Source: Schmidtea nova
Taxonomy: Eukaryota
Reading direction: 5' to 3'
Assembly: GCA_044892505.1 (NCBI GenBank)
Contig: CM097882.1
Location: 186,000,001-186,064,000 of the forward strand
DNA length: 64,000 nucleotides
The position numbers and the translations under genes are program-made. The notes below the pieces were generated by a model, which had not been told where the DNA came from, did no database searches, and saw nothing but the letters and a program-made list of their open reading frames with translations. Each line of letters begins with the position of its first letter. Positions within the stretch are counted from its first letter, which is position 1. Below, in pieces: positions 1-64,000 of the stretch.

Positions 1-632
1 AACATGAGTCTCAAAAATAGAAACTGTCGCGGAAAACAAGTTTAAAGATGTTTTCCATTTAACACAATAACACTTTTCTGATGTGTGTAAAAGGATTTTA
101 ATTGCTTTTGCTGTAACTCGTGTTCTGTTCTACAATAAATACTTTTACAACATTATACCACAAAAACAATGGAATTGAGAGGAAAGGTATTGTGATTTGT
201 AATATTTTCTTGAAAAAGTGCCAATGACCTGCCTACATCCGCGATTCCGGGTTATAGTTCTACAGAACTTCCATATCCTCATGATAGCCCTTATCTGATC
301 CTATTGATTTTTATCTATATAAAACATTAAGCGAGTCTTACAAAGTCGGCATTTCACATTAAAAGAAAACTTAAATAATAAAGTCACTGAATTTTCAATG
401 AAAAACCGATGATTTTTTGCAATAAAGGCTGCTCACAGTTAAAAAAAATCAATTCTAATGAAAATTTTTTAAGATAACACTTAGGTGGTTTAATAATATT
501 AGACTATACAATATCTAAACAATCTTCATATTTAGTTAATTATTTAATGTATTTTTACTATTTTTACTATTGTATAATAAATATTTATAAAAAATACTTT
601 ATTTTATTTAAAATATATTATGAATCATTAAG

Positions 633-3600
633 AATTCTGCTACATCCACTCAATTGAAAAATGATGGATGTCAAGAAAATCATGACGAAAATCAGTCTGA
701 ATTTTTATCTTCCGAAAAGAATATTCCTTTTAATAATACATTGGATAATGAACATGAAATTGTAGAAAACTATGCGAATATATCTTTGGATTCACCCGTT
801 GTGGATACTATAATTAAAAATATCAAAAGTGAATCGAGTGCTATTAATGGTAAATTATTATTATTACTAGTTAATTGTAAGGCGCCTAAGGCGCCCGTTG
901 ACAAATCATAAAATAAATGAACAATTTGATGTACGAAATTTTTATTAAAAATTCAATTTCTTTTATTCTTAAGCAATTGAAAATTATTTCTGTTATAAAT
1001 ATGGAATGGCAAAAAAAATTGTTTTTATTGAAGAACGTCTTGAAAAACTACATTCCGTGGGAATTGTCTTTGATCGTTCAATAAATTTCCTTGCTGTGGA
1101 TTCGATTCAATAAGCACCTTCACTTGACTTGCAACTCTTGATTAATTTTTAATTTTTATTTTGCAAAATAAACTTAGAAAGCGCTGTTTAAAACTTGTTA
1201 ATCGTGTAAAAAATCTGTTAGTATTAGTAGTTCAAAAAAAATTATGATAGTGTTAGAATCAAGCAATCCGCAAGCGTTATAGAATCAGTGAATCAGCGAA
1301 TCAGTGNNNNNNNNNNNNNNNNNNNNNNNNNNNNNNNNNNNNNNNNNNNNNNNNNNNNNNNNNNNNNNNNNNNNNNNNNNNNNNNNNNNNNNNNNNNNNN
1401 NNNNNNNNNNNNNNNNNNNNNNNNNNNNNNNNNNNNNNNNNNNNNNNNNNNNNNNNNNNNNNNNNNNNNNNNNNNNNNNNNNNNNNNNNNNNNNNNNNNN
1501 NNNNNNNNNNNNNNNNNNNNNNNNNNNNNNNNNNNNNNGGATGACTATAGATCAAAATTTCTTTAAATAAGTACACAATATTTCGGCACAGCCTTTATCG
1601 AGTGTGTATTTTTCCTAATTGATGAATTTATTGATGCCCCGGGTTTCCCATGTCGCTTGGGTTTCCTATTTAGTATTCCTATTTAGTGTTTCCCATTAGG
1701 TAATTAATTATTTTAATTAATTTTAATTTTTCTAGTATTTCTTTCTGGGGGTCCCTTTTTAATTTTATATACCCATATTTGAATTCGTCTAACCATTTGG
1801 CATCCTTTCATACCAGTTTCCCCCTCTAAATCTTTATTTTTAATTTTTATAAATTTTTAATTAATATTTGCACTTTAATAATTATTTTTCCAATTTTCGT
1901 ATTTTTATTGATTTGTGCATTTTAACATGTACATTTTTCAGGACTAAATAAGAAACTAATCTACCAATGAAAATTTGACATTGTTTTAAACAGTTCAGTT
2001 AACTAAAACTATTAGATTTCCGTCAATAGATAAATATATTTTAAAAATAAATCAACTGGCCCAAATTGAATAAATCAAGCATCACTCGATAAAGACTATT
2101 TTAGATTATAATGAGATAAAAACTGTCATGCTGTCTATTATAAAACAGTCATTGTAAATTTTTGATTTTTATTATATCTATTAATTACGTATATAATTAT
2201 TGCGATTAATTAATTTGATATAAAACATAATTTGAAATGACTGAATAAGTGACAGAGTTTGTGCTTTATATGATATAAATTTTCATGTTATCAGTTACAT
2301 AAATTGTTTTCCTCATAAAAGCAAAAAGTGCTACTCAATATGGTATAAATTTAGAAAGAAATATTGACTTAGAAATTTATAATTTTATGTATTTATTCAT
2401 TTTAGATAAATCTTATGAGGAGTTATGGTCGGAACACTGTTTAACTACACAAAAGTCAAGTGAATCTAAGAAGTCGGATGAAATGTCAAATTCTCCTTTA
2501 TTGAATAATATAAACAATGCCGAAGAACCTGAAGATAATTGTAAAGAATCCAATTCAGACATTATAACACAGTCAAAGGTTTATTCATCATTAATTACTA
2601 GCAAATTAATTACGCCCACAGCTGATTTTATCTGTAATTTATTATTACGAAGATTTAATTTCCCTATTTTCTCAGTCAAGGTATTGTCATATTTTTATTC
2701 ATAAATAATATAAAGTTTATTCCAAATTCTAATAAAAATGATCAGAGTTATTTAATATTGATGGGGTATTTAGAGAGGTGACTGCTTGGTTCCATAAATG
2801 ATAATAATTGAAACTTAGAATATTTAATATTTAATTAAATGATATTTAATCAGCTAATTACTAGAGATTGACTAGGATTATTTTATAATCGAACATTTTC
2901 TCACTTAATAAAATTATTTTTGCAGCAAAGGCTTATTTTGTTACTTATTAATTAATTTATTTAATACTAGGCATTTGATGGTTTGATCTTCGCTATAAAG
3001 CCATTTGCTATATTTTATTTTCAAATTGAGTTTTGTTAATTAAAAAATTAAAAAAATTAATATACTTTCAGTTATAATAAACAAATAACTACTGGCCGTC
3101 TTACTATGCAATAAGAAACATCTATGGTGCGTCGTATGATACCCATTCTTTATATTCTCGTCTAGATTGGGATTTGTAGTGGTTCAAAGGTGTCTCGTCC
3201 TCGGTCACAATATCTACCAGACAACTGGTCCAATACGATTAAATAGGAAAAGTTTGTTTTCACAAGTAACCTTTTGTTAAATACCATAAAGTGAACCTAC
3301 TACGCAATCTCCTGATTCCAAATTAATCCTCTATTTGTGTGATTATCCTATTCTTAGACACAATTTCTTTTAATTTTGCAATGTTTTCTCTATCAATCTC
3401 GCAGGTCTTCCACTTCTTTGACTGGCAAAAACATTTGATCTTTCGGATGAAAACTCCTGAGTCAAGTTGCTCTTGAAGGAGCATTTCATCCATATTCTTC
3501 TTCAATCTGTTGAATAATTTCTTTATTTTTTACCTTCTTTAAAAGTATAAACCGAATTTCACTTCTAAATTCCACTGCGTCAAATATTTTTTTAAAAATC

Positions 3601-6600
3601 GCCGAATGAATGAAATTAAATAATAATACATTAAAGCAAACCATAGATTTAAAACCTTTATATATTTATAACCTTCATATACATTAAAACTTTGTTCTAA
3701 CTTTATTTAGTCTTGCCACGTATTTATTTTATTTTATTTTATTTGCATTTCTAAATCATATATCTTAATTGAATTTCATAAAATATATTTATTTTTCACT
3801 GATCCCATAATTTTACAATGGATTCGTACCCCGTTTAACGCTATTTCGCTTAACATTATTAAAACTTGGAACTTCATTTTTAACGGAGTTTTACTGTAGT
3901 AGTAAATGGACCAACTACATCTATTGTGGCTTTTTTGAACTGATTAGTGACTGTAATATTTTGTAACATGCTTGAATTTGACTTTTTTTTGTCCGTATAT
4001 AGTTGCCATTGGTTAAAATTTTGCATTTCTACTATCAGATTTTAATGCGGTTGATGTCAATAAAAATTTCCCAAATTCGAATTCCCGCGTGCGCCAAATT
4101 TCGGTGTATAGTTTAACTGTCTGCCTTCTTTCACTTTTAGGGATTTTTCTTTATTTCAATCCTTTTCTTATATCTTTATCTTTAAAATAAGCTTTAATAA
4201 ATTATTTCAGATTTTTAAAATCATTAAAACTTGCATAAAGTTGAATGCTGAAAGTACAGAAGACCTTTTTGGTAGAAGGAATTTTCATTAATATAAGCAT
4301 TATAAATTTTTACGTTTAGCTTTTTTATATATCACTCGTGGTTCGGATAGAGACAGTCTCGATATTGCATCCACGTTTTAAAGGATGTCTTCCTTTTTTG
4401 TATCGTATTTGCGTGTCTTTTATTTCAAACTTGGTTCTCCATGTATAGTATTGTGAAGTGTTTGGATTATCCCAGTTTAGAAATTAATTAAATGCGCCAT
4501 GATCCTTTCTGAAAGTAAACTTTCTTCCAAATAAATAGTGTTTATATTTTGTAATGAAAGCATAGACAGTATAGGGCTTGTTTCTTGTGATATGATATTT
4601 ACGTTGAAATCTAGTTAAACTTTTTGATCTGTATGCGATTACTCTTTCTTCACAATCTTGAATCCGTGAAAGTGCTGCTAGAACGGTGTAATGTGAAGTA
4701 CCAATTATTCGGATTCCATTATTTATTGAAATAAATATTATATATTAAATCGGATTTCAGACAAAAGAATATATAAAGGAAGAAGTGATAAGTCAATTGG
4801 AAAGAGTTTTGAAATGGATTGATGAGGATCATTTTAAGATCGAAATATTTCATCGAAATTAAAACTTTATTATTAAATCTTCTATTATGTTCTACGACCA
4901 AACTATAAAAGATCGTCTACATAAATAACATACGTCTTACCAAATCCGTATTTGGTCCCTGAAATCAATCAATTTAAAGTTTTAACAGATGTCTTTGGCA
5001 CAAATGAAATATCAATATTGTTTACACTAATGCAATATTTAGTAGGATTAATTATTATAACATCTCTTTTCATATAGTGTCTTGGTTTATATCGTCTTGG
5101 TTTATATCGTCTTGGTTTATATCGTCTTGGTTTATATCGTCTTGGTTTATATCGTCTTGGTTTATATCGTCTTGGTTTATATCGTCTTGGTTTTGCTGAC
5201 TTTCATTTTACACAGTCAACACAATGGTACACAAGCGTTTCATCTTTTCTTTCATGCTGATTTATTGAGATCTTTTGAAAGCTCATAATTTTGGCTTCAT
5301 CTGCTGTTTTCGTTATTATCTTTGAAATTATAATTTTCATATTTTTGAGTTTTATTCATTACTCCTAATTCAATTCTACAGAATCTGGTCATGTAACCGC
5401 TTTTATCACATTTGTAACAAATGACATCTATTTTTTAGAGATTACGTTTTATGTGACCATTTTTCTTGCAATAAAAGTAATAGATTTCACGATCTGGAAA
5501 CTGGTCTTTCTTCACTCATTTTCTTGACAAAAAAGTTAATTATATCTGTGTTTACATTCATAGGCTTTCTGAAATAATTCATCCATTTCATTTTTTAAAA
5601 TTTCTGTTTATTAAGTTGATTGATTCTTGATATTAAGTTGTCTTAAGTAGAATTCTGACTGATGTTTATCATTTTCTATTTTCAGAAGTGCTATCAATTA
5701 TTCACTTAACTTTGGATTTATATACTTAGCTGCCTTAGCGTTATTTTGACTATTAAAATTGTTGATGATATTGTATTTTTATTTTCAATCATCAAAGTTC
5801 TGGCTTCCATTCTGAAGCCAACTGCAAAATCGGGTCGTTTTTCAACTGGATCATGTTTGATTGATATTAATTTTTTGATAATTTTCATTCTATATTTGCC
5901 TTCACTGTGTAAATTTATTTTTGGGCTTTATTACCATTCCAAAGTTTTTGATGTATTTATATCAATACTGTTTTCTATTCGAATTAATTTCTATTAATTT
6001 CTGGATCTAGAGAATATTCAAAAAAATATTAATTTTCATCATTTCAGGTAATTTCGGTTCGATTTCTAGAATTTCTTGTTTTTCGTAAATAATCATAGTA
6101 ATGTAAATTCCATTATTAGAATTATAATCTAAAGCAACTTTTGGCTTTTCAACTAATCCTCCTCCTCTTACTGGTACATGTCGTTTACTGTCATCGTGCA
6201 AACTACTTCCAAATAAAAATTCTCTGTTGTCGTACCATTTTGAAAACCTTTTTTCCGCCTGTACGTAAGTATATGTTCTCCTTTTTTCTCTTTTTTGCTT
6301 TTATTTCTTTGGGAATATTAGCGCGACTTTTGCTCATTGTATCGATACAATCTGTATGTTTTTACATCAGCTTGTCCAGCAACTCAATATTTGTATACTA
6401 ATTGTCAGTATATAGACACTATTCTTGGTTTAATAAAGGATAAATTATTTCTAATACAATTCGTGAAAAGATTGGTTTATTAGGATACTGTGAATATCCA
6501 TATATCGTACTTGTACCAGTATTTAGGAAAATTTTTTAAACATATCCGCTCGCGTCTTCACAAAATGCGAACATTTTGATTCCAAACCTTCTCCGTTTAG

Positions 6601-8437
6601 AAGGTATGTATTGTTTCTAGGAAAGCTTACCTTTCCATCCAATTAGGGATTCATCAATAGTAATATTTTTCTCTGGTACGTATATAGATATAAATTTGTT
6701 TCTTATGTTCGAGCAGATTGTTCTGCAGATTGTTCGAGCAGATGAAAATTCTTCGTTATTACAAAAGGGTAAAAATTTCCGTATCAAGAAAAAGCTTTTT
6801 TTCGGTAATTATTTGAGAAAAAATGGTGATTTCTTTTTAGTAAAATACGTTTCATAATATAAATTAAAATTTTTGAAGTAATTATAAATTTAGTTTAGCA
6901 AAAAATTGTTTCAACACGCTATTCTAATGACACCAAGTTAACATATTGAAGAGCAAAAATATAATGAAGCTTGCGTTATGTTTTCCACATCGTACATAGT
7001 ATAGTTCTTTAAGAAGTTGAAGGTTGCAATGTGTACATCCCTTCTGTATTACTAGGAACGATTACCGTATATATTCGACATAATCAGTAAGAATACTTAG
7101 CAAATTCATGATGCGAATATATTTGTCATAAGCATTACTCAATACAATAGACCATGGTAAATATATACGACATGACCGCTTAAGAGATTAATGTTTTTTG
7201 ATTTCAAGTTTTTTCAAGCTTGAAAATTTTTTAGAAAAGAAATTTGATTAATGTTCGTAATGTCATGTTGCATAATAATGACAATGTTCTAAATTATATT
7301 AAAATCCAAAATTCTGATTATTTAAACACAATATGTATAATTAGCTAAAACTAATTATACACATTGAACCGAAAAGTATAATTTTATACTGTTCCATCTA
7401 TTCATAGGAGTCAGATCAATCTTGGGAGTTCATAGGAGATGACATGATGACAGAAAAAGTAGTAAGTCATAATGTTAAATGTTTGTATTCAAAGATCTTA
7501 AAATTAGTTTTCGTGATACTACCTTGACTTAAGTTTGCTTTTATAATGTGCGTCTCTTACCCTGCTTGCATTATCTATATTTATTGTGTATGTTTTTAAT
7601 TTAAATATTTTTAAGGAGATGAAAAGGTTGATGGATATTTTCCCTGGGGTAGATTTATGTTCCACTAGTGATGGACTTAATTCGGTATTTGGTGGATCAT
7701 GTTCAACATGTTCACGGCCATTAGAAACTAGTAAGTTTTATTATATTTTAATTATTTAAAAATTATTTATGATTACTTTGATGATTTAAATGGAAATTAA
7801 ATAATTAATAAATAACAAAATAAGCCTTGCCTGTAAAATTTCTTATTAAGTGAAAACTTTGCAGCAAAGGATTATTTTAACAAAAAATCTCATGTCTTTA
7901 TTTATTATGTTTAATTAATTGACAATAATTATCTAAGTAATTTGAAAGGTTCTAAAATTGTGCTTTAAAGCTTTAAAAATAATCTAACATTTCGTGAAAA
8001 CCTCCATACTCTGAATATTGAACAAAATTTCTGAATTTTATTCTATAATTTACTTTCATAAGTTGAACCTTTGAAAATTAATAAAGACATAATTTGTCTT
8101 TGGTGGGGTTGTCTAAATTAATGCGAAAATAAAGTTAAATGCACAGAAAACTGGGTGCAAATCAATAAAAAACGGCAGAATTTAAAAGGTACTAATTAAC
8201 CCTTTCACTTCCGCCATTATTTCGGTAAAATTGAGGAAAAATGAGTAATTATATCAATATTTAATGCACAACAACAATGAAGAGTCAGGAAGTGTTCCAT
8301 CTACCAAATTATACACAATTAGTGTTGTGGAAGATGTTTGGCATGAAATTCAGTCCAACAACTCACTGGGCACAGTCGTTTCATGCATCCTGGACATCGG
8401 ATGTCAAATTTGTGATAAACTACTACCTTCACAACAA

Positions 8438-8483
<46 letters not shown>

Positions 8484-11400
8484 CTTGACCTATTTGGTGA
8501 CTCAACTAATCGCCCTGTGTCTGTAAGTAAGTAAGATATATTTTGACTATTCATTTTTACATAGGCGGGTGCACCCGCGCTTGGTACACAAGTGACTAAT
8601 ACAAAGGTAATGATAAAAATTCAAGTTGGGTCATCAGAAAAAGATAATAAGAAAATACAATCTAATTAAAAATAATAAATAAATATAATTGGATAATGGA
8701 AAACCAGAGCGATAAATAAAATTAACAATCAAAGGCATCGCTGAAAAAGTCAATGCTTGAAATAGCCCTTGAGTATTAGATTATTTTCCGGAGAGTGCCT
8801 GAAAATATATTATTATTATTTTTGTAAAGACACCTATATAAGTAATGGCACTTTTTATCAAGTTTCCAGATGGTCGAAGAACGAGAACTCAAGAGAATAA
8901 AAAAGGAGGAGAATCTAAAATTCAATTAAATTATAATTAATTGACCCCCTCAAGCTTTAATATGCCAGTGTTTATACTCAATCTAATATCAATTAAATTT
9001 CCACTTGCTTTCTATTAAAACACCCATAAATAACTAACTAAATCTGAAATGTTCTGATATATACATACTTTATTTGACATACATATCTTTATAAATTTTA
9101 TGTGTCTTGCTTAATTTTTATATATTAACTTCTTCATTTTGCCCTACTTATTTTTTACTTTAAAATGACAAAAACCTTACTTATGATCATACTTCTGACC
9201 TTAACCCCTTCACTGCGGAGAACGAGTATGTCTCGCCATGTTGTGTATTGCAATTAAGTAACTAATAAAATTATTCCGCACACTGAATTTAATTTCTATC
9301 GCACACAGCATCAAAAATAACATTTTTTTCAAATTTAATCACTAGGTGGCGATAGAATAAATAAATATTTAGGACAGCTAATGGTGTAAAATATCTGGCA
9401 GCTGCCCTAGATAATATATGAATTAAATAATATAATCGTAATTTATACAATAATAAATAATTTACAAAAGTAATCCAAATAAATGCACCTAAAATGGCAT
9501 CAAGAAAAGAAAAATTGACGGCAAATGAGGTTTGAGATATTGAGCTTGACAGTGATTTTGATGGTGACATTGATTCTGGCAGTGATGATATAACAGACAA
9601 TGAAGATGACAATGTGCACAGTCTTTGGAACCCTGTAAGTTTTATTATAAAAAATGCTTTGTTTTAACAAAATTACATTACAAAATAATCCTGTCGCACA
9701 CAGCATTTCTATATGGTCGCAGCGAAGTTGTTAAATTGTCTTACTTTTGTGGTTGCTGTGGTAAATGATTATATAAAATTTATTTACTTTACTTTGTCTC
9801 AGAATAGTGTCGACCTATTTATGATGTAGAGGCATCATACTACTGTTAATTTTAGAGAGCTTTAGAAAATATTTTGTAATAGATTTAAAAATATTTTGTA
9901 ATGGCTTTCAAAATAATTTGTAATGAAAAAGAATCTAAACAAAAAAAAATGGAAGAAAAGAAAAAAGAAGTATTAAAATTAACAACAAAAAACCAAAAAA
10001 ATAAAGGAAAAATTAAAAAGAATAAAAGTCACGGAAGATTTATGATAATTGATTATTGTTTGAATCGAGCCAAGACCATTTTTAATTCATTTTTATTTTC
10101 ATCAGTAAACAATTCGTCTGTAATAGTATCAAAGATATCACTGTTTAACCTGTAATCATCAAAAGAAGCATTGCATTGTTGAAGTACGTCAGATGTTTGA
10201 ATTCTCGATACCTTGAATCACAATTAACTTTCTTAAATTGAAAGGAAGGATTGATATCTCTTGGAGATATAATATTATTTTCACAATCTATAGAAATACA
10301 CTCTTTCGTTTCCAATACATCGTCTTAAGTTTGAATGAAAACCATCGAATTAGAGTCTTCTTGTGAGAGAACGTTTCCGACATGATTAAAATGTGATGCG
10401 ATTATGTCTATAGTCATTTGAATCATAGAGAACAATATCCTTTTAAATCCACAGAAATCCAATTAAATCTTCAAATTTAAACTCTAAGTGTCCGAAATTC
10501 AATTACCAAAATTCACTCGTTCCCACTAAGCAAGATTTGAAAATTCCGAAATTCCAGTTTCCAAATTGGATCGACAAAACAACTGATTAATTCCAGAATA
10601 ATCAATTTTTCCGATAAAAAAATATCTCAAGGAATTTTTAATTCAAGACCACTAGCATAAAACATTTGCGCACACAAAACGCGATTACGATATCTAATTG
10701 CGCACACAGACGCGAATAAGCATAAAAAATCAAAAAACACAACGCGCACACAGACGCGAGTACAAAAGCAATCTCAACCACGCTCACACAGACGCGACAA
10801 CAAGAAAAATGAGAAATGCGCACATAAACGCTGAATTGTAAAAAAATAACATTGCCAATTAATCGCGCACACTGACGCTACTAAAAAAGGCTACTGCGCA
10901 CATACATGGCTCAAAATTTGGGCCATGATTATCCACAAAAATAGTCCATTAAAAAAATATTTTTAAATCCATTACAAAATATTTTGAAAAACCCTGTATT
11001 TATTCCAAATAATCTGCATTTTTATTAGTATTAGTCAAGGTTTGGTGTTCAAGTTTCATTTCATTCCAAATTTCACTAAATATGACGCAAATACTAGGAC
11101 TTTACAGGTCACGATGGTGGAGTGTGCTTCATTTTTCTTAATTTATATTTTAGATTTCTAATCTTATTTTTACCAAAACTATATAAACTATATCTCATTT
11201 TTTCAGGTAAAGTTATAATTGACCATTATGACGGAAGATTGTATTGCACTAATTGTCAGGCAGGGACAAAATCAGTTATTCCAAGAAATATAATTTATAA
11301 TTGGGATTTCGATCAAAAATTTGGTTAATTAAAAGATAATAATAAATTTATTAACCTTATTTATTCCAGTTTCCCTGAATACAAAACGGTTTCTCTCAGA

Positions 11401-11847
11401 AATAATGAGTCATCCTAATATAAATCTTGCTGAACACTTGACTTTGTTTGATGTTATTCCGGAATTATCTCGCGTGCGTCAATTAAGACACAAGTTAAAT
11501 CTTCTGTGGTTGCAAGTAACTTCATGCGATATAGAAACTTCAAAAAGAATTCGTGAAGCGATGTTTCCAAGAGATTATATGTTAGGAAGTATAAAAGAAA
11601 GCGATTTATATTCAATAGAAGTAATTGAGCTTTCAAATTGAGCTGTTGTTAAAGATTTCTGTTTTCTTAGGATTTGGTTATTTTACAAAGCGGTATTCTT
11701 GAAAAAACACTTCTTTTCGTTATTAATAAAATTGCTATACCCCATGTTAAAAAATGTCTAACATGTCGCATAAAAACGATGGCATGTGATAAATGTCGTG
11801 ATGAAAAAAAAGTTATATATATTCACGAAATCGACGAATATTGCGAG
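633..11847 (+). CDS. Host multi-exon gene, PLEKHM1/DEF8/Rubicon-homology (zf-RING_9) family; partial. Exons ~633-849, 2406-2680, 7408-7461, 7616-7730, 11207-11323, 11370-11620, 11671-11847
   Basis: GT-AG boundaries join all exons in phase. Translation gives [18 protein letters not shown]...[12 protein letters not shown]...[12 protein letters not shown]...LYSIEDL...HVKKCLTC...CDKC, the Rubicon-homology zinc motif pattern. An acidic LIR-like motif (ESDQSWEFI) lies upstream. First and last exons were not located. Confidence 0.8.
5078..5192. repeat. 15-bp tandem repeat (GTCTTGGTTTATATC) x ~8
   Basis: Directly visible; explains the spurious (VYIVL)n ORF. Confidence 0.95.
5390..6830 (-). pseudogene. 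Decayed piggyBac (PGBD-like) transposase
   Basis: Minus-strand motifs [29 protein letters not shown] and [10 protein letters not shown], with stops and frameshifts; Cys/His-rich C-terminal remnant near 5390-5470. Confidence 0.75.
8441..8480. repeat. (AT)n microsatellite
   Basis: Directly visible. Confidence 0.95.
9201..9734 (+). mobile_element. Non-autonomous piggyBac-like element
   Basis: TTAA at both ends; imperfect TIR CCCCTTCACTGCG / CGCAGCGAAGTTG; internal acidic transposase N-terminus remnant ([31 protein letters not shown]). Confidence 0.65.
10057..10925 (-). mobile_element. Probable solo LTR related to the repeat at 35205-35460
   Basis: TG...CA ends flanked by a TGATTAT direct repeat (10050-56 / 10926-32); many GCGCACACAGACGCG motifs that match the reverse complement of motifs at 35210-35350. 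Confidence 0.5.
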
Positions 11848-14800
11848 GTGAATTCTTATACATTTTTGTATTTTAAATGATTGGTTTTTCAAGTTATTTA
11901 AAGAATTTTGTTGCAAGGATTTAGAATTTAAAAATTAAATATCTCATATTTCATAAACTTCATAGCTACAAATGAAATGTAAGGTCATATAGCATCAAAG
12001 ATGTCAGTAGATATTTTTGATCCATTGTTCTAATATAAGTAGTGCTTTTTTTCGAACATATATAATGTAAGATATCAAATTGATGAATGTTGCTCTGAAA
12101 ATATTATTGATAGTGATTCTGATAGTGACAATTCCAGTGTCAAAACTAATAATGCAATTAGAATCATGTAAATAGTTTAGAAACCTGTTTTGGGGATTGG
12201 AGATGTGCTCAATCAATGGCTGCATTTTGTATATAGGGACAGCTACAAGAAGACACAAAGTTCCTATTTTATAAATAAGGCAATTTCAGTTACTGGTAGA
12301 ACAGCTTGTCAGTGATTTTCGAGACGGAATATTTTCAAAACCAGGAAAATCATCTTAAGATTAAGAAGCTAATGCTTAATGACAAGCTACATATATAACG
12401 GAATTCTTATAACGTAAATAGCAAGGACATTGTGGTATTTTTAAACCGAAAAATTAAAGGAGGAAAGCGTTAAACTAATTAATTTTGAGCCACGCATCCT
12501 TGAAGACCAGGGATTCACATTGGCGACTGTTTTGAAAAGTACTATACGATGAAAGATTATAAAATATAACTTTATATATAATAAAACATGCGTTTCATAT
12601 ATGTAAGGTTGAAAAATAACTAGTAAATTATGTATTTTGGTTTTAATATTTTTAAAGATTCTTTTAAATTATTGCCATATGTATTTGAAAACGGAACATA
12701 AAAAATTTCATCTGTAATACAGCTTCAAAGATTTTAAAATCCCACGTTACATTTTGAGATGTAAACAGTTATTCACAATTGTGACAATTACCACTTGAAA
12801 GAGTTATGTGTTAATCACGTGTTAGTTCTTTTTGTCGCTAGAGAAGTTTTATTGAGTTTTCATTCTAAGAATGTATATGAAATATTGTGATGGGACAAAA
12901 TGCTAGCGGTCAAAATGATACAGACAAAATGGTACTACTTTTGTCCGTACCATTCCGTGCTACTTACTGACATAGCAAAAGAAAAAATAAGGGCCTAAAC
13001 TTTAAGTTATTAATAAAAATACATTTTATTAAAACATGTGACTTTAGATAGATTTATTGTTATCTGAAAATTATAAGTTTTCTTTAAATATTGGCATTAA
13101 CGAAACTCAATCTTTCATGAACTGAAACCAATGTACCCAACCTATAGGCGTTGTTATTTGAAATTAATTTTTATCACATTAATTTATTCATTATAGTTTA
13201 TTTTTTTTATTTTACTAGTCTTAATTCTTTTATTATTTTTTTATAATTACTATTAATAGAAAAACGGAAAGAGCTAACACAAATATTTATGTTAAATAAA
13301 GCCAAATTATTTACTTATTTTCATAATCATGATTCTATTCCTTCAAAGTTAATGCTGTGATAGTTAGGGAACTAATTAACTACCTACATTTAAAAAAAGA
13401 AGCTATTATTCTATTAATACATAACACAACAAGCATGGCACTAAAATAAATAACAACAAACGCCAATCCAAATATATATTTTGCACAATATATTTCGAGA
13501 ACTTAATTCTCTTCATCAGGTGCTACCAAATCTCCCATTCAAATATAAATCAAATAAATCGTTTTATTCGAACAAATTAGTATTAATTTTTAAAATAAAA
13601 TATATATTTTAAATTCTATTATAGTCAAAAAATTTATATCGATTAAAAATTTTTAAATTTAAATAAATTAATCTTTTTTCATTATATATTTTTCNNNNNN
13701 NNNNNNNNNNNNNNNNNNNNNNNNNNNNNNNNNNNNNNNNNNNNNNNNNNNNNNNNNNNNNNNNNNNNNNNNNNNNNNNNNNNNNNNNNNNNNNNNNNNN
13801 NNNNNNNNNNNNNNNNNNNNNNNNNNNNNNNNNNNNNNNNNNNNNNNNNNNNNNNNNNNNNNNNNNNNNNNATGTTGTAGCAGGCGCCGTCATTGTTATG
13901 GACGGTGCCTTCGCGGTCACCGGGGACCCCCCCTTTTTGTTGGTGTATGCAATTTTTTATTATTATTATTATTATAATTTAGTAATAATTAAAAAAATAA
14001 ATTTAAATTAAGATGTAATCAATTCCTATAGTAATAATAAAAATTACTATAGGAATTAGAAAAATAAAAAATCAATTAAAAAAATTTATATCAAAAGAAA
14101 TAAGACTTACGAATAAAATGATGAAATTAATGACAATAGTTTTTTGCTAATTATATACCTACAACAAAGAATTAACGGATTTTTGGCTACTGAGATTACC
14201 CAAGAGAAGATTATCACTTAAAAGATACAAATACTAAAGAAGATTCGGAACCTGCTAATAATTATCAGAGAAAATCCGAAAATCTTTAACAACCGAAATT
14301 ATCAAAGAGCAGATCAAAAATAAGAAATTTTCAAAAGATCGAAAGAAAAAGGAAAAGGAAAAATTACTAATTAATTCTAAAAATAAATAAAGAATATTAT
14401 AAATACCGAATAATCCCCTTCCAAAATCCTTCAACAAAGAAAAGAAATATTGTCCAATAGAAATATTACTTTCCAATCAAATATAATGTTGAACAAGCGA
14501 TTGAACCATTCTATTAGTCGTTTTGTGATCCGACAGTTTGTAAAGTAACTATATTGTAATTGTTGCGTTAGCGTTAAATAACTTAGATAATATATTTTTA
14601 TTATAAAGTATCATTTTGTCTATAGTGTTTACACATAACATAGCATACACCCCGAGTGTCTGCACACAATTATCGCAAGACTCTCTCGGGATCTACAATC
14701 TTCTTACTACACTCGCAAACATAAAAAAAACAAACTACTAAAACTAACACTGANNNNNNNNNNNNNNNNNNNNNNNNNNNNNNNNNNNNNNNNNNNNNNN

Positions 14801-17800
14801 NNNNNNNNNNNNNNNNNNNNNNNNNNNNNNNNNNNNNNNNNNNNNNNNNNNNNNNNNNNNNNNNNNNNNNNNNNNNNNNNNNNNNNNNNNNNNNNNNNNN
14901 NNNNNNNNNNNNNNNNNNNNNNNNNNNNNNNNNNNNNNNNNNNNNNNNNNNNNNNNNNNNNNNNNNNNNNNNNNNNNNNNNNNNNNNNNNNNNNNNNNNN
15001 NNNNNNNNNNNNNNNNNNNNNNNNNNNNNNNNNNNNNNNNNNNNNNNNNNNNNNNNNNNNNNNNNNNNNNNNNNNNNNNNNNNNNNNNNNNNNNNNNNNN
15101 NNNNNNNNNNNNNNNNNNNNNNNNNNNNNNNNNNNNNNNNNNNNNNNNNNNNNNNNNTGAATTTTAACCAACGCAGAAAATAATAGATATTCCTCACTTA
15201 ATGTTAGTTGTTTGATATAGTTAGCACCCACTTTGGGGTTTGCGGAAAAAAATATTTGCGGAAAAAAATAATTGAATTAATTGAATAATTGAATTTTTTA
15301 AAAATTTTTGTATTAAAAAAATTTTTATACTGAATAAAAATATTTTATAATAAACTTATTTTCAATTTAAAAAATAATAAAAAGCTATCAAAATGATGCA
15401 ATTTGTGATTTAGAATTAAATTTTTATTTAGTTTTTGAAATACCGTTCATTTTATTGTGTTTAGTGTTCTACTCCTTTATGCAAATCCGTAATACATAAA
15501 GAATGCAGAAGTCCAACGACTGTATCATTTTATTGTCGTAGATGTATACAACACTTAAAAGTACAACAAACAATTACTTTGGCCGACTGTGATTCTGCAA
15601 ATTTACATTTATTTTGAATTTACATCAAGATCTTATGAATTCTATTTATGGATTATTTTCGATATATGGGCACATTGTAAAATTACGTCTCACTTTTATT
15701 ATCATCGTATAATTTACAGAAAAAAAACTATTTTATCAACATTGATTTGTAATAATTGTATGTGTTTAATTATTCGTTTTTACAAGGAATTTCTTAAATA
15801 AATCTCCATTTTTCAGAAATTGGTATCATCATATTCGGAAGCTTCCAGAAAATAATAAATGTATATACCAACTAAATAATTATTAATAAATAATTATTAA
15901 CAATTTATTATGAGATCTATCAATATTTACTGTTGCTTGCTTACCACTGGTTAAATAAATGATAAAAGTTAAAAAGGTACAAAATTTTATCATTTATTTA
16001 TTTGGTTGGAAGTTATTACTTATTTTAAAATGTTAAGATCTACACAATGATTCTCTAAACATATTCTCGTTTATGTCTTTCTATTATTAATTTATAAAGC
16101 TTGTTCTCATGCAAATAATAGTCCACTTCTAAAACGTAAATCATTATATAATTTTCAAATTACCTTGGCTTATTCGTCTTGTTTGTAATTATTTGTAATT
16201 ACCTTGTTTGGATCATAGTCCTTGTTTTCTAAGATGTCTATTACACATTTAAAATTAGAGTCTTGTTTCTGTTTCCAATCTTCTGCTATACCGGTTATTG
16301 ATATAATACTCTAAATTTCGATTTCAGGTTGTCGAAATCTTTCTGATGAATCGCATCCACACTCTTAAGAATTTCTTTGTTTCTTAACTACTAGAGTCTC
16401 CAATCCGAACATTCGAACCCCGGCTATATTCGCCTGTTGTTAAGTATTAGCTATTCAAATACTTTAAAAAATTATCTTTTTCATATTTATTTTATAAGAT
16501 TTTTCATATTTTTTCTAAACGAACCAAGTGTTTACAAACACTGAAGTCAATTTCTGCAAGCATTTATACAATTCAGGTATACTATTTCATTTTTCAAAGT
16601 ACCGCTAGATGTAAGTTGGATATCTGTTGCATTTACCTTTTTCGTCTTCTGCATAACTCGGAGTCGCCTTTCTATTCTTTAATATTTAGCTTTCATAAAT
16701 ACTAGAACAAACAAACAAGAAGCTAAATATAAAATGATCATAAAACACTTTATTATAGTTTTAGAGATAATAGAAAAAAAACTTACTATTTCCGAATTAA
16801 CTTGTACATAGGGTGTGAGATTTGAAGTAATACAAACATTTGAAACAATTTATCAGCTTTCGAGGGAATATTGACTCGTCTGTATCTCTACGAAAAGTTT
16901 GAGTGTACATTCTGTAAGTTATTAATCACAAATCTTACATTTTTGGAGAAACATTTGCCAGTAATAATTATTCTATATGGATTCCTATTTACAGTTAATA
17001 ACATACAAAATCATTGCATTTTTGTACTTGTAAATTTTTAATAATTTTAGTTAGTTATGTCGAAACGTTCAAATTTATGGACTTAGCTTTTACGGAAAGA
17101 AGATTGTAATTGCTATGTGTAATAAATGTGGTTAAAGTATTTGATGATTTATATCTGCTTTGATAAATTATTTGAAATATCATGACATTTATAAATGAGA
17201 TCGTAAACAAAAATGCGACTGAAATCAAAGTGTAAAGAAGATAAAAATTAACAAACTAGTTACTATTTTGAATTTTATCAATTACTGCAATGACTAATTC
17301 GAAAACCATAAAAGGCTACGTAGAATCCAAAGGCAATAGAAGGCCGAAAAATTCAACCATTACATGGAATATTATTGGATAGTAAGAAAAAATGAACTTC
17401 GTTTTATTTTCAAAGACGTAAAAAGAAAATTTGGTATTTTCTATTGCGGTAGGCGAATAGACCAATTGTGCGATTACCCGATATTTAGGTGTAACCGTTC
17501 AAGTTCTTGCAACTGATGATAAACAATTTGAACCTTTTGTCTTTGAATTATCTGAAATAAAAGAGAAGGGGAATACCGAAAATTTCAAAATATTAATTGA
17601 AAAAAAACTGGCTGAATTTGTTATTGATATAAATAATGACGCGGTAGCTTCAACTAATGACAATGCAACGACTTATTGGGCGCACCATGTATATAATGGC
17701 TATGTAGCAGGTGATCGGAAGAAGAATATAACCTTTATTACATGTGATTCTATCCTCCATATCTTTATTTTCATAAAAGCTTAATCGTGCCATATCAAAT

Positions 17801-17859
17801 TTAGATTTACATAAATAATATATTTATTTTTAAATATGGTATCGTTTTGAACAGAAAGT

Positions 17860-19400
17860 CTTCTGGACACTTTATATTCATATTCATCTTGGATCTTTGT
17901 AACTAAATCTTCAATGTTATATGTACTTTTACTGCTTTTGATCATTGGCGCAACATCAATTTTAGGATTTAATCAACTCAAGCAAACAACAAATTCGGCA
18001 ATAATAATAAACTCACAGGGTATACCTTCGTTGACAACTATGAATGAATGACCATTAAATGTTTTAAGATTAAGTATTATTGTAATAAATTGATTAAGAT
18101 CTAAACTTTCATCTTCCTTCACTAAAAAGAATTGGTTAGTAACACAACAATTACTAAAATAATAAAAATCTTTTATTCATCTCATTATAACATATTTTAT
18201 TCTCAGCATTTTCCAATTTTTGAAATACCTTGAACAACATATTCCATTTAAATTCAACAACTGCATCCTCTAACCAAGTCTTATTTTCAATACTTTTTAA
18301 ATTACAATTATTAAATATTGATTTACTTTCTTGACCATAACGAAAATCATTACCTGAACAAGCATTTATTTCAAATTTTAAAAGGTTCTAAAGAACTTGA
18401 ATCATTAAAAGCATTTTTATTATTGTCACACATTTTAATATTTGCAACATTACATTTAGGTCTAAAATTACAATGTTTAATTTTTGTTTAAACCATCGAT
18501 TATTATTATTTATGGATATTATCAGCCATTTTTAATTCAACCTTTAATAATTTTATGCATTAAGTCATATATATCATCATAATCAATTACACAAGATGCT
18601 ATTTTTAAATCATCATTAATACCCTCCAAAAACTGATCAATAATAAGATTTTGAACATTTACATCATAAACTGAAGTAGATTTAAATGCCTTTTTAGCTG
18701 AAGAAGTTAAAGCATACTAAATTCGTCTGGCAGCTCCTTTTAAATACAGTGGCAGTCTTTATACCATTATCGCTTTGCGCCATCCATAGGCTGTAGTATA
18801 CATGTAGTAATCTGCCATGAAATCAATGAATTCCACCGGATATCCTCCATATTGGTTTACTGGCAGTTTTTGACAGCTAGCATAGACATTGCCATTTACG
18901 TTGTTTGTCTAAATGGCGTGTCATTATGACCATTTGAGTTGCTCATTTTGATTATTGGTGGTTTGTTACTTCTTAATTGGTAAAATGGTCGGTTTGGTAC
19001 AACTTTTACTCTTATAAATTTTAATATATCAATTATAAAATTTACCTTTTATTTTAATTTTTTGACAATAAAATTTTTCCACAATTTTCTAACAAACGTT
19101 TTTCACTTTTGATTCAATTTACCAAATATGCTCACGTCGGAATTTAATAAAATTTTCTCGATCAATTAATTTTAATTCTCAAGAATAAGTCACCCACTTT
19201 TAATCAATTTGTAAAAATTCACACCTTTTTAAATTTCACAAATAATTTTTAATTTCTTTTTACACAACTTTCATCGACTCAGATCCCGTTGGAATTTACA
19301 GCAACTTTTAATTTCTGTTCAACAATTGACAATAAAAATTTAATTTACTTATGAAATGCTTCACCGACTTTGATCACGTTGGGCTCACCAAATATGTTGG
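17860..19400 (-). mobile_element. Decayed Gypsy-type LTR retrotransposon 5' part (LTR end, PBS, gag/protease remnant)
   Basis: Minus strand reads ...CCAACA-TATT-TGGTGAGCCC at ~19381-19400 (LTR end plus PBS-like); broken gag-like frames downstream. Confidence 0.4.
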
Positions 19401-19934
19401 ATTAATAATGACTCCTGTGTTCTCTTTTTATCACGACAATAAATTAGACCCAACACAATAATTTTTATTTTTTGATTCAATAACAACACTCTAAATCACA
19501 GAAAGTTATCAATGTTCTGGTCTCTGCGATAGGGTAGAACACTCAATGGGATATCTCCCTTTCTGGTACGCAGGAAATTGATCCATCGATACTTTATAAC
19601 GTATTACCGTTTCAGCTTCCTTTTTTATGGTATTTTTAATGAATAAAACTTTGTTAAAAATAATTGGTTTCATTGTATTTAGTTTTATATTTCTTTAGAC
19701 CGTTATGTTGATTTATTTTTAAAAATTTTATATGTTATTAAGATTGGACTCGGTCTGGCTTTATCGTTCGGATTTTTCATCCTGAATAGTATAAAAAATG
19801 TTTATGATTTATTTCAATAGTTTTTATTTCTGTTTACAAATAATAATAAATTTCATCAGCTCTTGCAGTTCCCCTCTGTTGAATTACCTTTATATCTTTC
19901 AAATACTCTCGCATTCGTTTCATTCGTTTTTATA

Positions 19935-21279
19935 CAGGATAAGTTTTGTCCGGTGAAACATGTATAAATTTCAAAACATCAAAAATGTCAATCATCTGTG
20001 TCAGAGAGATGTTCAAAATTTGCACCATTATGAAGGACACATCGGCGCCATCGATCAGGCAGTTTCCTTATTCCATCGGCGAAGAAGCTGCGTGGTTTAC
20101 TGTCCAACCAAGCGTCCAGAACCACTTGAATTTCCTCAACTCCGTTGAAATCTCTTCCACTAAGCGCAGATTTCAAAGGGAAAAACAAATATAAATCGGA
20201 TGGTGCGAGATCTGGTGAGTAAGGCGGGTGAAGCAGAACAGTAAAACCAATGTCAGTAAGTTTTAGCACAGATTTGGCTTCCGTATGGGGTCGTGCATTG
20301 TCGTGGAGATAGTTAATTTGATGAAACCCACCACCAAGAAGACGGCGTCGCTTTTGTTGTATTGCTGTCACCAGACGTGAGAGCTGTTCTCAGTAAACAT
20401 CAGCAGTGATTGTAGCACCCTGCGGCAGAATATCCATCATAATCACACCTTTACAGTCCCAAAAGACGGACATGAGATGTTTCCTAGGTGAGAGGGTGAT
20501 GCGAACTTCCACATTAAGGGCATCACCCTGGCCTCTCCACAACGGTGGTGATAGGTTACGTCGTTAGTCCAATAGAACCAGACTTCATCCATTATAATGA
20601 GCTGACTGAGGAAGTCATTAGCAGCATACTTGTACAGCAGCTCGTTGCATACTTTCTCACGGTTGGCCATTTGTTGCTCGGACAACTTATGTGGGACCCA
20701 GTGGTTGCACAGGTAACACATTATCATTACAAGCAGATGATTTCGAATATTCTGCTGACAAACTTCAAGCTCCACGCTCATTTCCACAGTACTGTTGTGC
20801 TCCTCCAAAAGAGCTAGAATTTTGTCGTTGATATCAAGAGAGGGCCTTCCGCATGGCTCTTTGTCTTCAACATCAAAGATTCCTTCCTTGAAGTTTGCAA
20901 CCCAGCGTCGACAACTGCGCTCATTTGTTGTGTCCTTTCCCAGTGTCAAATTTATTTCATTTGCAATCTAAGAAGGCACTAATCCACGTTTCCAATTGTA
21001 GTAGATTAACTTGCGGATATTCTCTCGTGCGAAATTCATTTCAAATCGACGTATTCTAATGAAAACAAAAAGTATTTCAGTCAAACAAGAAATTTAATAA
21101 AATTTCTTAATCCATATCAAAGTTAAAAGCAATATTAAAAATTATTAATAAGTGATTTTTTTAATTTTACAAATCTACAACATATGTAGCATAGACACAC
21201 AATGTTACAGACCTATACATTCATTACAGCATTGGAAAACTGAGTATGAGCACCGGACAAAACTTTTTGGTTTATCCTG
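19935..21279 (-). mobile_element. Full-length inactive mariner (DD34D) transposon
   Basis: TA flanks; TIRs CAGGATAA..GTTTTGTCCGGTG / CACCGGACAAAAC..TTATCCTG; transposase pieces with WVPHKL, HDNARPH and YSPDLAPSD; broken by stop and frameshift. Confidence 0.93.
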
Positions 21280-21480
21280 TAGTTCTCACATTCGATTCTA
21301 TAAAGTTCATTTAACTAAAATTAAATTATATATAGAAAGTTATCAGTTAAAAATATGTAAACAAATATTCGAAATATTATTCACTTAACAAAAACATAAA
21401 AATCCTATTCAATTAAATATAAACATTATCGTGTGAGTTATGGGTAATAATTAATGATAATTACCAACATCTGTATAGGT

Positions 21481-21750
21481 GATTATATATTGACGCGTGT
21501 GTTAACCTTAGCAACAACTGCCATGGAGATTATATATTGATGTGTGTGTCTACCTTAACTACAGGTTCTGAGGAACTCCATATCGACGGGTGTGTTAACA
21601 TTTGTAACAGGTTCTGCGGGGAATACACCTTAATGTGTGAATTTACGTTAGCAACAAGTTCTTCGAAGAAAACACATTGTTGTGTGTTTAACCTAGCAAT
21701 ATCTTCCCGGGACATTATATATTGACGTGTGTGTTTACCCTAGCAACCCT
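21481..21750. repeat. Degenerate ~45-50 bp minisatellite (GATTATATATTGACGTGTGTGTTAACCTTAGCAAC core)
   Basis: About 5-6 imperfect copies visible. Confidence 0.7.
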
Positions 21751-22912
21751 TGCTACGTGAAAAAAAGTGGTGGGGTGCGCTCACAATCCCCTACTACTAA
21801 CGATCTTAACCCAAAGAATTCAGTCGAAACAACAGTCAGTCTATACATTCGAAATCGAAACCCAAAGACAAAGAAACAGAACAAACTAAATACGAAAAAA
21901 ATGAATTGATACAAGCAAGACATTATAATAAATAATTTTCATGTACATAACTGAAACATTTCACTTGAAAAAATTTGTAATTGACCGGTTACCATATGTA
22001 ACCACTGCTTGTCTCAAAACATTTTGACATTGATCTATCATTCGAATTGTATATGTATATGTATAAAGTATTATATTATGTGTATAGGATAGTGTTCATG
22101 TAATAGACTGTGGCTTTAGTGGTCATATATCTAAATAGATTGCGGGACGCAATCTTAATGGGTAATTGAGTGTTATATGGCTGATAGAAGTGAAGTTAAA
22201 TTTTTATTTTGATGCGTCGTAAAATGAATATATACAAAAAAGAGAATGTAAAGTTCACGAAAACACATAAGAGAATTAAGCAGGAAAATAGCACAAAATT
22301 ATATAGAATATTAAAACACAAATAGTAGACATGTGAACTGCATTTCATAAATCAGACAAAAATATGGATAAAACGATAAACAAATGTAAAAAGAAAGAAC
22401 ACAATTTGAGTGCAGATCAAATTTACATATGAAAGACCGCACAAGATTTGAATGGTGAAGATCATTGTAAAAAAAGCATGATCGAAGAATAAAATTTGTA
22501 TTAAATTAAGGAGGTTAATTTTTTAAAAATTATAGAAAAAATCCTTATCAAAACATCGTAAAAATTACAAAGATAAGAATAAAAATAGAAAAATTCGATC
22601 ATTTAGTCAATTATAGCGTGAAAAATGACGCCATACTGAATTATTAATAAATATTTAGAAAATAAATTAAATTGATTATAAAATTAAATTTACGGGAAAA
22701 AANNNNNNNNNNNNNNNNNNNNNNNNNNNNNNNNNNNNNNNNNNNNNNNNNNNNNNNNNNNNNNNNNNNNNNNNNNNNNNNNNNNNNNNNNNNNNNNNNN
22801 NNNNNNNNNNNNNNNNNNNNNNNNNNNNNNNNNNNNNNNATTTTAATTAACACAATGCGTGGGTGACACCCAAAAATAGTATAAATAGACGCTGAAAAAT
22901 CATAATTTAAAC

Positions 22913-23910
22913 CAGTGGTTTCCAACCTGTGAAGAGCGCCCCCCAGGTGGGGGGCGCGAGACTGTTGCAAGGGGGCATGCAGCAGTTTCTAAACTATCAT
23001 TTTCGAATACAAACCAAAAAAGTCGAATAGGTGTCAAAAAAATGAATCAGCGGTATACGTAATCCACAATCCTCGCCGCGAAATTTACGCAAAAAGACAA
23101 GATTACTGCATTTATGAAAAAATTGGAACTGTGGATGATAAGTTTGAAAAATAATAACTTTGACATGTTTCCCACTTTTAAAATTATCTGTCTTGCTGAT
23201 GAAATAGAAGAAAGTAAAGTTCTTATTAATAATCATTTGACCAGTCTATGGAAGCAATTCTCGTTGTAATTTAAAGATCTTGACATGTCCAAATATGAAT
23301 TGATTAGAAACCCATTTGTGATTGAAAAATATGATGATTTTGGCCTTACGACAGCAGAGCAGGAAATGATAATCGACTTATCTAGTGATAGCACATTAAA
23401 GCAGATGTTTCTAGATGTAAATAATATTGTTACGTTTTGGCTACGAGTAAAGGATGATTTTCCTACTTTGACAAACAAAGCTTTAGAAATTTTATTGCCA
23501 TTTGTAACATTTTACCTTTGTGAAACTGGTTTTTCTACAGTAGCTGTCTTAAAAACAAAGTATAGATCTCGCCTAATGATTGAAAAGGAACTGAGAACCA
23601 CGATTTCTTTAATAATACCACGGTTTGAGAAAATTTGTGCTGAAAAACAAGCTCAACCGTAACATTAAATTTTTAATTATATATTCTTTTTTTGTTTTGT
23701 TATTATATTTCTTATAATAAATATATTATATTTTTACATAATATTGTATATTATTTTGTAGCCCATTAAATAAATTATAATATCAGTTGAGTATTTATGA
23801 AATTTGATTTTTAGATAAATTAACGGGACGCAACAATTTGTTTTTTAAAGAGGGGGGCACCAACTTTTTTTTTAAAAGGGGGGGCAGTACAAAAAGGTTG
23901 GAAACCACTG
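22913..23910 (+). mobile_element. Internally deleted hAT (Charlie/Buster-like) element with C-terminal dimerisation-domain ORF 23285-23662
   Basis: TIR CAGTGGTTTCCAACCT / AGGTTGGAAACCACTG; 8-bp TSD ATTTAAAC/ATTTAAAT; protein motifs FW...LLPF.T.YLCETGFS...KTKYRSRL. Confidence 0.9.
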
Positions 23911-25607
23911 ATTTAAATAGTTAGCTGTAAACTACAAAAAACACTTTTAAACTTTTACTTTTGTGGACCGACGTTTTTTTATATTCATTCTACCACCCAG
24001 TAGTCAGTTGAATTTTTCAGTCTTGCGGAGTGAACCAATACCTAGGTTTCTGTTTTTTTGTTAATAATGTTATTTTTTGTAATTATTAAGTTTGTACCTG
24101 TAATCAATAATAAATATTTGAATCAAAAATTTTATTTGTTATGTTCTGTCTCAATTTGATTTTCCCGATTAAAAGGATTTTTGCAGGGGCCTCATTGGTT
24201 CATTAGTCACGAGTCCTGAATCAGTTAGAAATGTTTAGCCCGAATAATCGGTTCCTTTCTACCATCGTTTTATTAATCATAGAATGGCGAGTGAAAAAAA
24301 AGAAATTAAGGGGTGTTTTTTAGATATTTTTGATTATAAATACGTGTACATTTTTAATATAATTAGAGTAAGAGTATAGAATGTTAAGAATTGATAAATT
24401 TAAATGACTTTTAGAAGTAGAAAGTAGCTTGACGCGTAAGACGTTCTATTGGCAGTAGGAACCCACTCCGAATGGTGAAGCCTGGAGTAGTCCTAACAAA
24501 GGTACTCACCTGCGAACTTGCATTCGATTGTTCTGTACAGTACCAAAGTATATGGGAAAAAGTATGGACAGGTATACACACTGTGAATATTTACGTGTTG
24601 TGAAGTGACCTAGATCCGATAGCAATAATAAATTAAAATTCACATCTAACCAACAATACTATAGTGCAAAATATTAAAAATACATCATACACACAAAGGA
24701 AATCATCACAAATACAAAATATAATCACACTATACTATAAAAAACATCACGATTAAGATATGGGAAAAATTAATTTTGCTAATTTTTAGTTAACCCAGGC
24801 CAACAAATACATTAAAAACACAGACTCAGTAAAAAGTATGTGGTTATATAAACGAAATTAACGCGAGCTCTGTGTAACTAAAAGCATAATCCCAGGGGCC
24901 GCACTACTTAAAATCTTTACAATGATTAAAACACAAATCTAAAAAAAAATCTAAAGAAAAAAAAATTAAAAACCATGTGGTTCGTTTCGCGCCGCGTGTT
25001 TGTAACCCATGCATTATAGTGAATTTTGGATTTGAATAAATGAACGAAGGCACCACGAAACGAAAACTTGATGATTCACTTAAATGAAAAGCGTAAAAGC
25101 AGCATTCCCAATATAATAATATTTAAACGCATCAAAAATTAAAATGTGATTTTCACTACCATTTATTAAGTACGCTTCAGCAGCAGGGAAAATACAACCT
25201 TTAATATTATAATCTGCATAAAATAAGTTTAATTAATTATTAAATATTTACAAGAATATTTGAACTTCTCGATTTGAATATTTATTAAAATTGGATGAAA
25301 AATTAAAAAACAAACTAATTAACATTTAAAATATTACATAACTCAACATTAACAACTATAGACATGACGTAATGCAACTGATGCGCTAGTATTCCACTAC
25401 TTTAAAATATTTTTTATAAATACAGATATTTGTAATTTTCAATGGAATTGTATTTTAGAATTCATAGATAACTTTGTAATGTTATCCTATCATTTAGATA
25501 AATATTTATAATAAAAACATACATACATACCCAATGATTGCATATAGTATAATTTTAAGCTCAAAAAATTTTAAAACTAACAATTAAATAAAAATGTGAA
25601 AGACGAT

Positions 25608-25991
25608 TTATTTTTCTATAATTAAATCAAATGTTAGATTTAGAACTCGTATTTCTTTATGTGATATATCATCATTTAATTTTAAATGATGGTGTAAAAT
25701 TTCTCTTTTATCACTAGCCAAAATAAATCTATACAAGTGATAATTAAAATAAAAATCCCCAACAGCTCTATTTAATATTCGACGAACGTTATTCAATTCT
25801 TTATTTATCTAGAAAAAAATGATTAGTAATAAATATAAATAAAAATAAACTTCAAGTATAAAATCATTTATGATACTTTTCAATATTATTGGATCTTCGT
25901 TTTCAAACAGCTTATCCGAAATAGTATTACAGGAATCAGTAGAAGCTGAATACATTAAAAATCTTAATAAATTTGACCAATCCGCTTCCAA
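25608..25991 (-). CDS. Exons of an unidentified host gene (other candidate exons ~27650-27895 and ~42076-42345)
   Basis: A 42-bp GT-AG intron (25809-25850) joins the two minus-strand ORFs in frame (...DFILE|INKELNNVRRIL...); no family recognised. Confidence 0.4.
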
Positions 25992-28475
25992 GATACATTA
26001 AATTTCCGGTAGCCCTCTAATCAAATGAGTATAAATAAATTAAATATCTTACAAACTAGAAGTATGAGCAACTAATTCCATCCCTGAATACAATTTAGCA
26101 GTTATAAATGTATACGTGCATACACTGTGATTGTTGGCTTAATACAACCCTAAAAGTTGGGAAATCTAAGAATAATAAAAAGAAACAAAAGACAAAAGAA
26201 AATAAAAAGAAAAAAAGGAATTATAAAAAGAAAAAATAATAATAAAAAAAGGAATAAAAACCAATATGAAATTAAATAATACCGATTAAATGGTGAACGC
26301 CGATACAAAACCCCGAATTAAGGAATTAAATAGAAACAAATAAAAAATTAGAAATAATTTAAATGAAACAAGGACAAATAAAAGAAAATAAATTAACCAA
26401 AAAGTCCCAATTTAATTGTATAATTCAAGTCGATTTGTACGACGAATTGCGGGTGTCAAAAATTCTGATTGGCTGATCTGGTCCAGAAACTAGTATATAA
26501 GACCAGCCAATTTCAGTACTAAAACTAACTTAAAAACTTTTACCTGAACACAATTTTTATCTGTATTCGTGGTAAATCAGAATACTTGTAATACTTGTAA
26601 TACTTGGCATTGTAATTGTATTCTATACAAGTTAAATCAAGTAATTTAATTGTTTGTGTTATTTATTAATTTTCATATTATGGATAACCAGTCTTATAGT
26701 TTTTCGTTTCAACGTGTTTGAGACTTCGTGGTTATTAGGATCGGGAAGGTCTGACTTGTCGCCAATTTTCGTTAGTTTCAGCTATTCGCTTCGTACTGGG
26801 ATATGGAGTGGCTGGTTCGAATCATCGGAGTGTAGATAGTATTACAGATAATTCGATGAGAGATAGACGATAAAAAGAGGTTAAAAACGACAACAGCAGC
26901 CTGTCTTGAGCGACGACGTCAGCATAAAATAATAAATAAACTATCTAGGTAGCTCAATGGTAATTAATAGAAATGACGTAGAATAGTTTCATCAAAATTA
27001 AATCATTATAATTAACACTGGTAATAATTTAAGAAAAAGGAGCAGTAAGATATGTGAGTTCTAGAAAAATTAGTTCACCGAACGAGGAATGAATTGGCAA
27101 ATGGATTTAGCCGATAACGGAGTAGAGTCGCAAGTTGCAAGTAGTCGTGAGAAATCAAAGGAAATTCGTTGATTTAAATCTCTTAATAATAAATTCTCCA
27201 CTCCGGAAACAAGCAGATGAGTTAATGAATATCGGAGATAAATATTCGACTCCCATGTAGAAGTTTAAAATAAATGCATTAGTGACTACGGAAATAAGAG
27301 ATTTCCATTATTGAAGTATCTGAGTTCACTGACACCAGAGCGGAAGCCTTTAGGGATATAAGATGAGAGACACGATCCCGCATTTTTATGTAATGGTTGG
27401 TTGTTGACCGTCAATATGACCTTGACGTTTCTTGATCGTTTTCATGGAATACTCTATATTTAATCTCACTTCTTCAGCCTCTCTTGTTGTTTGAGTTTAG
27501 AAAATTTTGACTTGGCAGGATTTCTCGAATTTCTCTAGGGACTTGATTGATGTTATTTAGTATGTGTTCGTTGGAGTGATGCTCGATTGTTTGGTTGATA
27601 AATTCCAATAGTGTCCAATTTTAAAAGAAAAATGGATAACTGTTTTTCGACTAGAGCTGATTGCAAATTTTTTTAGATTTGATTAATGTCCAAACAATGC
27701 TAGAGTCTGATTGATCGATATTAGATTTATTAGTAATACAAATCAATGATTCCAAAATAGTAGGCAAAGATGTTTCATAACCGAATTGGGTTACATGCTC
27801 AATTAATGGCTTAAAGCATGCTTCTTGATCCCATGGATTTTTACAGATGTCTGTCACATCATTGCGATAGAATTCAGAAACATGTGACGATCGACTATAT
27901 AAGAAATTATATATTGTTCATTGGCCTGTTCTCGAGTTTTTAGGATAAAATTAGATGTGTTTTTCATTACTGATTTAGTATAGGATTTATTTCATTATTG
28001 TAGTTTAATTAGTTTATGGTTGTTTAGGGTCTTTTAGTTCTTTGTTGTATTGATCTTTTATCACATTATTATTAGTATTACTTTAATTTTGCTTCTTTTG
28101 TTGTTAGTGTTCTGGTCCCTATATTTCATATTTTCATGTTCTTGTTTGCTTCTCTTGAATTGTTAATTTTGTCATTGATTTGGTTCATTTGTCTTATATT
28201 CATTTCTTCCTATCTGATTCTGTAATTTATTTTGATGGTACTTTCTTACTTCTTTCTTACTCTGACTTCCAGTTTATGTCGTTGATGTTGGATTATCACA
28301 TCTCTATGCGCACTCGTTGATTTGTAGCCATTTGCTTCTTGATTTGCTGCAACTAGTTGTGTTTGTTATTCTCCAACAGTTCCAGCATCTTCAATTATCT
28401 TGGCTTCACTATTTGTATTCTCAGTCTAGTCTCTGTAAGTACGTCTTGGTTTATTGTAAATTTCATTATGTATCG

Positions 28476-28838
28476 CAGGGCTTCTTAAACTTTTGTCATT
28501 CACGACCCCATCTATGATTGTGGATTTTTTTGGTGACCCCATATAAATATAAAATAAAGATATAAATATTTTATGATGATTTATTGATTAGGTTTAGAAT
28601 TTGTTTAGAAACATAAAAATATAAAATTAAAAATTGAACAAAAAGTTGTTAAATTGTATTTATTATAGTTACAAAAATTATATGCTGTATTTTTCATCAA
28701 AATTTCAGTTTTGGTAATAAAACATTTAAATTTTATTTTAAATTCGTGTATTTAAATATTTTACATTTAAATCTCGCGACCCCAGGATTTTGATAAGTGA
28801 CCCGTTTGGGGTCGGGACCCATAGTTTAAGAAGCCCTG
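28476..28838. mobile_element. hAT-type MITE
   Basis: TIR CAGGGCTTCTTAAACT / AGTTTAAGAAGCCCTG; 8-bp TSD ATGTATCG/ATGTATTG; no ORF. Confidence 0.88.
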
Positions 28839-29879
28839 ATGTATTGGGCCCAACCATCTTTTAATTTTATTTTCGATCTCTTACTTTTCTGCATTTTTTC
28901 AGAACTCTACTTCATTTGTGGTCATAATTTTCCTTGGTAATTCTCTCAGCTTGATTTGAGTCTTTCCATGATTTTGTCTGTCATTTCAACCAAAATACTT
29001 GATGATTTGTATGGTGTTTTTCCCTTTTTTCTTTGCGTCCGTTTGTCCTAGTCTTTCTACTTCTTCGTAATAGAAATCTCCATACTTTTAAGATCATCTT
29101 TAAACGTAAATATGTATACGTTTTTTCGTCATATTTCATCTGTATATCGTATTTCTATTTGTTTGGTCCATTCTCTCATATTTCTATAGGATATTTTCTA
29201 TTTTTTAGCTTTATCTTTTATATATCTTGTAGCTTTTCCTCTACGGTTTCCAATTCACTGTTTCTTTCTCCTTTGTGGTAGACCTTTTATAGTACTTAGT
29301 TCGGTTTCACACTTTTCCCATTTCTCATTTACTGCTTGATATCGGCTCTTCTCGTTATCGAGTTCCTCCTGGTAGAATCAAACTATATTTTCATATCTAT
29401 TTTCTGCGCCTCTTTTATACATTTCGTCTTACTTTTCATATTTGTGCTTGAGCTTTGAGTGGTATCTGTTTCATCTGCTCATAAATAAGTGAACCACTTT
29501 TAGTTTTTCTAATTCTGCTTGGATATATTCCTTTTATCTGCCCATTTGTTTTCCTTGTTGATTTAGTTCTGCTTTTGCGTCTCTATCTTGTTCTCTCTTA
29601 TTCAATTTTTCTTCTTTTTCTACTTTCTTTTTTGCTTGCTTTAATAGATGCTCCTCCAAATGTGTTTTGCGTTTCGTTTTTGCAGTGACTATCATTTAAA
29701 CCATTTTTTTCAATAATCGTCAATTTGTTTACGTTTTTCTTGACTTTCATTTAGTTGCTTGATCTTTTTCTCATTTATATGCCTCTATGCCTCTACGCCT
29801 CCTTTAGTTTTTCCATTTCATCTTTTAATATGTTAGTGTCTTCCACTTTGTGCTTTGTGTCCACTAAATTTTATTGAAT

Positions 29880-30360
29880 CTGGCCCTTTCTATTTATGAT
29901 TAATGACAGCGATATATTTTTTTAGTCTGGTAATAAGATAAACAGTCTGTCTATGGATTCAAGTGAAAATAAAAATAAAATCTATGTTTTTGTCGATGTT
30001 TTTTGTCAATAATAATTGTGATAGCAATAAAAATTTTTAATGCAATAAAAAAATCATGCATTTACGGGTTAATATAGTTTCTTATTGTCTTGAATTGACG
30101 TTCTATCAAACCATTTGTATTATAGTGGTACGGACTTGAAAAGCAGTGTAATTCCCATTGATTTTGTAAAATCTTTCATCATCTTGGATTCAAATACTTT
30201 TCCACAATCTGTGTGAATTTTCTTTGGTGCTCCAAATCTAAAAATCCATTTTACTAGTATTGTTTCCTTTGCCGTTTCCTCATCCTGTTTAGCGACAGCC
30301 GTTAGAGAGATATATCTGCTAAATTGATCAATAATAGCGATTATATATCTTTTCTATCTG
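29880..30360 (-). pseudogene. Gypsy integrase core remnant
   Basis: Minus strand YIIAIIDQFSRYI...WIFRFGAPKKIHTDCGKVFES...PYHY.TNGLIERQFKTI. Confidence 0.75.
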
Positions 30361-30361
30361 A

Positions 30362-33300
30362 ATGTTTCCTGTAATGGACCACATATATCAATGTACACTC
30401 GGTAGCAGAGCGTGGTTCCCACCGGGGGGGGGGGGCCACGCACACTCTGGAAATCTGTTAGTATACATTTTTATTAAAGATTCTATTATGTTTTTTGTCA
30501 ATTTTTATAAATGGGTTAAATTTGTAATTGGGGTATGGACCAACATTCCCTCCCAAGCGCGTTTTGAATGGGAAGTGAGGTTAGGGGATAAGAGGCGAAA
30601 GTTGAAGGTGATTAATGAAAGGGAAGTGAAAGTTGGAATGGCTTGGCCACCGGATATTGTGAAAGACGGCTGCTATGGGCCCCAGCATTCTTTTAAATTC
30701 CGGGATAACATTGATAGGGAATGTGCTCTTAAGAGGTATCTGCATATGGTTGGACAAGCGAGACAGGAAAGGCAAATAATTTTAAAAGCTTTAACGGGAA
30801 AACCCATCACTTTAGAAGTCGCATGCAGCGATACAATTGAAGGCGTGAAAGCTAAAAATAAACAAATATCATTTAATGAATCAAATAGACAAAGAGGAAA
30901 AATGGTGTCACCTGCTTATGAAGCAACATGTATAGAAAAAGATAATTCGGTAGTTAAAGGTGCAAAGGTTAGTAGGGGCATTGGTTATGACAGCGAAGAT
31001 ATTTTAATGAATATCAGCCGGAAAATGTTGCAACAAGATAAAATTTTGAAAGGCTTAGAACCTTTTGTAGGAATAAGGGGAGATCAAGGTAATTATAAAA
31101 AGTTCTATAATCAAATTGTTAAAAATATTAAATTGGGTAATCATGAAGACAGGGTGCATATGAATAAAATAGGGGAATTATTGAGTTTTTATTCAATAGC
31201 AAGTGGTGATGAAAGGACAAGTTTAAAAGATAATAGTTCGCGAGTGAAAGAAAAGAAAACGGAGTCAACTTTACCTTTTGTTTTGCGATTGAGACGTGGA
31301 ATACAGATTTTTGTTAAGACTCTAACAGGTAAAACCATAACACTGGAAGTTGAACCGAGGGACTCTATTGAGAAAGTAAAAGCAAGGATCCAAGAGGAAG
31401 AGGGAATCCCGCCTGATCAACAGAGATTGATATTTGCAGGTAAACAATTGGTAGGCGAAAGAATCCTGTCAGATTACAACATTCAAAAGGGGTCTACTAT
31501 TCATCTGTCACTGAGATTGTGTGGAGGGAATGATGAAGAGGAGGAATTAGAGGAAGGATTGAGAAAGAAGAGGAGTGTCAAATATAGATTGACGAAATTA
31601 AGAAACAAATGGATGAATGATATGCTGGCCGAAGATGCAGCACATGTCCTTGATGAATATCAGGAAGCTATGGAAAGTGCCATAGAGAATTTTGAAAGAT
31701 TGGTGGATATTAGTAAAAGATTAGGAAGGTCAGATATAACAACGGGGCTAGAAGCGGATTTACAAGAGATAGAAAATAAGAACGAGGTGGAAGAGTTAAT
31801 TTCGTCAAAGGACAATCAGTCAGTTAGGTCGGATGACAGCAATACAATCAAAGAAGTAGGTGGGAATGAAACGAAGAAAAGGGATAATAAAATGCAGAAG
31901 ATACGGATCCAGATATTTGATGGACACCAGAAAGAATATGAAAGTTGGAAAGCTGCCTTCCATACTTGTGTTGATAGTGCCCATGGAGATGATGATGAAA
32001 AGATGTTACACCTTCGATCCTATCTGAAAGGTGAACCGCTAAAGTTGATCGAAAATTTAGGATTTTCTGCAACTGGTTACAAAATGGCAAAGGAAAAGCT
32101 CGATAAAAGATATGGCGGGGAAGAACGAAATTACTTAGCTGCTCTGGAAGATATCGACAGGTTCCGACCCGTTCGTGAGAATGAAATGCTGGAAATCGAG
32201 GCGTTTGTTGGACTATTGGAAACGCTAGAAGTTAGAATTATTAATAATAGACGAGAGGGCGAAATGAACAATAGTTACTTATTGAAGAGATGCCTGCAAA
32301 AGCTACCCAGCTCGCTGCTATACAAGTGGAAGAAAGATTTTAAGGAGGGAAAGGTAAACGAATGTATCCAAGATTTGAGAAATTGGTTACAAGATGAAGT
32401 CGAGCTGTTAAGATCAACTAAAGAAACCCTTTATGGAGTCGGTGATGGCAATAGAAGAAACGATTGGAAGAGGCAGGATGGACAATCAAGAGAACTTGTG
32501 AATCTAAGGAAAGGGAACCGGACACTTGTTGGGCAAGTAGCAGATTGGAAGGAGGACAAGACAAACATACCAAGAGACGGATTGTTGAGCACAAAGTTGA
32601 AGTGTTGGAAATGCAAGGAAAATCATTACTTGGATCAATGCAGAGAATTTAAAGAAATGAACCCCGCAATGCGACGTAAAGCAGTAGGAGACTGGAAGTT
32701 ATGCTTTAATTGTTTAAAGTCTAATCATGTAGCGTCAGAATGTCGAAAGGCTTCATTCTGTACTAGAGAGGGGTGTAAGCTGAAACACAGTAACCTACTT
32801 CATGTGGATCAGTTAGAGTCCAAAAGGAAGGAAAATACATTGATGTCGGCTACTAAAGATGAATTATTAACAAAAGAGCGAAAATATCTAAGCTTGAGGA
32901 CCATACCAATCTACCTTGAGCATGGAGCGAAGAAAATTAAAGTAAATGCGCTGTTAGACAATGCAAGCTCCATTAGCTACATAAGTCAGAGTATTGCAGA
33001 CGAGTTGGGTCTAAAGGGGAAAGAGGAAATAGTTCCTGTGAGCGTCATCGGAGGTCATATTCAAAATATGACAACAAGAATAGTCACGATGACGTTGATA
33101 AGTTATGATCAGAAGATGAAGAAGGAGTTTACAGCATCAGCCGTGAAGAGTGTAACCGGGGAAATGAGAGTAGTTAATTGGGCAAAGGAAAAATGGCAAT
33201 GGGAGCACTTAAAGGATATTCGATTTCCAATGCTTGACGAACGACAGGTTGTGCATGTTCTTATCGGAGCCGATTATTTAGGGTTGCAAAGAGCGTTGAA

Positions 33301-35266
33301 GGAAGTGGATGGGAAGATGAATGAACCGATTGCGAGATTAACGCCGTTAGGCTGGACCTGTGTTGGTAATACGTCGATAAGAAAGCTGTGGAGTCACCAG
33401 AGTAATTTTACGCGAACGTTTTTTGGCCAGAGAAACGGATTGGATGACCAAATGCAAAGGTTTTGGAAAATTGATGAAATCGGACTAAAGGAATATATCG
33501 AGAGTTTTGCACTTAAAGCTCAGGAAGAAGTTTTTAGTGAAAATCAAACTGGTGATAGCGATTTGAATTCAAATCAAAATGAAGATAACACGAAAAAGTA
33601 TAATATTGCTGGTAAAATGGTTGACAACTTTAAGTCTGTCGGTATTGCAAGCGAGGATGAAATAAATACTACTTCAAGCGAATTAGTGCAAGAAGTAAGG
33701 ACGGAAATTGAATCAACAATGGAAGTAAAAGATGAGCAGGCAGGAAATGAATATAATTTTGAAGAAAACTGCATTGTCGATGAGAAGATTGTGGAAAATA
33801 TAAATGATATTGAAAACTGTAAAATTGAGGAAATTATTGGAGAGAACTCTTTTAATGGGGAAAATATTGAGCATGGAATAGTTGAAAATTCCAATGTTGA
33901 TAAAAGTGACGATGAAAAAGTTAACGATATTGAAACAAATCTAGAAGATGATGGAAAAATTACCAAATATGTCAGTAATAAAGGTGAAAAAGTAGAAACG
34001 ATTGAACGAATAAATTGTCCAGTTATAATTGCAGAGAGAACAGGTAGTGAACAGTCAGCCTTTCTTCTAATGAAAAGTAAAGATGCAATTAGTGGAAATA
34101 AAATGGGATCATTTGACAAGGTTGTGAAGGGTTCAACTGTTGATGATGGAGTTCTTGCTGATAAGTCGGATTTAGTAATACAACTTCATTCAAAGATAGA
34201 AGATCTTGAAAAGAAAATAAAAATGGACGAATTGGAATATAAAAGGAAAATTAATGAATCTAAAGTAAAATTTGAGAATTTAGCTAAAACTGTAGAAAAG
34301 TTATCAGCTAAGATAGAAAATGTAAATGATATTAATGGAAAATTGGCAACTGTAAATCGGGAACTAAAAATAAAGATTAAACGAAATGAAATCGAGTTAA
34401 ATGAGCTATCTGCGAAAGGAAGGCATTTAAATGTGGAGATGAAAGAAAAGGAAAATGATTACCTAGAACAACTTCGAGAGGCTAATGATAACATCGCTTC
34501 TCAGCAAACCTTGGTGAAGGATTTGACGGAAGTAAATGGTAATTTAATAATTAAACAAAATGACAGTCTGGGCATAATTGAAGATATTAAATTAAACTTG
34601 AAATCTTTAATGATAGAAAAAGATTTCTTGAAAATGGGACTCAATACTAACATGAAGTTAGTTAAAGAAGTCTCAAGGCAATTGGAAAAAATTATTGAAG
34701 AGGAAATTTATATTTCTAACAAGGTAATGAATACTGGCGAAGAATTGGTCGAATCCAAAAGAGATGGCGAATTAATTGAGAGCCAGTTGATTAAATTAGA
34801 AGTTAATTTAAAGGAAAATAGAACGAAATGGTGTATGCTGCATAGTCCGGTTGTGGGGCGTGATGGGGAAATTACAAAGGTTCATATATTGTTCTATACA
34901 CTTGGAAAGTTCATAAATAAATGCATCATGCAAGAGGCATGGATGCAAAGAATTGATTGGAAGGAAATACTTCCTCCAGAGGTAATAAAAAAAAAAGGTG
35001 AAGGTGGCGAGTCTTCCACATTTGAAATTAAAGGAGGACTCGTGGAGAGTTATTACTGGTCATGGAGAAATAGAGAAGTGGATGAAGTGTTGATGTTATC
35101 AGACAACGGTACTAATTTCGTGGGAGCAACGGGGGAATTGAAAGATGTGATAATCGATGGTTATAAGATAACGAAGGAGTTAACGAGGAGTCAAAAGGGG
35201 GGGGATGGTCGTCTGTGTGTGCATTTTTTATTTCTCTTCTTCGCGCCTGTGTGCGCAGTGGTTTAA
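30362..35266 (+). CDS. BEL/Pao-derived chimeric polyprotein: ubiquitin and HSP90 fragments, Gag (DUF1759-like, Zn knuckles), aspartic protease, coiled coil, integrase remnant; no RT or RNase H
   Basis: [15 protein letters not shown]...LRSYLKGEP (BEL Gag); [13 protein letters not shown] / [14 protein letters not shown] knuckles; ALLDNAS protease; ARLTPLGWT; [11 protein letters not shown] integrase piece; polypurine tract AAAAGGGGGGGGA at ~35192-35204. True start codon uncertain. Confidence 0.85.
31301..31528 (+). other. Complete ubiquitin domain inside the BEL ORF
   Basis: [19 protein letters not shown]...[16 protein letters not shown]...[21 protein letters not shown], 76 aa. Confidence 0.95.
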
Positions 35267-35460
35267 TTTTTAAGAGGGATGTGTTTTGTATCGCGTCCGT
35301 GTGCGCACTCGTTTTTGTTGTGGTTGTCGGGGGATTCTTGTGTGCGCATGTTAGATTGGTAGGAATTTTAATTGATTAGTTTTTTTTAATTTTGATTTTT
35401 AGAGATTTAGATTTGAGAATTTAAGTAGAATTTGGGGATTGTTTAAATACTCCAATTTTA

Positions 35461-36288
35461 GTGGAAGTTTTGGGTCAAAGTTTGGTTTCGTTTTCTATGT
35501 TGTTGTTCTGGAAATTTGGAATTGGTTTTTTTGAAAAGAGTTCCAGTCTCGATATTTTGGAAGTTTTTAATTGTGGTTCTAGAAAAATTGTAGAATTGTT
35601 GAAAAACCGAGATTATATTGCAAACAAAAGTTTATCACAATGTGCAGAGGAGTCGTGGTCAATGTCAAGTGGTTCTTACAATATTTTGGCTCAATGTCAT
35701 TTGGTTAATGGTTATGTTCTTTATGTAAATTGCGATCAGAAATTTCTTGACTGGCCAATTCGATGGATAAATATTAAGAAGGATCTGGAGAATTTAAATT
35801 GTGATATTTGCTGTCTCCAAGAAGTTGAAATTTCATATTACTTATCTGACATCGAACCAGCGATGCTTCAGTTAGGATATGAAGGATTCTCGTCTGCAAA
35901 AGCAGGTGCCGGACCTGATGGTTGTGCCATATTTGTAAAATTAGATAACTTTAATTGTGACCTTTCTATTTTCGAAACTTTATTATTTCATTACGATGAG
36001 CCTTCAGTCCTGTCGACACACAATGTTGGTCAAATCGCTCCATTGTCTCCAATATCGAATCCTGGTTCAAAGATTTGTGATTACCTGAAAGACGTTTATC
36101 GTTACATGTCAATGATTACTGACAATAAAATTCTATCAAAAGACTATTTGAATGTTGTTTATGTGGTTATGGAGACGAATAAAGATTATCCTCTGGCCGT
36201 TCAATTGATGATTTTTTTCATTTTGATTATTTTTATAATGTTCAGTAGTATCGGGTTATCTATCTTTAATGTACTATTTGCTCTTTGA
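35461..36288 (+). pseudogene. Intronless N-terminal fragment of an Angel/CCR4/nocturnin-type EEP phosphodiesterase
   Basis: SYNILAQ...LDW..R...DICCLQEV...LGYEG...DGCAIF motifs present; C-terminal GDFN and SDH motifs absent. Confidence 0.8.
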
Positions 36289-36289
36289 A

Positions 36290-37440
36290 ATCGATCCATC
36301 TCCGTTATTGTCTTCCCAAATTTGGTTTCGATACTGCATGTGATCTTGCTTCGTTATCTCAACCTATTTTACTGGCCACTTTAGTTGTATACCAAATTGT
36401 TTTTGCAACTCTATACCACCAATTACCCCTGGAGTCATATATCTTACTATCGTAAACTTTACCCTTCTTTTCCAAACATTTATTCCTATTACTAATATTG
36501 CTTTACCATTCGTTTCTAAAACACTATTATTAGCACATCTCAATTTATCAGTCATTATTATAAGCTCTTCATCTTTAAGTTTCTCAAATTTGCTCCAATT
36601 CATGACATTTACTGTAGCTTCTGTATTGAGCAAGCATTCCATATTCTGGTCTTGTATTCTAATAGTTATACTTGGTCGTATTTGCATTTTATCATAACTA
36701 ATAATATATTTCTCCATTTGTATATTATTAGTTAGTCAGTATTAGTCAGTATTTGTATTTTTTCTCTTTTTTTCTGCAAAATCATTTTTGATGAATCTGT
36801 TTACTTTCCTTATTACATTATTATCTTCTTTCGTTACTTCTGTATCTTTCACATCTTTCTCTATTATATATAATATTCTACTTTTACTAATAATTAATAA
36901 TTTAGGAGTCAGCATCGCTGTTTAAAATACTGCTCCGACTATCTCCTCTTCTATCGGAGCGTTGCCATTTGGGTATTCGTTGTATTTATCTTCTATTCTT
37001 TCATCAATTGATTCGTCTATGAGTACTGGGTATCTCTTGTCTGCCTGTCTTGTCTCCTTTCTCACTCCTTGATAACCATTCCCTGCTTCATATCGCTCTT
37101 GTTACCTACCAAAATTCTGATTGAATCTTCTATATCTCATTCTCTCCAAATTTGTGTAGCAATCTGCCTCTTTATGTCATCCCAAGCTACACCTCGTAGA
37201 CCTTATTTTTTGACAATTTCTTCTCACGTGTCCTGGGGTACCACACACATAACATTCAACTACCTTTCTCTGCACATGTGGACACTGGATTTTTGCATGT
37301 CCTTGCATAGTAAAAACATGTAACTGCATTCCTTGGTATGCAATCTCTACTCAAATGTCCTACATTGTTACATGTCAACATTCGTTCTTAGTTCTATTCG
37401 GTCTTTCTTTTCGATATTTTCTCGACTTATTATTATATCT
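36290..37440 (-). pseudogene. Gypsy gag C-terminus and aspartic protease remnant (gag N-terminal part continues at ~38930-39500)
   Basis: ECLLNTEATVNVM (degenerate LDTGA), LRCANNS and VIGGIELQKQFGI protease motifs; interrupted by the mini LTR element. Confidence 0.6.
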
Positions 37441-37475
37441 TGGTGATACAATATTTCTTGTTTCATTTGAAAACG

Positions 37476-38928
37476 CGTAGCCAAAAAAATTAAATAATTA
37501 TTATAAATACCATAGGTATTTATAATAATAATATCATTAAACAAAGTTTTGTTTTAATATGTGATATAAATAAAGATTTACAAATTTGAATATTATATTA
37601 CTCATATTATTTCTATGGCAAATTCCAAAAAAGACAACATTGGTGTCAAAAAGGTGGCTCATGAAGGTAGTCACATGCAGATGAAGATGCCAATTTTCTT
37701 CGACAACGTGGTACCGTGGTTCCAGCAGGTTGACGCTGCACTCGAGCTTGCATCAATAAAAAATGAAGAGACAAAATATTTTCATTTGCTCACCAGTTTA
37801 CCACCAAGAATCCTCGAAGAATATTCGGATCTATTGGACCATCACATCAAACTGCCGTATTCGACGTTAAAAGACGCAATCATCTGGGAATCAAAAGGAT
37901 CGATAACTGAGGCTGCGAACAAATTACTTCAGAAACAAGAGCTTGGTGACCAAAAACCAAGTCAACTGCTCAGGGAACTCAAGCGTAATTACAAATTAAT
38001 GGAACTGAATGGAAACCCACAAACAAGCCAGATCCTGAGATTTCAATTTATAATTTGCATGCCAATTCACATACAACACTTATTAGTGTCAAAAGAAGCA
38101 GACATTGATGAGCTGGCAAACATCGCAAACGTACATATGAGTATCGAACATCATGTTATATCTCAGGTGGAAAATCTACCCACCAACCGAAAGCCAGTAT
38201 CAACAGCAAATAGAAAATCTCCAGAAATCATCATCACCGACAGCAAGCAGTTCATCTCGGCTACATTCAGAGAGATGTGTCAAAGATTCAATGCTGATCA
38301 CAGACATACCACACCATATCATCCTCAATGCAACGGTAAAGCAGCAATAAGGGCACACTCAGATGATGCCCCCAGAAGGTGGGTAAATGAACTTCCGTCA
38401 ATTCTACTTGGAATTCGCAACGTCATCTCCGACGAAACAAATGTATCACCAAGTCAAAGTGTTTTTGGAACTGATGGACGACTATCTGGCGATGTTATAG
38501 TCAGAAGGAAAAGAAATCAAAATTGGAAACCATTCCTACCAAGCGAGTTGAAGGAATCTACTCACCTGTGGCTGAAAGTCGAATCAAGAACCGCCCTCAA
38601 GCCTGTATATGACGGACCATACAAGGTAATAAGCCGAAGCTCAGACTTTAAAATATTTGAAATTCAATTACCAACGAGAACATTACGAGTATCGGTAGAC
38701 AAACTCAAAGCAGCCCATCTTCAAGAATCTAATAGGTCACTCCATGACCTCGGCGGAGGGCTATGTAACCAAATCAATTAGATAATTAATATAAATACCA
38801 TAGGTATTTATAATAATAATATCATTAAACAAAGTTTTGTTTGAATATGTGATATAAATAAAGATTCACAAATTTGAATATTATATTACTTATATTATAT
38901 TCTATGACAAATTCCGAAAAAGACAACA
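37476..38928 (+). mobile_element. 1.45 kb internally deleted Gypsy-type LTR element with ~165-bp LTRs (37476-37639, 38764-38928)
   Basis: Near-identical direct repeats ending AGACAACA; PBS-like TTGGTGTCA after the 5' LTR; purine-rich tract GGCGGAGGG before TGTAAC; no clean TSD. Confidence 0.85.
37615..38781 (+). CDS. In-frame Gag-integrase fusion ORF of the mini LTR element
   Basis: PWFQQVDA...LGDQKPSQLLREL (Gag) followed directly by IITDSKQF...TTPYHPQCNG...YDGPYKV...VSVDKLK (integrase core and GPY/F). Confidence 0.75.
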   Translation: MANSKKDNIGVKKVAHEGSHMQMKMPIFFDNVVPWFQQVDAALELASIKNEETKYFHLLTSLPPRILEEYSDLLDHHIKLPYSTLKDAIIWESKGSITEAANKLLQKQELGDQKPSQLLRELKRNYKLMELNGNPQTSQILRFQFIICMPIHIQHLLVSKEADIDELANIANVHMSIEHHVISQVENLPTNRKPVSTANRKSPEIIITDSKQFISATFREMCQRFNADHRHTTPYHPQCNGKAAIRAHSDDAPRRWVNELPSILLGIRNVISDETNVSPSQSVFGTDGRLSGDVIVRRKRNQNWKPFLPSELKESTHLWLKVESRTALKPVYDGPYKVISRSSDFKIFEIQLPTRTLRVSVDKLKAAHLQESNRSLHDLGGGLCNQIN

Positions 38929-41900
38929 CGTGTCTCTGTAACTTCTAGTTATATTCAGTTCTGGCCTTCTCTCTCTCACTGCATAGATCGTTACTTTCGT
39001 TCCTTTTGAGTCACTTAAACATAATTCTCACTTTAAAGTTTTGTCGGCTGCAGTGTACCAGCAGATATTCTGTTAAGCTTTCCTTCTTTAACTCATGTCA
39101 CAATATTTTATCAACTAACTCGTCTATGATAGTAAAATATTTTTCGGGCTCCTCGTTCGTCTGTCTATAGGACATAGCCGATTATAAATCTTCTGCCAAC
39201 GTTTTTTTGACGAATGCCTTCAGTAATCTTTCCTTATAGCATTTATTATTTGGATCAACTTCTGTATATATTTCTCTAATACTTTTGTCGATCAGTAATT
39301 CGACGATCACCACTTGTTTTGAAGTAGGCATTTGAGCTACTTTAAAATATTTATCATTCTTTAATGAATGTCTCAACATCGTCTCTCCTATGGAAATCGC
39401 TCAGAAATAGCTTATTTATGAAGAATTCCATTGACGTGGTTGAAATATTAGATTTTGCTAGAAAATCTTCTAAATTATGTTGAGAAGTTGAAATCATAAT
39501 TCCATGTTTTTATTTTATGAAATATTATCTAATTTTTAAACAATTTTTCAGCCTTGAACAAAATATTTTTAAACAATTTATAAATTTTTAAATGTATAAA
39601 ATTATTTATAAAATTATAATTTATAAATTTAATTATTTATTTCATCTCTTCAAATTACAAACTTTAACAATAAAAATAACAAATTATAAAAAATATAAAA
39701 ATTTAATTAAACATTAATTATAACAATTATTTTAAAACTTCTTAAATTTAAATTATTTATCATTTCAAATTATTTTAATAAATTATTGAAATATTTAGTT
39801 CTCAGAGGAAAACACCTCATAAAGACTAAGAGAACAAATTTGATCATTACCATCTCTATTAATTGTTATTTTTTATCATCATTATCATTTACCACTGCTT
39901 CTTCAGATAAATTTTAGCCAGTAAACTTGAATAAGCAAATAAGTCTTACTTAATTATGCATTTCATATTTCGGCATAATTTGTCACAGCTTTCGTCCACA
40001 AATTTTCGTCCATGATTTTATGATATTGTTCACATGTAAATGGTTGACTAGTTCAATTTTTATATTTATCATCGTCAAATAAATGTTTACAATAAATGTT
40101 TACAGGATAAGACATAATTCCAATTAAATTTAAAAATAACTCAAGAATAGTTCAATGTTTTTAAAAAAACCAATCAAGCATAAATTAATTTAATTTATTA
40201 TAATTTTTTGATTTATTTTATTTTTTTAGTTATTGAACCTTATAATGATTGATTTATTTAAATTAATTTTTAATTATCATTTTGAAAAATGTAATATTTT
40301 TCTAAATGCTTCAACCAAGTACTAAAAATAAGTAATTACTTTTCAAGTTGCATGTGGTAACTTCATTTATTTTACTAATAATCAGATGAGAAGCAATATC
40401 TGACTTCTGTTTATCTTTAATGTCCAAAATTTCAAAACAATGTGCAAATCTACAAAATTTATTGAAATTTAATAAATAGATTTAAATTTTATCTGTTAAG
40501 TTAATTCATTTATCATAAACAAGTTTTACATTTTAAAGAAATATTTCTTTAGTAAGTATTTTGCAAAACCCAGGCCGAACCTTAGGCAATGCATTTACGT
40601 TGATACTTTCATAAAAACACTAGCCGACTATAGATTTGTTCGAATAAAAATAAAAAACAAGTGTTGGGGTTGTGAAAACAAGCATGAAAATAAAATGAAA
40701 AAAACATAAAAACTACGTGCAAATCAATAAAAAAAATTTAAAATAATTATTTAACTGGTATGGGAGAAAATATAGTTGGCATTGAATAGCTCGATTTTGT
40801 CAATTTAAGAAATTCTATAATAATATATATTAAATTCAAAAAATCACGAGTTTCGACTTTATACCAATATCTAACAATGCTGAATTTGATTTTCCTACAT
40901 TATTGTTATTCAAAAATATCTAAAGTGCTATGAAAAATGTCTGATTATTCATAAATTGAAAAAAATTTATTTGTGAAATTGAAGAGTCTTTCCCCCCGCT
41001 GCTAAAAAGAGTGCACAACAAATGCACTCAAAATCGAATTCTAATTCTGGATGCTCCTCAATAATAGTGATTAAAAATGTTTACTTAAACTTTTATTTAC
41101 GATTGCCTCTCATATGCGCAAAATATGCAAAACAATCTTCCGAAGTTACACTTTCATCTGACAACTAGGATATGCGACAAAAATTAATTAATTAATAGTT
41201 TTAATTGTTTTATAATAAAATACACTTCTATAATTGACTCATTAAAAAAATTTTTTTTTAATTTTAGAAACCAGCAAAAATTGAGAGAATGGCTAAAATA
41301 TATTCAATAATAAAAATTCTGTGCACAAATATATTTTTTTGGCGTAGCAAAAAAAAATATTATGAGAAACGTTGGTTGTAACATTTTCGGTCCTTCTAAA
41401 TGAAATTCTGACCCCTTAGGGGTCCTAAAGTTTATTTTGACTGATTTACATTGACCGATCCACTAGTTTCGTATTGTAATATGTGCGCTGATTTTGATTC
41501 AATGTGGTGTCTGTCATGCTAGTTAAGAAGAGTTGAAAGCAGGCGATATTGAAGGAATACTTCCTAAATGCAATCTATGTACATTACCTATTGCTAAAAA
41601 GAAAAGCATACAATCCAAATATTGTCTTTGATTGAAAAAAATATTCAATTTGAAAGTAGTATTTTCAAACCAAAAACATTTATTCTAACCGGAGTCGACT
41701 TTGTTAAATTATTCTATTTAATTACGTTATATTATTATTTAGTGTTGTTGAGCCAACTAACAATACCAATAGAAATTTATATAGTAATATGTTTTTATTA
41801 TATTATAGATGCTTATGTTTACACGAAAAACGGTGAATTACTAAGCTTCAGTCAATTAAATATATTACCTATTGATTTGCTTGATATCATCTTCAGGAAT

Positions 41901-43079
41901 ATTTTTAAAAATAAATTTAAATCCCTGAATTGCCTAAATTAATTTTAAATAAAGTTAACAAAATCATAAATAAACCCCAAAAATAATTTCTGGGAGAATT
42001 GGCTTGTAAAGCTTGATAAATTTTGGAAGATAGAAAATGCAGTGAGTTTTCCAGTCGAGATGTATGCGACATAAATCAGGCTGAAAACAAATTATAATTG
42101 AATAATCTTTTCAGCAATACAACCTTCAATATCAAAATACTATCTACATATTGCGTAATTTCACTTCGAAATCTGAAAACCAATAATTTAAGCTTTAAAA
42201 TAAATGCTAACAATTCTATATAAGTTGGAGAATCATCCAATAATATTGATAGGATAACATAATCGATAATAATATCAATCTTCGTATCAACAAATGCAAA
42301 GTAAGATTTGTTTTCACTAAATATTAGATATAACAATATTTACCTAATATTAATCCTTACTGACTAATATTAATTATTGTTTGATTAGGCTTTTCAATAA
42401 AAGTTTCTGCGTCTATTTTCTTTTGTAATACTGAACAAAGACAATTTTCAAGGTCCTTAGGTATTGACGAATTTATAACAGAAATAGTATTGATTCTAGA
42501 ATTATATAAATGTACATAACTAAATTTTTTTTAACATAATTAGGATTAAAAATAACTTTTGCTTCGATGAACTTTTTAAAGTTTTTAAAATTGCAAACAT
42601 TTTAAACAAAACGTAGAAAAATTAATTGTTAAAACAAATTTTTTATTTTTTTAAAATTATTTTTAAAAAATAAAATTATAGTAATTTAAATTCAAAACAA
42701 AATTTTCATTTGCTTGTAAATAGTTGAGATAAGCAGCTTAGTGGATATACTTTATTTTGCAAGATCTGTAAACCATAAATTTTGAGTTTTGAAAGCCATA
42801 AGTCATAAACATATATTAATAAAAATTTGAACTTAGTAATTAAAAAACATAATAGATTTTAAAAAAGACGTTTTTAGTTTATCACTAGCATTTTCACAAA
42901 TAATCCAGAGTTAATTAAAAAAACAAAATTAAAATAGTGTCAATAAATTCCAAATTCAAATATCCCACTGTGTGTACTATTACGCAATAATATATAGTTT
43001 TATATAATGTGTTAACTAAATTATTATATATATGATAACGTTTTTAATATTGTTGTGGAATTCGAAGTGCGTCCAATAA

Positions 43080-43381
43080 AACTGTACAATGCTACAATTG
43101 TTGAAAGAAAGGACATGTTTCACGGGATTGTTTCGCTAGATCAAGGTCTCCATCAACTTAGCCATCACCACAAGGATTGAGTGAATCTTCAAAGCCAAAT
43201 AAAATGTCATTCGTGTAGAGGCTATGGACATTTGGCTAGATCATGCCCGAGAAATGTCGATAAATTTCAGAAACCAATATTTAAGAAAAATCAAGTAGAT
43301 TTCAAAATGACAGAATGCCAAAAGACAATGTTGTTTTTGTTCAATCAGATGAATTTAATGACAGAATTGATAATCAAGTGA
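43080..43381 (+). pseudogene. Retroelement gag zinc-knuckle remnant
   Basis: CYNC*KKGHVSRDC and CHSCRGYGHLARSC. Confidence 0.55.
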
Positions 43382-44583
43382 AAGAAATGGGTCGTCGCTT
43401 GATCTTTTAATGTCTAAATTTGAATCTGATGAGGAATATGTGATATATTTGTCATTGATATGTCACTGATTTTATTGGCTTTGACATCAGAATCTTTTTT
43501 TTCAGTTGAGAAGGCTTTACTGATTTAATTGTTTCTTCAGACTTAATAGGGCTGGTTTCTTTAATTACATTCGAAAAAGTTCCAAAAATTGTTTTTTTTT
43601 CATTGCATATTTTAAAAAATTATGAAATTGTCTTGTTTTGTCTTTGTATTTATAAGGTTAAAAATGTCGATGTAACCAATCAAGTACATGCATCTATACT
43701 GCATATTGGTGTGCATCATGATTCATTACCGACATTTAAGTGTATGCGGCAAATAACTTTTGTGACCTGTATCTGTGCATGCATGATTCAAATATGTATT
43801 TGTCATGCATTAGTATCGCATTTGTACAAATTAATTTCTTTAATAAAAACTGGTGACAAATAAAATTATTTATAATAAAAAATAGTTTAAACTATTTACT
43901 TTAATAATCACTCTTTTATAAACACACACACACAAAATTAAAAAAAAAAGATTTTCAATAATAAAAAACAAAGACAAATGCAAACTAAATATTTATTGCA
44001 TATCAACAATAGATGAATAATGGAATTTTTTCAATTCCTTTCTTAAAAGCCATGTATGATATTTCTTCACACGCTCGAAGCAATATTCGCATCGATTTAC
44101 ACAAATGCTGGCTTTATTAACAATTGGAAGATCCTCGTCTACCATTCTGAGATGATCGATCAATATAGTACGGAGATCGATACCAGATATTGCTCAGATC
44201 TTGAAAGGTAACATTTCCGGAGGGCAGTAAATGAGATCCGTTATCAATCTAGGGTACAACTTCCATCTTTCCGATGAGAATGGACATTAGTTTATCTAGA
44301 AACAAATAAAAAGTAAAAATAGAATATAAAATAGAATATAAACTATGTTTACCATTAATTGAAAACGAAGACATTTTTTGATGAATAACTGAAAAAACTG
44401 TTGGTATTTATACTAATTTATTTAAACACCTGCATACAAACAATCAACCAATCAGAATCGTACATTCGTATTGCGTATGCTATGCATTCATGGATAATAA
44501 AAAATCCAAAAATTCTTTATCTTCAATTATCGATTTTTTTCGCTAATAATTTGATTAACGCTATTTTGATAATCTATATTTTT

Positions 44584-44950
44584 TTACCCAAGTAAAATGA
44601 TTTTACCGCTAGCAAATATGTTGACGCACATGGGGTTATACTTAATAAATCTCAAAGTCGGAAATATTTCAGGTTTATAAACACATTCTATTATCTTTGA
44701 TAATTCATATAAATTGATATGAGTTCCGATATCTGCAGTGACTGTGATCGATTGAATTTGCAAATCATGTATCTTGAAATGTAAATCTTCTACTTTGATG
44801 GTTTTTTTACATGCCATAATTCGGCACTTACCGGTCTTGAAAAATATTATCGGATATATTCCGCTTCTATCAACAACTTGTTGATGCTTTCCTCATGGAA
44901 ATTGTAAATGAGATACTGAACATTTTTCTTTGTAATTTATGTTTCTTAAC
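44584..44950 (-). pseudogene. TBP-like pseudogene of the older Polinton
   Basis: IIFFKTGKCRIMACKK...YKPEIFPTLRFIKYNPMCVNIFASGKIILLG; orthologous to 50130-50600. Confidence 0.85.
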
Positions 44951-45048
44951 AATTATTTTAAAGAATAATTTTCAAATAATTTCTTAACTATGATAACAAT
45001 TGATTAAAACAAATATAAACAATAATACAATTTTAACAATTTTGAAAA

Positions 45049-45670
45049 ATGGAATTAAGAAATGATGCAGTTTATCAAATTGTTGGTCCTAGTGGTAGTG
45101 GGAAAACTTTATTTGTTTGTAAATTATTACAATCTAAAATGTTGAAGTCAAAATTCAACAAAATTTATTGGCATAGAGAAGCTGATGACGAACAATAAAT
45201 GATTTAAAATCAATTTTGTAAGATAAAAATGACGATAATAAAGGTTTTCGATAAAATCTGGTCATCTAGATTACGACAAGGTGATGTAATTATTATTGAT
45301 GATCTTTATTAGGAAGCAAATAAGGAAAAAACATTTATAATTTATTCACGAAAATAGCAAGACATAAAGGTGTCACAGTTATTTTTATAACTCAAAATCT
45401 GCTTCAGAAAGGTGGAGCTCATCGAACACGTAACCTAAATGTTCAATATTTAGTTTTTTTCAAAAATCCAAGAGATGCCACAGTTATTGATTTCCTTGCA
45501 AGACAAGCATACCCTAACAATCGTAACTTCTTAATCAATGCATTTCAAGATGCGACTCAAACCCCACATGGATATATTTTTCTTGATTTTACTCATCAAT
45601 TTCCAGTTGATTTAAGAGTAAGAACTGATATTTTCAATATCGAAGGTGCAATGGTTTATATACAAAGATA
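45049..45670 (+). pseudogene. Packaging ATPase pseudogene (older Polinton)
   Basis: MELRNDAVYQIVGPSGSGKT start identical to 50693; internal stops and frameshift. Confidence 0.9.
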
Positions 45671-46294
45671 ATATTATGTTTGTAATCAATCATGTTTCTT
45701 AAATCACGTGCCAAACAACCAAAGTCATCAAAACTTAGTAAGGTTTTTAAAAAGAATCGTGAAACAATAATTCCATCTAAAACTAGTTTCACACCTTCGA
45801 AAAAATTAATAACTGAAAATTTTCCATCAATGAATCTTATTTCAAGCAATTTAAAACCGACACCGAAGAAAGTTGGAAAAGTAATAAAATCTTCAAATCA
45901 TCGTAGCTTTCCATTTTTAACGCGTTGTTAAAAGCTCCAAGTGCAAAAAGAATGAATATTTTACAATCATTTCCCAATTATGTCATTGACGATTTACTAG
46001 ATGTTATACTTAAAGTAGACAAAGGTAAAATAAACATAAGTAAATCAAATAAAGTTATTTTAAACAAACACAAGAAACCACAGATTATCTCTAGTAAATA
46101 GTAAAAGTCGAAATCAAATGCATAAAATACTATGTAAACAACAAGGAGGGTTCAATGCCGCCCTTTTGCCATTAGCATTATCGTTATTGGGTGGAGTCAG
46201 TTTATTAAGAAAACCATCAACAACATAAACAATCTGACAAACCTCTTTAAGTCAATTATCTAATCTTACATTAAATTTTTAATCTTCTTGTTGT

Positions 46295-47300
46295 AATGGA
46301 GAAGAAATGGAAGAGCCCGAAAGACCCAGAAGGTTATGGTGGGGTCGAAAAGCTAAACAAAAACGTTCCAAACTCGAAAAAAGAGACACACAAGTGGTTA
46401 TCAGGTCAACTAGCATAAACCAATGTTGAAACGATTTCCAACAAGAGCATATAATACATATGGTATTAATGATTTGTGGCAAATGGATTTGATGGAAATG
46501 ATTCCATATTCAAAAATTAACAAGGGATATAAATATTTTTTGACATATATCAATTTCTTCAGTAGATTTGCACGTGCTGTTCCAATCAAAACAAAGTCAG
46601 CTAATAAAATTGCAATAGCAATTAAAACATTATTTGCTGATGGACATCCCAAGAATATACAAACTGATTTGGGTAACAATATAAAATATTATATACATTT
46701 TAATTATAAATTTAGGTAAAAAATTTACAATAGTAAAGTTAAAGAAATTTTCGCCGGGATTAATCATTACTCTGTATTCTTTCAATTCAAAACAGCTCAT
46801 GTTGAACGATTTAATCGAACATTATGAGATCGGCCCAAAAATTATTTTGTATACCAAGTAATAAGACATGGGTCAATGTATTGCCGAAAATAATTCATAG
46901 TTATAATCATTCTCCGCGTCTAGGTATAAATCGATTGAGACCTGTTGATGTTTCAGCAAAAAATACTGGAAAGATTTCTCGTCAAGTAAAAACATTAAAT
47001 AAACCGAAATATAAAATTAATGATCATGTTCGAATTAGCAAAATTAGTACTTCACCATTCATAAAGAATTTTGATAGTAATTGGAGTGATGAGGTATTTT
47101 AAATATCGAAAATATCCTGTCATGTATGTTATTTCTGACTCTGACAATAATGAAGTCAGTGGAAAATTCCACCACTAACTGTATTTAGAATTCAGAGAAT
47201 ATTGAAAACTAAAACGGTGGGTAAGGATAAACAATACTATGTAAAGTGGCATGGATATCAAAATCAATCATCGATATCAGCAAAAGATTTAGTAAAATGA
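46295..47300 (+). pseudogene. Integrase pseudogene (older Polinton), intron 46673-46715
   Basis: WQMDLMEM, QTDLG and HSYNHSP motifs in broken frames. Confidence 0.88.
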
Positions 47301-47582
47301 ATTTCTATACTATTTTACCTAGTAATAGTTGTCCATTTATCCATCCTGACAATCTAGCTAACAAGTTTATGGTCAATCTTCAAATTCCGAATTATTTACA
47401 TGGTGATTGGGAAATTGCATTGCAAGATTTCGTGTTTTTGTACAACACATTTCCATTTTATAGTCAATGTAAGATTGATTACAAAAAGATTGATTCAAAA
47501 ACATGTAGTGGTCTATTCATCATCAAAAATTTTGAAAGAAATTATACTATTCCTAACCAAAATTTGAATGCTTATTGTTGTA

Positions 47583-48636
47583 AGTAGGTAGATGTGTGGA
47601 GCCGGGAACAATTTGATTTCAAGCCATTTATCCCTAAACTGTATAATATTACGTAATAATTTATAAATTTACCCCCCCCCCTCCCCCCCGGGGGGTAGGG
47701 GGGGGGGTACTTTGTTACGTAATAATTTATTATTACGTAATAATTTATTATTACGTAATACTTTATATATTATGTAATTTTTAAAATTTTTAAATTATTA
47801 CATAAGACTATTTTTATTACGTAATTGATGACGTAATACTGAAATTTATTTATTTTTATTTATTTTTTCATAAAATATAAAATAAATTAATTTTTTCAAC
47901 ATTTTTTCCAAAATTTTCAAAAATGCTCAGATTTCAATAATTTTTATACCAATCTACTGAGAATTCAAAGGCGAACAAAAAAGGCACAAAAAAGGAAAAA
48001 CATAAAAAATTGGTATCATCCGACCAAATTTTACACGTAAAAAGGGTCAAGTCGGGGAAATTCCTTAAATTGATTAGAAATTAATAATTTTTATGCTAAT
48101 CTTCTTTCTATTGAAANNNNNNNNNNNNNNNNNNNNNNNNNNNNNNNNNNNNNNNNNNNNNNNNNNNNNNNNNNNNNNNNNNNNNNNNNNNNNNNNNNNN
48201 NNNNNNNNNNNNNNNNNNNNNNNNNNNNNNNNNNNNNNNNNNNNNNNNNNNNNNNNNNNNNNNNNNNNNNNNNNNNNNNNNNNNNNNNNNNNNNNNNNNN
48301 NNNNNNNNNNNNNNNNNNNNNNNNNNNNNNNNNNNNNNNNNNNNNNNNNNNNNNNNNNNNNNNNNNNNNNNNNNNNNNNNNNNNNNNNNNNNNNNNNNNN
48401 NNNNNNNNNNNNNNNNNNNNNNNNNNNNNNNNNNNNNNNNNNNNNNNNNNNNNNNNNNNNNNNNNNNNNNNNNNNNNNNNNNNNNNNNNNNNNNNNNNNN
48501 NNNNNNNNNNNNNNNNNNNNNNNNNNNNNNNNNNNNNNNNNNNNNNNNNNTGAAAAACAAATCATAACAACACACATAAAAATCAACAAAATTAAAAACT
48601 AATGTTTTTTGATAAAAATTTATTAAAATAACAAAG
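47583..48636 (+). repeat. Left terminal inverted repeat (spans a gap)
   Basis: Reverse complement of 62317-63160 on both sides of the N gaps. Confidence 0.93.
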
Positions 48637-48749
48637 TAAGGGGTTTTCAAAAAACATAAATTTTTAAAATACAACAAGTGAGAATTTATCAACATTTATT
48701 AATAAATACACATATATATACAACATCAATGTTATTTATTCGAATCCAT

Positions 48750-49193
48750 CTATGCAATTCTAGCGCTTTTTATTTTCCAAATTGGAGACATTGATTCTTT
48801 TGGATCGATTTTATATCCTTGGATGGATATATCAATAAACCAATTTTCATTATCTGTATATTCAACTGATTGAAATGCATCATGAAATTCGGTGTTCCTG
48901 TTGTTGATGAATATTGTTTCATTGCAAGATAATTTCTTGTTGATTTTCGTCAACACTTTATTGATTGCAACAACATCTTCTTTATAAATCTGACCAATCA
49001 AGTTGGAATATTGAGAAGTCGACAGCTTTACCGGATTTGGGACCTTGAAAAAAATTTCGTTTACCAAGAAAAACATTTGGTAATCGTGAAACATCTGAAC
49101 CGGTTGTAAATCAAATTTGTTTTGAATTGATTTGTTATCGTTCCTAACTGGTTTCATTTTAATTGGACTCGATTTGATGAAAATATTTTGCAT
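48750..49193 (-). CDS. Polinton accessory protein, 147 aa (possible OB-fold ssDNA-binding protein)
   Basis: Clean ATG ORF with TATAAATA ~36 nt upstream; beta-rich C-terminus IDISIQGYK...PIWKIKSARI. Function is inference. Confidence 0.65.
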   Translation of the reverse strand: MQNIFIKSSPIKMKPVRNDNKSIQNKFDLQPVQMFHDYQMFFLVNEIFFKVPNPVKLSTSQYSNLIGQIYKEDVVAINKVLTKINKKLSCNETIFINNRNTEFHDAFQSVEYTDNENWFIDISIQGYKIDPKESMSPIWKIKSARIA

Positions 49194-49668
49194 TTTATGA
49201 ACAAGACTATTTTTATTCTATTATTTATACTCGTCATTGTCTGTGTGCATCCAATAAAATTTTTGCACATGTCTTGCAAATCGATTACACATGTATGCAA
49301 GTTGACGATTATCTCTCTACCTCAATTTCTTTCTATTGTAATTTATTTACATATCTATNNNNNNNNNNNNNNNNNNNNNNNNNNNNNNNNNNNNNNNNNN
49401 NNNNNNNNNNNNNNNNNNNNNNNNNNNNNNNNNNNNNNNNNNNNNNNNNNNNNNNNNNNNNNNNNNNNNNNNNNNNNNNNNNNNNNNNNNNNNNNNNNNN
49501 NNNNNNNNNNNNNNNNNNNNNNNNNNNNNNNNNNNNNNNNNNNNNNNNNNNNNNNNNNNNNCATAACAACACATAAAAAAAAAATCAACAAAATTAAAAA
49601 CTAATGTTTTTTGATAAACTTAATATATAAACAATAAAACGATAAAAGAACATTTTTAAAATAAATAT

Positions 49669-50025
49669 TTATTTATTTACATCAAGCTTTCGTTCATAAC
49701 GATCCAGCTGATATAAGATTTCCTCGCGATCTTTTAAATATGTCCAATTGGGACAACATTTGCAATGAAAGCAGCAAATCGGTTCAATTTTCAACTGATT
49801 TTTCTTCCTATGCTCTCTAATGATATCCTTGATATCGATTCCAGTAAGCATAAATATCTTTACTGGGATCAATTCTGGAGCCCAGTACGTTAAATCCTTC
49901 AGTTGATAAGGATACAGTCTTTCAACCGTTTCGATCAATACTTGGGTAAGTTCTTCTAAATATAAAATTAATAAAAATTAATATATTATTTAAAGATATT
50001 TACCGTCTGTGGATTTATCTTGCAT
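49669..50025 (-). CDS. Two-exon Polinton protein (~102 aa, Cys cluster CCFHCKCC); exons 50025-50004 and 49955-49669
   Basis: ATG plus 22-nt exon, 48-bp GT-AG intron, in frame; the homologue in the older element has the same 22-nt first exon (44374-44353). Confidence 0.8.
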
Positions 50026-50129
50026 TTTGATAAAAATAATGAATAATTTACGTGTTTATATATGAAATATAGTAACACACAACAACCAATAAAAAACATA
50101 CACACTCATTACGTATACATTACAAATAC

Positions 50130-50600
50130 TTAGGTAATACTTAGTAAAAAGTTTAGGAATTCTTCCTCATCAATCATCGATTTTATTTCGTTAATAATTT
50201 GTTCAACCAAATCATGATAATCCAAAGTTTTAATACCAAGTATTACTATTTTGCCACTTGCAAAAACGTTTACACATAATGGATTAAATTTAGAATATCT
50301 CAAAGCTGGAAATATTTCTGGTTCATAAACACAATTAGATTTTTTCAATAATAAATATAAATTAACATGGGATCCTATATCTGCAGTCACTGTAATTGAT
50401 TGAATTTGAATATTTTCTATTGTATATTGTAAATCTTCATTTTTTAAAGGTTTTTTGCACCCCATAATTCGACATTTACCTGATTTGAAAAATATAATCG
50501 TATATTTTCCACTTCTATCGACAATTTGTTGAGGTTTCCCCATTGGAAATTTCATGTGCGAAACTGAGCATTTACCTTTATAATTTATGTTGGTCAACAT
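50130..50600 (-). CDS. TATA-binding protein (TBP)-like protein, 156 aa
   Basis: Two TBP repeats: TIIFFKSGKCRIMGCK and IQSITVTAD...YEPEIFPALRY...VNVFASGKIVILG (cf. TBP YEPELFPGLIY...LIFVSGKVVLTG). Confidence 0.88.
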   Translation of the reverse strand: MLTNINYKGKCSVSHMKFPMGKPQQIVDRSGKYTIIFFKSGKCRIMGCKKPLKNEDLQYTIENIQIQSITVTADIGSHVNLYLLLKKSNCVYEPEIFPALRYSKFNPLCVNVFASGKIVILGIKTLDYHDLVEQIINEIKSMIDEEEFLNFLLSIT

Positions 50601-50692
50601 TTATGATGTAATAAAAATTTAAATATTTTTTATTCGTGTAAAACAATTAATTAAAACAAATATAAACAATAACAATTTCTTTAATATTTTAA

Positions 50693-51316
50693 ATGGAATT
50701 GAGAAACGATGCAGTATATCAAATTGTCGGTCCAAGTGGAAGTGGAAAAACTTTATTTGTTTGTAAATTATTACAATCAAAATTATTCAAATCAAAATTT
50801 AATAAAATTTATTGGCATAGGGGAGCTGATGATGAACATGGAATGACTCAAGATCAATTCTGTAAAATTAAAATGACAATAATAAAGGGATTCGATAAAA
50901 ACTGGTCGTCTAGATTACGAAGTGGTGATGTAATTATTATTGATGATTTGTATCAAGAAGCAAATAAAGAGAAGGATTTCAATAATTTATTCACAAAAAT
51001 TGCTAGACATAAAGGAGTTACAGTAATTTTTATTACTCAGAATTTATTTCATCAGGGTGGTAGTCATCGAACTCGAAATTTGAATGTTCAATATCTAGTT
51101 ATTTTTAAAAATCCTAGAGATGCTACAGTTATTGATTTTCTTGCAAGACAGGCTTACCCTAATAATCGGAATTTCTTGATCAATGCATTTCAAGATGCAA
51201 CTAAAATCCCACATGGATATATTTTTCTCGATTTTACTCAACAATGTAGCGATGAATTACGTGTTAGAACTGATATTTTTAACAAAGAAGGAGCAATGGT
51301 TTATAAACAAAGTTAA
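50693..51316 (+). CDS. A32/FtsK-like DNA packaging ATPase
   Basis: Walker A GPSGSGKT, Walker B IIIDD, ARH, ITQN and FKNPRD, typical of Polinton ATPases. Confidence 0.95.
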   Translation: MELRNDAVYQIVGPSGSGKTLFVCKLLQSKLFKSKFNKIYWHRGADDEHGMTQDQFCKIKMTIIKGFDKNWSSRLRSGDVIIIDDLYQEANKEKDFNNLFTKIARHKGVTVIFITQNLFHQGGSHRTRNLNVQYLVIFKNPRDATVIDFLARQAYPNNRNFLINAFQDATKIPHGYIFLDFTQQCSDELRVRTDIFNKEGAMVYKQS

Positions 51317-51336
51317 ATTCGTGTTCGAAATTAATC

Positions 51337-51882
51337 ATGAGACTTAAAGCACGAGCTAAACATCCAAAGCTATCAAAACTAAGAAAAGTTATTAAAAAGA
51401 ATCGTGAAACATTAATTCCATCTAAAACGAGTTTCACACCTCCGAAAAAATTAATCACCGAAAATTTTCCCAAAATGAATCTAATTTCACACAATTCAAA
51501 ACCCGATAAACCAAAGATACCAAAGGCAACTGCAAGTAAAAATTCTAAAAATCATCGCAGTTTTCCATTTTTCAATGCCTTACTCAAGGCTCCAAGCATT
51601 AGAAGAATGAGTATTTTACAATCATTTCCCAATTATATTATTGATGATTTACTTGATGTTATAGTGAAAATTGTCAGAGGTAAAATTAATATCAGTAAAT
51701 CAAACAAAAATGTATTGAACAAACACAAGAAACCATTATTATCACTCGTAAATACTAAAAATCGAAAACAAATGCGTAAAATAATATATAAACAACATGG
51801 AGGGTTTATTGCTGCTCTATTACCATTAGCATTATCTTTATTGGGTGGAGCAGGATTACTGGGAAAACCTTCAACATCATAA
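51337..51882 (+). CDS. Basic core/DNA-condensing protein with adenovirus pX-like C-terminus
   Basis: Very Lys/Arg rich; ends QHGG|FIAALLPLALSLLGG, resembling the adenoviral pX GG|xLPxLIP tail. Confidence 0.7.
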   Translation: MRLKARAKHPKLSKLRKVIKKNRETLIPSKTSFTPPKKLITENFPKMNLISHNSKPDKPKIPKATASKNSKNHRSFPFFNALLKAPSIRRMSILQSFPNYIIDDLLDVIVKIVRGKINISKSNKNVLNKHKKPLLSLVNTKNRKQMRKIIYKQHGGFIAALLPLALSLLGGAGLLGKPSTS

Positions 51883-51885
51883 ACA

Positions 51886-52119
51886 ATGGGACAAACTCCT
51901 TTGAGTCATTTATCTAATCTTACATTAAATTTTAAATCTTCTTGTTGTAATGCAGAAGATATGGACAAATCCAAAAGACCCGGCAGGTTTCGGTGGAGTC
52001 GAAAAGCTAAAGAAAAAAGTCCCAAACTCGAAAAAAGAAACTCAAAAATGGTTATCGGGACAACTGGCATACAGTCTAAACAAACCGGCATTGAAACGAT
52101 TTCCAACAAGAGCATATAA
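51886..52119 (+). CDS. Small ORF overlapping the integrase 5' end in another frame (77 aa)
   Basis: ATG 3 nt after the previous stop; MGQ start, CC pair, basic tail; corresponding sequence retained in the older copy (~46231-46420). Confidence 0.5.
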   Translation: MGQTPLSHLSNLTLNFKSSCCNAEDMDKSKRPGRFRWSRKAKEKSPKLEKRNSKMVIGTTGIQSKQTGIETISNKSI

Positions 52120-53004
52120 AACATATGGCATTAATGACTTGTGGCAAATGGATTTGATGGAAATGATTCCCTATTCAAATATTAACAAGGGATATAAATA
52201 TATTTTAACATGTATCGATGTTTTCAATAGATTTGCTAGGGCTATTCCAACTAAAACAAAGTCTGCAAACGAAATGGCTGTTGCGATCAAAACAATGTTT
52301 GAATCTGATCGTCCAAAGAATTTACAAACTGATTTGGGTAAGAAGGTATACTAATTTTATCCATTTTTAATTATAATTTAGGTAAAGAATTTTACAATAG
52401 TAAAGTCAAAGAAGTTTTGGCCGGGATTAATCACTATTCGGTGTTCTCTCAATTCAAAGCAGCCCATGTTGAAAGATTTAATCGTACATTAAGAGATCGA
52501 CTAAAAAAATATTTTGTGCATCAAGGTAATAAAACATGGATTAATGTACTACCAAAAATAATACATAGTTATAATCATTCGCCACATAAAGGAATAAATG
52601 GATTGAGACCTGTTGATGTTTCAACGAAAAATACTGGATCTCGCAAATTAAAAACTAAAATAAAGAAACCGAAATATAAAATTGGTGATCATGTTCGAAT
52701 TAGTAAGATTAGCGCTTCGCCATTCATCAAAAATTTTGATAGTAATTGGAGTGATGAGGTATTTCACATCTCAAAAATTAATACTATCCAAGATCCTGTC
52801 ATGTATGTTATTTCTGACTCTGACAATAATGTCGTCAGTGGGAAATTTTATGAACAAGAATTACAAGTTATTCCTCCGCCAACTGTATTTAGAATTCAAA
52901 AAATATTAAAAACTAAAATTGTGGGTAATGATAAACAATACTACGTAAAGTGGCATGGATATCAAAACCCGTCATGGATATCATCAAAAGATCTAGTAAA
53001 ATGA
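51950..53004 (+). CDS. Retroviral-like integrase with C-terminal chromodomain; exons 51950-52337 and 52382-53004
   Basis: WQMDL (D), QTDLG|KEF (D), VERFNRTL (E); removing a 44-bp GT-AG intron restores QTDLGKEFYN; chromodomain YYVKWHGY..SWI. Confidence 0.95.
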
Positions 53005-53996
53005 ATTTTTATATGATTTTACCAAGTAATAGTTGCCCATTAATTCATCCAGATAATCAAGCTAGTAAATTCATGATCAATTTACAAAATCCAATTTATT
53101 TACGTGGTAATTGGGAAGTTGCATTGCAAGATTTCACATTTGTATATAACAAATTTCCTTATTACAGTCAATGCAAAATTTACTACACGATAGTTAGAAC
53201 TGAAACTGTAAATGAATACTTTCAAGTTCAAACTAATTATGAAGATACTCAATATTTGAATGATAAAGTTGAATTACATCTAGATAAAATATATTTACAT
53301 ATAAATTGTGATATAACACCATTTTATTTTAAGTTTGAAAATATAGAAGATGCGAATAAATTTGGGTTTAATGAATTAAAAATCATTAGCAACAATTCAA
53401 CTTATAAAATGCTTATTCCTTCTGAATATTCATCAGAGAAAATGCATATATCAATAAGTTATGATTTAGAAACAGATTTACTTTATGAATTCCAAGATGA
53501 AATATACATGACAAAAGTTGAAGATTTATATAATTATTTGTCAATTTTCTGTTCTCATATATTTCAAGGTGTTGAAATTATTGACAATGTATTCAAATTT
53601 AAACTGAAAGACGAAGTGAAAGAAGTTATATTTGATCAAAAACTGATCAATACACTTGGATTAAAATATGAAAAATATCAAGATAGAGAAGTTAAAGGAA
53701 TTCGCAAAGCCAAATTATTTAATCATCATCAACAAATGTTCATTTACAGTAACATTATTGAACCAATTATTGTCGGTGATTCTCTAGTTCCTTTACTGAA
53801 ATCAGTTTGGATTAATAAATATGAACAAGATGAAGTAGTACAAATTGTTGTTGATAATCCCATGTATTTATCGCTTTCAACTTCATGTATAAACAATATT
53901 GAGATTAATATTCGTGACGATAGTGGAAAGCTTATCAACTTTTCAAAAGATTCAAAAACACATTTGACATTACATTTTCGTAAATTAGATGATTAA
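53001..53996 (+). CDS. Minor capsid (penton-like) protein
   Basis: MNFYMILPSNS...N.ASKF...L.GNWEVAL and MFIYSNIIEP.IVGDS.VPLL...LHFR, typical of Polinton minor capsid; ATG at 53001 overlaps the integrase stop. Confidence 0.9.
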   Translation: MNFYMILPSNSCPLIHPDNQASKFMINLQNPIYLRGNWEVALQDFTFVYNKFPYYSQCKIYYTIVRTETVNEYFQVQTNYEDTQYLNDKVELHLDKIYLHINCDITPFYFKFENIEDANKFGFNELKIISNNSTYKMLIPSEYSSEKMHISISYDLETDLLYEFQDEIYMTKVEDLYNYLSIFCSHIFQGVEIIDNVFKFKLKDEVKEVIFDQKLINTLGLKYEKYQDREVKGIRKAKLFNHHQQMFIYSNIIEPIIVGDSLVPLLKSVWINKYEQDEVVQIVVDNPMYLSLSTSCINNIEINIRDDSGKLINFSKDSKTHLTLHFRKLDD

Positions 53997-54381
53997 TCCG
54001 GACATAATTTCACTGTATAGTAACGGACAAACTGGTGGGGAAATACCATATTTTGTTGGGAAACAGTATGGATCTGGTTGGTTAAGGACTATTGGGCGAT
54101 TTGCACTCCCAATTCTTAAGCGAATAGGTAGTTTTGGTTTGAAAACTGCCAAAGATGTGATCATGAATGATCAGAAAATATTACCATCATTGAAAACAAA
54201 TGCATTGTCTGCTATTGGCAAAGTACTGCCTACTGTGACTAGTATGATTCCTAGTGTAACAAATATGTTTAATAAAGATGAACCTGAACCGGAACCGGAA
54301 CAAGTGGGGCCTAGGCGTAAAAAACATCGAAGGTATATAAACAATAGAATGAAAGGACATGGAACTATATTTGCAAAATGA
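53989..54381 (+). CDS. Small virion protein with amphipathic helix (adenovirus pVI-like, putative membrane-active)
   Basis: QTGG and QYGSG|WLRTIGRFALPILKRIG amphipathic segment; basic C-terminus; lies between the capsid genes. Confidence 0.72.
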   Translation: MINPDIISLYSNGQTGGEIPYFVGKQYGSGWLRTIGRFALPILKRIGSFGLKTAKDVIMNDQKILPSLKTNALSAIGKVLPTVTSMIPSVTNMFNKDEPEPEPEQVGPRRKKHRRYINNRMKGHGTIFAK

Positions 54382-55598
54382 TTTGTGGTAAATCTGAATT
54401 ATGTCTTTTTGACCGACCATCTCCTCAAGCAGTCATTGAATATGGTGCATTTGAAGAAGTATTTCCCATGAATTCTATTACAGATGGTAGAAATGATGTG
54501 GAATTTTACATTAACGGATCTCAATCTGAATACTTAGATTTGAATGATACTTTACTAACAGTTCAAATAAAAGTTGTAAATGCCGATAAAAAAGATTTGT
54601 CTGCTACGGATGATGTTATACCAAACAATTTTATGTTTCATACTCTATTCAAGGACGCCATTCTTGGGTTTAATAATATAAAAATTGAAGGTGGAAACAA
54701 TACATATGCACACAAGGCAATAATCGAAACTATTTTAAATTATAATAGTGATACTAAAGAAACTTGTCTTACTCCAATGGGATATGGAGATTCTGATGAG
54801 AGAAAAGCATGGATCAAAGGCTCAAAATTGTTCACAATGTGTTCATCTCTACAACTGGATTTCATGGATCAACCGAAATATTTATTACCAGGTGTCAATG
54901 TTCACATCAGACTGAAGCGATCTGATTCTGCACTATCATTATATTCAAAAAATGGCGCACCAAAATGTCAATTAGTTGATGCAAAGTTAATGATTCGTCG
55001 CGTTCGAGTTGAACCATCTGTATTAGCTGGACATCAAGTTGGACTTAACTCAAAACACGCCATTTATCCAATAAAAACCAAAGAAATCGTACAATTTGCT
55101 ATTGGTAAAGGTGCATCATCTTTCTACAAAGAACAAATATTCGGAGATCGAAGGATGCCTAATTTTATTCTGGTCACATTTCAAAGTGAAACTCAATACA
55201 ATGGATCATATAATGCATCTAGTTCGAAATTCAAACATTTCAATGTAACTTCCCTATCTCTATCGAAAAACACTGATTATAGAGAAACATACACTCAAGA
55301 TTTCGAAAATGATAATTATTGTACTACATATATGCAGTCGATGGTCAGAAATATGGGATATTTAGATATGAATTTGAATTGTGGTATAACACTTGCCGAT
55401 TTTAAAAACAAATACCCTTTCTTTACATTTGTTTTGGCTCCGGATTTCGATTTAAATCAAAGTCAATTACCTCAAAATGGAAATTTGAGATTGGATATAA
55501 AGTTTTCTAAAGCTATTGAAGAACCAGTACATGTAATAATATATGGAGTATTTGAAAATGAAATTCAAATTTCTGCTAATCGAACAGTATTGGTTTGA
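54378..55598 (+). CDS. Major capsid protein (double jelly-roll)
   Basis: KSELCLF..P.PQ, EYLDLNDT, QPKYLLPGV...L.R, FKHFNV and GNLRLDIKF motifs typical of Polinton MCP. Confidence 0.92.
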   Translation: MICGKSELCLFDRPSPQAVIEYGAFEEVFPMNSITDGRNDVEFYINGSQSEYLDLNDTLLTVQIKVVNADKKDLSATDDVIPNNFMFHTLFKDAILGFNNIKIEGGNNTYAHKAIIETILNYNSDTKETCLTPMGYGDSDERKAWIKGSKLFTMCSSLQLDFMDQPKYLLPGVNVHIRLKRSDSALSLYSKNGAPKCQLVDAKLMIRRVRVEPSVLAGHQVGLNSKHAIYPIKTKEIVQFAIGKGASSFYKEQIFGDRRMPNFILVTFQSETQYNGSYNASSSKFKHFNVTSLSLSKNTDYRETYTQDFENDNYCTTYMQSMVRNMGYLDMNLNCGITLADFKNKYPFFTFVLAPDFDLNQSQLPQNGNLRLDIKFSKAIEEPVHVIIYGVFENEIQISANRTVLV

Positions 55599-55665
55599 GC
55601 AGAGCTCAGACATTACTGGTTTAAACTAACATTATAAATGTGCAATTCAAAGTTAACAATTTGTC

Positions 55666-56065
55666 ATGGAGTAAGTTTTTATTATTTATCAAATAAATCT
55701 ATTTAAATAGTTCTATTCAGATTAATCGAATTGGAAAACAATTATTGGGAAATGAATTTATTGGAGTATATCCACTAGACAAAATACCTTATTTAGATGA
55801 CAATCAAGCCATAGTCGTCAATACACAATCATCTACTCTAAGTGGCGAACATTGGATAGCTGTATATGTAAAGCCGATCAAGATATATGCATTCGATCCA
55901 TTCGGATGTTACTATCCAGGTTTATTAGTTAGTAAACTGCAAACATTAGGAAAACCTATTGAATATAATCGAATTCGATATCAAGATCCATTAACAATTA
56001 CTTGTGGTCAACATTGCCTTGCATGGCTTAATTCAATGTTAAAAAGTATAAACAATGTAGTTTAA
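55666..56065 (+). CDS. Adenain-like cysteine maturation protease; exons 55666-55670 and 55711-56065
   Basis: Catalytic GEHW, FDPFG and Q..TITCGQHC. No in-frame ATG without splicing; a 40-bp GTAAGT..TAG intron gives MDSIQINRIGKQLLGNEFIGVYP. Confidence 0.88.
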
Positions 56066-56068
56066 TAT

Positions 56069-56503
56069 ATGTTTTTAGAAAAAATGACTTGTTATTTTAT
56101 TGATATTTACGGCTATAATGATAATTGTGGTGGAAAAATTATTAAAGAATTATGTATTATGAATGTTAATAATATTTTTCGACCAAAATATTGGATATAT
56201 AATGATGTTCCTTTTTGGGCTGGAATTGGTGAACCTGATAGATTAGAATGGTATGAAGGTGAAGATCATTTTTGTCCAACTTGTATTTTGAAAGAAATTG
56301 AAGATGTTGGTGCGATTTTCTATGTTACTGATCAAGATAAACTTTCTGTTTTAAAAAGATATTTCCCCTCCCTAAGATTAATTAAGTATAATGTTAAGGA
56401 AGTTGAAACTTTTCCTGACAATATTTCATGTCCATATCGAGATCATACAAATTGTGCATATAAAGGGTGTTTGGTGGGGGTTTTAGATTATTTGAAAAAT
56501 TAA
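56069..56503 (+). CDS. DEDD-fold nuclease-like protein with putative E-C-H-C zinc site
   Basis: FIDIYGY...IIKEL N-terminus and CPYRDHTNCA C-terminus. Confidence 0.6.
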   Translation: MFLEKMTCYFIDIYGYNDNCGGKIIKELCIMNVNNIFRPKYWIYNDVPFWAGIGEPDRLEWYEGEDHFCPTCILKEIEDVGAIFYVTDQDKLSVLKRYFPSLRLIKYNVKEVETFPDNISCPYRDHTNCAYKGCLVGVLDYLKN

Positions 56504-56812
56504 TGATATGTTTAAATTAATTGCTTTGAAATACAAAATTAATTGATTTGCAATTGAAATGCATGACCTCTATGGTTATCGTGCATGAGTAATCGTGTGT
56601 GTGTATTAACGGAAATTATAATGACGTGTTTGATAATACAAACATCTGGTAATTTCATGTTGTTTGTGTGCGAGCATTTCTCTAACCTATATCGATTCTG
56701 ATTGGTTGGTTAATAAAATTTGAAATTTCATGCTTTATATACACTATACTTTTACTTTTTAGTCACTTTTAATCACAAACTTTAAACCGCATTAATACCA
56801 ATACTCTAAAAA

Positions 56813-57295
56813 ATGTTCAATTTTACTATTTCAAAGCAAAGACAACTCGCCGGAGGAATTAATGGTAAATTTCTGATTTTTATTTTTTATATTTCTTATA
56901 TTTATTTTATTAGAATTAAATATCGCGAATAATATCGCAAACACTCTAACAGCAACAACTAGCGGAAATGGAGCCGCATCATCAGTTGGAAAATCTAACA
57001 TAAATCGAAATAATGGTAAATTTTCTAAAATGATTATTATTATTTTTATTTATAATTTTTAGAAAATTTGCTAATTAATGTATCTAAATTCCATGAAGTA
57101 GATATTGATGGTGCTAATTATATGCCGAATTATGCCCCAAATTATATGCCGAATTATGCCCCAAATTATGCTCCGAATTATGCTCCGAATTATGCTCCTA
57201 ATTATGCGTCAAGTAATGCCCTAAATGACTGCAGTATTTCGGATGTCCTGAATTCTGGATCGAATTTCGTTGGAAAAGTATCGAAGAAATGTTAG
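56813..57295 (+). CDS. Three-exon Asn-rich protein with (NYAP/NYMP)n repeat; exons 56813-56864, 56914-57015, 57063-57295
   Basis: Two phase-1 GTAAAT..TTAG introns (49 and 47 bp) give one open frame of ~128 aa; missed by the ORF track except for the last exon. Confidence 0.75.
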
Positions 57296-58115
57296 TATTT
57301 ATTGTATTTTCGTTTAATTTCTGTTTTAAAGTTATTATTTGTTTTTTTATTTTAAAGTTATTATTATTTGTTTTTTATTTTAAATTAATATTTTATGATG
57401 AAGAATAAATTTACTATATCTTTAATGTAATATGTAATTGTTTGTTGAACCATTACGTATTAAGTTAAAGATAAATAGTTTATAAAATTAATTATATTTA
57501 TATTACGAAGAAAGAATTTTAGTTTTTTCTATAATAAAAATTATATAATGAACATATTTTAATGAAAATATATTATTTTATGACGAAGAAATCTATGTTC
57601 TAAATCTATGATAAATATTATGCTGATAACCTATTTCATTTTATGAGATTAAGTTTTAATGATATTTATTTTTAATAAATGTTTTATGATGAAATTAAGA
57701 ATAGATTGTGAGGGAAATTTTAGGAATATTTATAACAAATGATATTTATTTTCAATATTATAAAGTATTATTAAAAGTTATAATAAAAAATAATAATAAT
57801 AATAATACTAACTTAATGATAATATTAAAAACTAACATGTTTATCATATAACATACGGTAACATAATCGTTAAATTATCATATTTCGTTAATCGCACATC
57901 ATACAGTTACATAACCCTTTCAAACATAAACTTTATCTTTATTTTGACATTTGACTAACTTATTATGTAATAGTTTAAACTGATAAAATAGATTTAACTT
58001 TTTGGTAATAGGTTAAGCTTATGTTTATTTTTCAATTATTTTTTAATTATTTTATAATTATTTTTTAATTATTTTATAATTATTTTATCATTATTTTAAA
58101 GGTTCAGATTATCCA

Positions 58116-58553
58116 TTGTACTGTAATAGTACTTTACATAATGATTGCCATCACATTATGGAAAAATACTATTCCTACAAATATAATGGTGTCACCCACC
58201 TCCTCTGTCCTAAATGTAAAATTATAGAAACGATATCATATAGAGAATTCTTTAACAAACATAGGTCCCATCTTACTCAATATATGCCTTCAAAAAAATC
58301 ACTTTTTAAGAGTTTAAATCAAAACCAAATTAATTTCAATTATAATAATAATAACTTTAATCAAAATAATAATAACAATAATAATAATAAAAATGCCAAC
58401 ATTAACAACAACAATAATCTAAATAATAATAATAATTTACAAAATATCAATAAAAGAAAAAACACAACAAATATGGATTCAGTTCCTACAAAAATACAAA
58501 TAATCGACATCAGTGATGATGAAGATATTAATATTGATAATAATAATAATAAT

Positions 58554-58617
<64 letters not shown>

Positions 58618-61600
58618 GTAGTAATATTCATACTATAACCATCAGTGATGATGAAGATATTAATAATATTGATAATAATAGTAGTAGTAGTAATATTCAT
58701 ACTATAACCATCAATGATGATGATGAAGAAATAATCATCATCAGTGATGATGAAAATTCCCAATTAAATAATAATATAAATAATAATCAAATTGGATATG
58801 GGTTAGTCGAAGTCAATTCTGACTTGAACGACAATCATGTTATAATAAAACTAGATGTCACAAATTTAGAATTAAAAACGGTCTCAGTGCCTGACATTTT
58901 GTTAAATAAATTAAATTTCTATGTTAATAAATTAAAATCATGTAAAATTCAATTTTGCCTTAAGGTGGAATTTGAGAAAGATGATGAGTTACAATCTTTC
59001 GTCATCTCAAATTCTGCCAGAGTTTGGAGCGATACCTTCATTGACGAAGGTATTTCAAATTTAAATGAGAAAATAGTTCAAATAAATGAAAAAGGTAGTA
59101 ATTGGACTATCAATAAAATCGAGTACATAAGTTTTGTTCTCACTAAATTTTCAGAAATAAGTCGGTTAAGTGGCAATAGTTTTATTAAAACCCCTAAATC
59201 ATTAAAGAATTTAAGCTGTCTTATAAATGTAATTAATAATGACAATTTTTGTTTCTTGTATAGTTTCCTATCAATTATTAAATATGAAAATGTCAATAGA
59301 CAATATAGAAATCGTCCTACTTCCTACGATCTTTCACAAATTAAATTTGACCCTAATGATATGCCGATGAAACTGGCAAATATAAGTAAATTTGAAAATC
59401 AAAATCCCGGCTATAGTATTAATGTCCTTAGTTATGACGAAAAGGCCTTGATAGACATTTCTGATGAAGATGCAGTTTTGAAGCATCCTTTTATTGATAT
59501 AATTTATCGAAGTAAGGTAGTAGGAGGAATACCTATAAATTTATTATTAATTGAAAATAAAAATACTTATCATTATGTGGGAATCACAGATTTAAATAGA
59601 TTCCTTAATTGTAGGAATAGTTCAATCACTCCTGTTAGGATTTGTAGCCAGTGGTGTCCTAGGTGTTTAAACGGTTTTAGGAACAATGAGTCTTTTAATA
59701 GGCATAGGGGTCTTTGTGATAGAAATCAGCTGGGTACTACCTTGTACACATTACCCAAAAACAAATATCTTGAATTTACTGATTGGAAGAAAACTGTCAC
59801 TCCTCCCTTTGTTATTTACGCCGACTTTGAGGCTATCTTACCAAAAGATGTTAAATACTTTCAACGTCACTTGCCGATTTCTGCTGGCTTACTTCTAATT
59901 AATAATTTTACCGGTGTAAAAATTTATAAATCATTCGTCGGTTTAGATTGTGTCAATCAATTTCTTAATGAAATTGAGTTGATTAGTAAACATATAGTGA
60001 CGCCTTTCTTTTATAAAAATTATCAAAAGAAAATGATAATTACCGACGTTCAACAATTAGATTTCGAAAACAGCACATCTTGTTATTTGTGCAATAAACC
60101 TTTAGTTTGTCCAGTTAGGGACTATGACCATTTTACCGGTCTATTTCTTGGCGCAGCTTGCAAAGCTTGCAATGTTTCAAGGCAAATTAGACATACCCTT
60201 CCTGTCATCTTTCATAATTTAAAGGGTTATGATCTACATCACATCTTAAAATTTGGCCTTTCAAAATACCATTCATGGAATATTAGTTGTATTCCTTTGA
60301 CCAGCGAGAAATTTCTTAGTCTTTTTGCTAGGATTGACTCCTTAACCGTTAAGTTCATAGACTCTTATCAATTTGTCAGCGAGTCTTTAAATAATGCTGT
60401 CAAAACTTTATCTTCTTTACCCTTGACCGAATCTGAATTTCAGGGTACAATAATAACAGCAAAGGGAATTTTTCCGTATGACACGGCAACTTCTTTAGAA
60501 GTTTTACAAAACACTCATCAGTTACCTCCTATCTGGAAAGACGTGAAGCCAGATGAATATGAGACAGCTCAGAGAATTTGGCGTGAAACCTCATGTACAT
60601 CGCTTTATGATTACATGATGGTTTATTTGAAACTCGATGTTTTCCTTTTAGCTGATTATTTTCAGCAATTTAGAGCTAAGTCTATTGTACATAACCGACT
60701 AGAACCACTAAATTTCTTAGGAATTCCAGGTATGTCTTGGAATTCCGCCTTATTAACTTTAAAATCTCCAATTGAGCTCCTCACCGATATGGAGATGTAT
60801 AACTTTTTCGAGGGCGGTATCCGTGGCGGATTAACCTTTGTAAATAAACACTATGTAAAAACAGGCCCGGATACTGCATTGCTTTACATAGACATAAATA
60901 ATTTATATGGTTGGGCATTAAGTCAACCTTTGCCATGCAGTAACTTTGAATGAGTCACAGATGACCACTTATTAAATGATATAATTGTTGAGTGCACATC
61001 GGTAGATTTAGATGTACTTCATTATGGTTATACCATAGAAGTGGATTTAGAAATACCGGCGTCGATTCACGACAAACTGGATGATCTTCCAGTTGCCGCT
61101 GAAAAGATGTGTGCACCGGGTTCGAAAGTTGAGAAGCTGCTGCTTACGCACTATCCAAAGAGGAACTACGTTCTTCATTGGAGGCTTCTGCAACTGTTTA
61201 TTAAATTAGGTGTTAAAATATCAAAAACACATAGAGCAATAAAATTCACACAAGATAAAATTTTTCAAAATTATATAAATACAAATACGGCGTTACGAGC
61301 AACGTCGACAAATAAATTAGATAAAAATTTTTATAAATTACTAAACAACAGTCTTTACGGCAAGACTGTTGAAAATCTTAAAAAACGTATAAATTTGCGT
61401 TTATGCAATTCGTCACAGAAGTTAATGACTTACTGCTCCAAACCGACTTTCCGAAAATCCACTAAGATCGACGATGACTTGATTTCTGTTTTGTTACGGA
61501 AGGAATCAGTGTGTTTGGATAGACCTAGTTACATTGGTCAAACAGTACTAGATTTATCCAAACTTAGGATGTACCAGCTACAGTATGAAGAGTTGCAAAA

Positions 61601-62261
61601 ATATCGTGACGACTTCAACTGCGAAATCAATATCGTTGCTGGGGACACTGATTCCTTCTTTTTGGAAATTAAAAATATTTCGTTAGATATACTCTTACCG
61701 GCAATGATTAGGGACAATCTTCTTGACACTTCGAATTATGACCCAAATCATCCTTTATACAGTAGGAACCTTGATTCTGTCGTTGGAAAGTTCAAAGACG
61801 AGAATAAAGGGCTACTGTATGAAGAGTGGGTGTTCTTAAGACCTAAGTGTTATAGTTTAATGGGCGATGAGGCATGTATGAAAGCTAAGGGGATTTGCAT
61901 GAAAGATGCTGGACTAACACATCAGTCGTATCTAGATTGTTATTTAAATAACAAAATATACACAGTCCCCCAGTTTAGAATAACTAGTAAGAACCACCAG
62001 TTATTTAGTATAAAAAATAATAAGAGGGCCTTGACTTGTAAGGATGACAAGCGTAACTGGATTGATAAAAATAAAAGTTTGGCATATGGCCATTATAGAG
62101 GGGGTGACACCAATATATTTGTAGATGATCCTGATGAGTGGGCAAATACAGAATGGCTAGATGCCGAATGGCCTCATACAGAATGGCCCGATGCCGAAAA
62201 TCTTGAATGGGATAATGTCGATAACATAATGTTGCCGATAAATGAAGACACAATGTCGTAG
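58116..62261 (+). CDS. Protein-primed family B DNA polymerase polyprotein with one in-frame TGA at 60951-60953
   Basis: Exo YADFE, FHNLKGYD, KFIDS; pol YIDINNLYG, KLLNNSLYGKT, AGDTDS; KCY. The two ORFs are in the same frame, separated by a single TGA. N-terminal GSNW and NDNFCF..HY motifs; EndoVII-like CYLC..DH.TG..AC..CN insert. Confidence 0.93.
58335..58790 (+). repeat. Coding (AAT)n poly-Asn tracts interleaved with repeated I-x-I-S-D-D-E units
   Basis: Directly visible in DNA and translation. Confidence 0.9.
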
Positions 62262-62316
62262 ATAATTGTGGAAATGCCGAGGGACTTGCATGTCCAACCA
62301 GATAATATAGACGGCT

Positions 62317-63160
62317 CTTTGTTATTTTAATAAATTTTTTATCAAAAAACATTAGTTTTTAATTTTGTTGATTTTTTTATGTGTTGTTATGATTTGTTTT
62401 TCANNNNNNNNNNNNNNNNNNNNNNNNNNNNNNNNNNNNNNNNNNNNNNNNNNNNNNNNNNNNNNNNNNNNNNNNNNNNNNNNNNNNNNNNNNNNNNNNN
62501 NNNNNNNNNNNNNNNNNNNNNNNNNNNNNNNNNNNNNNNNNNNNNNNNNNNNNNNNNNNNNNNNNNNNNNNNNNNNNNNNNNNNNNNNNNNNNNNNNNNN
62601 NNNNNNNNNNNNNNNNNNNNNNNNNNNNNNNNNNNNNNNTTTCAATAGAAAGAAGATTAGCATAAAAATTATTAATTTCTAATCAATTTAAGGAATTTCC
62701 CCGACTTGACCCTTTTTACGTGTAAAATTTGGTCGGATGATACCAATTTTTTATGTTTTTCCTTTTTTGTTCGCCTTTGAATTCTCAGTAGATTGGTATA
62801 AAAATTATTGAAATCTGAGCATTTTTGAAAATTTTGGAAAAAATGTTGAAAAAATTAATTTATTTTATATTTTATGAAAAAATAAATAAAAATAAATAAA
62901 TTTCAGTATTACGTCATCAATTACGTAATAAAAATAGTCTTACGTAATAATTTAAAAATTTTAAAAATTACGTAATATATAAAGTATTACGTAATAATAA
63001 ATTATTACGTAATAATAAATTATTATGTAACAAAGTACCCCCCCCTCCCCCCGGGGGGGAGGGGGGGGGGGTAAATTTATAAATTATTACGTAATATCAT
63101 ACAGTTTAGGGATAAATGGCTTGAAATCAAATTGTTCCCGGCTCCACACATCTACCTACT
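62317..63160 (-). repeat. Right terminal inverted repeat (spans a gap)
   Basis: Reverse complement of the left TIR with a few substitutions and one ~11-bp indel. Confidence 0.93.
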
Positions 63161-63810
63161 GTTGTATGTATTTTAACAATGGTCAATCTTCAAATTCCGA
63201 TTTATTTACATGGTGATTGGGAAGTTGCATTGCAAGATTTCGTGTTTTTGTACAACACATTTCCATTTTATAGTCAATGTAAGATTGATTACAAAAAGAT
63301 TGATACAAAAACATGTAGTGGTCTATTCATCATCAACAATTTTGAAAGAAATTATACTATTCCTAACCAAAATTTGAATGCTTATTGTTGTATGTATTTT
63401 AAAAATGGTTGTTTAAATATTAATTGTGATTTTACTCCATATACAATTACATTTGAAAATATTGAAGAAGCAAAACTAATGGGAAGTCAACTTAAAATTG
63501 CAAGTACACTGAAAGAATATCAATTAAAGTTCGTGTTATTTAAACCGAATAGTTATTTGAAAGAAGATATTAAGATAACAATATCTTATGATGCATAAAT
63601 TGAAGAAACATTTACATTTCCGAATGATTTGTATATAGTGCAACTGGAAGATTTTTCTAACTAGTTATCATTCAATTGCTCCTATATCTTTAAAACTCTA
63701 GAGATTAATACATGGTTTCAATTCAGTCTCAATGATAATATTAGTGAAGTTACATTTGATAAAACTTGGTAAATACTTTAGTAATAAATAAACAAACATG
63801 TAGAGATCGA
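63161..63810 (+). pseudogene. Continuation of the older Polinton's minor-capsid gene (with a 226-bp duplication), truncated
   Basis: Resumes exactly after the TSD; HGDWEVALQDF...LNINCDFTP...VTFDKTLVNTL parallels 53001-53700. Confidence 0.88.
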
Positions 63811-64000
63811 AACCTTATTGATGGGACTTTGGTTACTGTGAAAGAATTCTTCGTTGTCAAAAATATCTTGCTCCTGGCACGAGCCACTCTCTATGCCTGT
63901 GAAATAAATGATCTGATTCAATTTCCAACTTATTATAAATTACATAAATAACCGCCAACTGCACACCATATGCAAAACATAACTGCTGATATAAAGATAA

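Follow-up and report, generated by a model that had tools for sequence, protein, structure and literature searches.

The element and its split genes

The window analysed here, a stretch of 64,000 nucleotides from Schmidtea nova (assembly GCA_044892505.1, contig CM097882.1, positions 186,000,001 to 186,064,000 of the forward strand), holds a young element of 15.6 kb (47583..63160) that sits inside an older, decayed Polinton, in a genome with thousands of Polinton copies. The young element ends in AGTAG..CTACT, its terminal inverted repeats have AG..CT ends (the left repeat, 47583..48628, is paired with 62326-63160 and is partly N), and the 6-bp target duplication GTTGTA is found at both flanks. 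With these repeats and this duplication, a family B DNA polymerase, an integrase with a chromodomain, a packaging ATPase, an adenain-like protease and a double-jelly-roll capsid protein, the element is a Polinton/Maverick.

Several of its genes are unsplit. These are a TBP-like protein on the minus strand (50130..50600; Pfam PF00352, E 9e-18) and, on the plus strand, the packaging ATPase (50693..51316; Pfam Pox_A32, E 1e-6, over the cut-off), a conserved basic ORF without a family match (51337..51882), a 331-aa ORF (53001..53996) that had no Pfam or PHROG match and is called minor-capsid-like from its position alone, a conserved 130-aa ORF (53989..54381), the major capsid protein (54378..55598) and a conserved 144-aa ORF without a family match (56069..56503). 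The capsid assignment comes from a predicted model of moderate quality (pLDDT 57), for which Foldseek returned the major capsid proteins of Sputnik (3j26, E 6e-13) and mavirus (E 1e-11) at a TM of about 0.4.

A sequence-only reading had proposed five AT-rich introns in the remaining genes, and all five were borne out in position and length: each starts with GT and ends with AG, they are 82-94% A+T, and they measure 48, 44, 40, 49 and 47 nt. The eight unsplit reading frames scanned as a chance check (about 8.8 kb) contained no comparable stretch. The five are not copies of one another, and the donors of introns 4 and 5 are alike. YTRAY-like branch-site matches occur in four of six introns, a number expected by chance in A/T-rich DNA, and introns 3 and 5 have no clear CTAAT-type site.

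Intron 1 (49956..50003, minus strand, 48 nt, phase 1) contains in-frame stops and divides a small ORF (49669..50025) into an exon of seven codons plus one nucleotide (50004-50025) and a second exon (49669-49955); this ORF had no usable PHROG or Atlas match and a Pfam match below threshold. Intron 2 (52338..52381, plus strand, 44 nt, phase 1) splits the integrase (51950..53004; exons 51950-52337 and 52382-53004; rve E 4e-8, Chromo E 3e-4) at the QTDLG-KEF motif, as had been proposed, its exact site being inside the Gly codon that follows catalytic Asp number two. Intron 3 (55671..55710, plus strand, 40 nt, phase 2) lies in the protease (55666..56065; Peptidase_C5 over the cut-off), between an exon of 5 nt (55666-55670) and a second exon (55711-56065) with a weak alignment to adenovirus protease and with the His and Cys motifs present. 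The protease frame opens solely from the ATG at 55666, five bases 5' of the donor, and not from an upstream ATG. The older element has diverged introns at the two homologous sites that had been named, one of 57 nt in the small ORF (44296..44352, minus strand) and one of 43 nt in the integrase (46673..46715, plus strand).

Conservation of the inserts across Polinton families

Across Polinton families the position, phase and GT/AG ends of the inserts are conserved, while the interior and the length vary. The integrase has 247 homologues; tblastn with homologues gave a two-frame match in 8 of 8, and 89 of 120 homologues have a single residue between xDxG and EF. Genome-wide, integrase junctions with an insert numbered 5,262 and those without 164, in counts that require intact flanks and so favour young copies, whereby conservation within a family reflects youth and not selection. 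In 100 listed junctions judged by eye, GT started all and AG ended 99 of the inserts, which were 38-50 nt long; all 33 integrase inserts in fetched loci are GT-AG, with interior identity to the window copy falling to 0.53. Unspliced, the integrase DNA would encode a cut protein without the third catalytic residue. Each exon gave a dN/dS of 0.04-0.19 against eight intron-bearing loci, and these codon comparisons indicate that both exons are under purifying selection in the intron-bearing families, among which dS runs from 0.2 to saturated. Junction counts, homologue spacing and dN/dS support the earlier view of an integrase split by an intron rather than by a decay frameshift.

The integrase intron was probably gained once, at a G|GT site, a reading to which the trees lend no more than moderate support (a quick protein tree, SH-aLRT 92, from which 15 of 38 loci were left out because they had stops or frameshifts and a further 9 because they were near-duplicates; an exon-2 DNA tree, 86/62); in an exon-1 tree two intronless copies fall, weakly, inside the intron-bearing clade. 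Intron loss within that clade was considered and rejected, as three intronless junctions with the clade's codon and four other intronless copies are all nearer to a family of the same genome with an intronless integrase, here called family C.

The protease insert is present in 33 of 37 loci with a match, at 37-43 nt and in every length class modulo 3, three of three metagenome contigs included; by the same kind of genome-wide count there were 1,322 protease junctions with an insert and none without. Removing it yields the usual N-terminus of the family (M-[DN]-[ST]-x-x-[IL] at residue 1 in 33 of 149 homologues), whereas the unspliced DNA has no start codon 5' of the catalytic His. The three closest protease matches open with what appears to be intron read-through. 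The metagenome contigs are three short related loci without integrase, and no relatives of the element were found among viral contigs. Contigs that share the protease intron have capsid proteins 59-61% identical, from which we infer that this intron is ancient in the clade; together with the integrase divergence, this upholds the view that the introns are old in the lineage. Small-ORF matches came from 28 loci, and in 25 of these intron 1 could be delimited, at 40-54 nt.

Host introns were available for comparison in a Rubicon-domain gene in the window (11324..11670, plus strand), where two introns of 46 and 50 nt separate three exons matching successive segments of Pfam RH_dom (profile 4-34, 40-119 and 121-175); an exon of this gene used as a query for host genes gave no match. 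The short introns of one further host gene family, myosin, measured 43-89 nt (37 introns, medians 53 and 48), so that the host range of 42-50 nt first given fits the two named introns and is too narrow. The proposed size match to the host is thereby partial: the small-ORF and leader introns, mostly 43-57 nt, agree with it, and the integrase and protease introns, at 37-44 nt in the fetched loci, are at or under the lower host edge and shorter than nearly all 37 measured.

A candidate spliced leader of the DNA polymerase

The main exon of the polymerase (58102..62261, plus strand; DNA_pol_B_2, E 4e-9), broken in the window copy by an in-frame stop at 60951-60953, is preceded on the same strand by three low-complexity, fast-changing leader exons (56813-56864, 56914-57015 and 57063-57290), between which lie intron 4 (56865..56913, 49 nt, phase 1) and intron 5 (57016..57062, 47 nt, phase 1). 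A candidate sixth intron of 811 nt (57291..58101, phase 1), which the sequence-only reading had missed together with the likely place of introns 4 and 5 in the polymerase transcript, would join this leader to the polymerase frame, with a Cys codon split over it; the candidate intron contains AATAAA signals. In 16 of 17 loci the phase-1 acceptor is immediately followed by conserved YxxYCxSxxH residues, which precede the first Met, and coding conservation of the polymerase frame starts at the acceptor, about 18 codons 5' of that Met. A matching donor ending in T was found in 6 of 12 loci by script and in four more by eye; the script found no leader chain in the other six, and in one locus, L144, none was seen. 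Shuffled sequence gave any chain in 2 of 120 trials and an all-phase-1 three-exon chain in none of 120. Introns 4, 5 and 6 likely form a spliced leader of the polymerase gene.

Probable splicing, its alternatives and its significance

Taken together, the stretches behave as spliceosomal introns, and splicing is likely. At a probability of about 0.9, we read them as GT-AG inserts at fixed sites in many Polinton families, probably removed by the host, such that integrase, protease, small ORF and probably DNA polymerase would be made from spliced mRNA only. Transcription of the element would be nuclear and the work of host RNA polymerase II, and splicing is most likely constitutive, with the introns tolerated or mildly useful to expression. 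Contigs of four runs of uncertain, genomic-looking kind are uninformative here: two cross intron 1 unspliced, and no intron was among the joints listed.

Regulation through splicing, which the sequence-only reading had suggested for integration and maturation, is nevertheless possible: depending on cell type or stage, retention of the short introns or polyadenylation in intron 6 might prevent the making of integrase, protease and polymerase, the capsid genes being unsplit. Introns occur in enzyme genes and are absent from the ATPase, capsid and TBP-like frames; without intron 6 the leader would end one or two codons further on in four of six parsed loci; AATAAA occurs inside this intron in all six; and planarian Polintons are described as piRNA targets desilenced during differentiation (PMC8532177). 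However, AATAAA is expected by chance in DNA so A/T-rich, family C manages without the integrase intron, and three or four split genes among eleven are too few for a pattern; such regulation is a tentative proposal. Somewhat less probable still is the reading, implied by the sequence-only one, in which a small gene of its own holds introns 4 and 5 and the polymerase begins at its own Met. The three leader exons do add up to a small ORF that is complete and closed by a stop, and leader sequence and exon number vary between families, but polymerase coding conservation from the acceptor, together with the retained donor phase and split Cys codon, speaks for a joined transcript.

It is very improbable that the inserts disable non-autonomous families, which would borrow integrase and protease from an intronless one. 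Family C does encode an integrase of 340 aa without a break, in numerous copies that are nearly identical, and the polymerase of the window copy is broken; yet insert-bearing integrase junctions far outnumber intronless ones, both of their exons are under purifying selection, no intronless protease junction was found genome-wide, and family C itself has the protease intron and showed no polymerase in its surrounding stretches. Ribosomal frameshifting or hopping in place of splicing is the least probable, for although recoding is common in retroelement integrase genes and the two integrase frames overlap in an A/T-rich stretch near 52342-52354, insert lengths of 38, 40, 43 and 44 nt would need a different shift in each family, homologues leave room for one residue at the site, GT and AG are kept, and the protease has no in-frame upstream start.

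Intronless core genes are typical, if not defining, of Polintons as described in vertebrates and nematodes, and are not what we find here. Vertebrate Polintons resemble this element in inverted repeats, 6-bp duplication, length of about 15-17 kb and polymerase, integrase, ATPase, protease and capsid genes, but are reported to have eight ORFs, all intronless, with 'no introns' in elements that are intact (Barreat and Katzourakis 2021, PMC8097293), whereas in the present element splicing appears to affect three core genes. Caenorhabditis Mavericks share the core set in an invertebrate and have introns within the element, but these are placed in host-derived cargo genes, the core genes being called intronless (bioRxiv 10.1101/2022.07.12.499685). 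Dinoflagellate maverick-polinton-like proviruses bear intron-generating inserts, described there as mobile introner copies gained mostly after integration (PMC11957031), unlike the apparently non-repeated inserts here, which different families under selection have inherited at fixed positions. Ginger1 DNA transposons have Gypsy-like integrase genes with 1-4 GT-AG introns at conserved positions, but are described as single-gene cut-and-paste elements without polymerase or capsid (PMC2836005). One survey remarks that, where copies are degraded, its gene predictor annotates large insertions as introns. The portions of the literature searched contained no account of spliceosomal introns in the core genes of animal Polintons; Repbase entries, subscription papers and supplements lay outside this scope, so an earlier annotation there is possible.

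In adenoviruses, a related viral lineage, a small upstream exon, joined by splicing in the E2B and IVa2 transcripts, encodes the first residues of the polymerase and terminal protein; these viruses are lytic, have long regulated introns and lack an integrase. Here we speculate, with considerable reserve, that this flatworm Polinton clade might follow an adenovirus-like spliced programme, in which integrase, maturation protease and polymerase are made only after host splicing, the last intron of a multi-exon, fast-evolving leader determines whether a short leader protein or the complete polymerase results, and the genes for capsid and packaging, each preceded by TATA-like signals of their own, remain free of introns. 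If true, the host, by controlling these splices, would set the time at which the element replicates or assembles particles.

A search for unbroken ORFs, by which animal Polintons are screened and judged intact, would score thousands of copies here, under purifying selection, as frameshifted and would overlook where protease and polymerase start. In addition, intron-bearing and intronless sister families occur together in one genome, a rare setting in which to follow how a catalytic loop gains an intron, and the intron junctions could serve as probes separating productive from silenced transcripts. The presence of introns would mean that transcription is nuclear and that the spliceosome can reach the transcripts, a point relevant to whether such elements replicate on their own or together with a helper virus of the cytoplasm, and the occurrence of the introns at the same sites across diverged families suggests that host splicing is likely needed before the enzymes are made.

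Five short, probable introns in a nested Polinton

The element at 47583-63160 is 15.6 kb long, is bounded by TIRs of ~1 kb that terminate in AGTAG..CTACT, and is flanked by a target duplication of 6 bp; it is a Polinton/Maverick nested in an older, decayed one. It encodes a TBP-like protein, an A32-type ATPase, an rve integrase with chromodomain, a Peptidase_C5 protease and a family B polymerase. A further product of 406 aa was modelled (pLDDT 57), and the model matches double-jelly-roll capsid proteins of virophage and iridovirus. A 155-aa frame inside it (48750-49217, minus strand) has no family match above the cut-off. In the older element, a 218-nt duplication (63179-63396 and 47369-47586; 98% identical) flanks the young insertion and exceeds the 6-bp target duplication. 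Elsewhere in the window, a retroelement ORF of 1634 aa (30362-35266) carries domains resembling HSP90 and ubiquitin, followed by DUF1759 and an aspartyl protease. The TATAAACAA(T) motif (at 50662, 51303, 51879, 52931, 53889, 54337 and 56048) lies 22-101 nt upstream of most capsid-integrase module genes, with matching places in six other families, and could be read by the element-encoded TBP-like protein.

The sequence-only reading had proposed five introns in this element, and their coordinates, ends and lengths were as claimed. They lie in a small ORF (49956-50003, minus strand; 48 nt), the integrase (52338-52381; 44 nt), the protease (55671-55710; 40 nt) and a likely leader to the polymerase (56865-56913 and 57016-57062; 49 and 47 nt), all GT-AG and 82-94% A+T. 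No comparable GT-AG A/T-rich stretch was found in the eight unsplit frames of the young element, and the introns fall in enzyme genes, with none in the capsid or ATPase frames. The two host introns used for comparison are real, as their three exons give consecutive Pfam RH_dom matches, and the proposed match to host intron size held in part. In host myosin, of which an exon shows 80-85% identity to flatworm myosins (one bryozoan, 83%), 36 junctions yielded 27 short introns, which measure 45-89 nt with a median of 53; a second pass returned 11 (43-57 nt), of which one was already in the first set. Against this small sample from one gene family, the small-ORF and leader introns fall within range, whereas those of integrase and protease (37-44 nt) reach or fall below its lower limit.

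The integrase intron

The integrase insert splits a Gly codon, and following the usual DDE layout we assign the second Asp to exon 1 and the Glu to exon 2. Alignments to eight of eight homologues pass from one reading frame to another at the insert. Exactly one residue separates xDxG from EF in 89 of 120 homologues (motif unmatched in 30, a 12-residue spacer in one), a set biased to unsplit genes because only proteins of at least 362 aa were taken. Genome-wide, 5,262 integrase junctions carry an insert versus 164 that do not. Together these are more than 5,400 junctions whose flanks are intact, which implies that the Polinton load of the 1.25-Gb host genome is very large. At the fetched loci all inserts are GT-AG (33/33; 38-44 nt), and among 100 matches listed and read by eye, 100 start with GT, 99 end with AG and lengths span 38-50 nt. 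Interior identity to the window copy ranges from 0.86 down to 0.53, and dN/dS for each exon is 0.04-0.19 (window copy against eight intron-bearing loci; dS from 0.2 to saturation). Frameshift recoding would have to accommodate insert lengths that differ in remainder, which one rule cannot fit, and a disabling insertion would not spare selection on both halves. The claim that the integrase is split by an intron, and functional rather than frameshifted, thus appears sound, given selection on both exons and inserts of mixed remainder. At the sequence level, intron ends and phase are conserved, the interior is free, both exons are selected and no usable unspliced product is predicted.

The 14 intron-bearing integrase rows group as one clade (SH-aLRT 92) in a quick protein tree; the intronless family C, a Polinton family of the same genome, is its sister, and single-ORF homologues lie outside. 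The DNA trees give weaker support: that of exon 2 unites all 14 (86/62), and in that of exon 1 two intronless copies fall weakly within the intron-bearing clade. On these trees the intron was likely gained, perhaps in a single event without loss.

The family C element itself (L125:2517-10000 and L126:1-6752, two loci fetched for comparison) is a palindrome of ~14 kb with many near-identical copies, in pairs ~7 kb apart. Its arms, 99.8% identical, carry ATPase, intronless integrase and capsid genes, with a single protease in the centre; no polymerase was found within or beside it. Family C also keeps (L125:5560-5751) a small ORF that in the window starts at 51886, in another frame overlapping the integrase 5' end, and whose Met-Gly start is a possible myristoylation site.

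Protease, small-ORF and leader introns

The protease frame has no Met ahead of the catalytic His; an ATG lies five bases 5' of the donor, and the spliced form would read M-D-S-I-Q. Of 37 loci with a protease match, 33 share this 5-nt exon and a GT-AG intron (37-43 nt), among them family C and three of three metagenome contigs, in which the capsid protein shows 59-61% identity; the other four loci are decayed or deleted copies. Genome-wide, patterns covering part of the families count 1,322 protease junctions with an insert and none without. M-[DN]-[ST]-x-x-[IL] stands at residue 1 in 33 of 149 protease homologues, and the three closest open with what looks like A/T-rich read-through. The small-ORF intron, searched in phase 1 only, was parsed at 25 of 28 loci, after 3-10 codons and at 40-54 nt; a usable database match for its protein was not found.

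Upstream of the polymerase, three leader exons beginning with an ATG at 56813 are joined by the two leader introns, and a long sixth candidate follows, from a phase-1 donor at 57291 that closes leader exon 3 to a phase-1 acceptor at 58101 that opens the polymerase frame. Such an acceptor lies immediately 5' of a conserved YxxYCxSxxH stretch, itself upstream of the first Met, in 16 of 17 polymerase loci. A script recovered the leader chain through a matching donor in 6 of 12 loci, against any chain in 2 of 120 shuffles; among the loci it missed, reading by eye gave a donor in four more and none in one, and one decayed copy was left unread. Since T precedes the donor and GT or GC follows the acceptor, the split codon would be Cys, likely the first of a zinc-binding motif. 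With the long intron retained, the leader stops 1-2 codons downstream in 4 of 6 loci, so that a short leader product is possible. Leader exons differ in number and sequence among families, and in one family exon-plus-intron units are tandemly repeated in phase 0 (L146:7280-7650, L147:7195-7560), a visible route of intron multiplication. The window polymerase copy has an in-frame stop at 60951-60953. At another fetched locus, L144, an apparent minus-strand intron-bearing gene precedes the polymerase, and the families of L144 and L151 have a minor-capsid-like gene in two tandem copies.

Intron origin and possible consequences

In the texts consulted, the ORFs of vertebrate Mavericks are intronless (PMC8097293) and Caenorhabditis Mavericks have introns in cargo only (bioRxiv 10.1101/2022.07.12.499685), whereas the Schmidtea nova element has its integrase and protease core genes split by putative introns. 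Introners are described in dinoflagellate Polinton-like elements (PMC11957031) and introns in Ginger1 integrases (PMC2836005); for Dugesia, Maverick expansions are described, their introns going unmentioned in the text consulted. A literature search, with the founding paper and Repbase outside its scope, returned no account, in the texts it reached, of core genes split by spliceosomal introns in animal Polintons. The original observation is confirmed and extended by our data, and its interpretation is probably right on function and partly right on size.

We propose that the element would be transcribed in the nucleus by host polymerase II and its introns taken out by the major spliceosome. The protease intron, which we infer to predate that of the integrase, may be ancient, and the integrase intron would be a later gain at a G|GT site. 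In planarians, Polintons are targeted by piRNAs, according to the text consulted (PMC8532177); because of this, and because the introns sit in enzyme genes, gating of the element by splicing is plausible, and no more.

What the first reader, a model, noticed from the sequence alone, without database searches (positions are those of the whole stretch)
50051..56056. Recurrent TATAAACA(A) motif upstream of most Polinton genes: candidate target of the viral TBP
Seen: TATAAACAA at 50661 (32 nt before the ATPase ATG), 51302 (35 nt before core), 51787 (99 nt before the MGQ ORF), 53888 (101 nt before pVI-like), 54336 (42 nt before MCP) and 56047 (37 nt before ATG 56084). Variants: GATAAACAA at 52930 (before penton), TATAAACA on the minus strand at 50060 (35 nt before ATG 50025), TATAAAT at 55633 and 49229 (33-36 nt before their ATGs). 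The ATPase motif is conserved in the older copy (45014) although the surrounding spacer has diverged. Several copies sit inside upstream coding sequence. A rough base-composition estimate gives under one exact 9-mer per element strand by chance. Inference: a non-canonical TATA box (C at position 7) forming a TBP/late-promoter pair. The TBP gene itself lacks the motif, as expected for an early gene. One copy (49626) has no downstream gene.
Basis: partly seen in the sequence, partly recalled or inferred. Interest (0 to 1): 0.85.

Follow-up and report, generated by a model that had tools for sequence, protein, structure and literature searches.

The report
Shared promoter-like motif in a Polinton
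A nine-base TATA-like word sits on the coding strand a fixed short distance ahead of nearly every capsid-module gene of a 15.6-kb Polinton/Maverick virus-like element that also carries its own TATA-binding-protein-like gene, so it is most likely the element's gene-by-gene promoter signal, which has not been described for this class of elements in the papers I could search.

Summary
TATAAACAA occurs 7 times on the + strand of 49.6-56.6 kb, against 0.28 expected; no shuffle out of 2000 reached 7. With one-letter variants it precedes 10 of 13 genes of a TIR-bounded, 6-bp-duplication-flanked Polinton (47583-63160).

- Seven of 8 ATAAACAA copies lie 20-110 nt before a start codon, and 5 lie 30-46 nt before one.
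- No ATG occurs between motif+26 and any start codon (6.6 expected), while 8 ATGs lie in the first 26 nt. This fits transcription starting about 26-31 nt downstream, as for a TATA-type core promoter.
- Codon choice inside upstream genes follows the DNA word, not the peptide.
- The codons over the motif (YKQ, INK) are kept in 111/120 ATPase relatives and 68/96 pVI-like relatives.
- The TBP-like gene is real: Pfam TBP, a model with pLDDT 95, and a saddle spanning both halves. It is shared by an older copy and belongs to a family of short TBP-like proteins.
- The TBP-like gene, pPolB and one other gene lack the motif.

Whether the element's TBP-like protein, host TBP or a forkhead factor reads the motif is untested. 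The host looks animal, so I did not fetch relatives' DNA.

The parts
47583..63160 (.). Young Polinton/Maverick element, TIR to TIR (15.6 kb)
   Evidence: Inverted repeats; termini and flanks read; gene content.
47583..48636 (+). Left terminal inverted repeat (interior masked as N, not filled)
   Evidence: pairs I1-I4, I6.
62317..63160 (-). Right terminal inverted repeat (interior masked as N, not filled)
47577..47582 (.). 6-bp direct repeat GTTGTA, left copy (target-site duplication)
63161..63166 (.). 6-bp direct repeat GTTGTA, right copy
49221..49229 (-). Motif variant TATAAATAA, 36 nt before the ORF-A ATG
49626..49634 (+). Orphan exact motif with no downstream gene, next to an internal partial copy of the TIR inner end (49563-49638)
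50052..50060 (-). Motif variant TATAAACAC, 35 nt before the ORF-B ATG
50661..50669 (+). Exact motif, 32 nt before the ATPase ATG, in the divergent spacer shared with the TBP-like gene; identical in the older copy
51302..51310 (+). Exact motif inside the ATPase C-terminus (codons YKQ), 35 nt before the core-like ATG
51787..51795 (+). Exact motif inside the core-like ORF (YKQ), 99 nt before the MGQ ORF ATG
51878..51886 (+). Variant CATAAACAA over the core-like stop codon, 72 nt before the integrase ATG; identical in the older copy
52930..52938 (+). Variant GATAAACAA inside the integrase chromodomain region, 44 nt before the first in-frame penton-like ATG; identical in the older copy
53888..53896 (+). 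Exact motif inside the penton-like ORF (INN frame), 101 nt before the pVI-like ATG
54336..54344 (+). Exact motif inside the pVI-like tail (INN frame), 42 nt before the MCP ATG
55633..55641 (+). Variant TATAAATGT in the MCP-protease spacer, 33 nt before the protease ATG
56047..56055 (+). Exact motif inside the protease C-terminus (INN frame), 37 nt before ATG 56084 (22 nt before ATG 56069)
48750..49193 (-). ORF-A, 147 aa, no family match
49669..50025 (-). ORF-B, two putative exons with a short GT..AG intron; not identified
   Evidence: sequence read; weak remnant in the older copy.
50130..50600 (-). TBP-like gene, 156 aa; no motif on its own strand
   Evidence: Pfam PF00352, 64 bits; PDB TBPs; model pLDDT 95; Foldseek TBPs over both repeats.
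50693..51316 (+). A32/FtsK-type packaging ATPase
   Evidence: Pfam Pox_A32; 486 relatives.
51337..51882 (+).
   Evidence: no family match.
51950..53004 (+). rve integrase with chromodomain; putative short GT..AG intron with a gap of similar length (about 62-66 nt) at the matching place in the older copy
   Evidence: Pfam rve, Chromo.
52974..53996 (+).
53989..54381 (+). pVI-like small protein; 96 relatives; conserved tail
54378..55598 (+). Double jelly-roll major capsid protein
   Evidence: 139 relatives; model pLDDT 89.5; Foldseek hits to iridovirus, PBCV-1, mavirus and Sputnik MCPs.
55666..56065 (+). Adenain-like cysteine protease, putative short intron after the first two codons
   Evidence: Pfam Peptidase_C5.
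56069..56503 (+). ORF of 144 aa (139 aa from ATG 56084), no family match
56813..57295 (+). Gene with PNYA repeats and two putative short introns; no motif upstream
58116..62261 (+). [quoted passage not shown]
   Evidence: Pfam DNA_pol_B_2.
44152..47582 (+). Older decayed copy (ORF-B, TBP-like, ATPase, core-like, integrase, start of penton-like), about 80-83% identical to the young copy and cut by its insertion
45014..45022 (+). Exact motif before the ATPase remnant of the older copy

Best explanation
TATAAACAA(T) is a TATA-type core-promoter word of this Polinton/Maverick.

- One copy sits before each gene of the packaging, capsid, protease and integrase block and before two small leftward genes. 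Each copy would fix a separate RNA polymerase II start about 26-31 nt downstream, giving very short leaders (inferred).
- A TBP-fold protein bends the word. I favour the element's own short TBP-like protein, with about 0.4 for that sub-claim, over host TBP alone.
- That protein's second repeat keeps the stirrup residues that cellular TBPs use for TFIIB, while conserved positions on its sheet differ from those of the aligned cellular and archaeal TBPs.
- The TBP-like gene, pPolB and one other gene lack the word and would be driven by ordinary host promoters. This would give a two-tier (early, then structural) programme.

Shown: the motif, its statistics, its placement, and the TBP fold. Inferred: the start sites, the reader of the motif, and the timing.
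For: - Enrichment: 7 copies against 0.28 expected, none of 2000 shuffles reaching 7, all on the coding strand. Only 1 other copy lies outside the Polinton copies in the rest of the window.
- Placement: 7 of 8 ATAAACAA copies fall within -110..-20 of a start (P = 4e-6), and 5 of 8 within -46..-30 (P = 5e-7).
- ATG test: 0 ATG in the 280 nt between motif+26 and the start codons (6.6 expected; about 4.4 after allowing for the in-frame constraint), against 8 ATG in the 286 nt at offsets 0-25.
- DNA-level rather than peptide-level: the word is read in two frames (YKQ, INN). Of 14 IN[NK] tripeptides in the element's ORFs, the 3 that lie within 110 nt before the next gene all use T|ATA AAC AA, and 0 of the 11 others do. 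AAC is only 17% of Asn codons.
- The 50661 copy has no upstream + strand gene and is identical in the older copy. Across five aligned sites, 43 of 45 motif positions are identical, against 82.7% overall (P = 0.01).
- Family-wide proxies: YKQ occurs in the last 20 aa of 111 of 120 ATPase relatives (0.012 expected per tail). IN[NK] occurs in the last 30 aa of 68 of 96 pVI-like relatives, mostly 12-15 aa from the end. The residue before it is never K, E, Q, M or W, the residues whose codons cannot end in T, although these make up 28% of the tails.
- TBP-like protein. F97, N111, F113 and M46 are invariant, and E93, E95 and R44 nearly invariant, among 44 relatives. It is also present in the older copy.
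Against: - No RNA data, so the transcription starts are inferred.
- Leaders of about 1-15 nt would be unusually short if the host is an animal.
- Two sites are about 100 nt from their ATG.
- One exact copy (49626) has no gene to serve.
- The variants CATAAACAA and GATAAACAA, and the older copy's TGTAAACAA, weaken the TATA reading but keep the TAAACA core.
- The YKQ and INK conservation in relatives is always in the same frame, so protein-level constraint is not excluded. The pVI-like tail also carries what looks to me like a conserved protease cleavage pattern (my knowledge, not tested).
- No test of binding by any protein was possible.
- Relatives' DNA was not examined.
Confidence: 0.68

Rival explanations
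1. The motif is an ordinary, if slightly unusual, TATA box read only by host TBP. The element's TBP-like protein does something else, for example titrating host factors or serving another polymerase.
For: The first six letters are a perfect TATA core, and placement and the ATG-free leaders fit any TBP. Nothing links the TBP-like protein to the motif except that both are in the element.
Against: The three to four letters after the TATA core are as invariant as the core, and the C is the most informative column. That is not expected from host TBP alone. The word is not enriched in the 50 kb of non-element sequence. The TBP-like family keeps its sheet residues under strong constraint.
Confidence: 0.3
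2. The word is a binding site for a host forkhead-type factor (core TAAACA, as the finding notes) that activates the element in particular cells. It is not a start-site-positioning element.
For: All copies except 55633 contain the forkhead-type core. CATAAACAA, GATAAACAA and the older copy's TGTAAACAA keep that core while weakening TATA. The exact 9-mer turns up in papers on FoxF targets (PMC10943081, PMC1891290), though I did not read the context.
Against: Strict single orientation, narrow spacing to the start codons, and the sharp boundary of ATG depletion at +26 point to a positioning element. TATAAATGT (55633) and the older copy's TATATACAA break the core but keep TATA. The first letter T, outside the core, is kept in 10 of 12 sites.
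Confidence: 0.15
3. The word is a 3'-end (polyadenylation-type) signal for the gene upstream.
For: It contains an A-rich hexamer and lies at or near the end of the ATPase, core-like (51878), MCP (55633) and protease genes.
Against: The 50661 copy has no upstream gene on its strand. The copies at 51787, 52930, 53888 and 54336 lie 45-108 nt before the stop of the gene they sit in, so using them would truncate the protein.
Confidence: 0.04
4. The repeats are a by-product of coding (a recurrent peptide) or of chance in AT-rich DNA.
For: The window-wide excess is marginal. YKQ and INK are conserved peptides in relatives.
Against: Two reading frames plus non-coding copies. Rare codons are used only at gene-proximal sites. 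None of 2000 shuffles reaches the count, and no other 9-mer of three or more letters does. Placement P is about 1e-6.
Confidence: 0.03

Closest known systems
Late-gene pre-initiation complex of beta- and gamma-herpesviruses (viral TBP-like protein of the BcRF1/UL87/ORF24 family plus a non-canonical TATA variant in late promoters; PMC7498053, PMC4893493, PMC4922670)
   Same: A nuclear DNA virus encodes a TBP-fold protein, and its structural genes carry a private TATA variant about 30 nt before the start. BcRF1- and UL87-type proteins appear among the structural matches of the TBP-like model (ranks 28 and 48, weak).
   Different: There the viral protein is large, works with five partner proteins and contacts Pol II directly. 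Here the protein has 156 aa, is much closer to cellular and archaeal TBP, and no partner genes are evident. The word differs. Binding is untested here.
Conserved promoter motifs of virophages and polinton-like viruses that match the late promoters of their giant viruses (e.g. PMC8547959, 10.1101/2022.07.28.501842)
   Same: Small elements of the same wider group carry one short word immediately upstream of most genes.
   Different: Those words are read by the giant virus's cytoplasmic transcription machinery. Here the genes have spliceosomal-type introns and a TATA-like word, which points to nuclear Pol II (inference), and no giant virus is implied.
TBP-like genes of large DNA viruses (phycodnaviruses, mimiviruses, marseilleviruses, asfarviruses) and the 'TBP' gene drawn for some midsize linear dsDNA viruses (PMC8502044, Figure 5 legend)
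   Same: A virus-encoded TBP fold. The best viral structural matches are phycodnavirus and mimivirus-group TBPs.
   Different: Those proteins are longer (about 190-500 aa). The family here is short (about 140-180 aa), and in the model its first repeat lacks both helices. No motif pairing has been described for the midsize viruses in the papers searched.
Adenovirus major late promoter
   Same: A related capsid module (double jelly-roll MCP, penton, pVI-like protein, adenain protease) and a TATA element ahead of structural genes. This rests on my own knowledge and was not tested here.
   Different: Adenovirus drives its late genes from one promoter with splicing to a common leader. Here each gene has its own copy of the word, and the ATG pattern argues for separate starts.

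Membership tests
Polinton/Maverick | [quoted passage not shown] | tested here: met
   PF03175 on 58116-62261. The gene is interrupted once by an in-frame stop.
Polinton/Maverick | Retrovirus-type (rve) integrase | tested here: met
   PF00665 at 34 bits, above its cut-off; rve_3 and Chromo hits fall below their curated cut-offs.
Polinton/Maverick | Double jelly-roll major capsid protein, A32/FtsK-type ATPase and adenain-like protease | tested here: met
   MCP model pLDDT 89.5 with Foldseek E = 1e-16 to iridovirus and PBCV-1 MCPs, plus mavirus and Sputnik. Pox_A32 and Peptidase_C5.
Polinton/Maverick | Long terminal inverted repeats and a 6-bp target-site duplication | tested here: met
   TIRs of about 0.85-1.05 kb; GTTGTA on both flanks.
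TATA-binding protein family (PF00352) | Two TBP repeats forming a saddle | tested here: inconclusive
   Sequence profiles match only the second repeat. The model aligns to TBPs over about 170 columns spanning both halves (TM-score on query 0.66-0.75), but the first half has four strands and no helices.
TATA-binding protein family (PF00352) | Binds and bends TATA DNA; recruits TFIIB | not testable with these tools
   F97 and F113 are invariant and E93 and E95 nearly invariant; these align with identical residues of the TBPs. Assigning them to DNA-kinking and the TFIIB stirrup rests on my own knowledge.
Canonical TATA box | A or T at position 7 of the box | tested here: not met
   C in 10 of 12 sites.
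Canonical TATA box | Located about 25-31 nt upstream of the transcription start | tested here: inconclusive
   No RNA data. The ATG depletion starting at +26 is consistent with it.
Viral TBP plus private late-promoter system (herpesvirus type) | Virus-encoded TBP-fold protein | tested here: met
   also present in the older copy.
Viral TBP plus private late-promoter system (herpesvirus type) | Private motif restricted to late or structural genes | tested here: inconclusive
   The motif is present before the ATPase, core-like, integrase, penton-like, pVI-like, MCP and protease genes and three small ORFs. It is absent before the TBP-like gene, pPolB and the PNYA-repeat gene. Timing is unknown.
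Viral TBP plus private late-promoter system (herpesvirus type) | The viral protein binds the motif in preference to the canonical box | not testable with these tools
   No binding data.
Forkhead-factor binding site | TAAACA core | tested here: met
   10 of 12 sites carry it exactly, one has T for C, and one breaks it.
Forkhead-factor binding site | Bound by a forkhead protein | not testable with these tools
   No host data. The single orientation and fixed spacing are not what I would expect for such sites (my own knowledge).

The most novel reading that the evidence does not exclude
A family of Polintons/Mavericks, here probably in an animal genome, carries a minimal TBP of about 150 aa whose first repeat has lost its helices and which has a re-tuned DNA face. 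This protein redirects host RNA polymerase II to a private TATA variant (C at position 7) placed before every structural gene. A 15-kb nuclear virus-like element would then run its own early-to-structural transcription switch, a miniature counterpart of the herpesvirus late-gene machinery.
Probability: 0.3. Interest if true: 0.8.

Novelty: new variant of a known kind. Interest (0 to 1): 0.62.

Why it matters
- How Polintons/Mavericks are transcribed is essentially unknown. A shared word before each gene, paired with a self-encoded TBP-like protein, gives a concrete hypothesis that existing RNA data could check.
- It would show that a private-TATA-plus-viral-TBP arrangement, known from large herpesviruses and suspected in giant viruses, also exists in the small elements often placed near the root of this virus realm.
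- The motif could serve as a simple annotation aid for gene starts in this family.
- The short TBP-like family (about 100 clusters at 50% identity) is an unexplored natural series of minimal TBPs.

Tried and rejected
**Led nowhere**
- Rfam and tRNA scans of the window found nothing.
- A second 9-mer with 7 copies, AAAATTAAT, is A/T-only and shows no relation to gene starts, so I dismissed it.
- The exact look-up of the window's MCP returned nothing.
- Cluster metadata for the NCBI-sourced relatives gave no names, so they did not identify the host.
- Pfam on other window ORFs gave only weak hAT and EEP hits.
- A splice model joining the MGQ ORF to the integrase did not keep the reading frame, so I dropped it without joining anything.
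- Literature searches found no report of a promoter motif in Polintons/Mavericks or of a motif-TBP pairing. They did find that a 'TBP' gene had already been drawn for some midsize linear dsDNA viruses.

**Limits of the evidence**
- The YKQ/INK proxy cannot separate DNA from protein constraint, because the frame never switches among relatives.

**Steps to declare**
- One search was a look-up made before I had judged the host to be an animal. It fetched nothing.
- One search was a metadata look-up that returned six more protein ids and no DNA.
- In my reasoning, not in any tool call or in this report, I recalled short stretches of cellular TBP and some binding-site consensus letters from memory.
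- While checking for an intron I worked out where the pPolB interruption lies. I do not give that place or those letters here. The TBP comparisons in this report rest on the alignments printed.

Full report
**1. What is in the window**

The finding lies inside a complete-looking Polinton/Maverick at 47583-63160.
- It has terminal inverted repeats of about 1 kb, at 47583-48636 and 62317-63160. Their interiors are masked as N and I left them so.
- A 6-bp direct repeat, GTTGTA, lies on both flanks.
- The genes, left to right:
  - Leftward: ORF-A, ORF-B and a TBP-like gene.
  - Rightward: an A32-type ATPase, a basic 'core-like' protein, an rve integrase with a chromodomain, a penton-like protein, a pVI-like protein, the major capsid protein, an adenain-like protease, a 144-aa ORF, a repeat-containing gene with two short introns, and a protein-primed PolB.
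- The capsid protein is a double jelly roll: the model has pLDDT 89.5, and the best Foldseek matches are iridovirus, PBCV-1, mavirus and Sputnik capsid proteins.
- The young copy's pPolB is interrupted once by an in-frame stop.
- The element is inserted into the penton-like gene of an older copy (44152-47582) that is about 80-83% identical to it.
- Every gene of the older copy is decayed (counts only):
  - ORF-B: 1 stop.
  - TBP-like: 2 stops.
  - ATPase: 3 stops and a frame change.
  - core-like: 7 stops.
  - integrase: 6 stops and frame changes.
  - penton-like: cut by the insertion.

**2. The host, and what I therefore left out**

- The rest of the window is rich in transposons.
- One long ORF carries the DUF1759 gag domain typical of BEL/Pao retroelements, next to captured ubiquitin and Hsp90 pieces.
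- There is also a DUF7041 ORF with an integrase remnant, a mariner-like ORF that I recognised by eye (no Pfam match), and a weak hAT hit below its cut-off.
- To my knowledge BEL/Pao elements are confined to animals.
- Together with the 40-50-nt GT..AG introns and 25-30% G+C, this makes an animal host likely, though not proven.
- I therefore did not fetch any relative's DNA and used only proteins returned by the search tools.
- One look-up with the window's own MCP was made before I reached this judgement. It returned nothing.

**3. The observation**

- Over the whole window the excess is marginal: 9 copies against 4.1 expected.
- It is concentrated, however. Seven exact copies lie on the + strand of 49562-56600, against 0.28 expected.
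  - None of 2000 dinucleotide shuffles reached 7.
  - ATAAACAA gives 9 against 1.1.
  - No 9-mer of three or more letters reached 7 copies in 300 shuffles.
- No copy is on the non-coding strand.
- Column counts over 12 sites show an informative core of nine letters plus a weaker T at the tenth, with no extended flanks. The C is the most informative column.

**4. Evidence that it is a start-linked DNA signal**

- *Placement.* Seven of 8 ATAAACAA copies in the rightward gene block fall 20-110 nt before a start codon (P = 4e-6), and 5 fall 30-46 nt before one (P = 5e-7).
- *First-AUG test.* Across the 11 motif-gene pairs there are 8 ATG triplets in the first 26 nt after the motif start (286 nt in total). 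There are none in the 280 nt from offset 26 to the annotated start codon.
  - 6.6 are expected from local frequency, or about 4.4 after allowing that in-frame ATGs are excluded by how ORF starts are defined. That gives P of roughly 0.001-0.01.
  - This is what one expects if transcription begins about 26-31 nt after the first T.
  - It argues against the word itself being the start site, and against one long polycistronic RNA.
  - One start-codon choice affects only one short segment: for the last ORF, ATG 56084 was used rather than 56069.
- *Nucleotides, not peptide.* The copies inside upstream genes are read as YKQ twice, INN three times and DKQ once, and others are non-coding. Of 14 IN[NK] tripeptides in the element's ORFs, the three that lie within 110 nt of the next gene all use T|ATA AAC AA, and none of the other eleven does (1 in 364 by exact test). 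AAC is only 17% of Asn codons and ATA 31% of Ile codons.
- *Comparison with the older copy.* At the five aligned sites, 43 of 45 motif positions are identical, against 82.7% overall (P = 0.01). The ATPase copy and the 20 nt before it are identical, while the spacer after it has indels.

**5. Family-wide proxies from proteins alone**

- The MCP has 139 relatives, the ATPase 486 and the pVI-like protein 96. They come from ENA, JGI and Logan assemblies, with the listed relatives 39-89% identical.
- In 111 of the 120 listed ATPase relatives the last 20 residues contain YKQ, the peptide read from the word. The expectation is 0.012 per tail. The residues before it and the tail after it vary. The nine exceptions are mostly one-letter neighbours of the word at the codon level.
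- In 68 of 96 pVI-like relatives the last 30 residues contain IN[NK], mostly 12-15 residues from the end. That would keep the word about 39-45 nt from the stop, as in the window, where the MCP start overlaps that stop.
- The residue before IN[NK] is never K, E, Q, M or W, the residues whose codons cannot end in T, although these are 28% of the tails.
- These results are what a conserved DNA word would give. The frame never switches, though, and the pVI-like tail also carries a conserved motif resembling an adenain cleavage pattern (my knowledge). Protein-level constraint is therefore not excluded.

**6. The TBP-like gene**

- The 156-aa ORF at 50130-50600 (minus strand) matches Pfam TBP at 64 bits over residues 63-139. 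It also matches archaeal, microsporidian and other TBPs in the PDB.
- An exhaustive search found 1353 matches. About 100 of them are short (roughly 140-180 aa) proteins aligned end to end, so this is a distinct family and not a one-off capture. All 44 aligned members hit Pfam TBP.
- With that alignment the model has pLDDT 95. Foldseek aligns it to cellular TBPs over about 170 columns spanning both halves.
- The first half is four strands without helices. The second is a complete repeat.
- In the alignments, F97, F113, E93, P94 and E95 match the TBP residues. By my knowledge these are the DNA-kinking phenylalanines and the TFIIB-binding stirrup.
- Conserved S68, N111 and L121 replace Asn, Leu and Thr of those TBPs. 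R44 and M46 in the first half are near-invariant and invariant. This pattern fits a TBP that still docks into the Pol II machinery but has a changed DNA face. That is inference only.
- The best viral structural matches are phycodnavirus and mimivirus-group TBPs. Herpesvirus BcRF1/UL87-type proteins appear further down the list.
- The older copy also carries the gene, so it belongs to the element.
- A 'TBP' gene has already been drawn for some midsize linear dsDNA viruses (PMC8502044, Figure 5 legend).

**7. Mechanism and rivals**

- My best reading is a TATA-type core-promoter word, one per gene, that fixes a Pol II start about 26-31 nt downstream (confidence about 0.7).
- Who reads it is open. 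I put about 0.4 on the element's TBP-like protein and about 0.3 on host TBP alone.
- A host forkhead-type factor (about 0.15) is a serious rival. The variants CATAAACAA, GATAAACAA and the older copy's TGTAAACAA keep the TAAACA core while weakening TATA, whereas TATAAATGT and the older copy's TATATACAA do the reverse. Single orientation, fixed spacing and the sharp +26 boundary favour a positioning element.
- A 3'-end signal is unlikely. The 50661 copy has no upstream gene, and four copies lie 45-108 nt before the stop of the gene they sit in.
- Chance or a coding by-product is excluded for practical purposes.
- Unexplained points:
  - the orphan copy at 49626, next to an internal partial copy of the TIR's inner end;
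  - the two sites about 100 nt from their start;
  - the very short leaders this model implies.

**8. Comparison with what is known, and novelty**

- The closest known system is the late-gene machinery of beta- and gamma-herpesviruses, where a viral TBP-like protein reads a private TATA variant (PMC7498053, PMC4893493).
- Virophages and polinton-like viruses carry shared words before their genes, but those match giant-virus promoters (PMC8547959 and others).
- I found no report of a shared promoter word in Polintons/Mavericks, or of its pairing with a TBP-like gene. The library does not hold all journals.
- I rate the finding a new variant of a known kind.

- One search was the early look-up described above.
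- One search was a metadata look-up that returned six further protein ids and no DNA.
- While checking for an intron I located the pPolB interruption.
- None of these letters or places is used or given here.

Noticed in passing
47375-47582 and 63179-63390: About 208 bp of the older copy's penton-like gene occurs on both sides of the young element at about 97% identity. On the right it begins 18 nt after the element's end. This is far longer than the 6-bp duplication and unexplained; it could be a rearrangement, a second event or an assembly effect.
   Followed up: partly
58116-62261: The young copy's pPolB reading frame is interrupted once by an in-frame stop, so this otherwise intact-looking copy may not be autonomous. 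Its N-terminal third is rich in poly-Asn runs.
   Followed up: partly
49563-49638: An internal partial copy (79-88% identical) of the inner end of the TIRs lies between ORF-A and ORF-B, after a masked N run. The orphan motif at 49626 sits in it, while the true TIR inner ends have a degenerate version of the word.
   Followed up: partly
53989-54381 and relatives P0241-P0336: The pVI-like protein's tail is conserved across relatives (IN[NK] followed by basic residues, then a G-T-I-F-type end). It contains a pattern resembling an adenain cleavage site, which suggests a cleaved C-terminal peptide like that of adenovirus pVI (my knowledge, not tested).
   Followed up: no
56813-57295: A gene with PNYA-type tandem repeats and two putative short introns lies inside the element between the capsid block and pPolB. 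It has no motif and no family match. The upstream 300 nt looks like an ordinary host-type promoter region.
   Followed up: no
30362-38781: A BEL/Pao-like retroelement region whose long ORF carries captured ubiquitin and Hsp90 fragments ahead of the DUF1759 gag and an aspartyl protease. A DUF7041 ORF with an integrase remnant follows. This is the main evidence that the host is an animal.
   Followed up: partly
47644-47735 and 63038-63077: Poly-C/poly-G palindromic tracts lie inside both TIRs, about 80-120 nt from the element's ends.
   Followed up: no
50601-50692: The 92-nt divergent spacer between the TBP-like and ATPase genes is unusually well conserved with the older copy on the side upstream of the ATPase motif. 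On the TBP-like strand it carries a different A/T-rich box about 30-40 nt before the ATG.
   Followed up: no
whole window, + strand: TAAACAA is 36 on the + strand against 9 on the - strand window-wide, and outside the 49.6-56.6 kb block still 26 against 9. I did not explain this strand asymmetry.
   Followed up: no
1307-1538, 13695-13871, 14754-15157, 22703-22839: Four further masked N runs lie outside the element. I left them as they are.
   Followed up: no

Follow-up and report, generated by a model that had tools for sequence, protein, structure and literature searches.

Organisation of the locus

The window, by which we mean the whole 64-kb stretch of Schmidtea nova DNA analysed here, contains a young Polinton/Maverick element inserted into an older one (Table 1). 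Polintons/Mavericks are characterised by long terminal inverted repeats, AG..CT ends and a 6-bp target duplication. The young element displays all of these, and similarity between its inverted repeats is 96% in the parts that can be read (535 and 87 nt). We identified in it pPolB (PF03175), rve integrase (PF00665), A32 ATPase (PF04665) and adenain protease (PF00770); this copy carries the integrase, protease and PolB in broken form. The putative major capsid protein ORF406 gave no direct Pfam match, and neither the capsid nor the penton candidate matched a PDB sequence; both assignments derive from indirect profile matches only. An intact 156-residue frame resembling the TATA-binding protein (TBP) had been proposed inside the inverted repeats by an earlier, sequence-only reading of this DNA, and our analysis confirmed both the frame and its placement within the element.

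Table 1. Coordinates of the features discussed, numbered from the first letter of the window.
Feature	Position	Strand	Remarks
Broken TBP gene of older element	44495..44951	-	older element is insertion host of the young one
Box before older element's ATPase	45014..45021	+	same box
Young Polinton/Maverick element	47583..63160	+	15,578 nt; AGT...ACT ends; 6-bp target duplication GTTGTA
Left terminal inverted repeat	47583..48636	.	part reads N
ORF147, possible single-strand DNA-binding protein	48750..49193	-	lead only; canonical TATA 36 nt upstream
Canonical TATA box before ORF147	49222..49229	-	TATAAATA
Mini-TBP gene	50130..50600	-	156 aa, frame intact
Second motif, upstream of TBP gene	50652..50660	-	TTTGTTTTA
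Box before ATPase	50661..50668	+	TATAAACA
A32-type packaging ATPase	50693..51316	+	207 aa; PF04665 E 1.4e-6
Box before ORF181	51302..51309	+	inside ATPase 3' end
ORF181, putative core protein	51337..51882	+	basic; role inferred
Box inside ORF181	51787..51794	+	upstream of 77-codon frame at 51886
Box before integrase	51878..51885	+	CATAAACA
rve integrase	51950..52354	+	frame ends early in this copy; ~350 aa in relatives
Box variant before putative penton	52930..52937	+	GATAAACA
ORF340, putative penton	52974..53996	+	weak profile match to capsid-protease intervening gene of another Polinton clade
Box before ORF130	53888..53895	+	inside ORF340
ORF130, putative virion core or membrane-active protein	53989..54381	+	role inferred
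Box before major capsid gene	54336..54343	+	inside ORF130
ORF406, putative double-jelly-roll major capsid protein	54378..55598	+	family profile vs PF21738-positive capsid genes, iE down to 2e-8
Adenain-type protease frame	55697..56065	+	PF00770 E 1.6e-4; no start codon in this copy; no box
Box before ORF144	56047..56054	+
ORF144	56069..56503	+	conserved in clade; no family match
Protein-primed DNA polymerase B	58158..62261	+	PF03175 E 1.9e-8; two frames in this copy; no box
Right terminal inverted repeat	62317..63160	.	part reads N

The mini-TBP gene and the ATPase lie head-to-head, 92 nt apart. This arrangement, noted in the sequence-only reading, holds in this genome but is not general, as only 2 of the 22 metagenomic loci showing both genes share it (18 are tandem and 2 arranged otherwise). 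The same reading had cited an orthologue in the older element as a sign of a stable family gene. The two copies are indeed homologous (75% in DNA over 460 nt, 67% in protein), but the older one lacks an ATG and carries one in-frame stop and indels. Because it is broken, it could not alone show stability; that claim is borne out instead by intact relatives elsewhere in the genome, with an open TBP frame in 28 of the 29 loci of family B.

Several further features were observed around the element. A 218-nt repeat, 98% alike, flanks it (47369–47586 and 63179–63396) and can be read as a tandem duplication within the putative penton gene of the older element, where the young one inserted. Polintons of the TBP-bearing clade often lie inside or beside other Polintons (L202, L209, L212, and 44495–47582 here), and an insertion preference is possible. 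Palindromes of the form TTACGTAA are numerous in the inverted repeats (47650–47850, 62910–63100), which also have a G/C hairpin-like stretch close to each end. ORF147 adjoins the TBP gene in many loci; its Atlas neighbours are hypothetical proteins of Nucleocytoviricota, with Pox_I3 on 12% and DUF5871 on 16% of the members of two clusters. Related elements carry cargo such as a ubiquitin-conjugating enzyme, RING fingers or KilA-N proteins (L045:222-719, L082:13312-13893, L091:55-846, L092:7052-7912). Elsewhere in the window, a forward-strand frame of 1634 aa (30362–35266) encodes an Hsp90 fragment together with a ubiquitin domain, DUF1759 and an aspartyl protease, and resembles a BEL/Pao-type gag-pro that has captured host domains. 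A 388-aa frame (37477–38898; DUF7041, weak rve) flanked by 134-nt direct repeats, 94% alike, corresponds to a small LTR-like element, and 40-nt inverted arms 934 nt apart (22905–23918) mark a possible MITE.

A TBP with a reduced N-lobe and a rewritten DNA face

Residues 63–139 of mini-TBP, corresponding to its C-repeat, matched PF00352 (E 8.9e-18; 64 bits against a cut-off of 22.9), and the N-repeat gave no Pfam match above cut-off. All 35 matches in a PDB sequence search were TBPs or TBP fusions, and the motifs YEPEIF, VFASGK and FFKSGK are present as had been claimed. The structure model predicts the two-lobed beta-sheet saddle of TBPs, so that profile and model both support the fold anticipated earlier. 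The N-repeat, previously described as shortened, is reduced, but shortening is not the whole of the change. In the model, the first helix of at least four residues begins no earlier than residue 81, so that neither N-lobe helix is left. The basic N-lobe helix H2, site of TFIIA, TAF1, Mot1 and Brf, is absent from both the model and the alignment.

The residues that contact DNA in canonical TBPs are also changed. Three intercalating phenylalanines (F116, F190 and F207) are kept in Polinton TBPs, and the equivalent of yeast F99 is not a conserved phenylalanine. The central asparagines are represented by N69 only, the other being replaced (N159S), and the substitutions V71N, V122R, I194R and L205N leave the DNA face without its usual hydrophobic character. 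The altered residues are fixed and show no drift. At R196, which binds the backbone, conservation is lacking; together with the loss of one of the four phenylalanines, this could weaken DNA binding by mini-TBP. The acidic stirrup, by comparison of sequences, was kept as the earlier reading had stated, with E186 in 49/50 and E188 in 50/50 short-form Polinton TBPs. Mini-TBP is thus a member of the TBP superfamily and not a canonical TBP.

A longer form of Polinton TBP (165–175 aa; L082, L089, L091, L092, L093) retains N-lobe segments and shares with the short form the rewritten DNA face and the upstream box described below. Since the longer form combines these segments with that face and box, the loss of the N-lobe helices was likely a later event.

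Distribution and selection of the TBP family

We searched the 1.25-Gb, AT-rich genome and found the identical mini-TBP protein in 138 of 150 scored matches, the other 12 being 99% alike (19,398 candidates). Those relatives of this genome's TFIIB that bear a name come from animals. The element is present in more than 100 near-identical copies, indicative of a burst, and 28 of the 30 loci fetched share one DNA sequence, from which it follows that the family spread recently. The genome contains three further TBP families with 62–73% protein identity. Across six family pairs, TBP dN/dS is 0.10–0.26 compared with 0.03–0.05 for the ATPase, with dS near saturation. In the one pair compared by halves, the cut-down N-repeat is more constrained than the C-half (0.08 versus 0.22).

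A protein search returned 135 relatives among 157 candidates, and the 120 listed are mostly 145–160 aa long and 38–71% identical. Polinton core genes are present in 34 of 75 metagenomic TBP loci; another 18 have ORF147 or ORF144 alone, and the remaining 23 have none of these. All of these 23 are no longer than 3.1 kb, and a core gene is found in 21 of the 23 loci of at least 3.5 kb. In a FastTree phylogeny of 111 sequences, the 75 Polinton-type TBPs form one long-stemmed clade (support 0.66). The host TBP exons cluster apart from them, with canonical eukaryotic TBP (support 0.96). Besides this canonical TBP with introns, the host encodes several divergent paralogues (L221–L226), one of which is intronless (L225/L239, 199 aa). 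Taken together, mini-TBP is real, functional as judged by selection, and widespread in one Polinton clade.

A TATA-like box upstream of most virion-module genes

Eight sites of a TATA-like box, every one in sense orientation, lie in the element between 50661 and 56054. We counted the core ATAAACA in the 110 nt before the first ATG, in loci thinned at about 90% identity; the sequences are related and the counts therefore overstate independence. The box was found upstream of the ATPase in 16/18 loci, ORF181 in 14/17, integrase in 13/16, penton in 12/15, ORF130 in 8/8, capsid in 10/11 and ORF144 in 8/13, where shuffled sequence gives fewer than one per gene class. It also precedes PLA2-type genes in 6/6 loci; these belong to a known class of virion accessory genes (PMC8502044). 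Four further loci carried this box and no other. The integrase carries the box though it is not clearly a late gene. Protease genes lacked it (0/6), and it is rare upstream of TBP (1/54), ORF147 (3/22) and PolB (1/8).

Pooling the seven classes from the ATPase to ORF144, with the protease excluded, gave 98 windows, of which 81 contain ATAAACA in sense orientation, 87 ATAAACR and one the antisense word. Near words are scarce in the same windows (ATAAATA 9, ATAAAAA 8, TATAAAAG 1, GTAAACA 0). The consensus (T/C)ATAAAC(A/G), or YATAAACR, corresponds to a TATA box with a fixed C at position 7. Where the box falls inside the preceding gene, codon choice tracks it (28/43 versus 25/240). The distance from box to ATG has its mode at 35–38 nt, predicting very short leaders, and if transcription is assumed to start 30–35 nt past the box, the next ATG is the gene start in 76–78 of 83 cases, compared with 46 for a start at 8 nt.

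The TBP genes themselves show a different promoter type: a canonical TATA box occurs in 20/54, where 6.9 are expected; TCAY follows at +28 to +30, and the spacing to the ATG is the same. No canonical TATA lies upstream of the TBP gene of the present copy. The motif TTTGTTTTA found there precedes 9/54 TBP genes (including L031, L047, L075 and L079), seemingly those without a canonical TATA.

The same genome contains a second Polinton clade (L173–L212), recognised by a PF21738 capsid and a PLA2-integrase fusion. In 17 of its 20 stretches no TBP was found, and the matches in the others are nested elements of the TBP clade (L202, L209) or a fragment (L212). None of 55 upstream windows of this clade contained the box. 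As its copies are 77–96% alike, it counts as about one lineage, and it is the sole TBP-less control and a distant clade. All box-bearing loci were fetched for having TBP, so protein and box are linked by correlation.

Proposed mechanism and alternative explanations

Based on the fold, the stirrup, the DNA face, the loss of N-lobe helices, purifying selection and the strand, spacing and gene preference of the box, we consider it probable that the helix-stripped TBP binds YATAAACR before most virion-module genes and recruits host TFIIB and RNA polymerase II, with a predicted switch from early to late expression. TBP, ORF147 and PolB would be made first, from host-type or other promoters. Mini-TBP would then bend the box with its C-lobe on the 5' half and its remodelled N-lobe on the 3' half containing C7. 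This is the orientation in which TBP lobes read a TATA box (PMC1636458), and because the N-lobe reads the 3' half, C7 would lie opposite R44 and M46, both new, and the position of the lost F99. Altered specificity, offered earlier as a possibility, gains residue-level support and a candidate target box. The intact stirrup would recruit host TFIIB and Pol II to the packaging and capsid genes, and transcription would begin about 30 nt past the box, yielding one short-leader mRNA per gene. Mini-TBP would evade TFIIA, TAF1, Mot1/BTAF1 and Brf, all of which dock on the deleted helix, and with Brf and other N-lobe regulators escaped it would serve Pol II only. The promoter box and the early/late split, which the sequence-only reading had missed, are the stronger part of the finding.

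Alternatively, host TBP/TFIID or one of the host's TBP paralogues could recognise the box as a weak TATA variant. Mini-TBP would then have another job: it might sequester TFIIB and so dampen host transcription, or bind the element's DNA during replication or packaging. There is a crystal structure of wild-type TBP with a C(-25) variant box (PDB 1qn3), so host TBP can occupy a C-variant sequence; the genome encodes several divergent paralogues (L222–L226), and a stirrup kept intact beside altered DNA contacts would suit such a role. We nevertheless regard this explanation as rather unlikely, since C7 is fixed and few windows hold the near words that host TBP would accept, the box is not in use in the TBP-less clade of this host, and the altered residues are not drifting. 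The box might also be taken for a host Forkhead-type site acting as an upstream activator element. The Forkhead consensus is RYAAAYA, which ATAAACA fits, but the absence of GTAAACA, the nearly exclusive sense orientation and a spacing that matches the core-promoter position make this very improbable.

Another source of the box could be a helper large DNA virus, as for virophages, with the TBP incidental or merely assisting. A Polinton-like virus is reported to share its helper's early motif, and Sputnik and mavirus to use their helpers' late promoters (10.1101/2022.07.28.501842). The shared early motif reported there is AAAATTGA, not the ATAAACA box; moreover, the present element integrates with 6-bp duplications, has burst to its high copy number, and often gives its TBP gene a host-type TATA and initiator, so we consider a helper promoter improbable. 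We give almost no credence to a host TBP captured recently or without function, a reading for which homology and nothing further speaks: selection and distribution refute it, and the host TBP exons group away from the Polinton-type sequences. Neutral evolution of a host retrocopy, which the earlier reading had named as one outcome that would overturn it, was thus not observed.

Returning to the mechanism favoured here, we think the balance tips slightly towards a still broader statement: that a wide Polinton clade may run the smallest viral late-transcription switch yet described, in which one 150-residue TBP, lacking the regulator-bound helices and re-surfaced for YATAAACR, would bring host TFIIB and Pol II to every particle gene. 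If true, this would be a convergent one-protein counterpart to the herpesvirus system as well as an orthogonal TBP-promoter pair, and evidence that 'transposons' keep a timed viral programme while copying its factor by the hundreds across a host genome. It bears on whether animal Polintons are true viruses and on how their genes are timed. Because the proposal comprises a dedicated TBP and a dedicated box before particle genes, a single small protein and a site of 8 bp suffice to test it directly. As a natural minimal TBP, the protein shows which parts of the fold are dispensable when only TFIIB is bound and which residues may reset box specificity. If orthogonal to host TBP, the pair could serve as a compact synthetic promoter system.

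Comparison with known systems

PolB, rve integrase, packaging ATPase, adenain protease, capsid genes and inverted repeats are common to the present element and to adintoviruses/animal Polintons-Mavericks (PMC8502044). The sequence-only reading had placed TBP outside the canonical Polinton gene set. The gene is not wholly new to print, as the label 'TBP' appears once, in the Fig. 5 legend, for related MELD viruses (PMC8502044; preprint 10.1101/697771), but sections 7, 8 and 10 of that paper contain no analysis of TBP or promoters. In the literature searched on Polinton/Maverick/adintovirus TBPs and promoters, mostly judged at listing level and with subscription papers aside, we found nothing on this TBP family or box. 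What is already published is a light mention of the gene; neither the stripped architecture nor the matching box turned up in that literature.

Cellular TBPs (eukaryotic TBP/TRF and archaeal TBP) have about 180 aa, compared with about 150 aa in Polinton TBPs, which are about 25–28% identical to them, lack F99 and, as modelled, both N-lobe helices, and present a polar DNA face (R, N, S, T, M, C). TBPs of Nucleocytoviricota and mirusviruses are likewise described as virus-coded and without N-lobe regulator signatures (PMC7221094, PMC10132985), and the Atlas neighbours of mini-TBP include a Nucleocytoviricota-rich TBP cluster. In large DNA viruses, most TBPs come paired with a virus-coded TFIIB (PMC7221094). 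The stirrup of these TBPs varies, conservation at one position being about 40%. In contrast, the Polinton stirrup is nearly invariant, and Pfam found no TFIIB/cyclin match in 17 + 32 element proteins, a search that a very divergent TFIIB could escape.

The beta/gamma-herpesvirus vTBPs (KSHV ORF24, HCMV UL87), with their TATTWAA late box, resemble the present system in comprising a virus-coded TBP mimic, a polar DNA face and a non-canonical TATA before structural genes (PMC12529657), a likeness that here is one of sequence pattern. KSHV ORF24 is reported to lack the acidic stirrup, to bind Pol II directly and to need five other viral proteins (PMC12529657), whereas mini-TBP is a bare 156-aa core that has the stirrup and lacks the large Pol II-binding domain. 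We claim no shared ancestry; by analogy, mini-TBP would work like the herpesvirus vTBP-TATT system without being a member of it.
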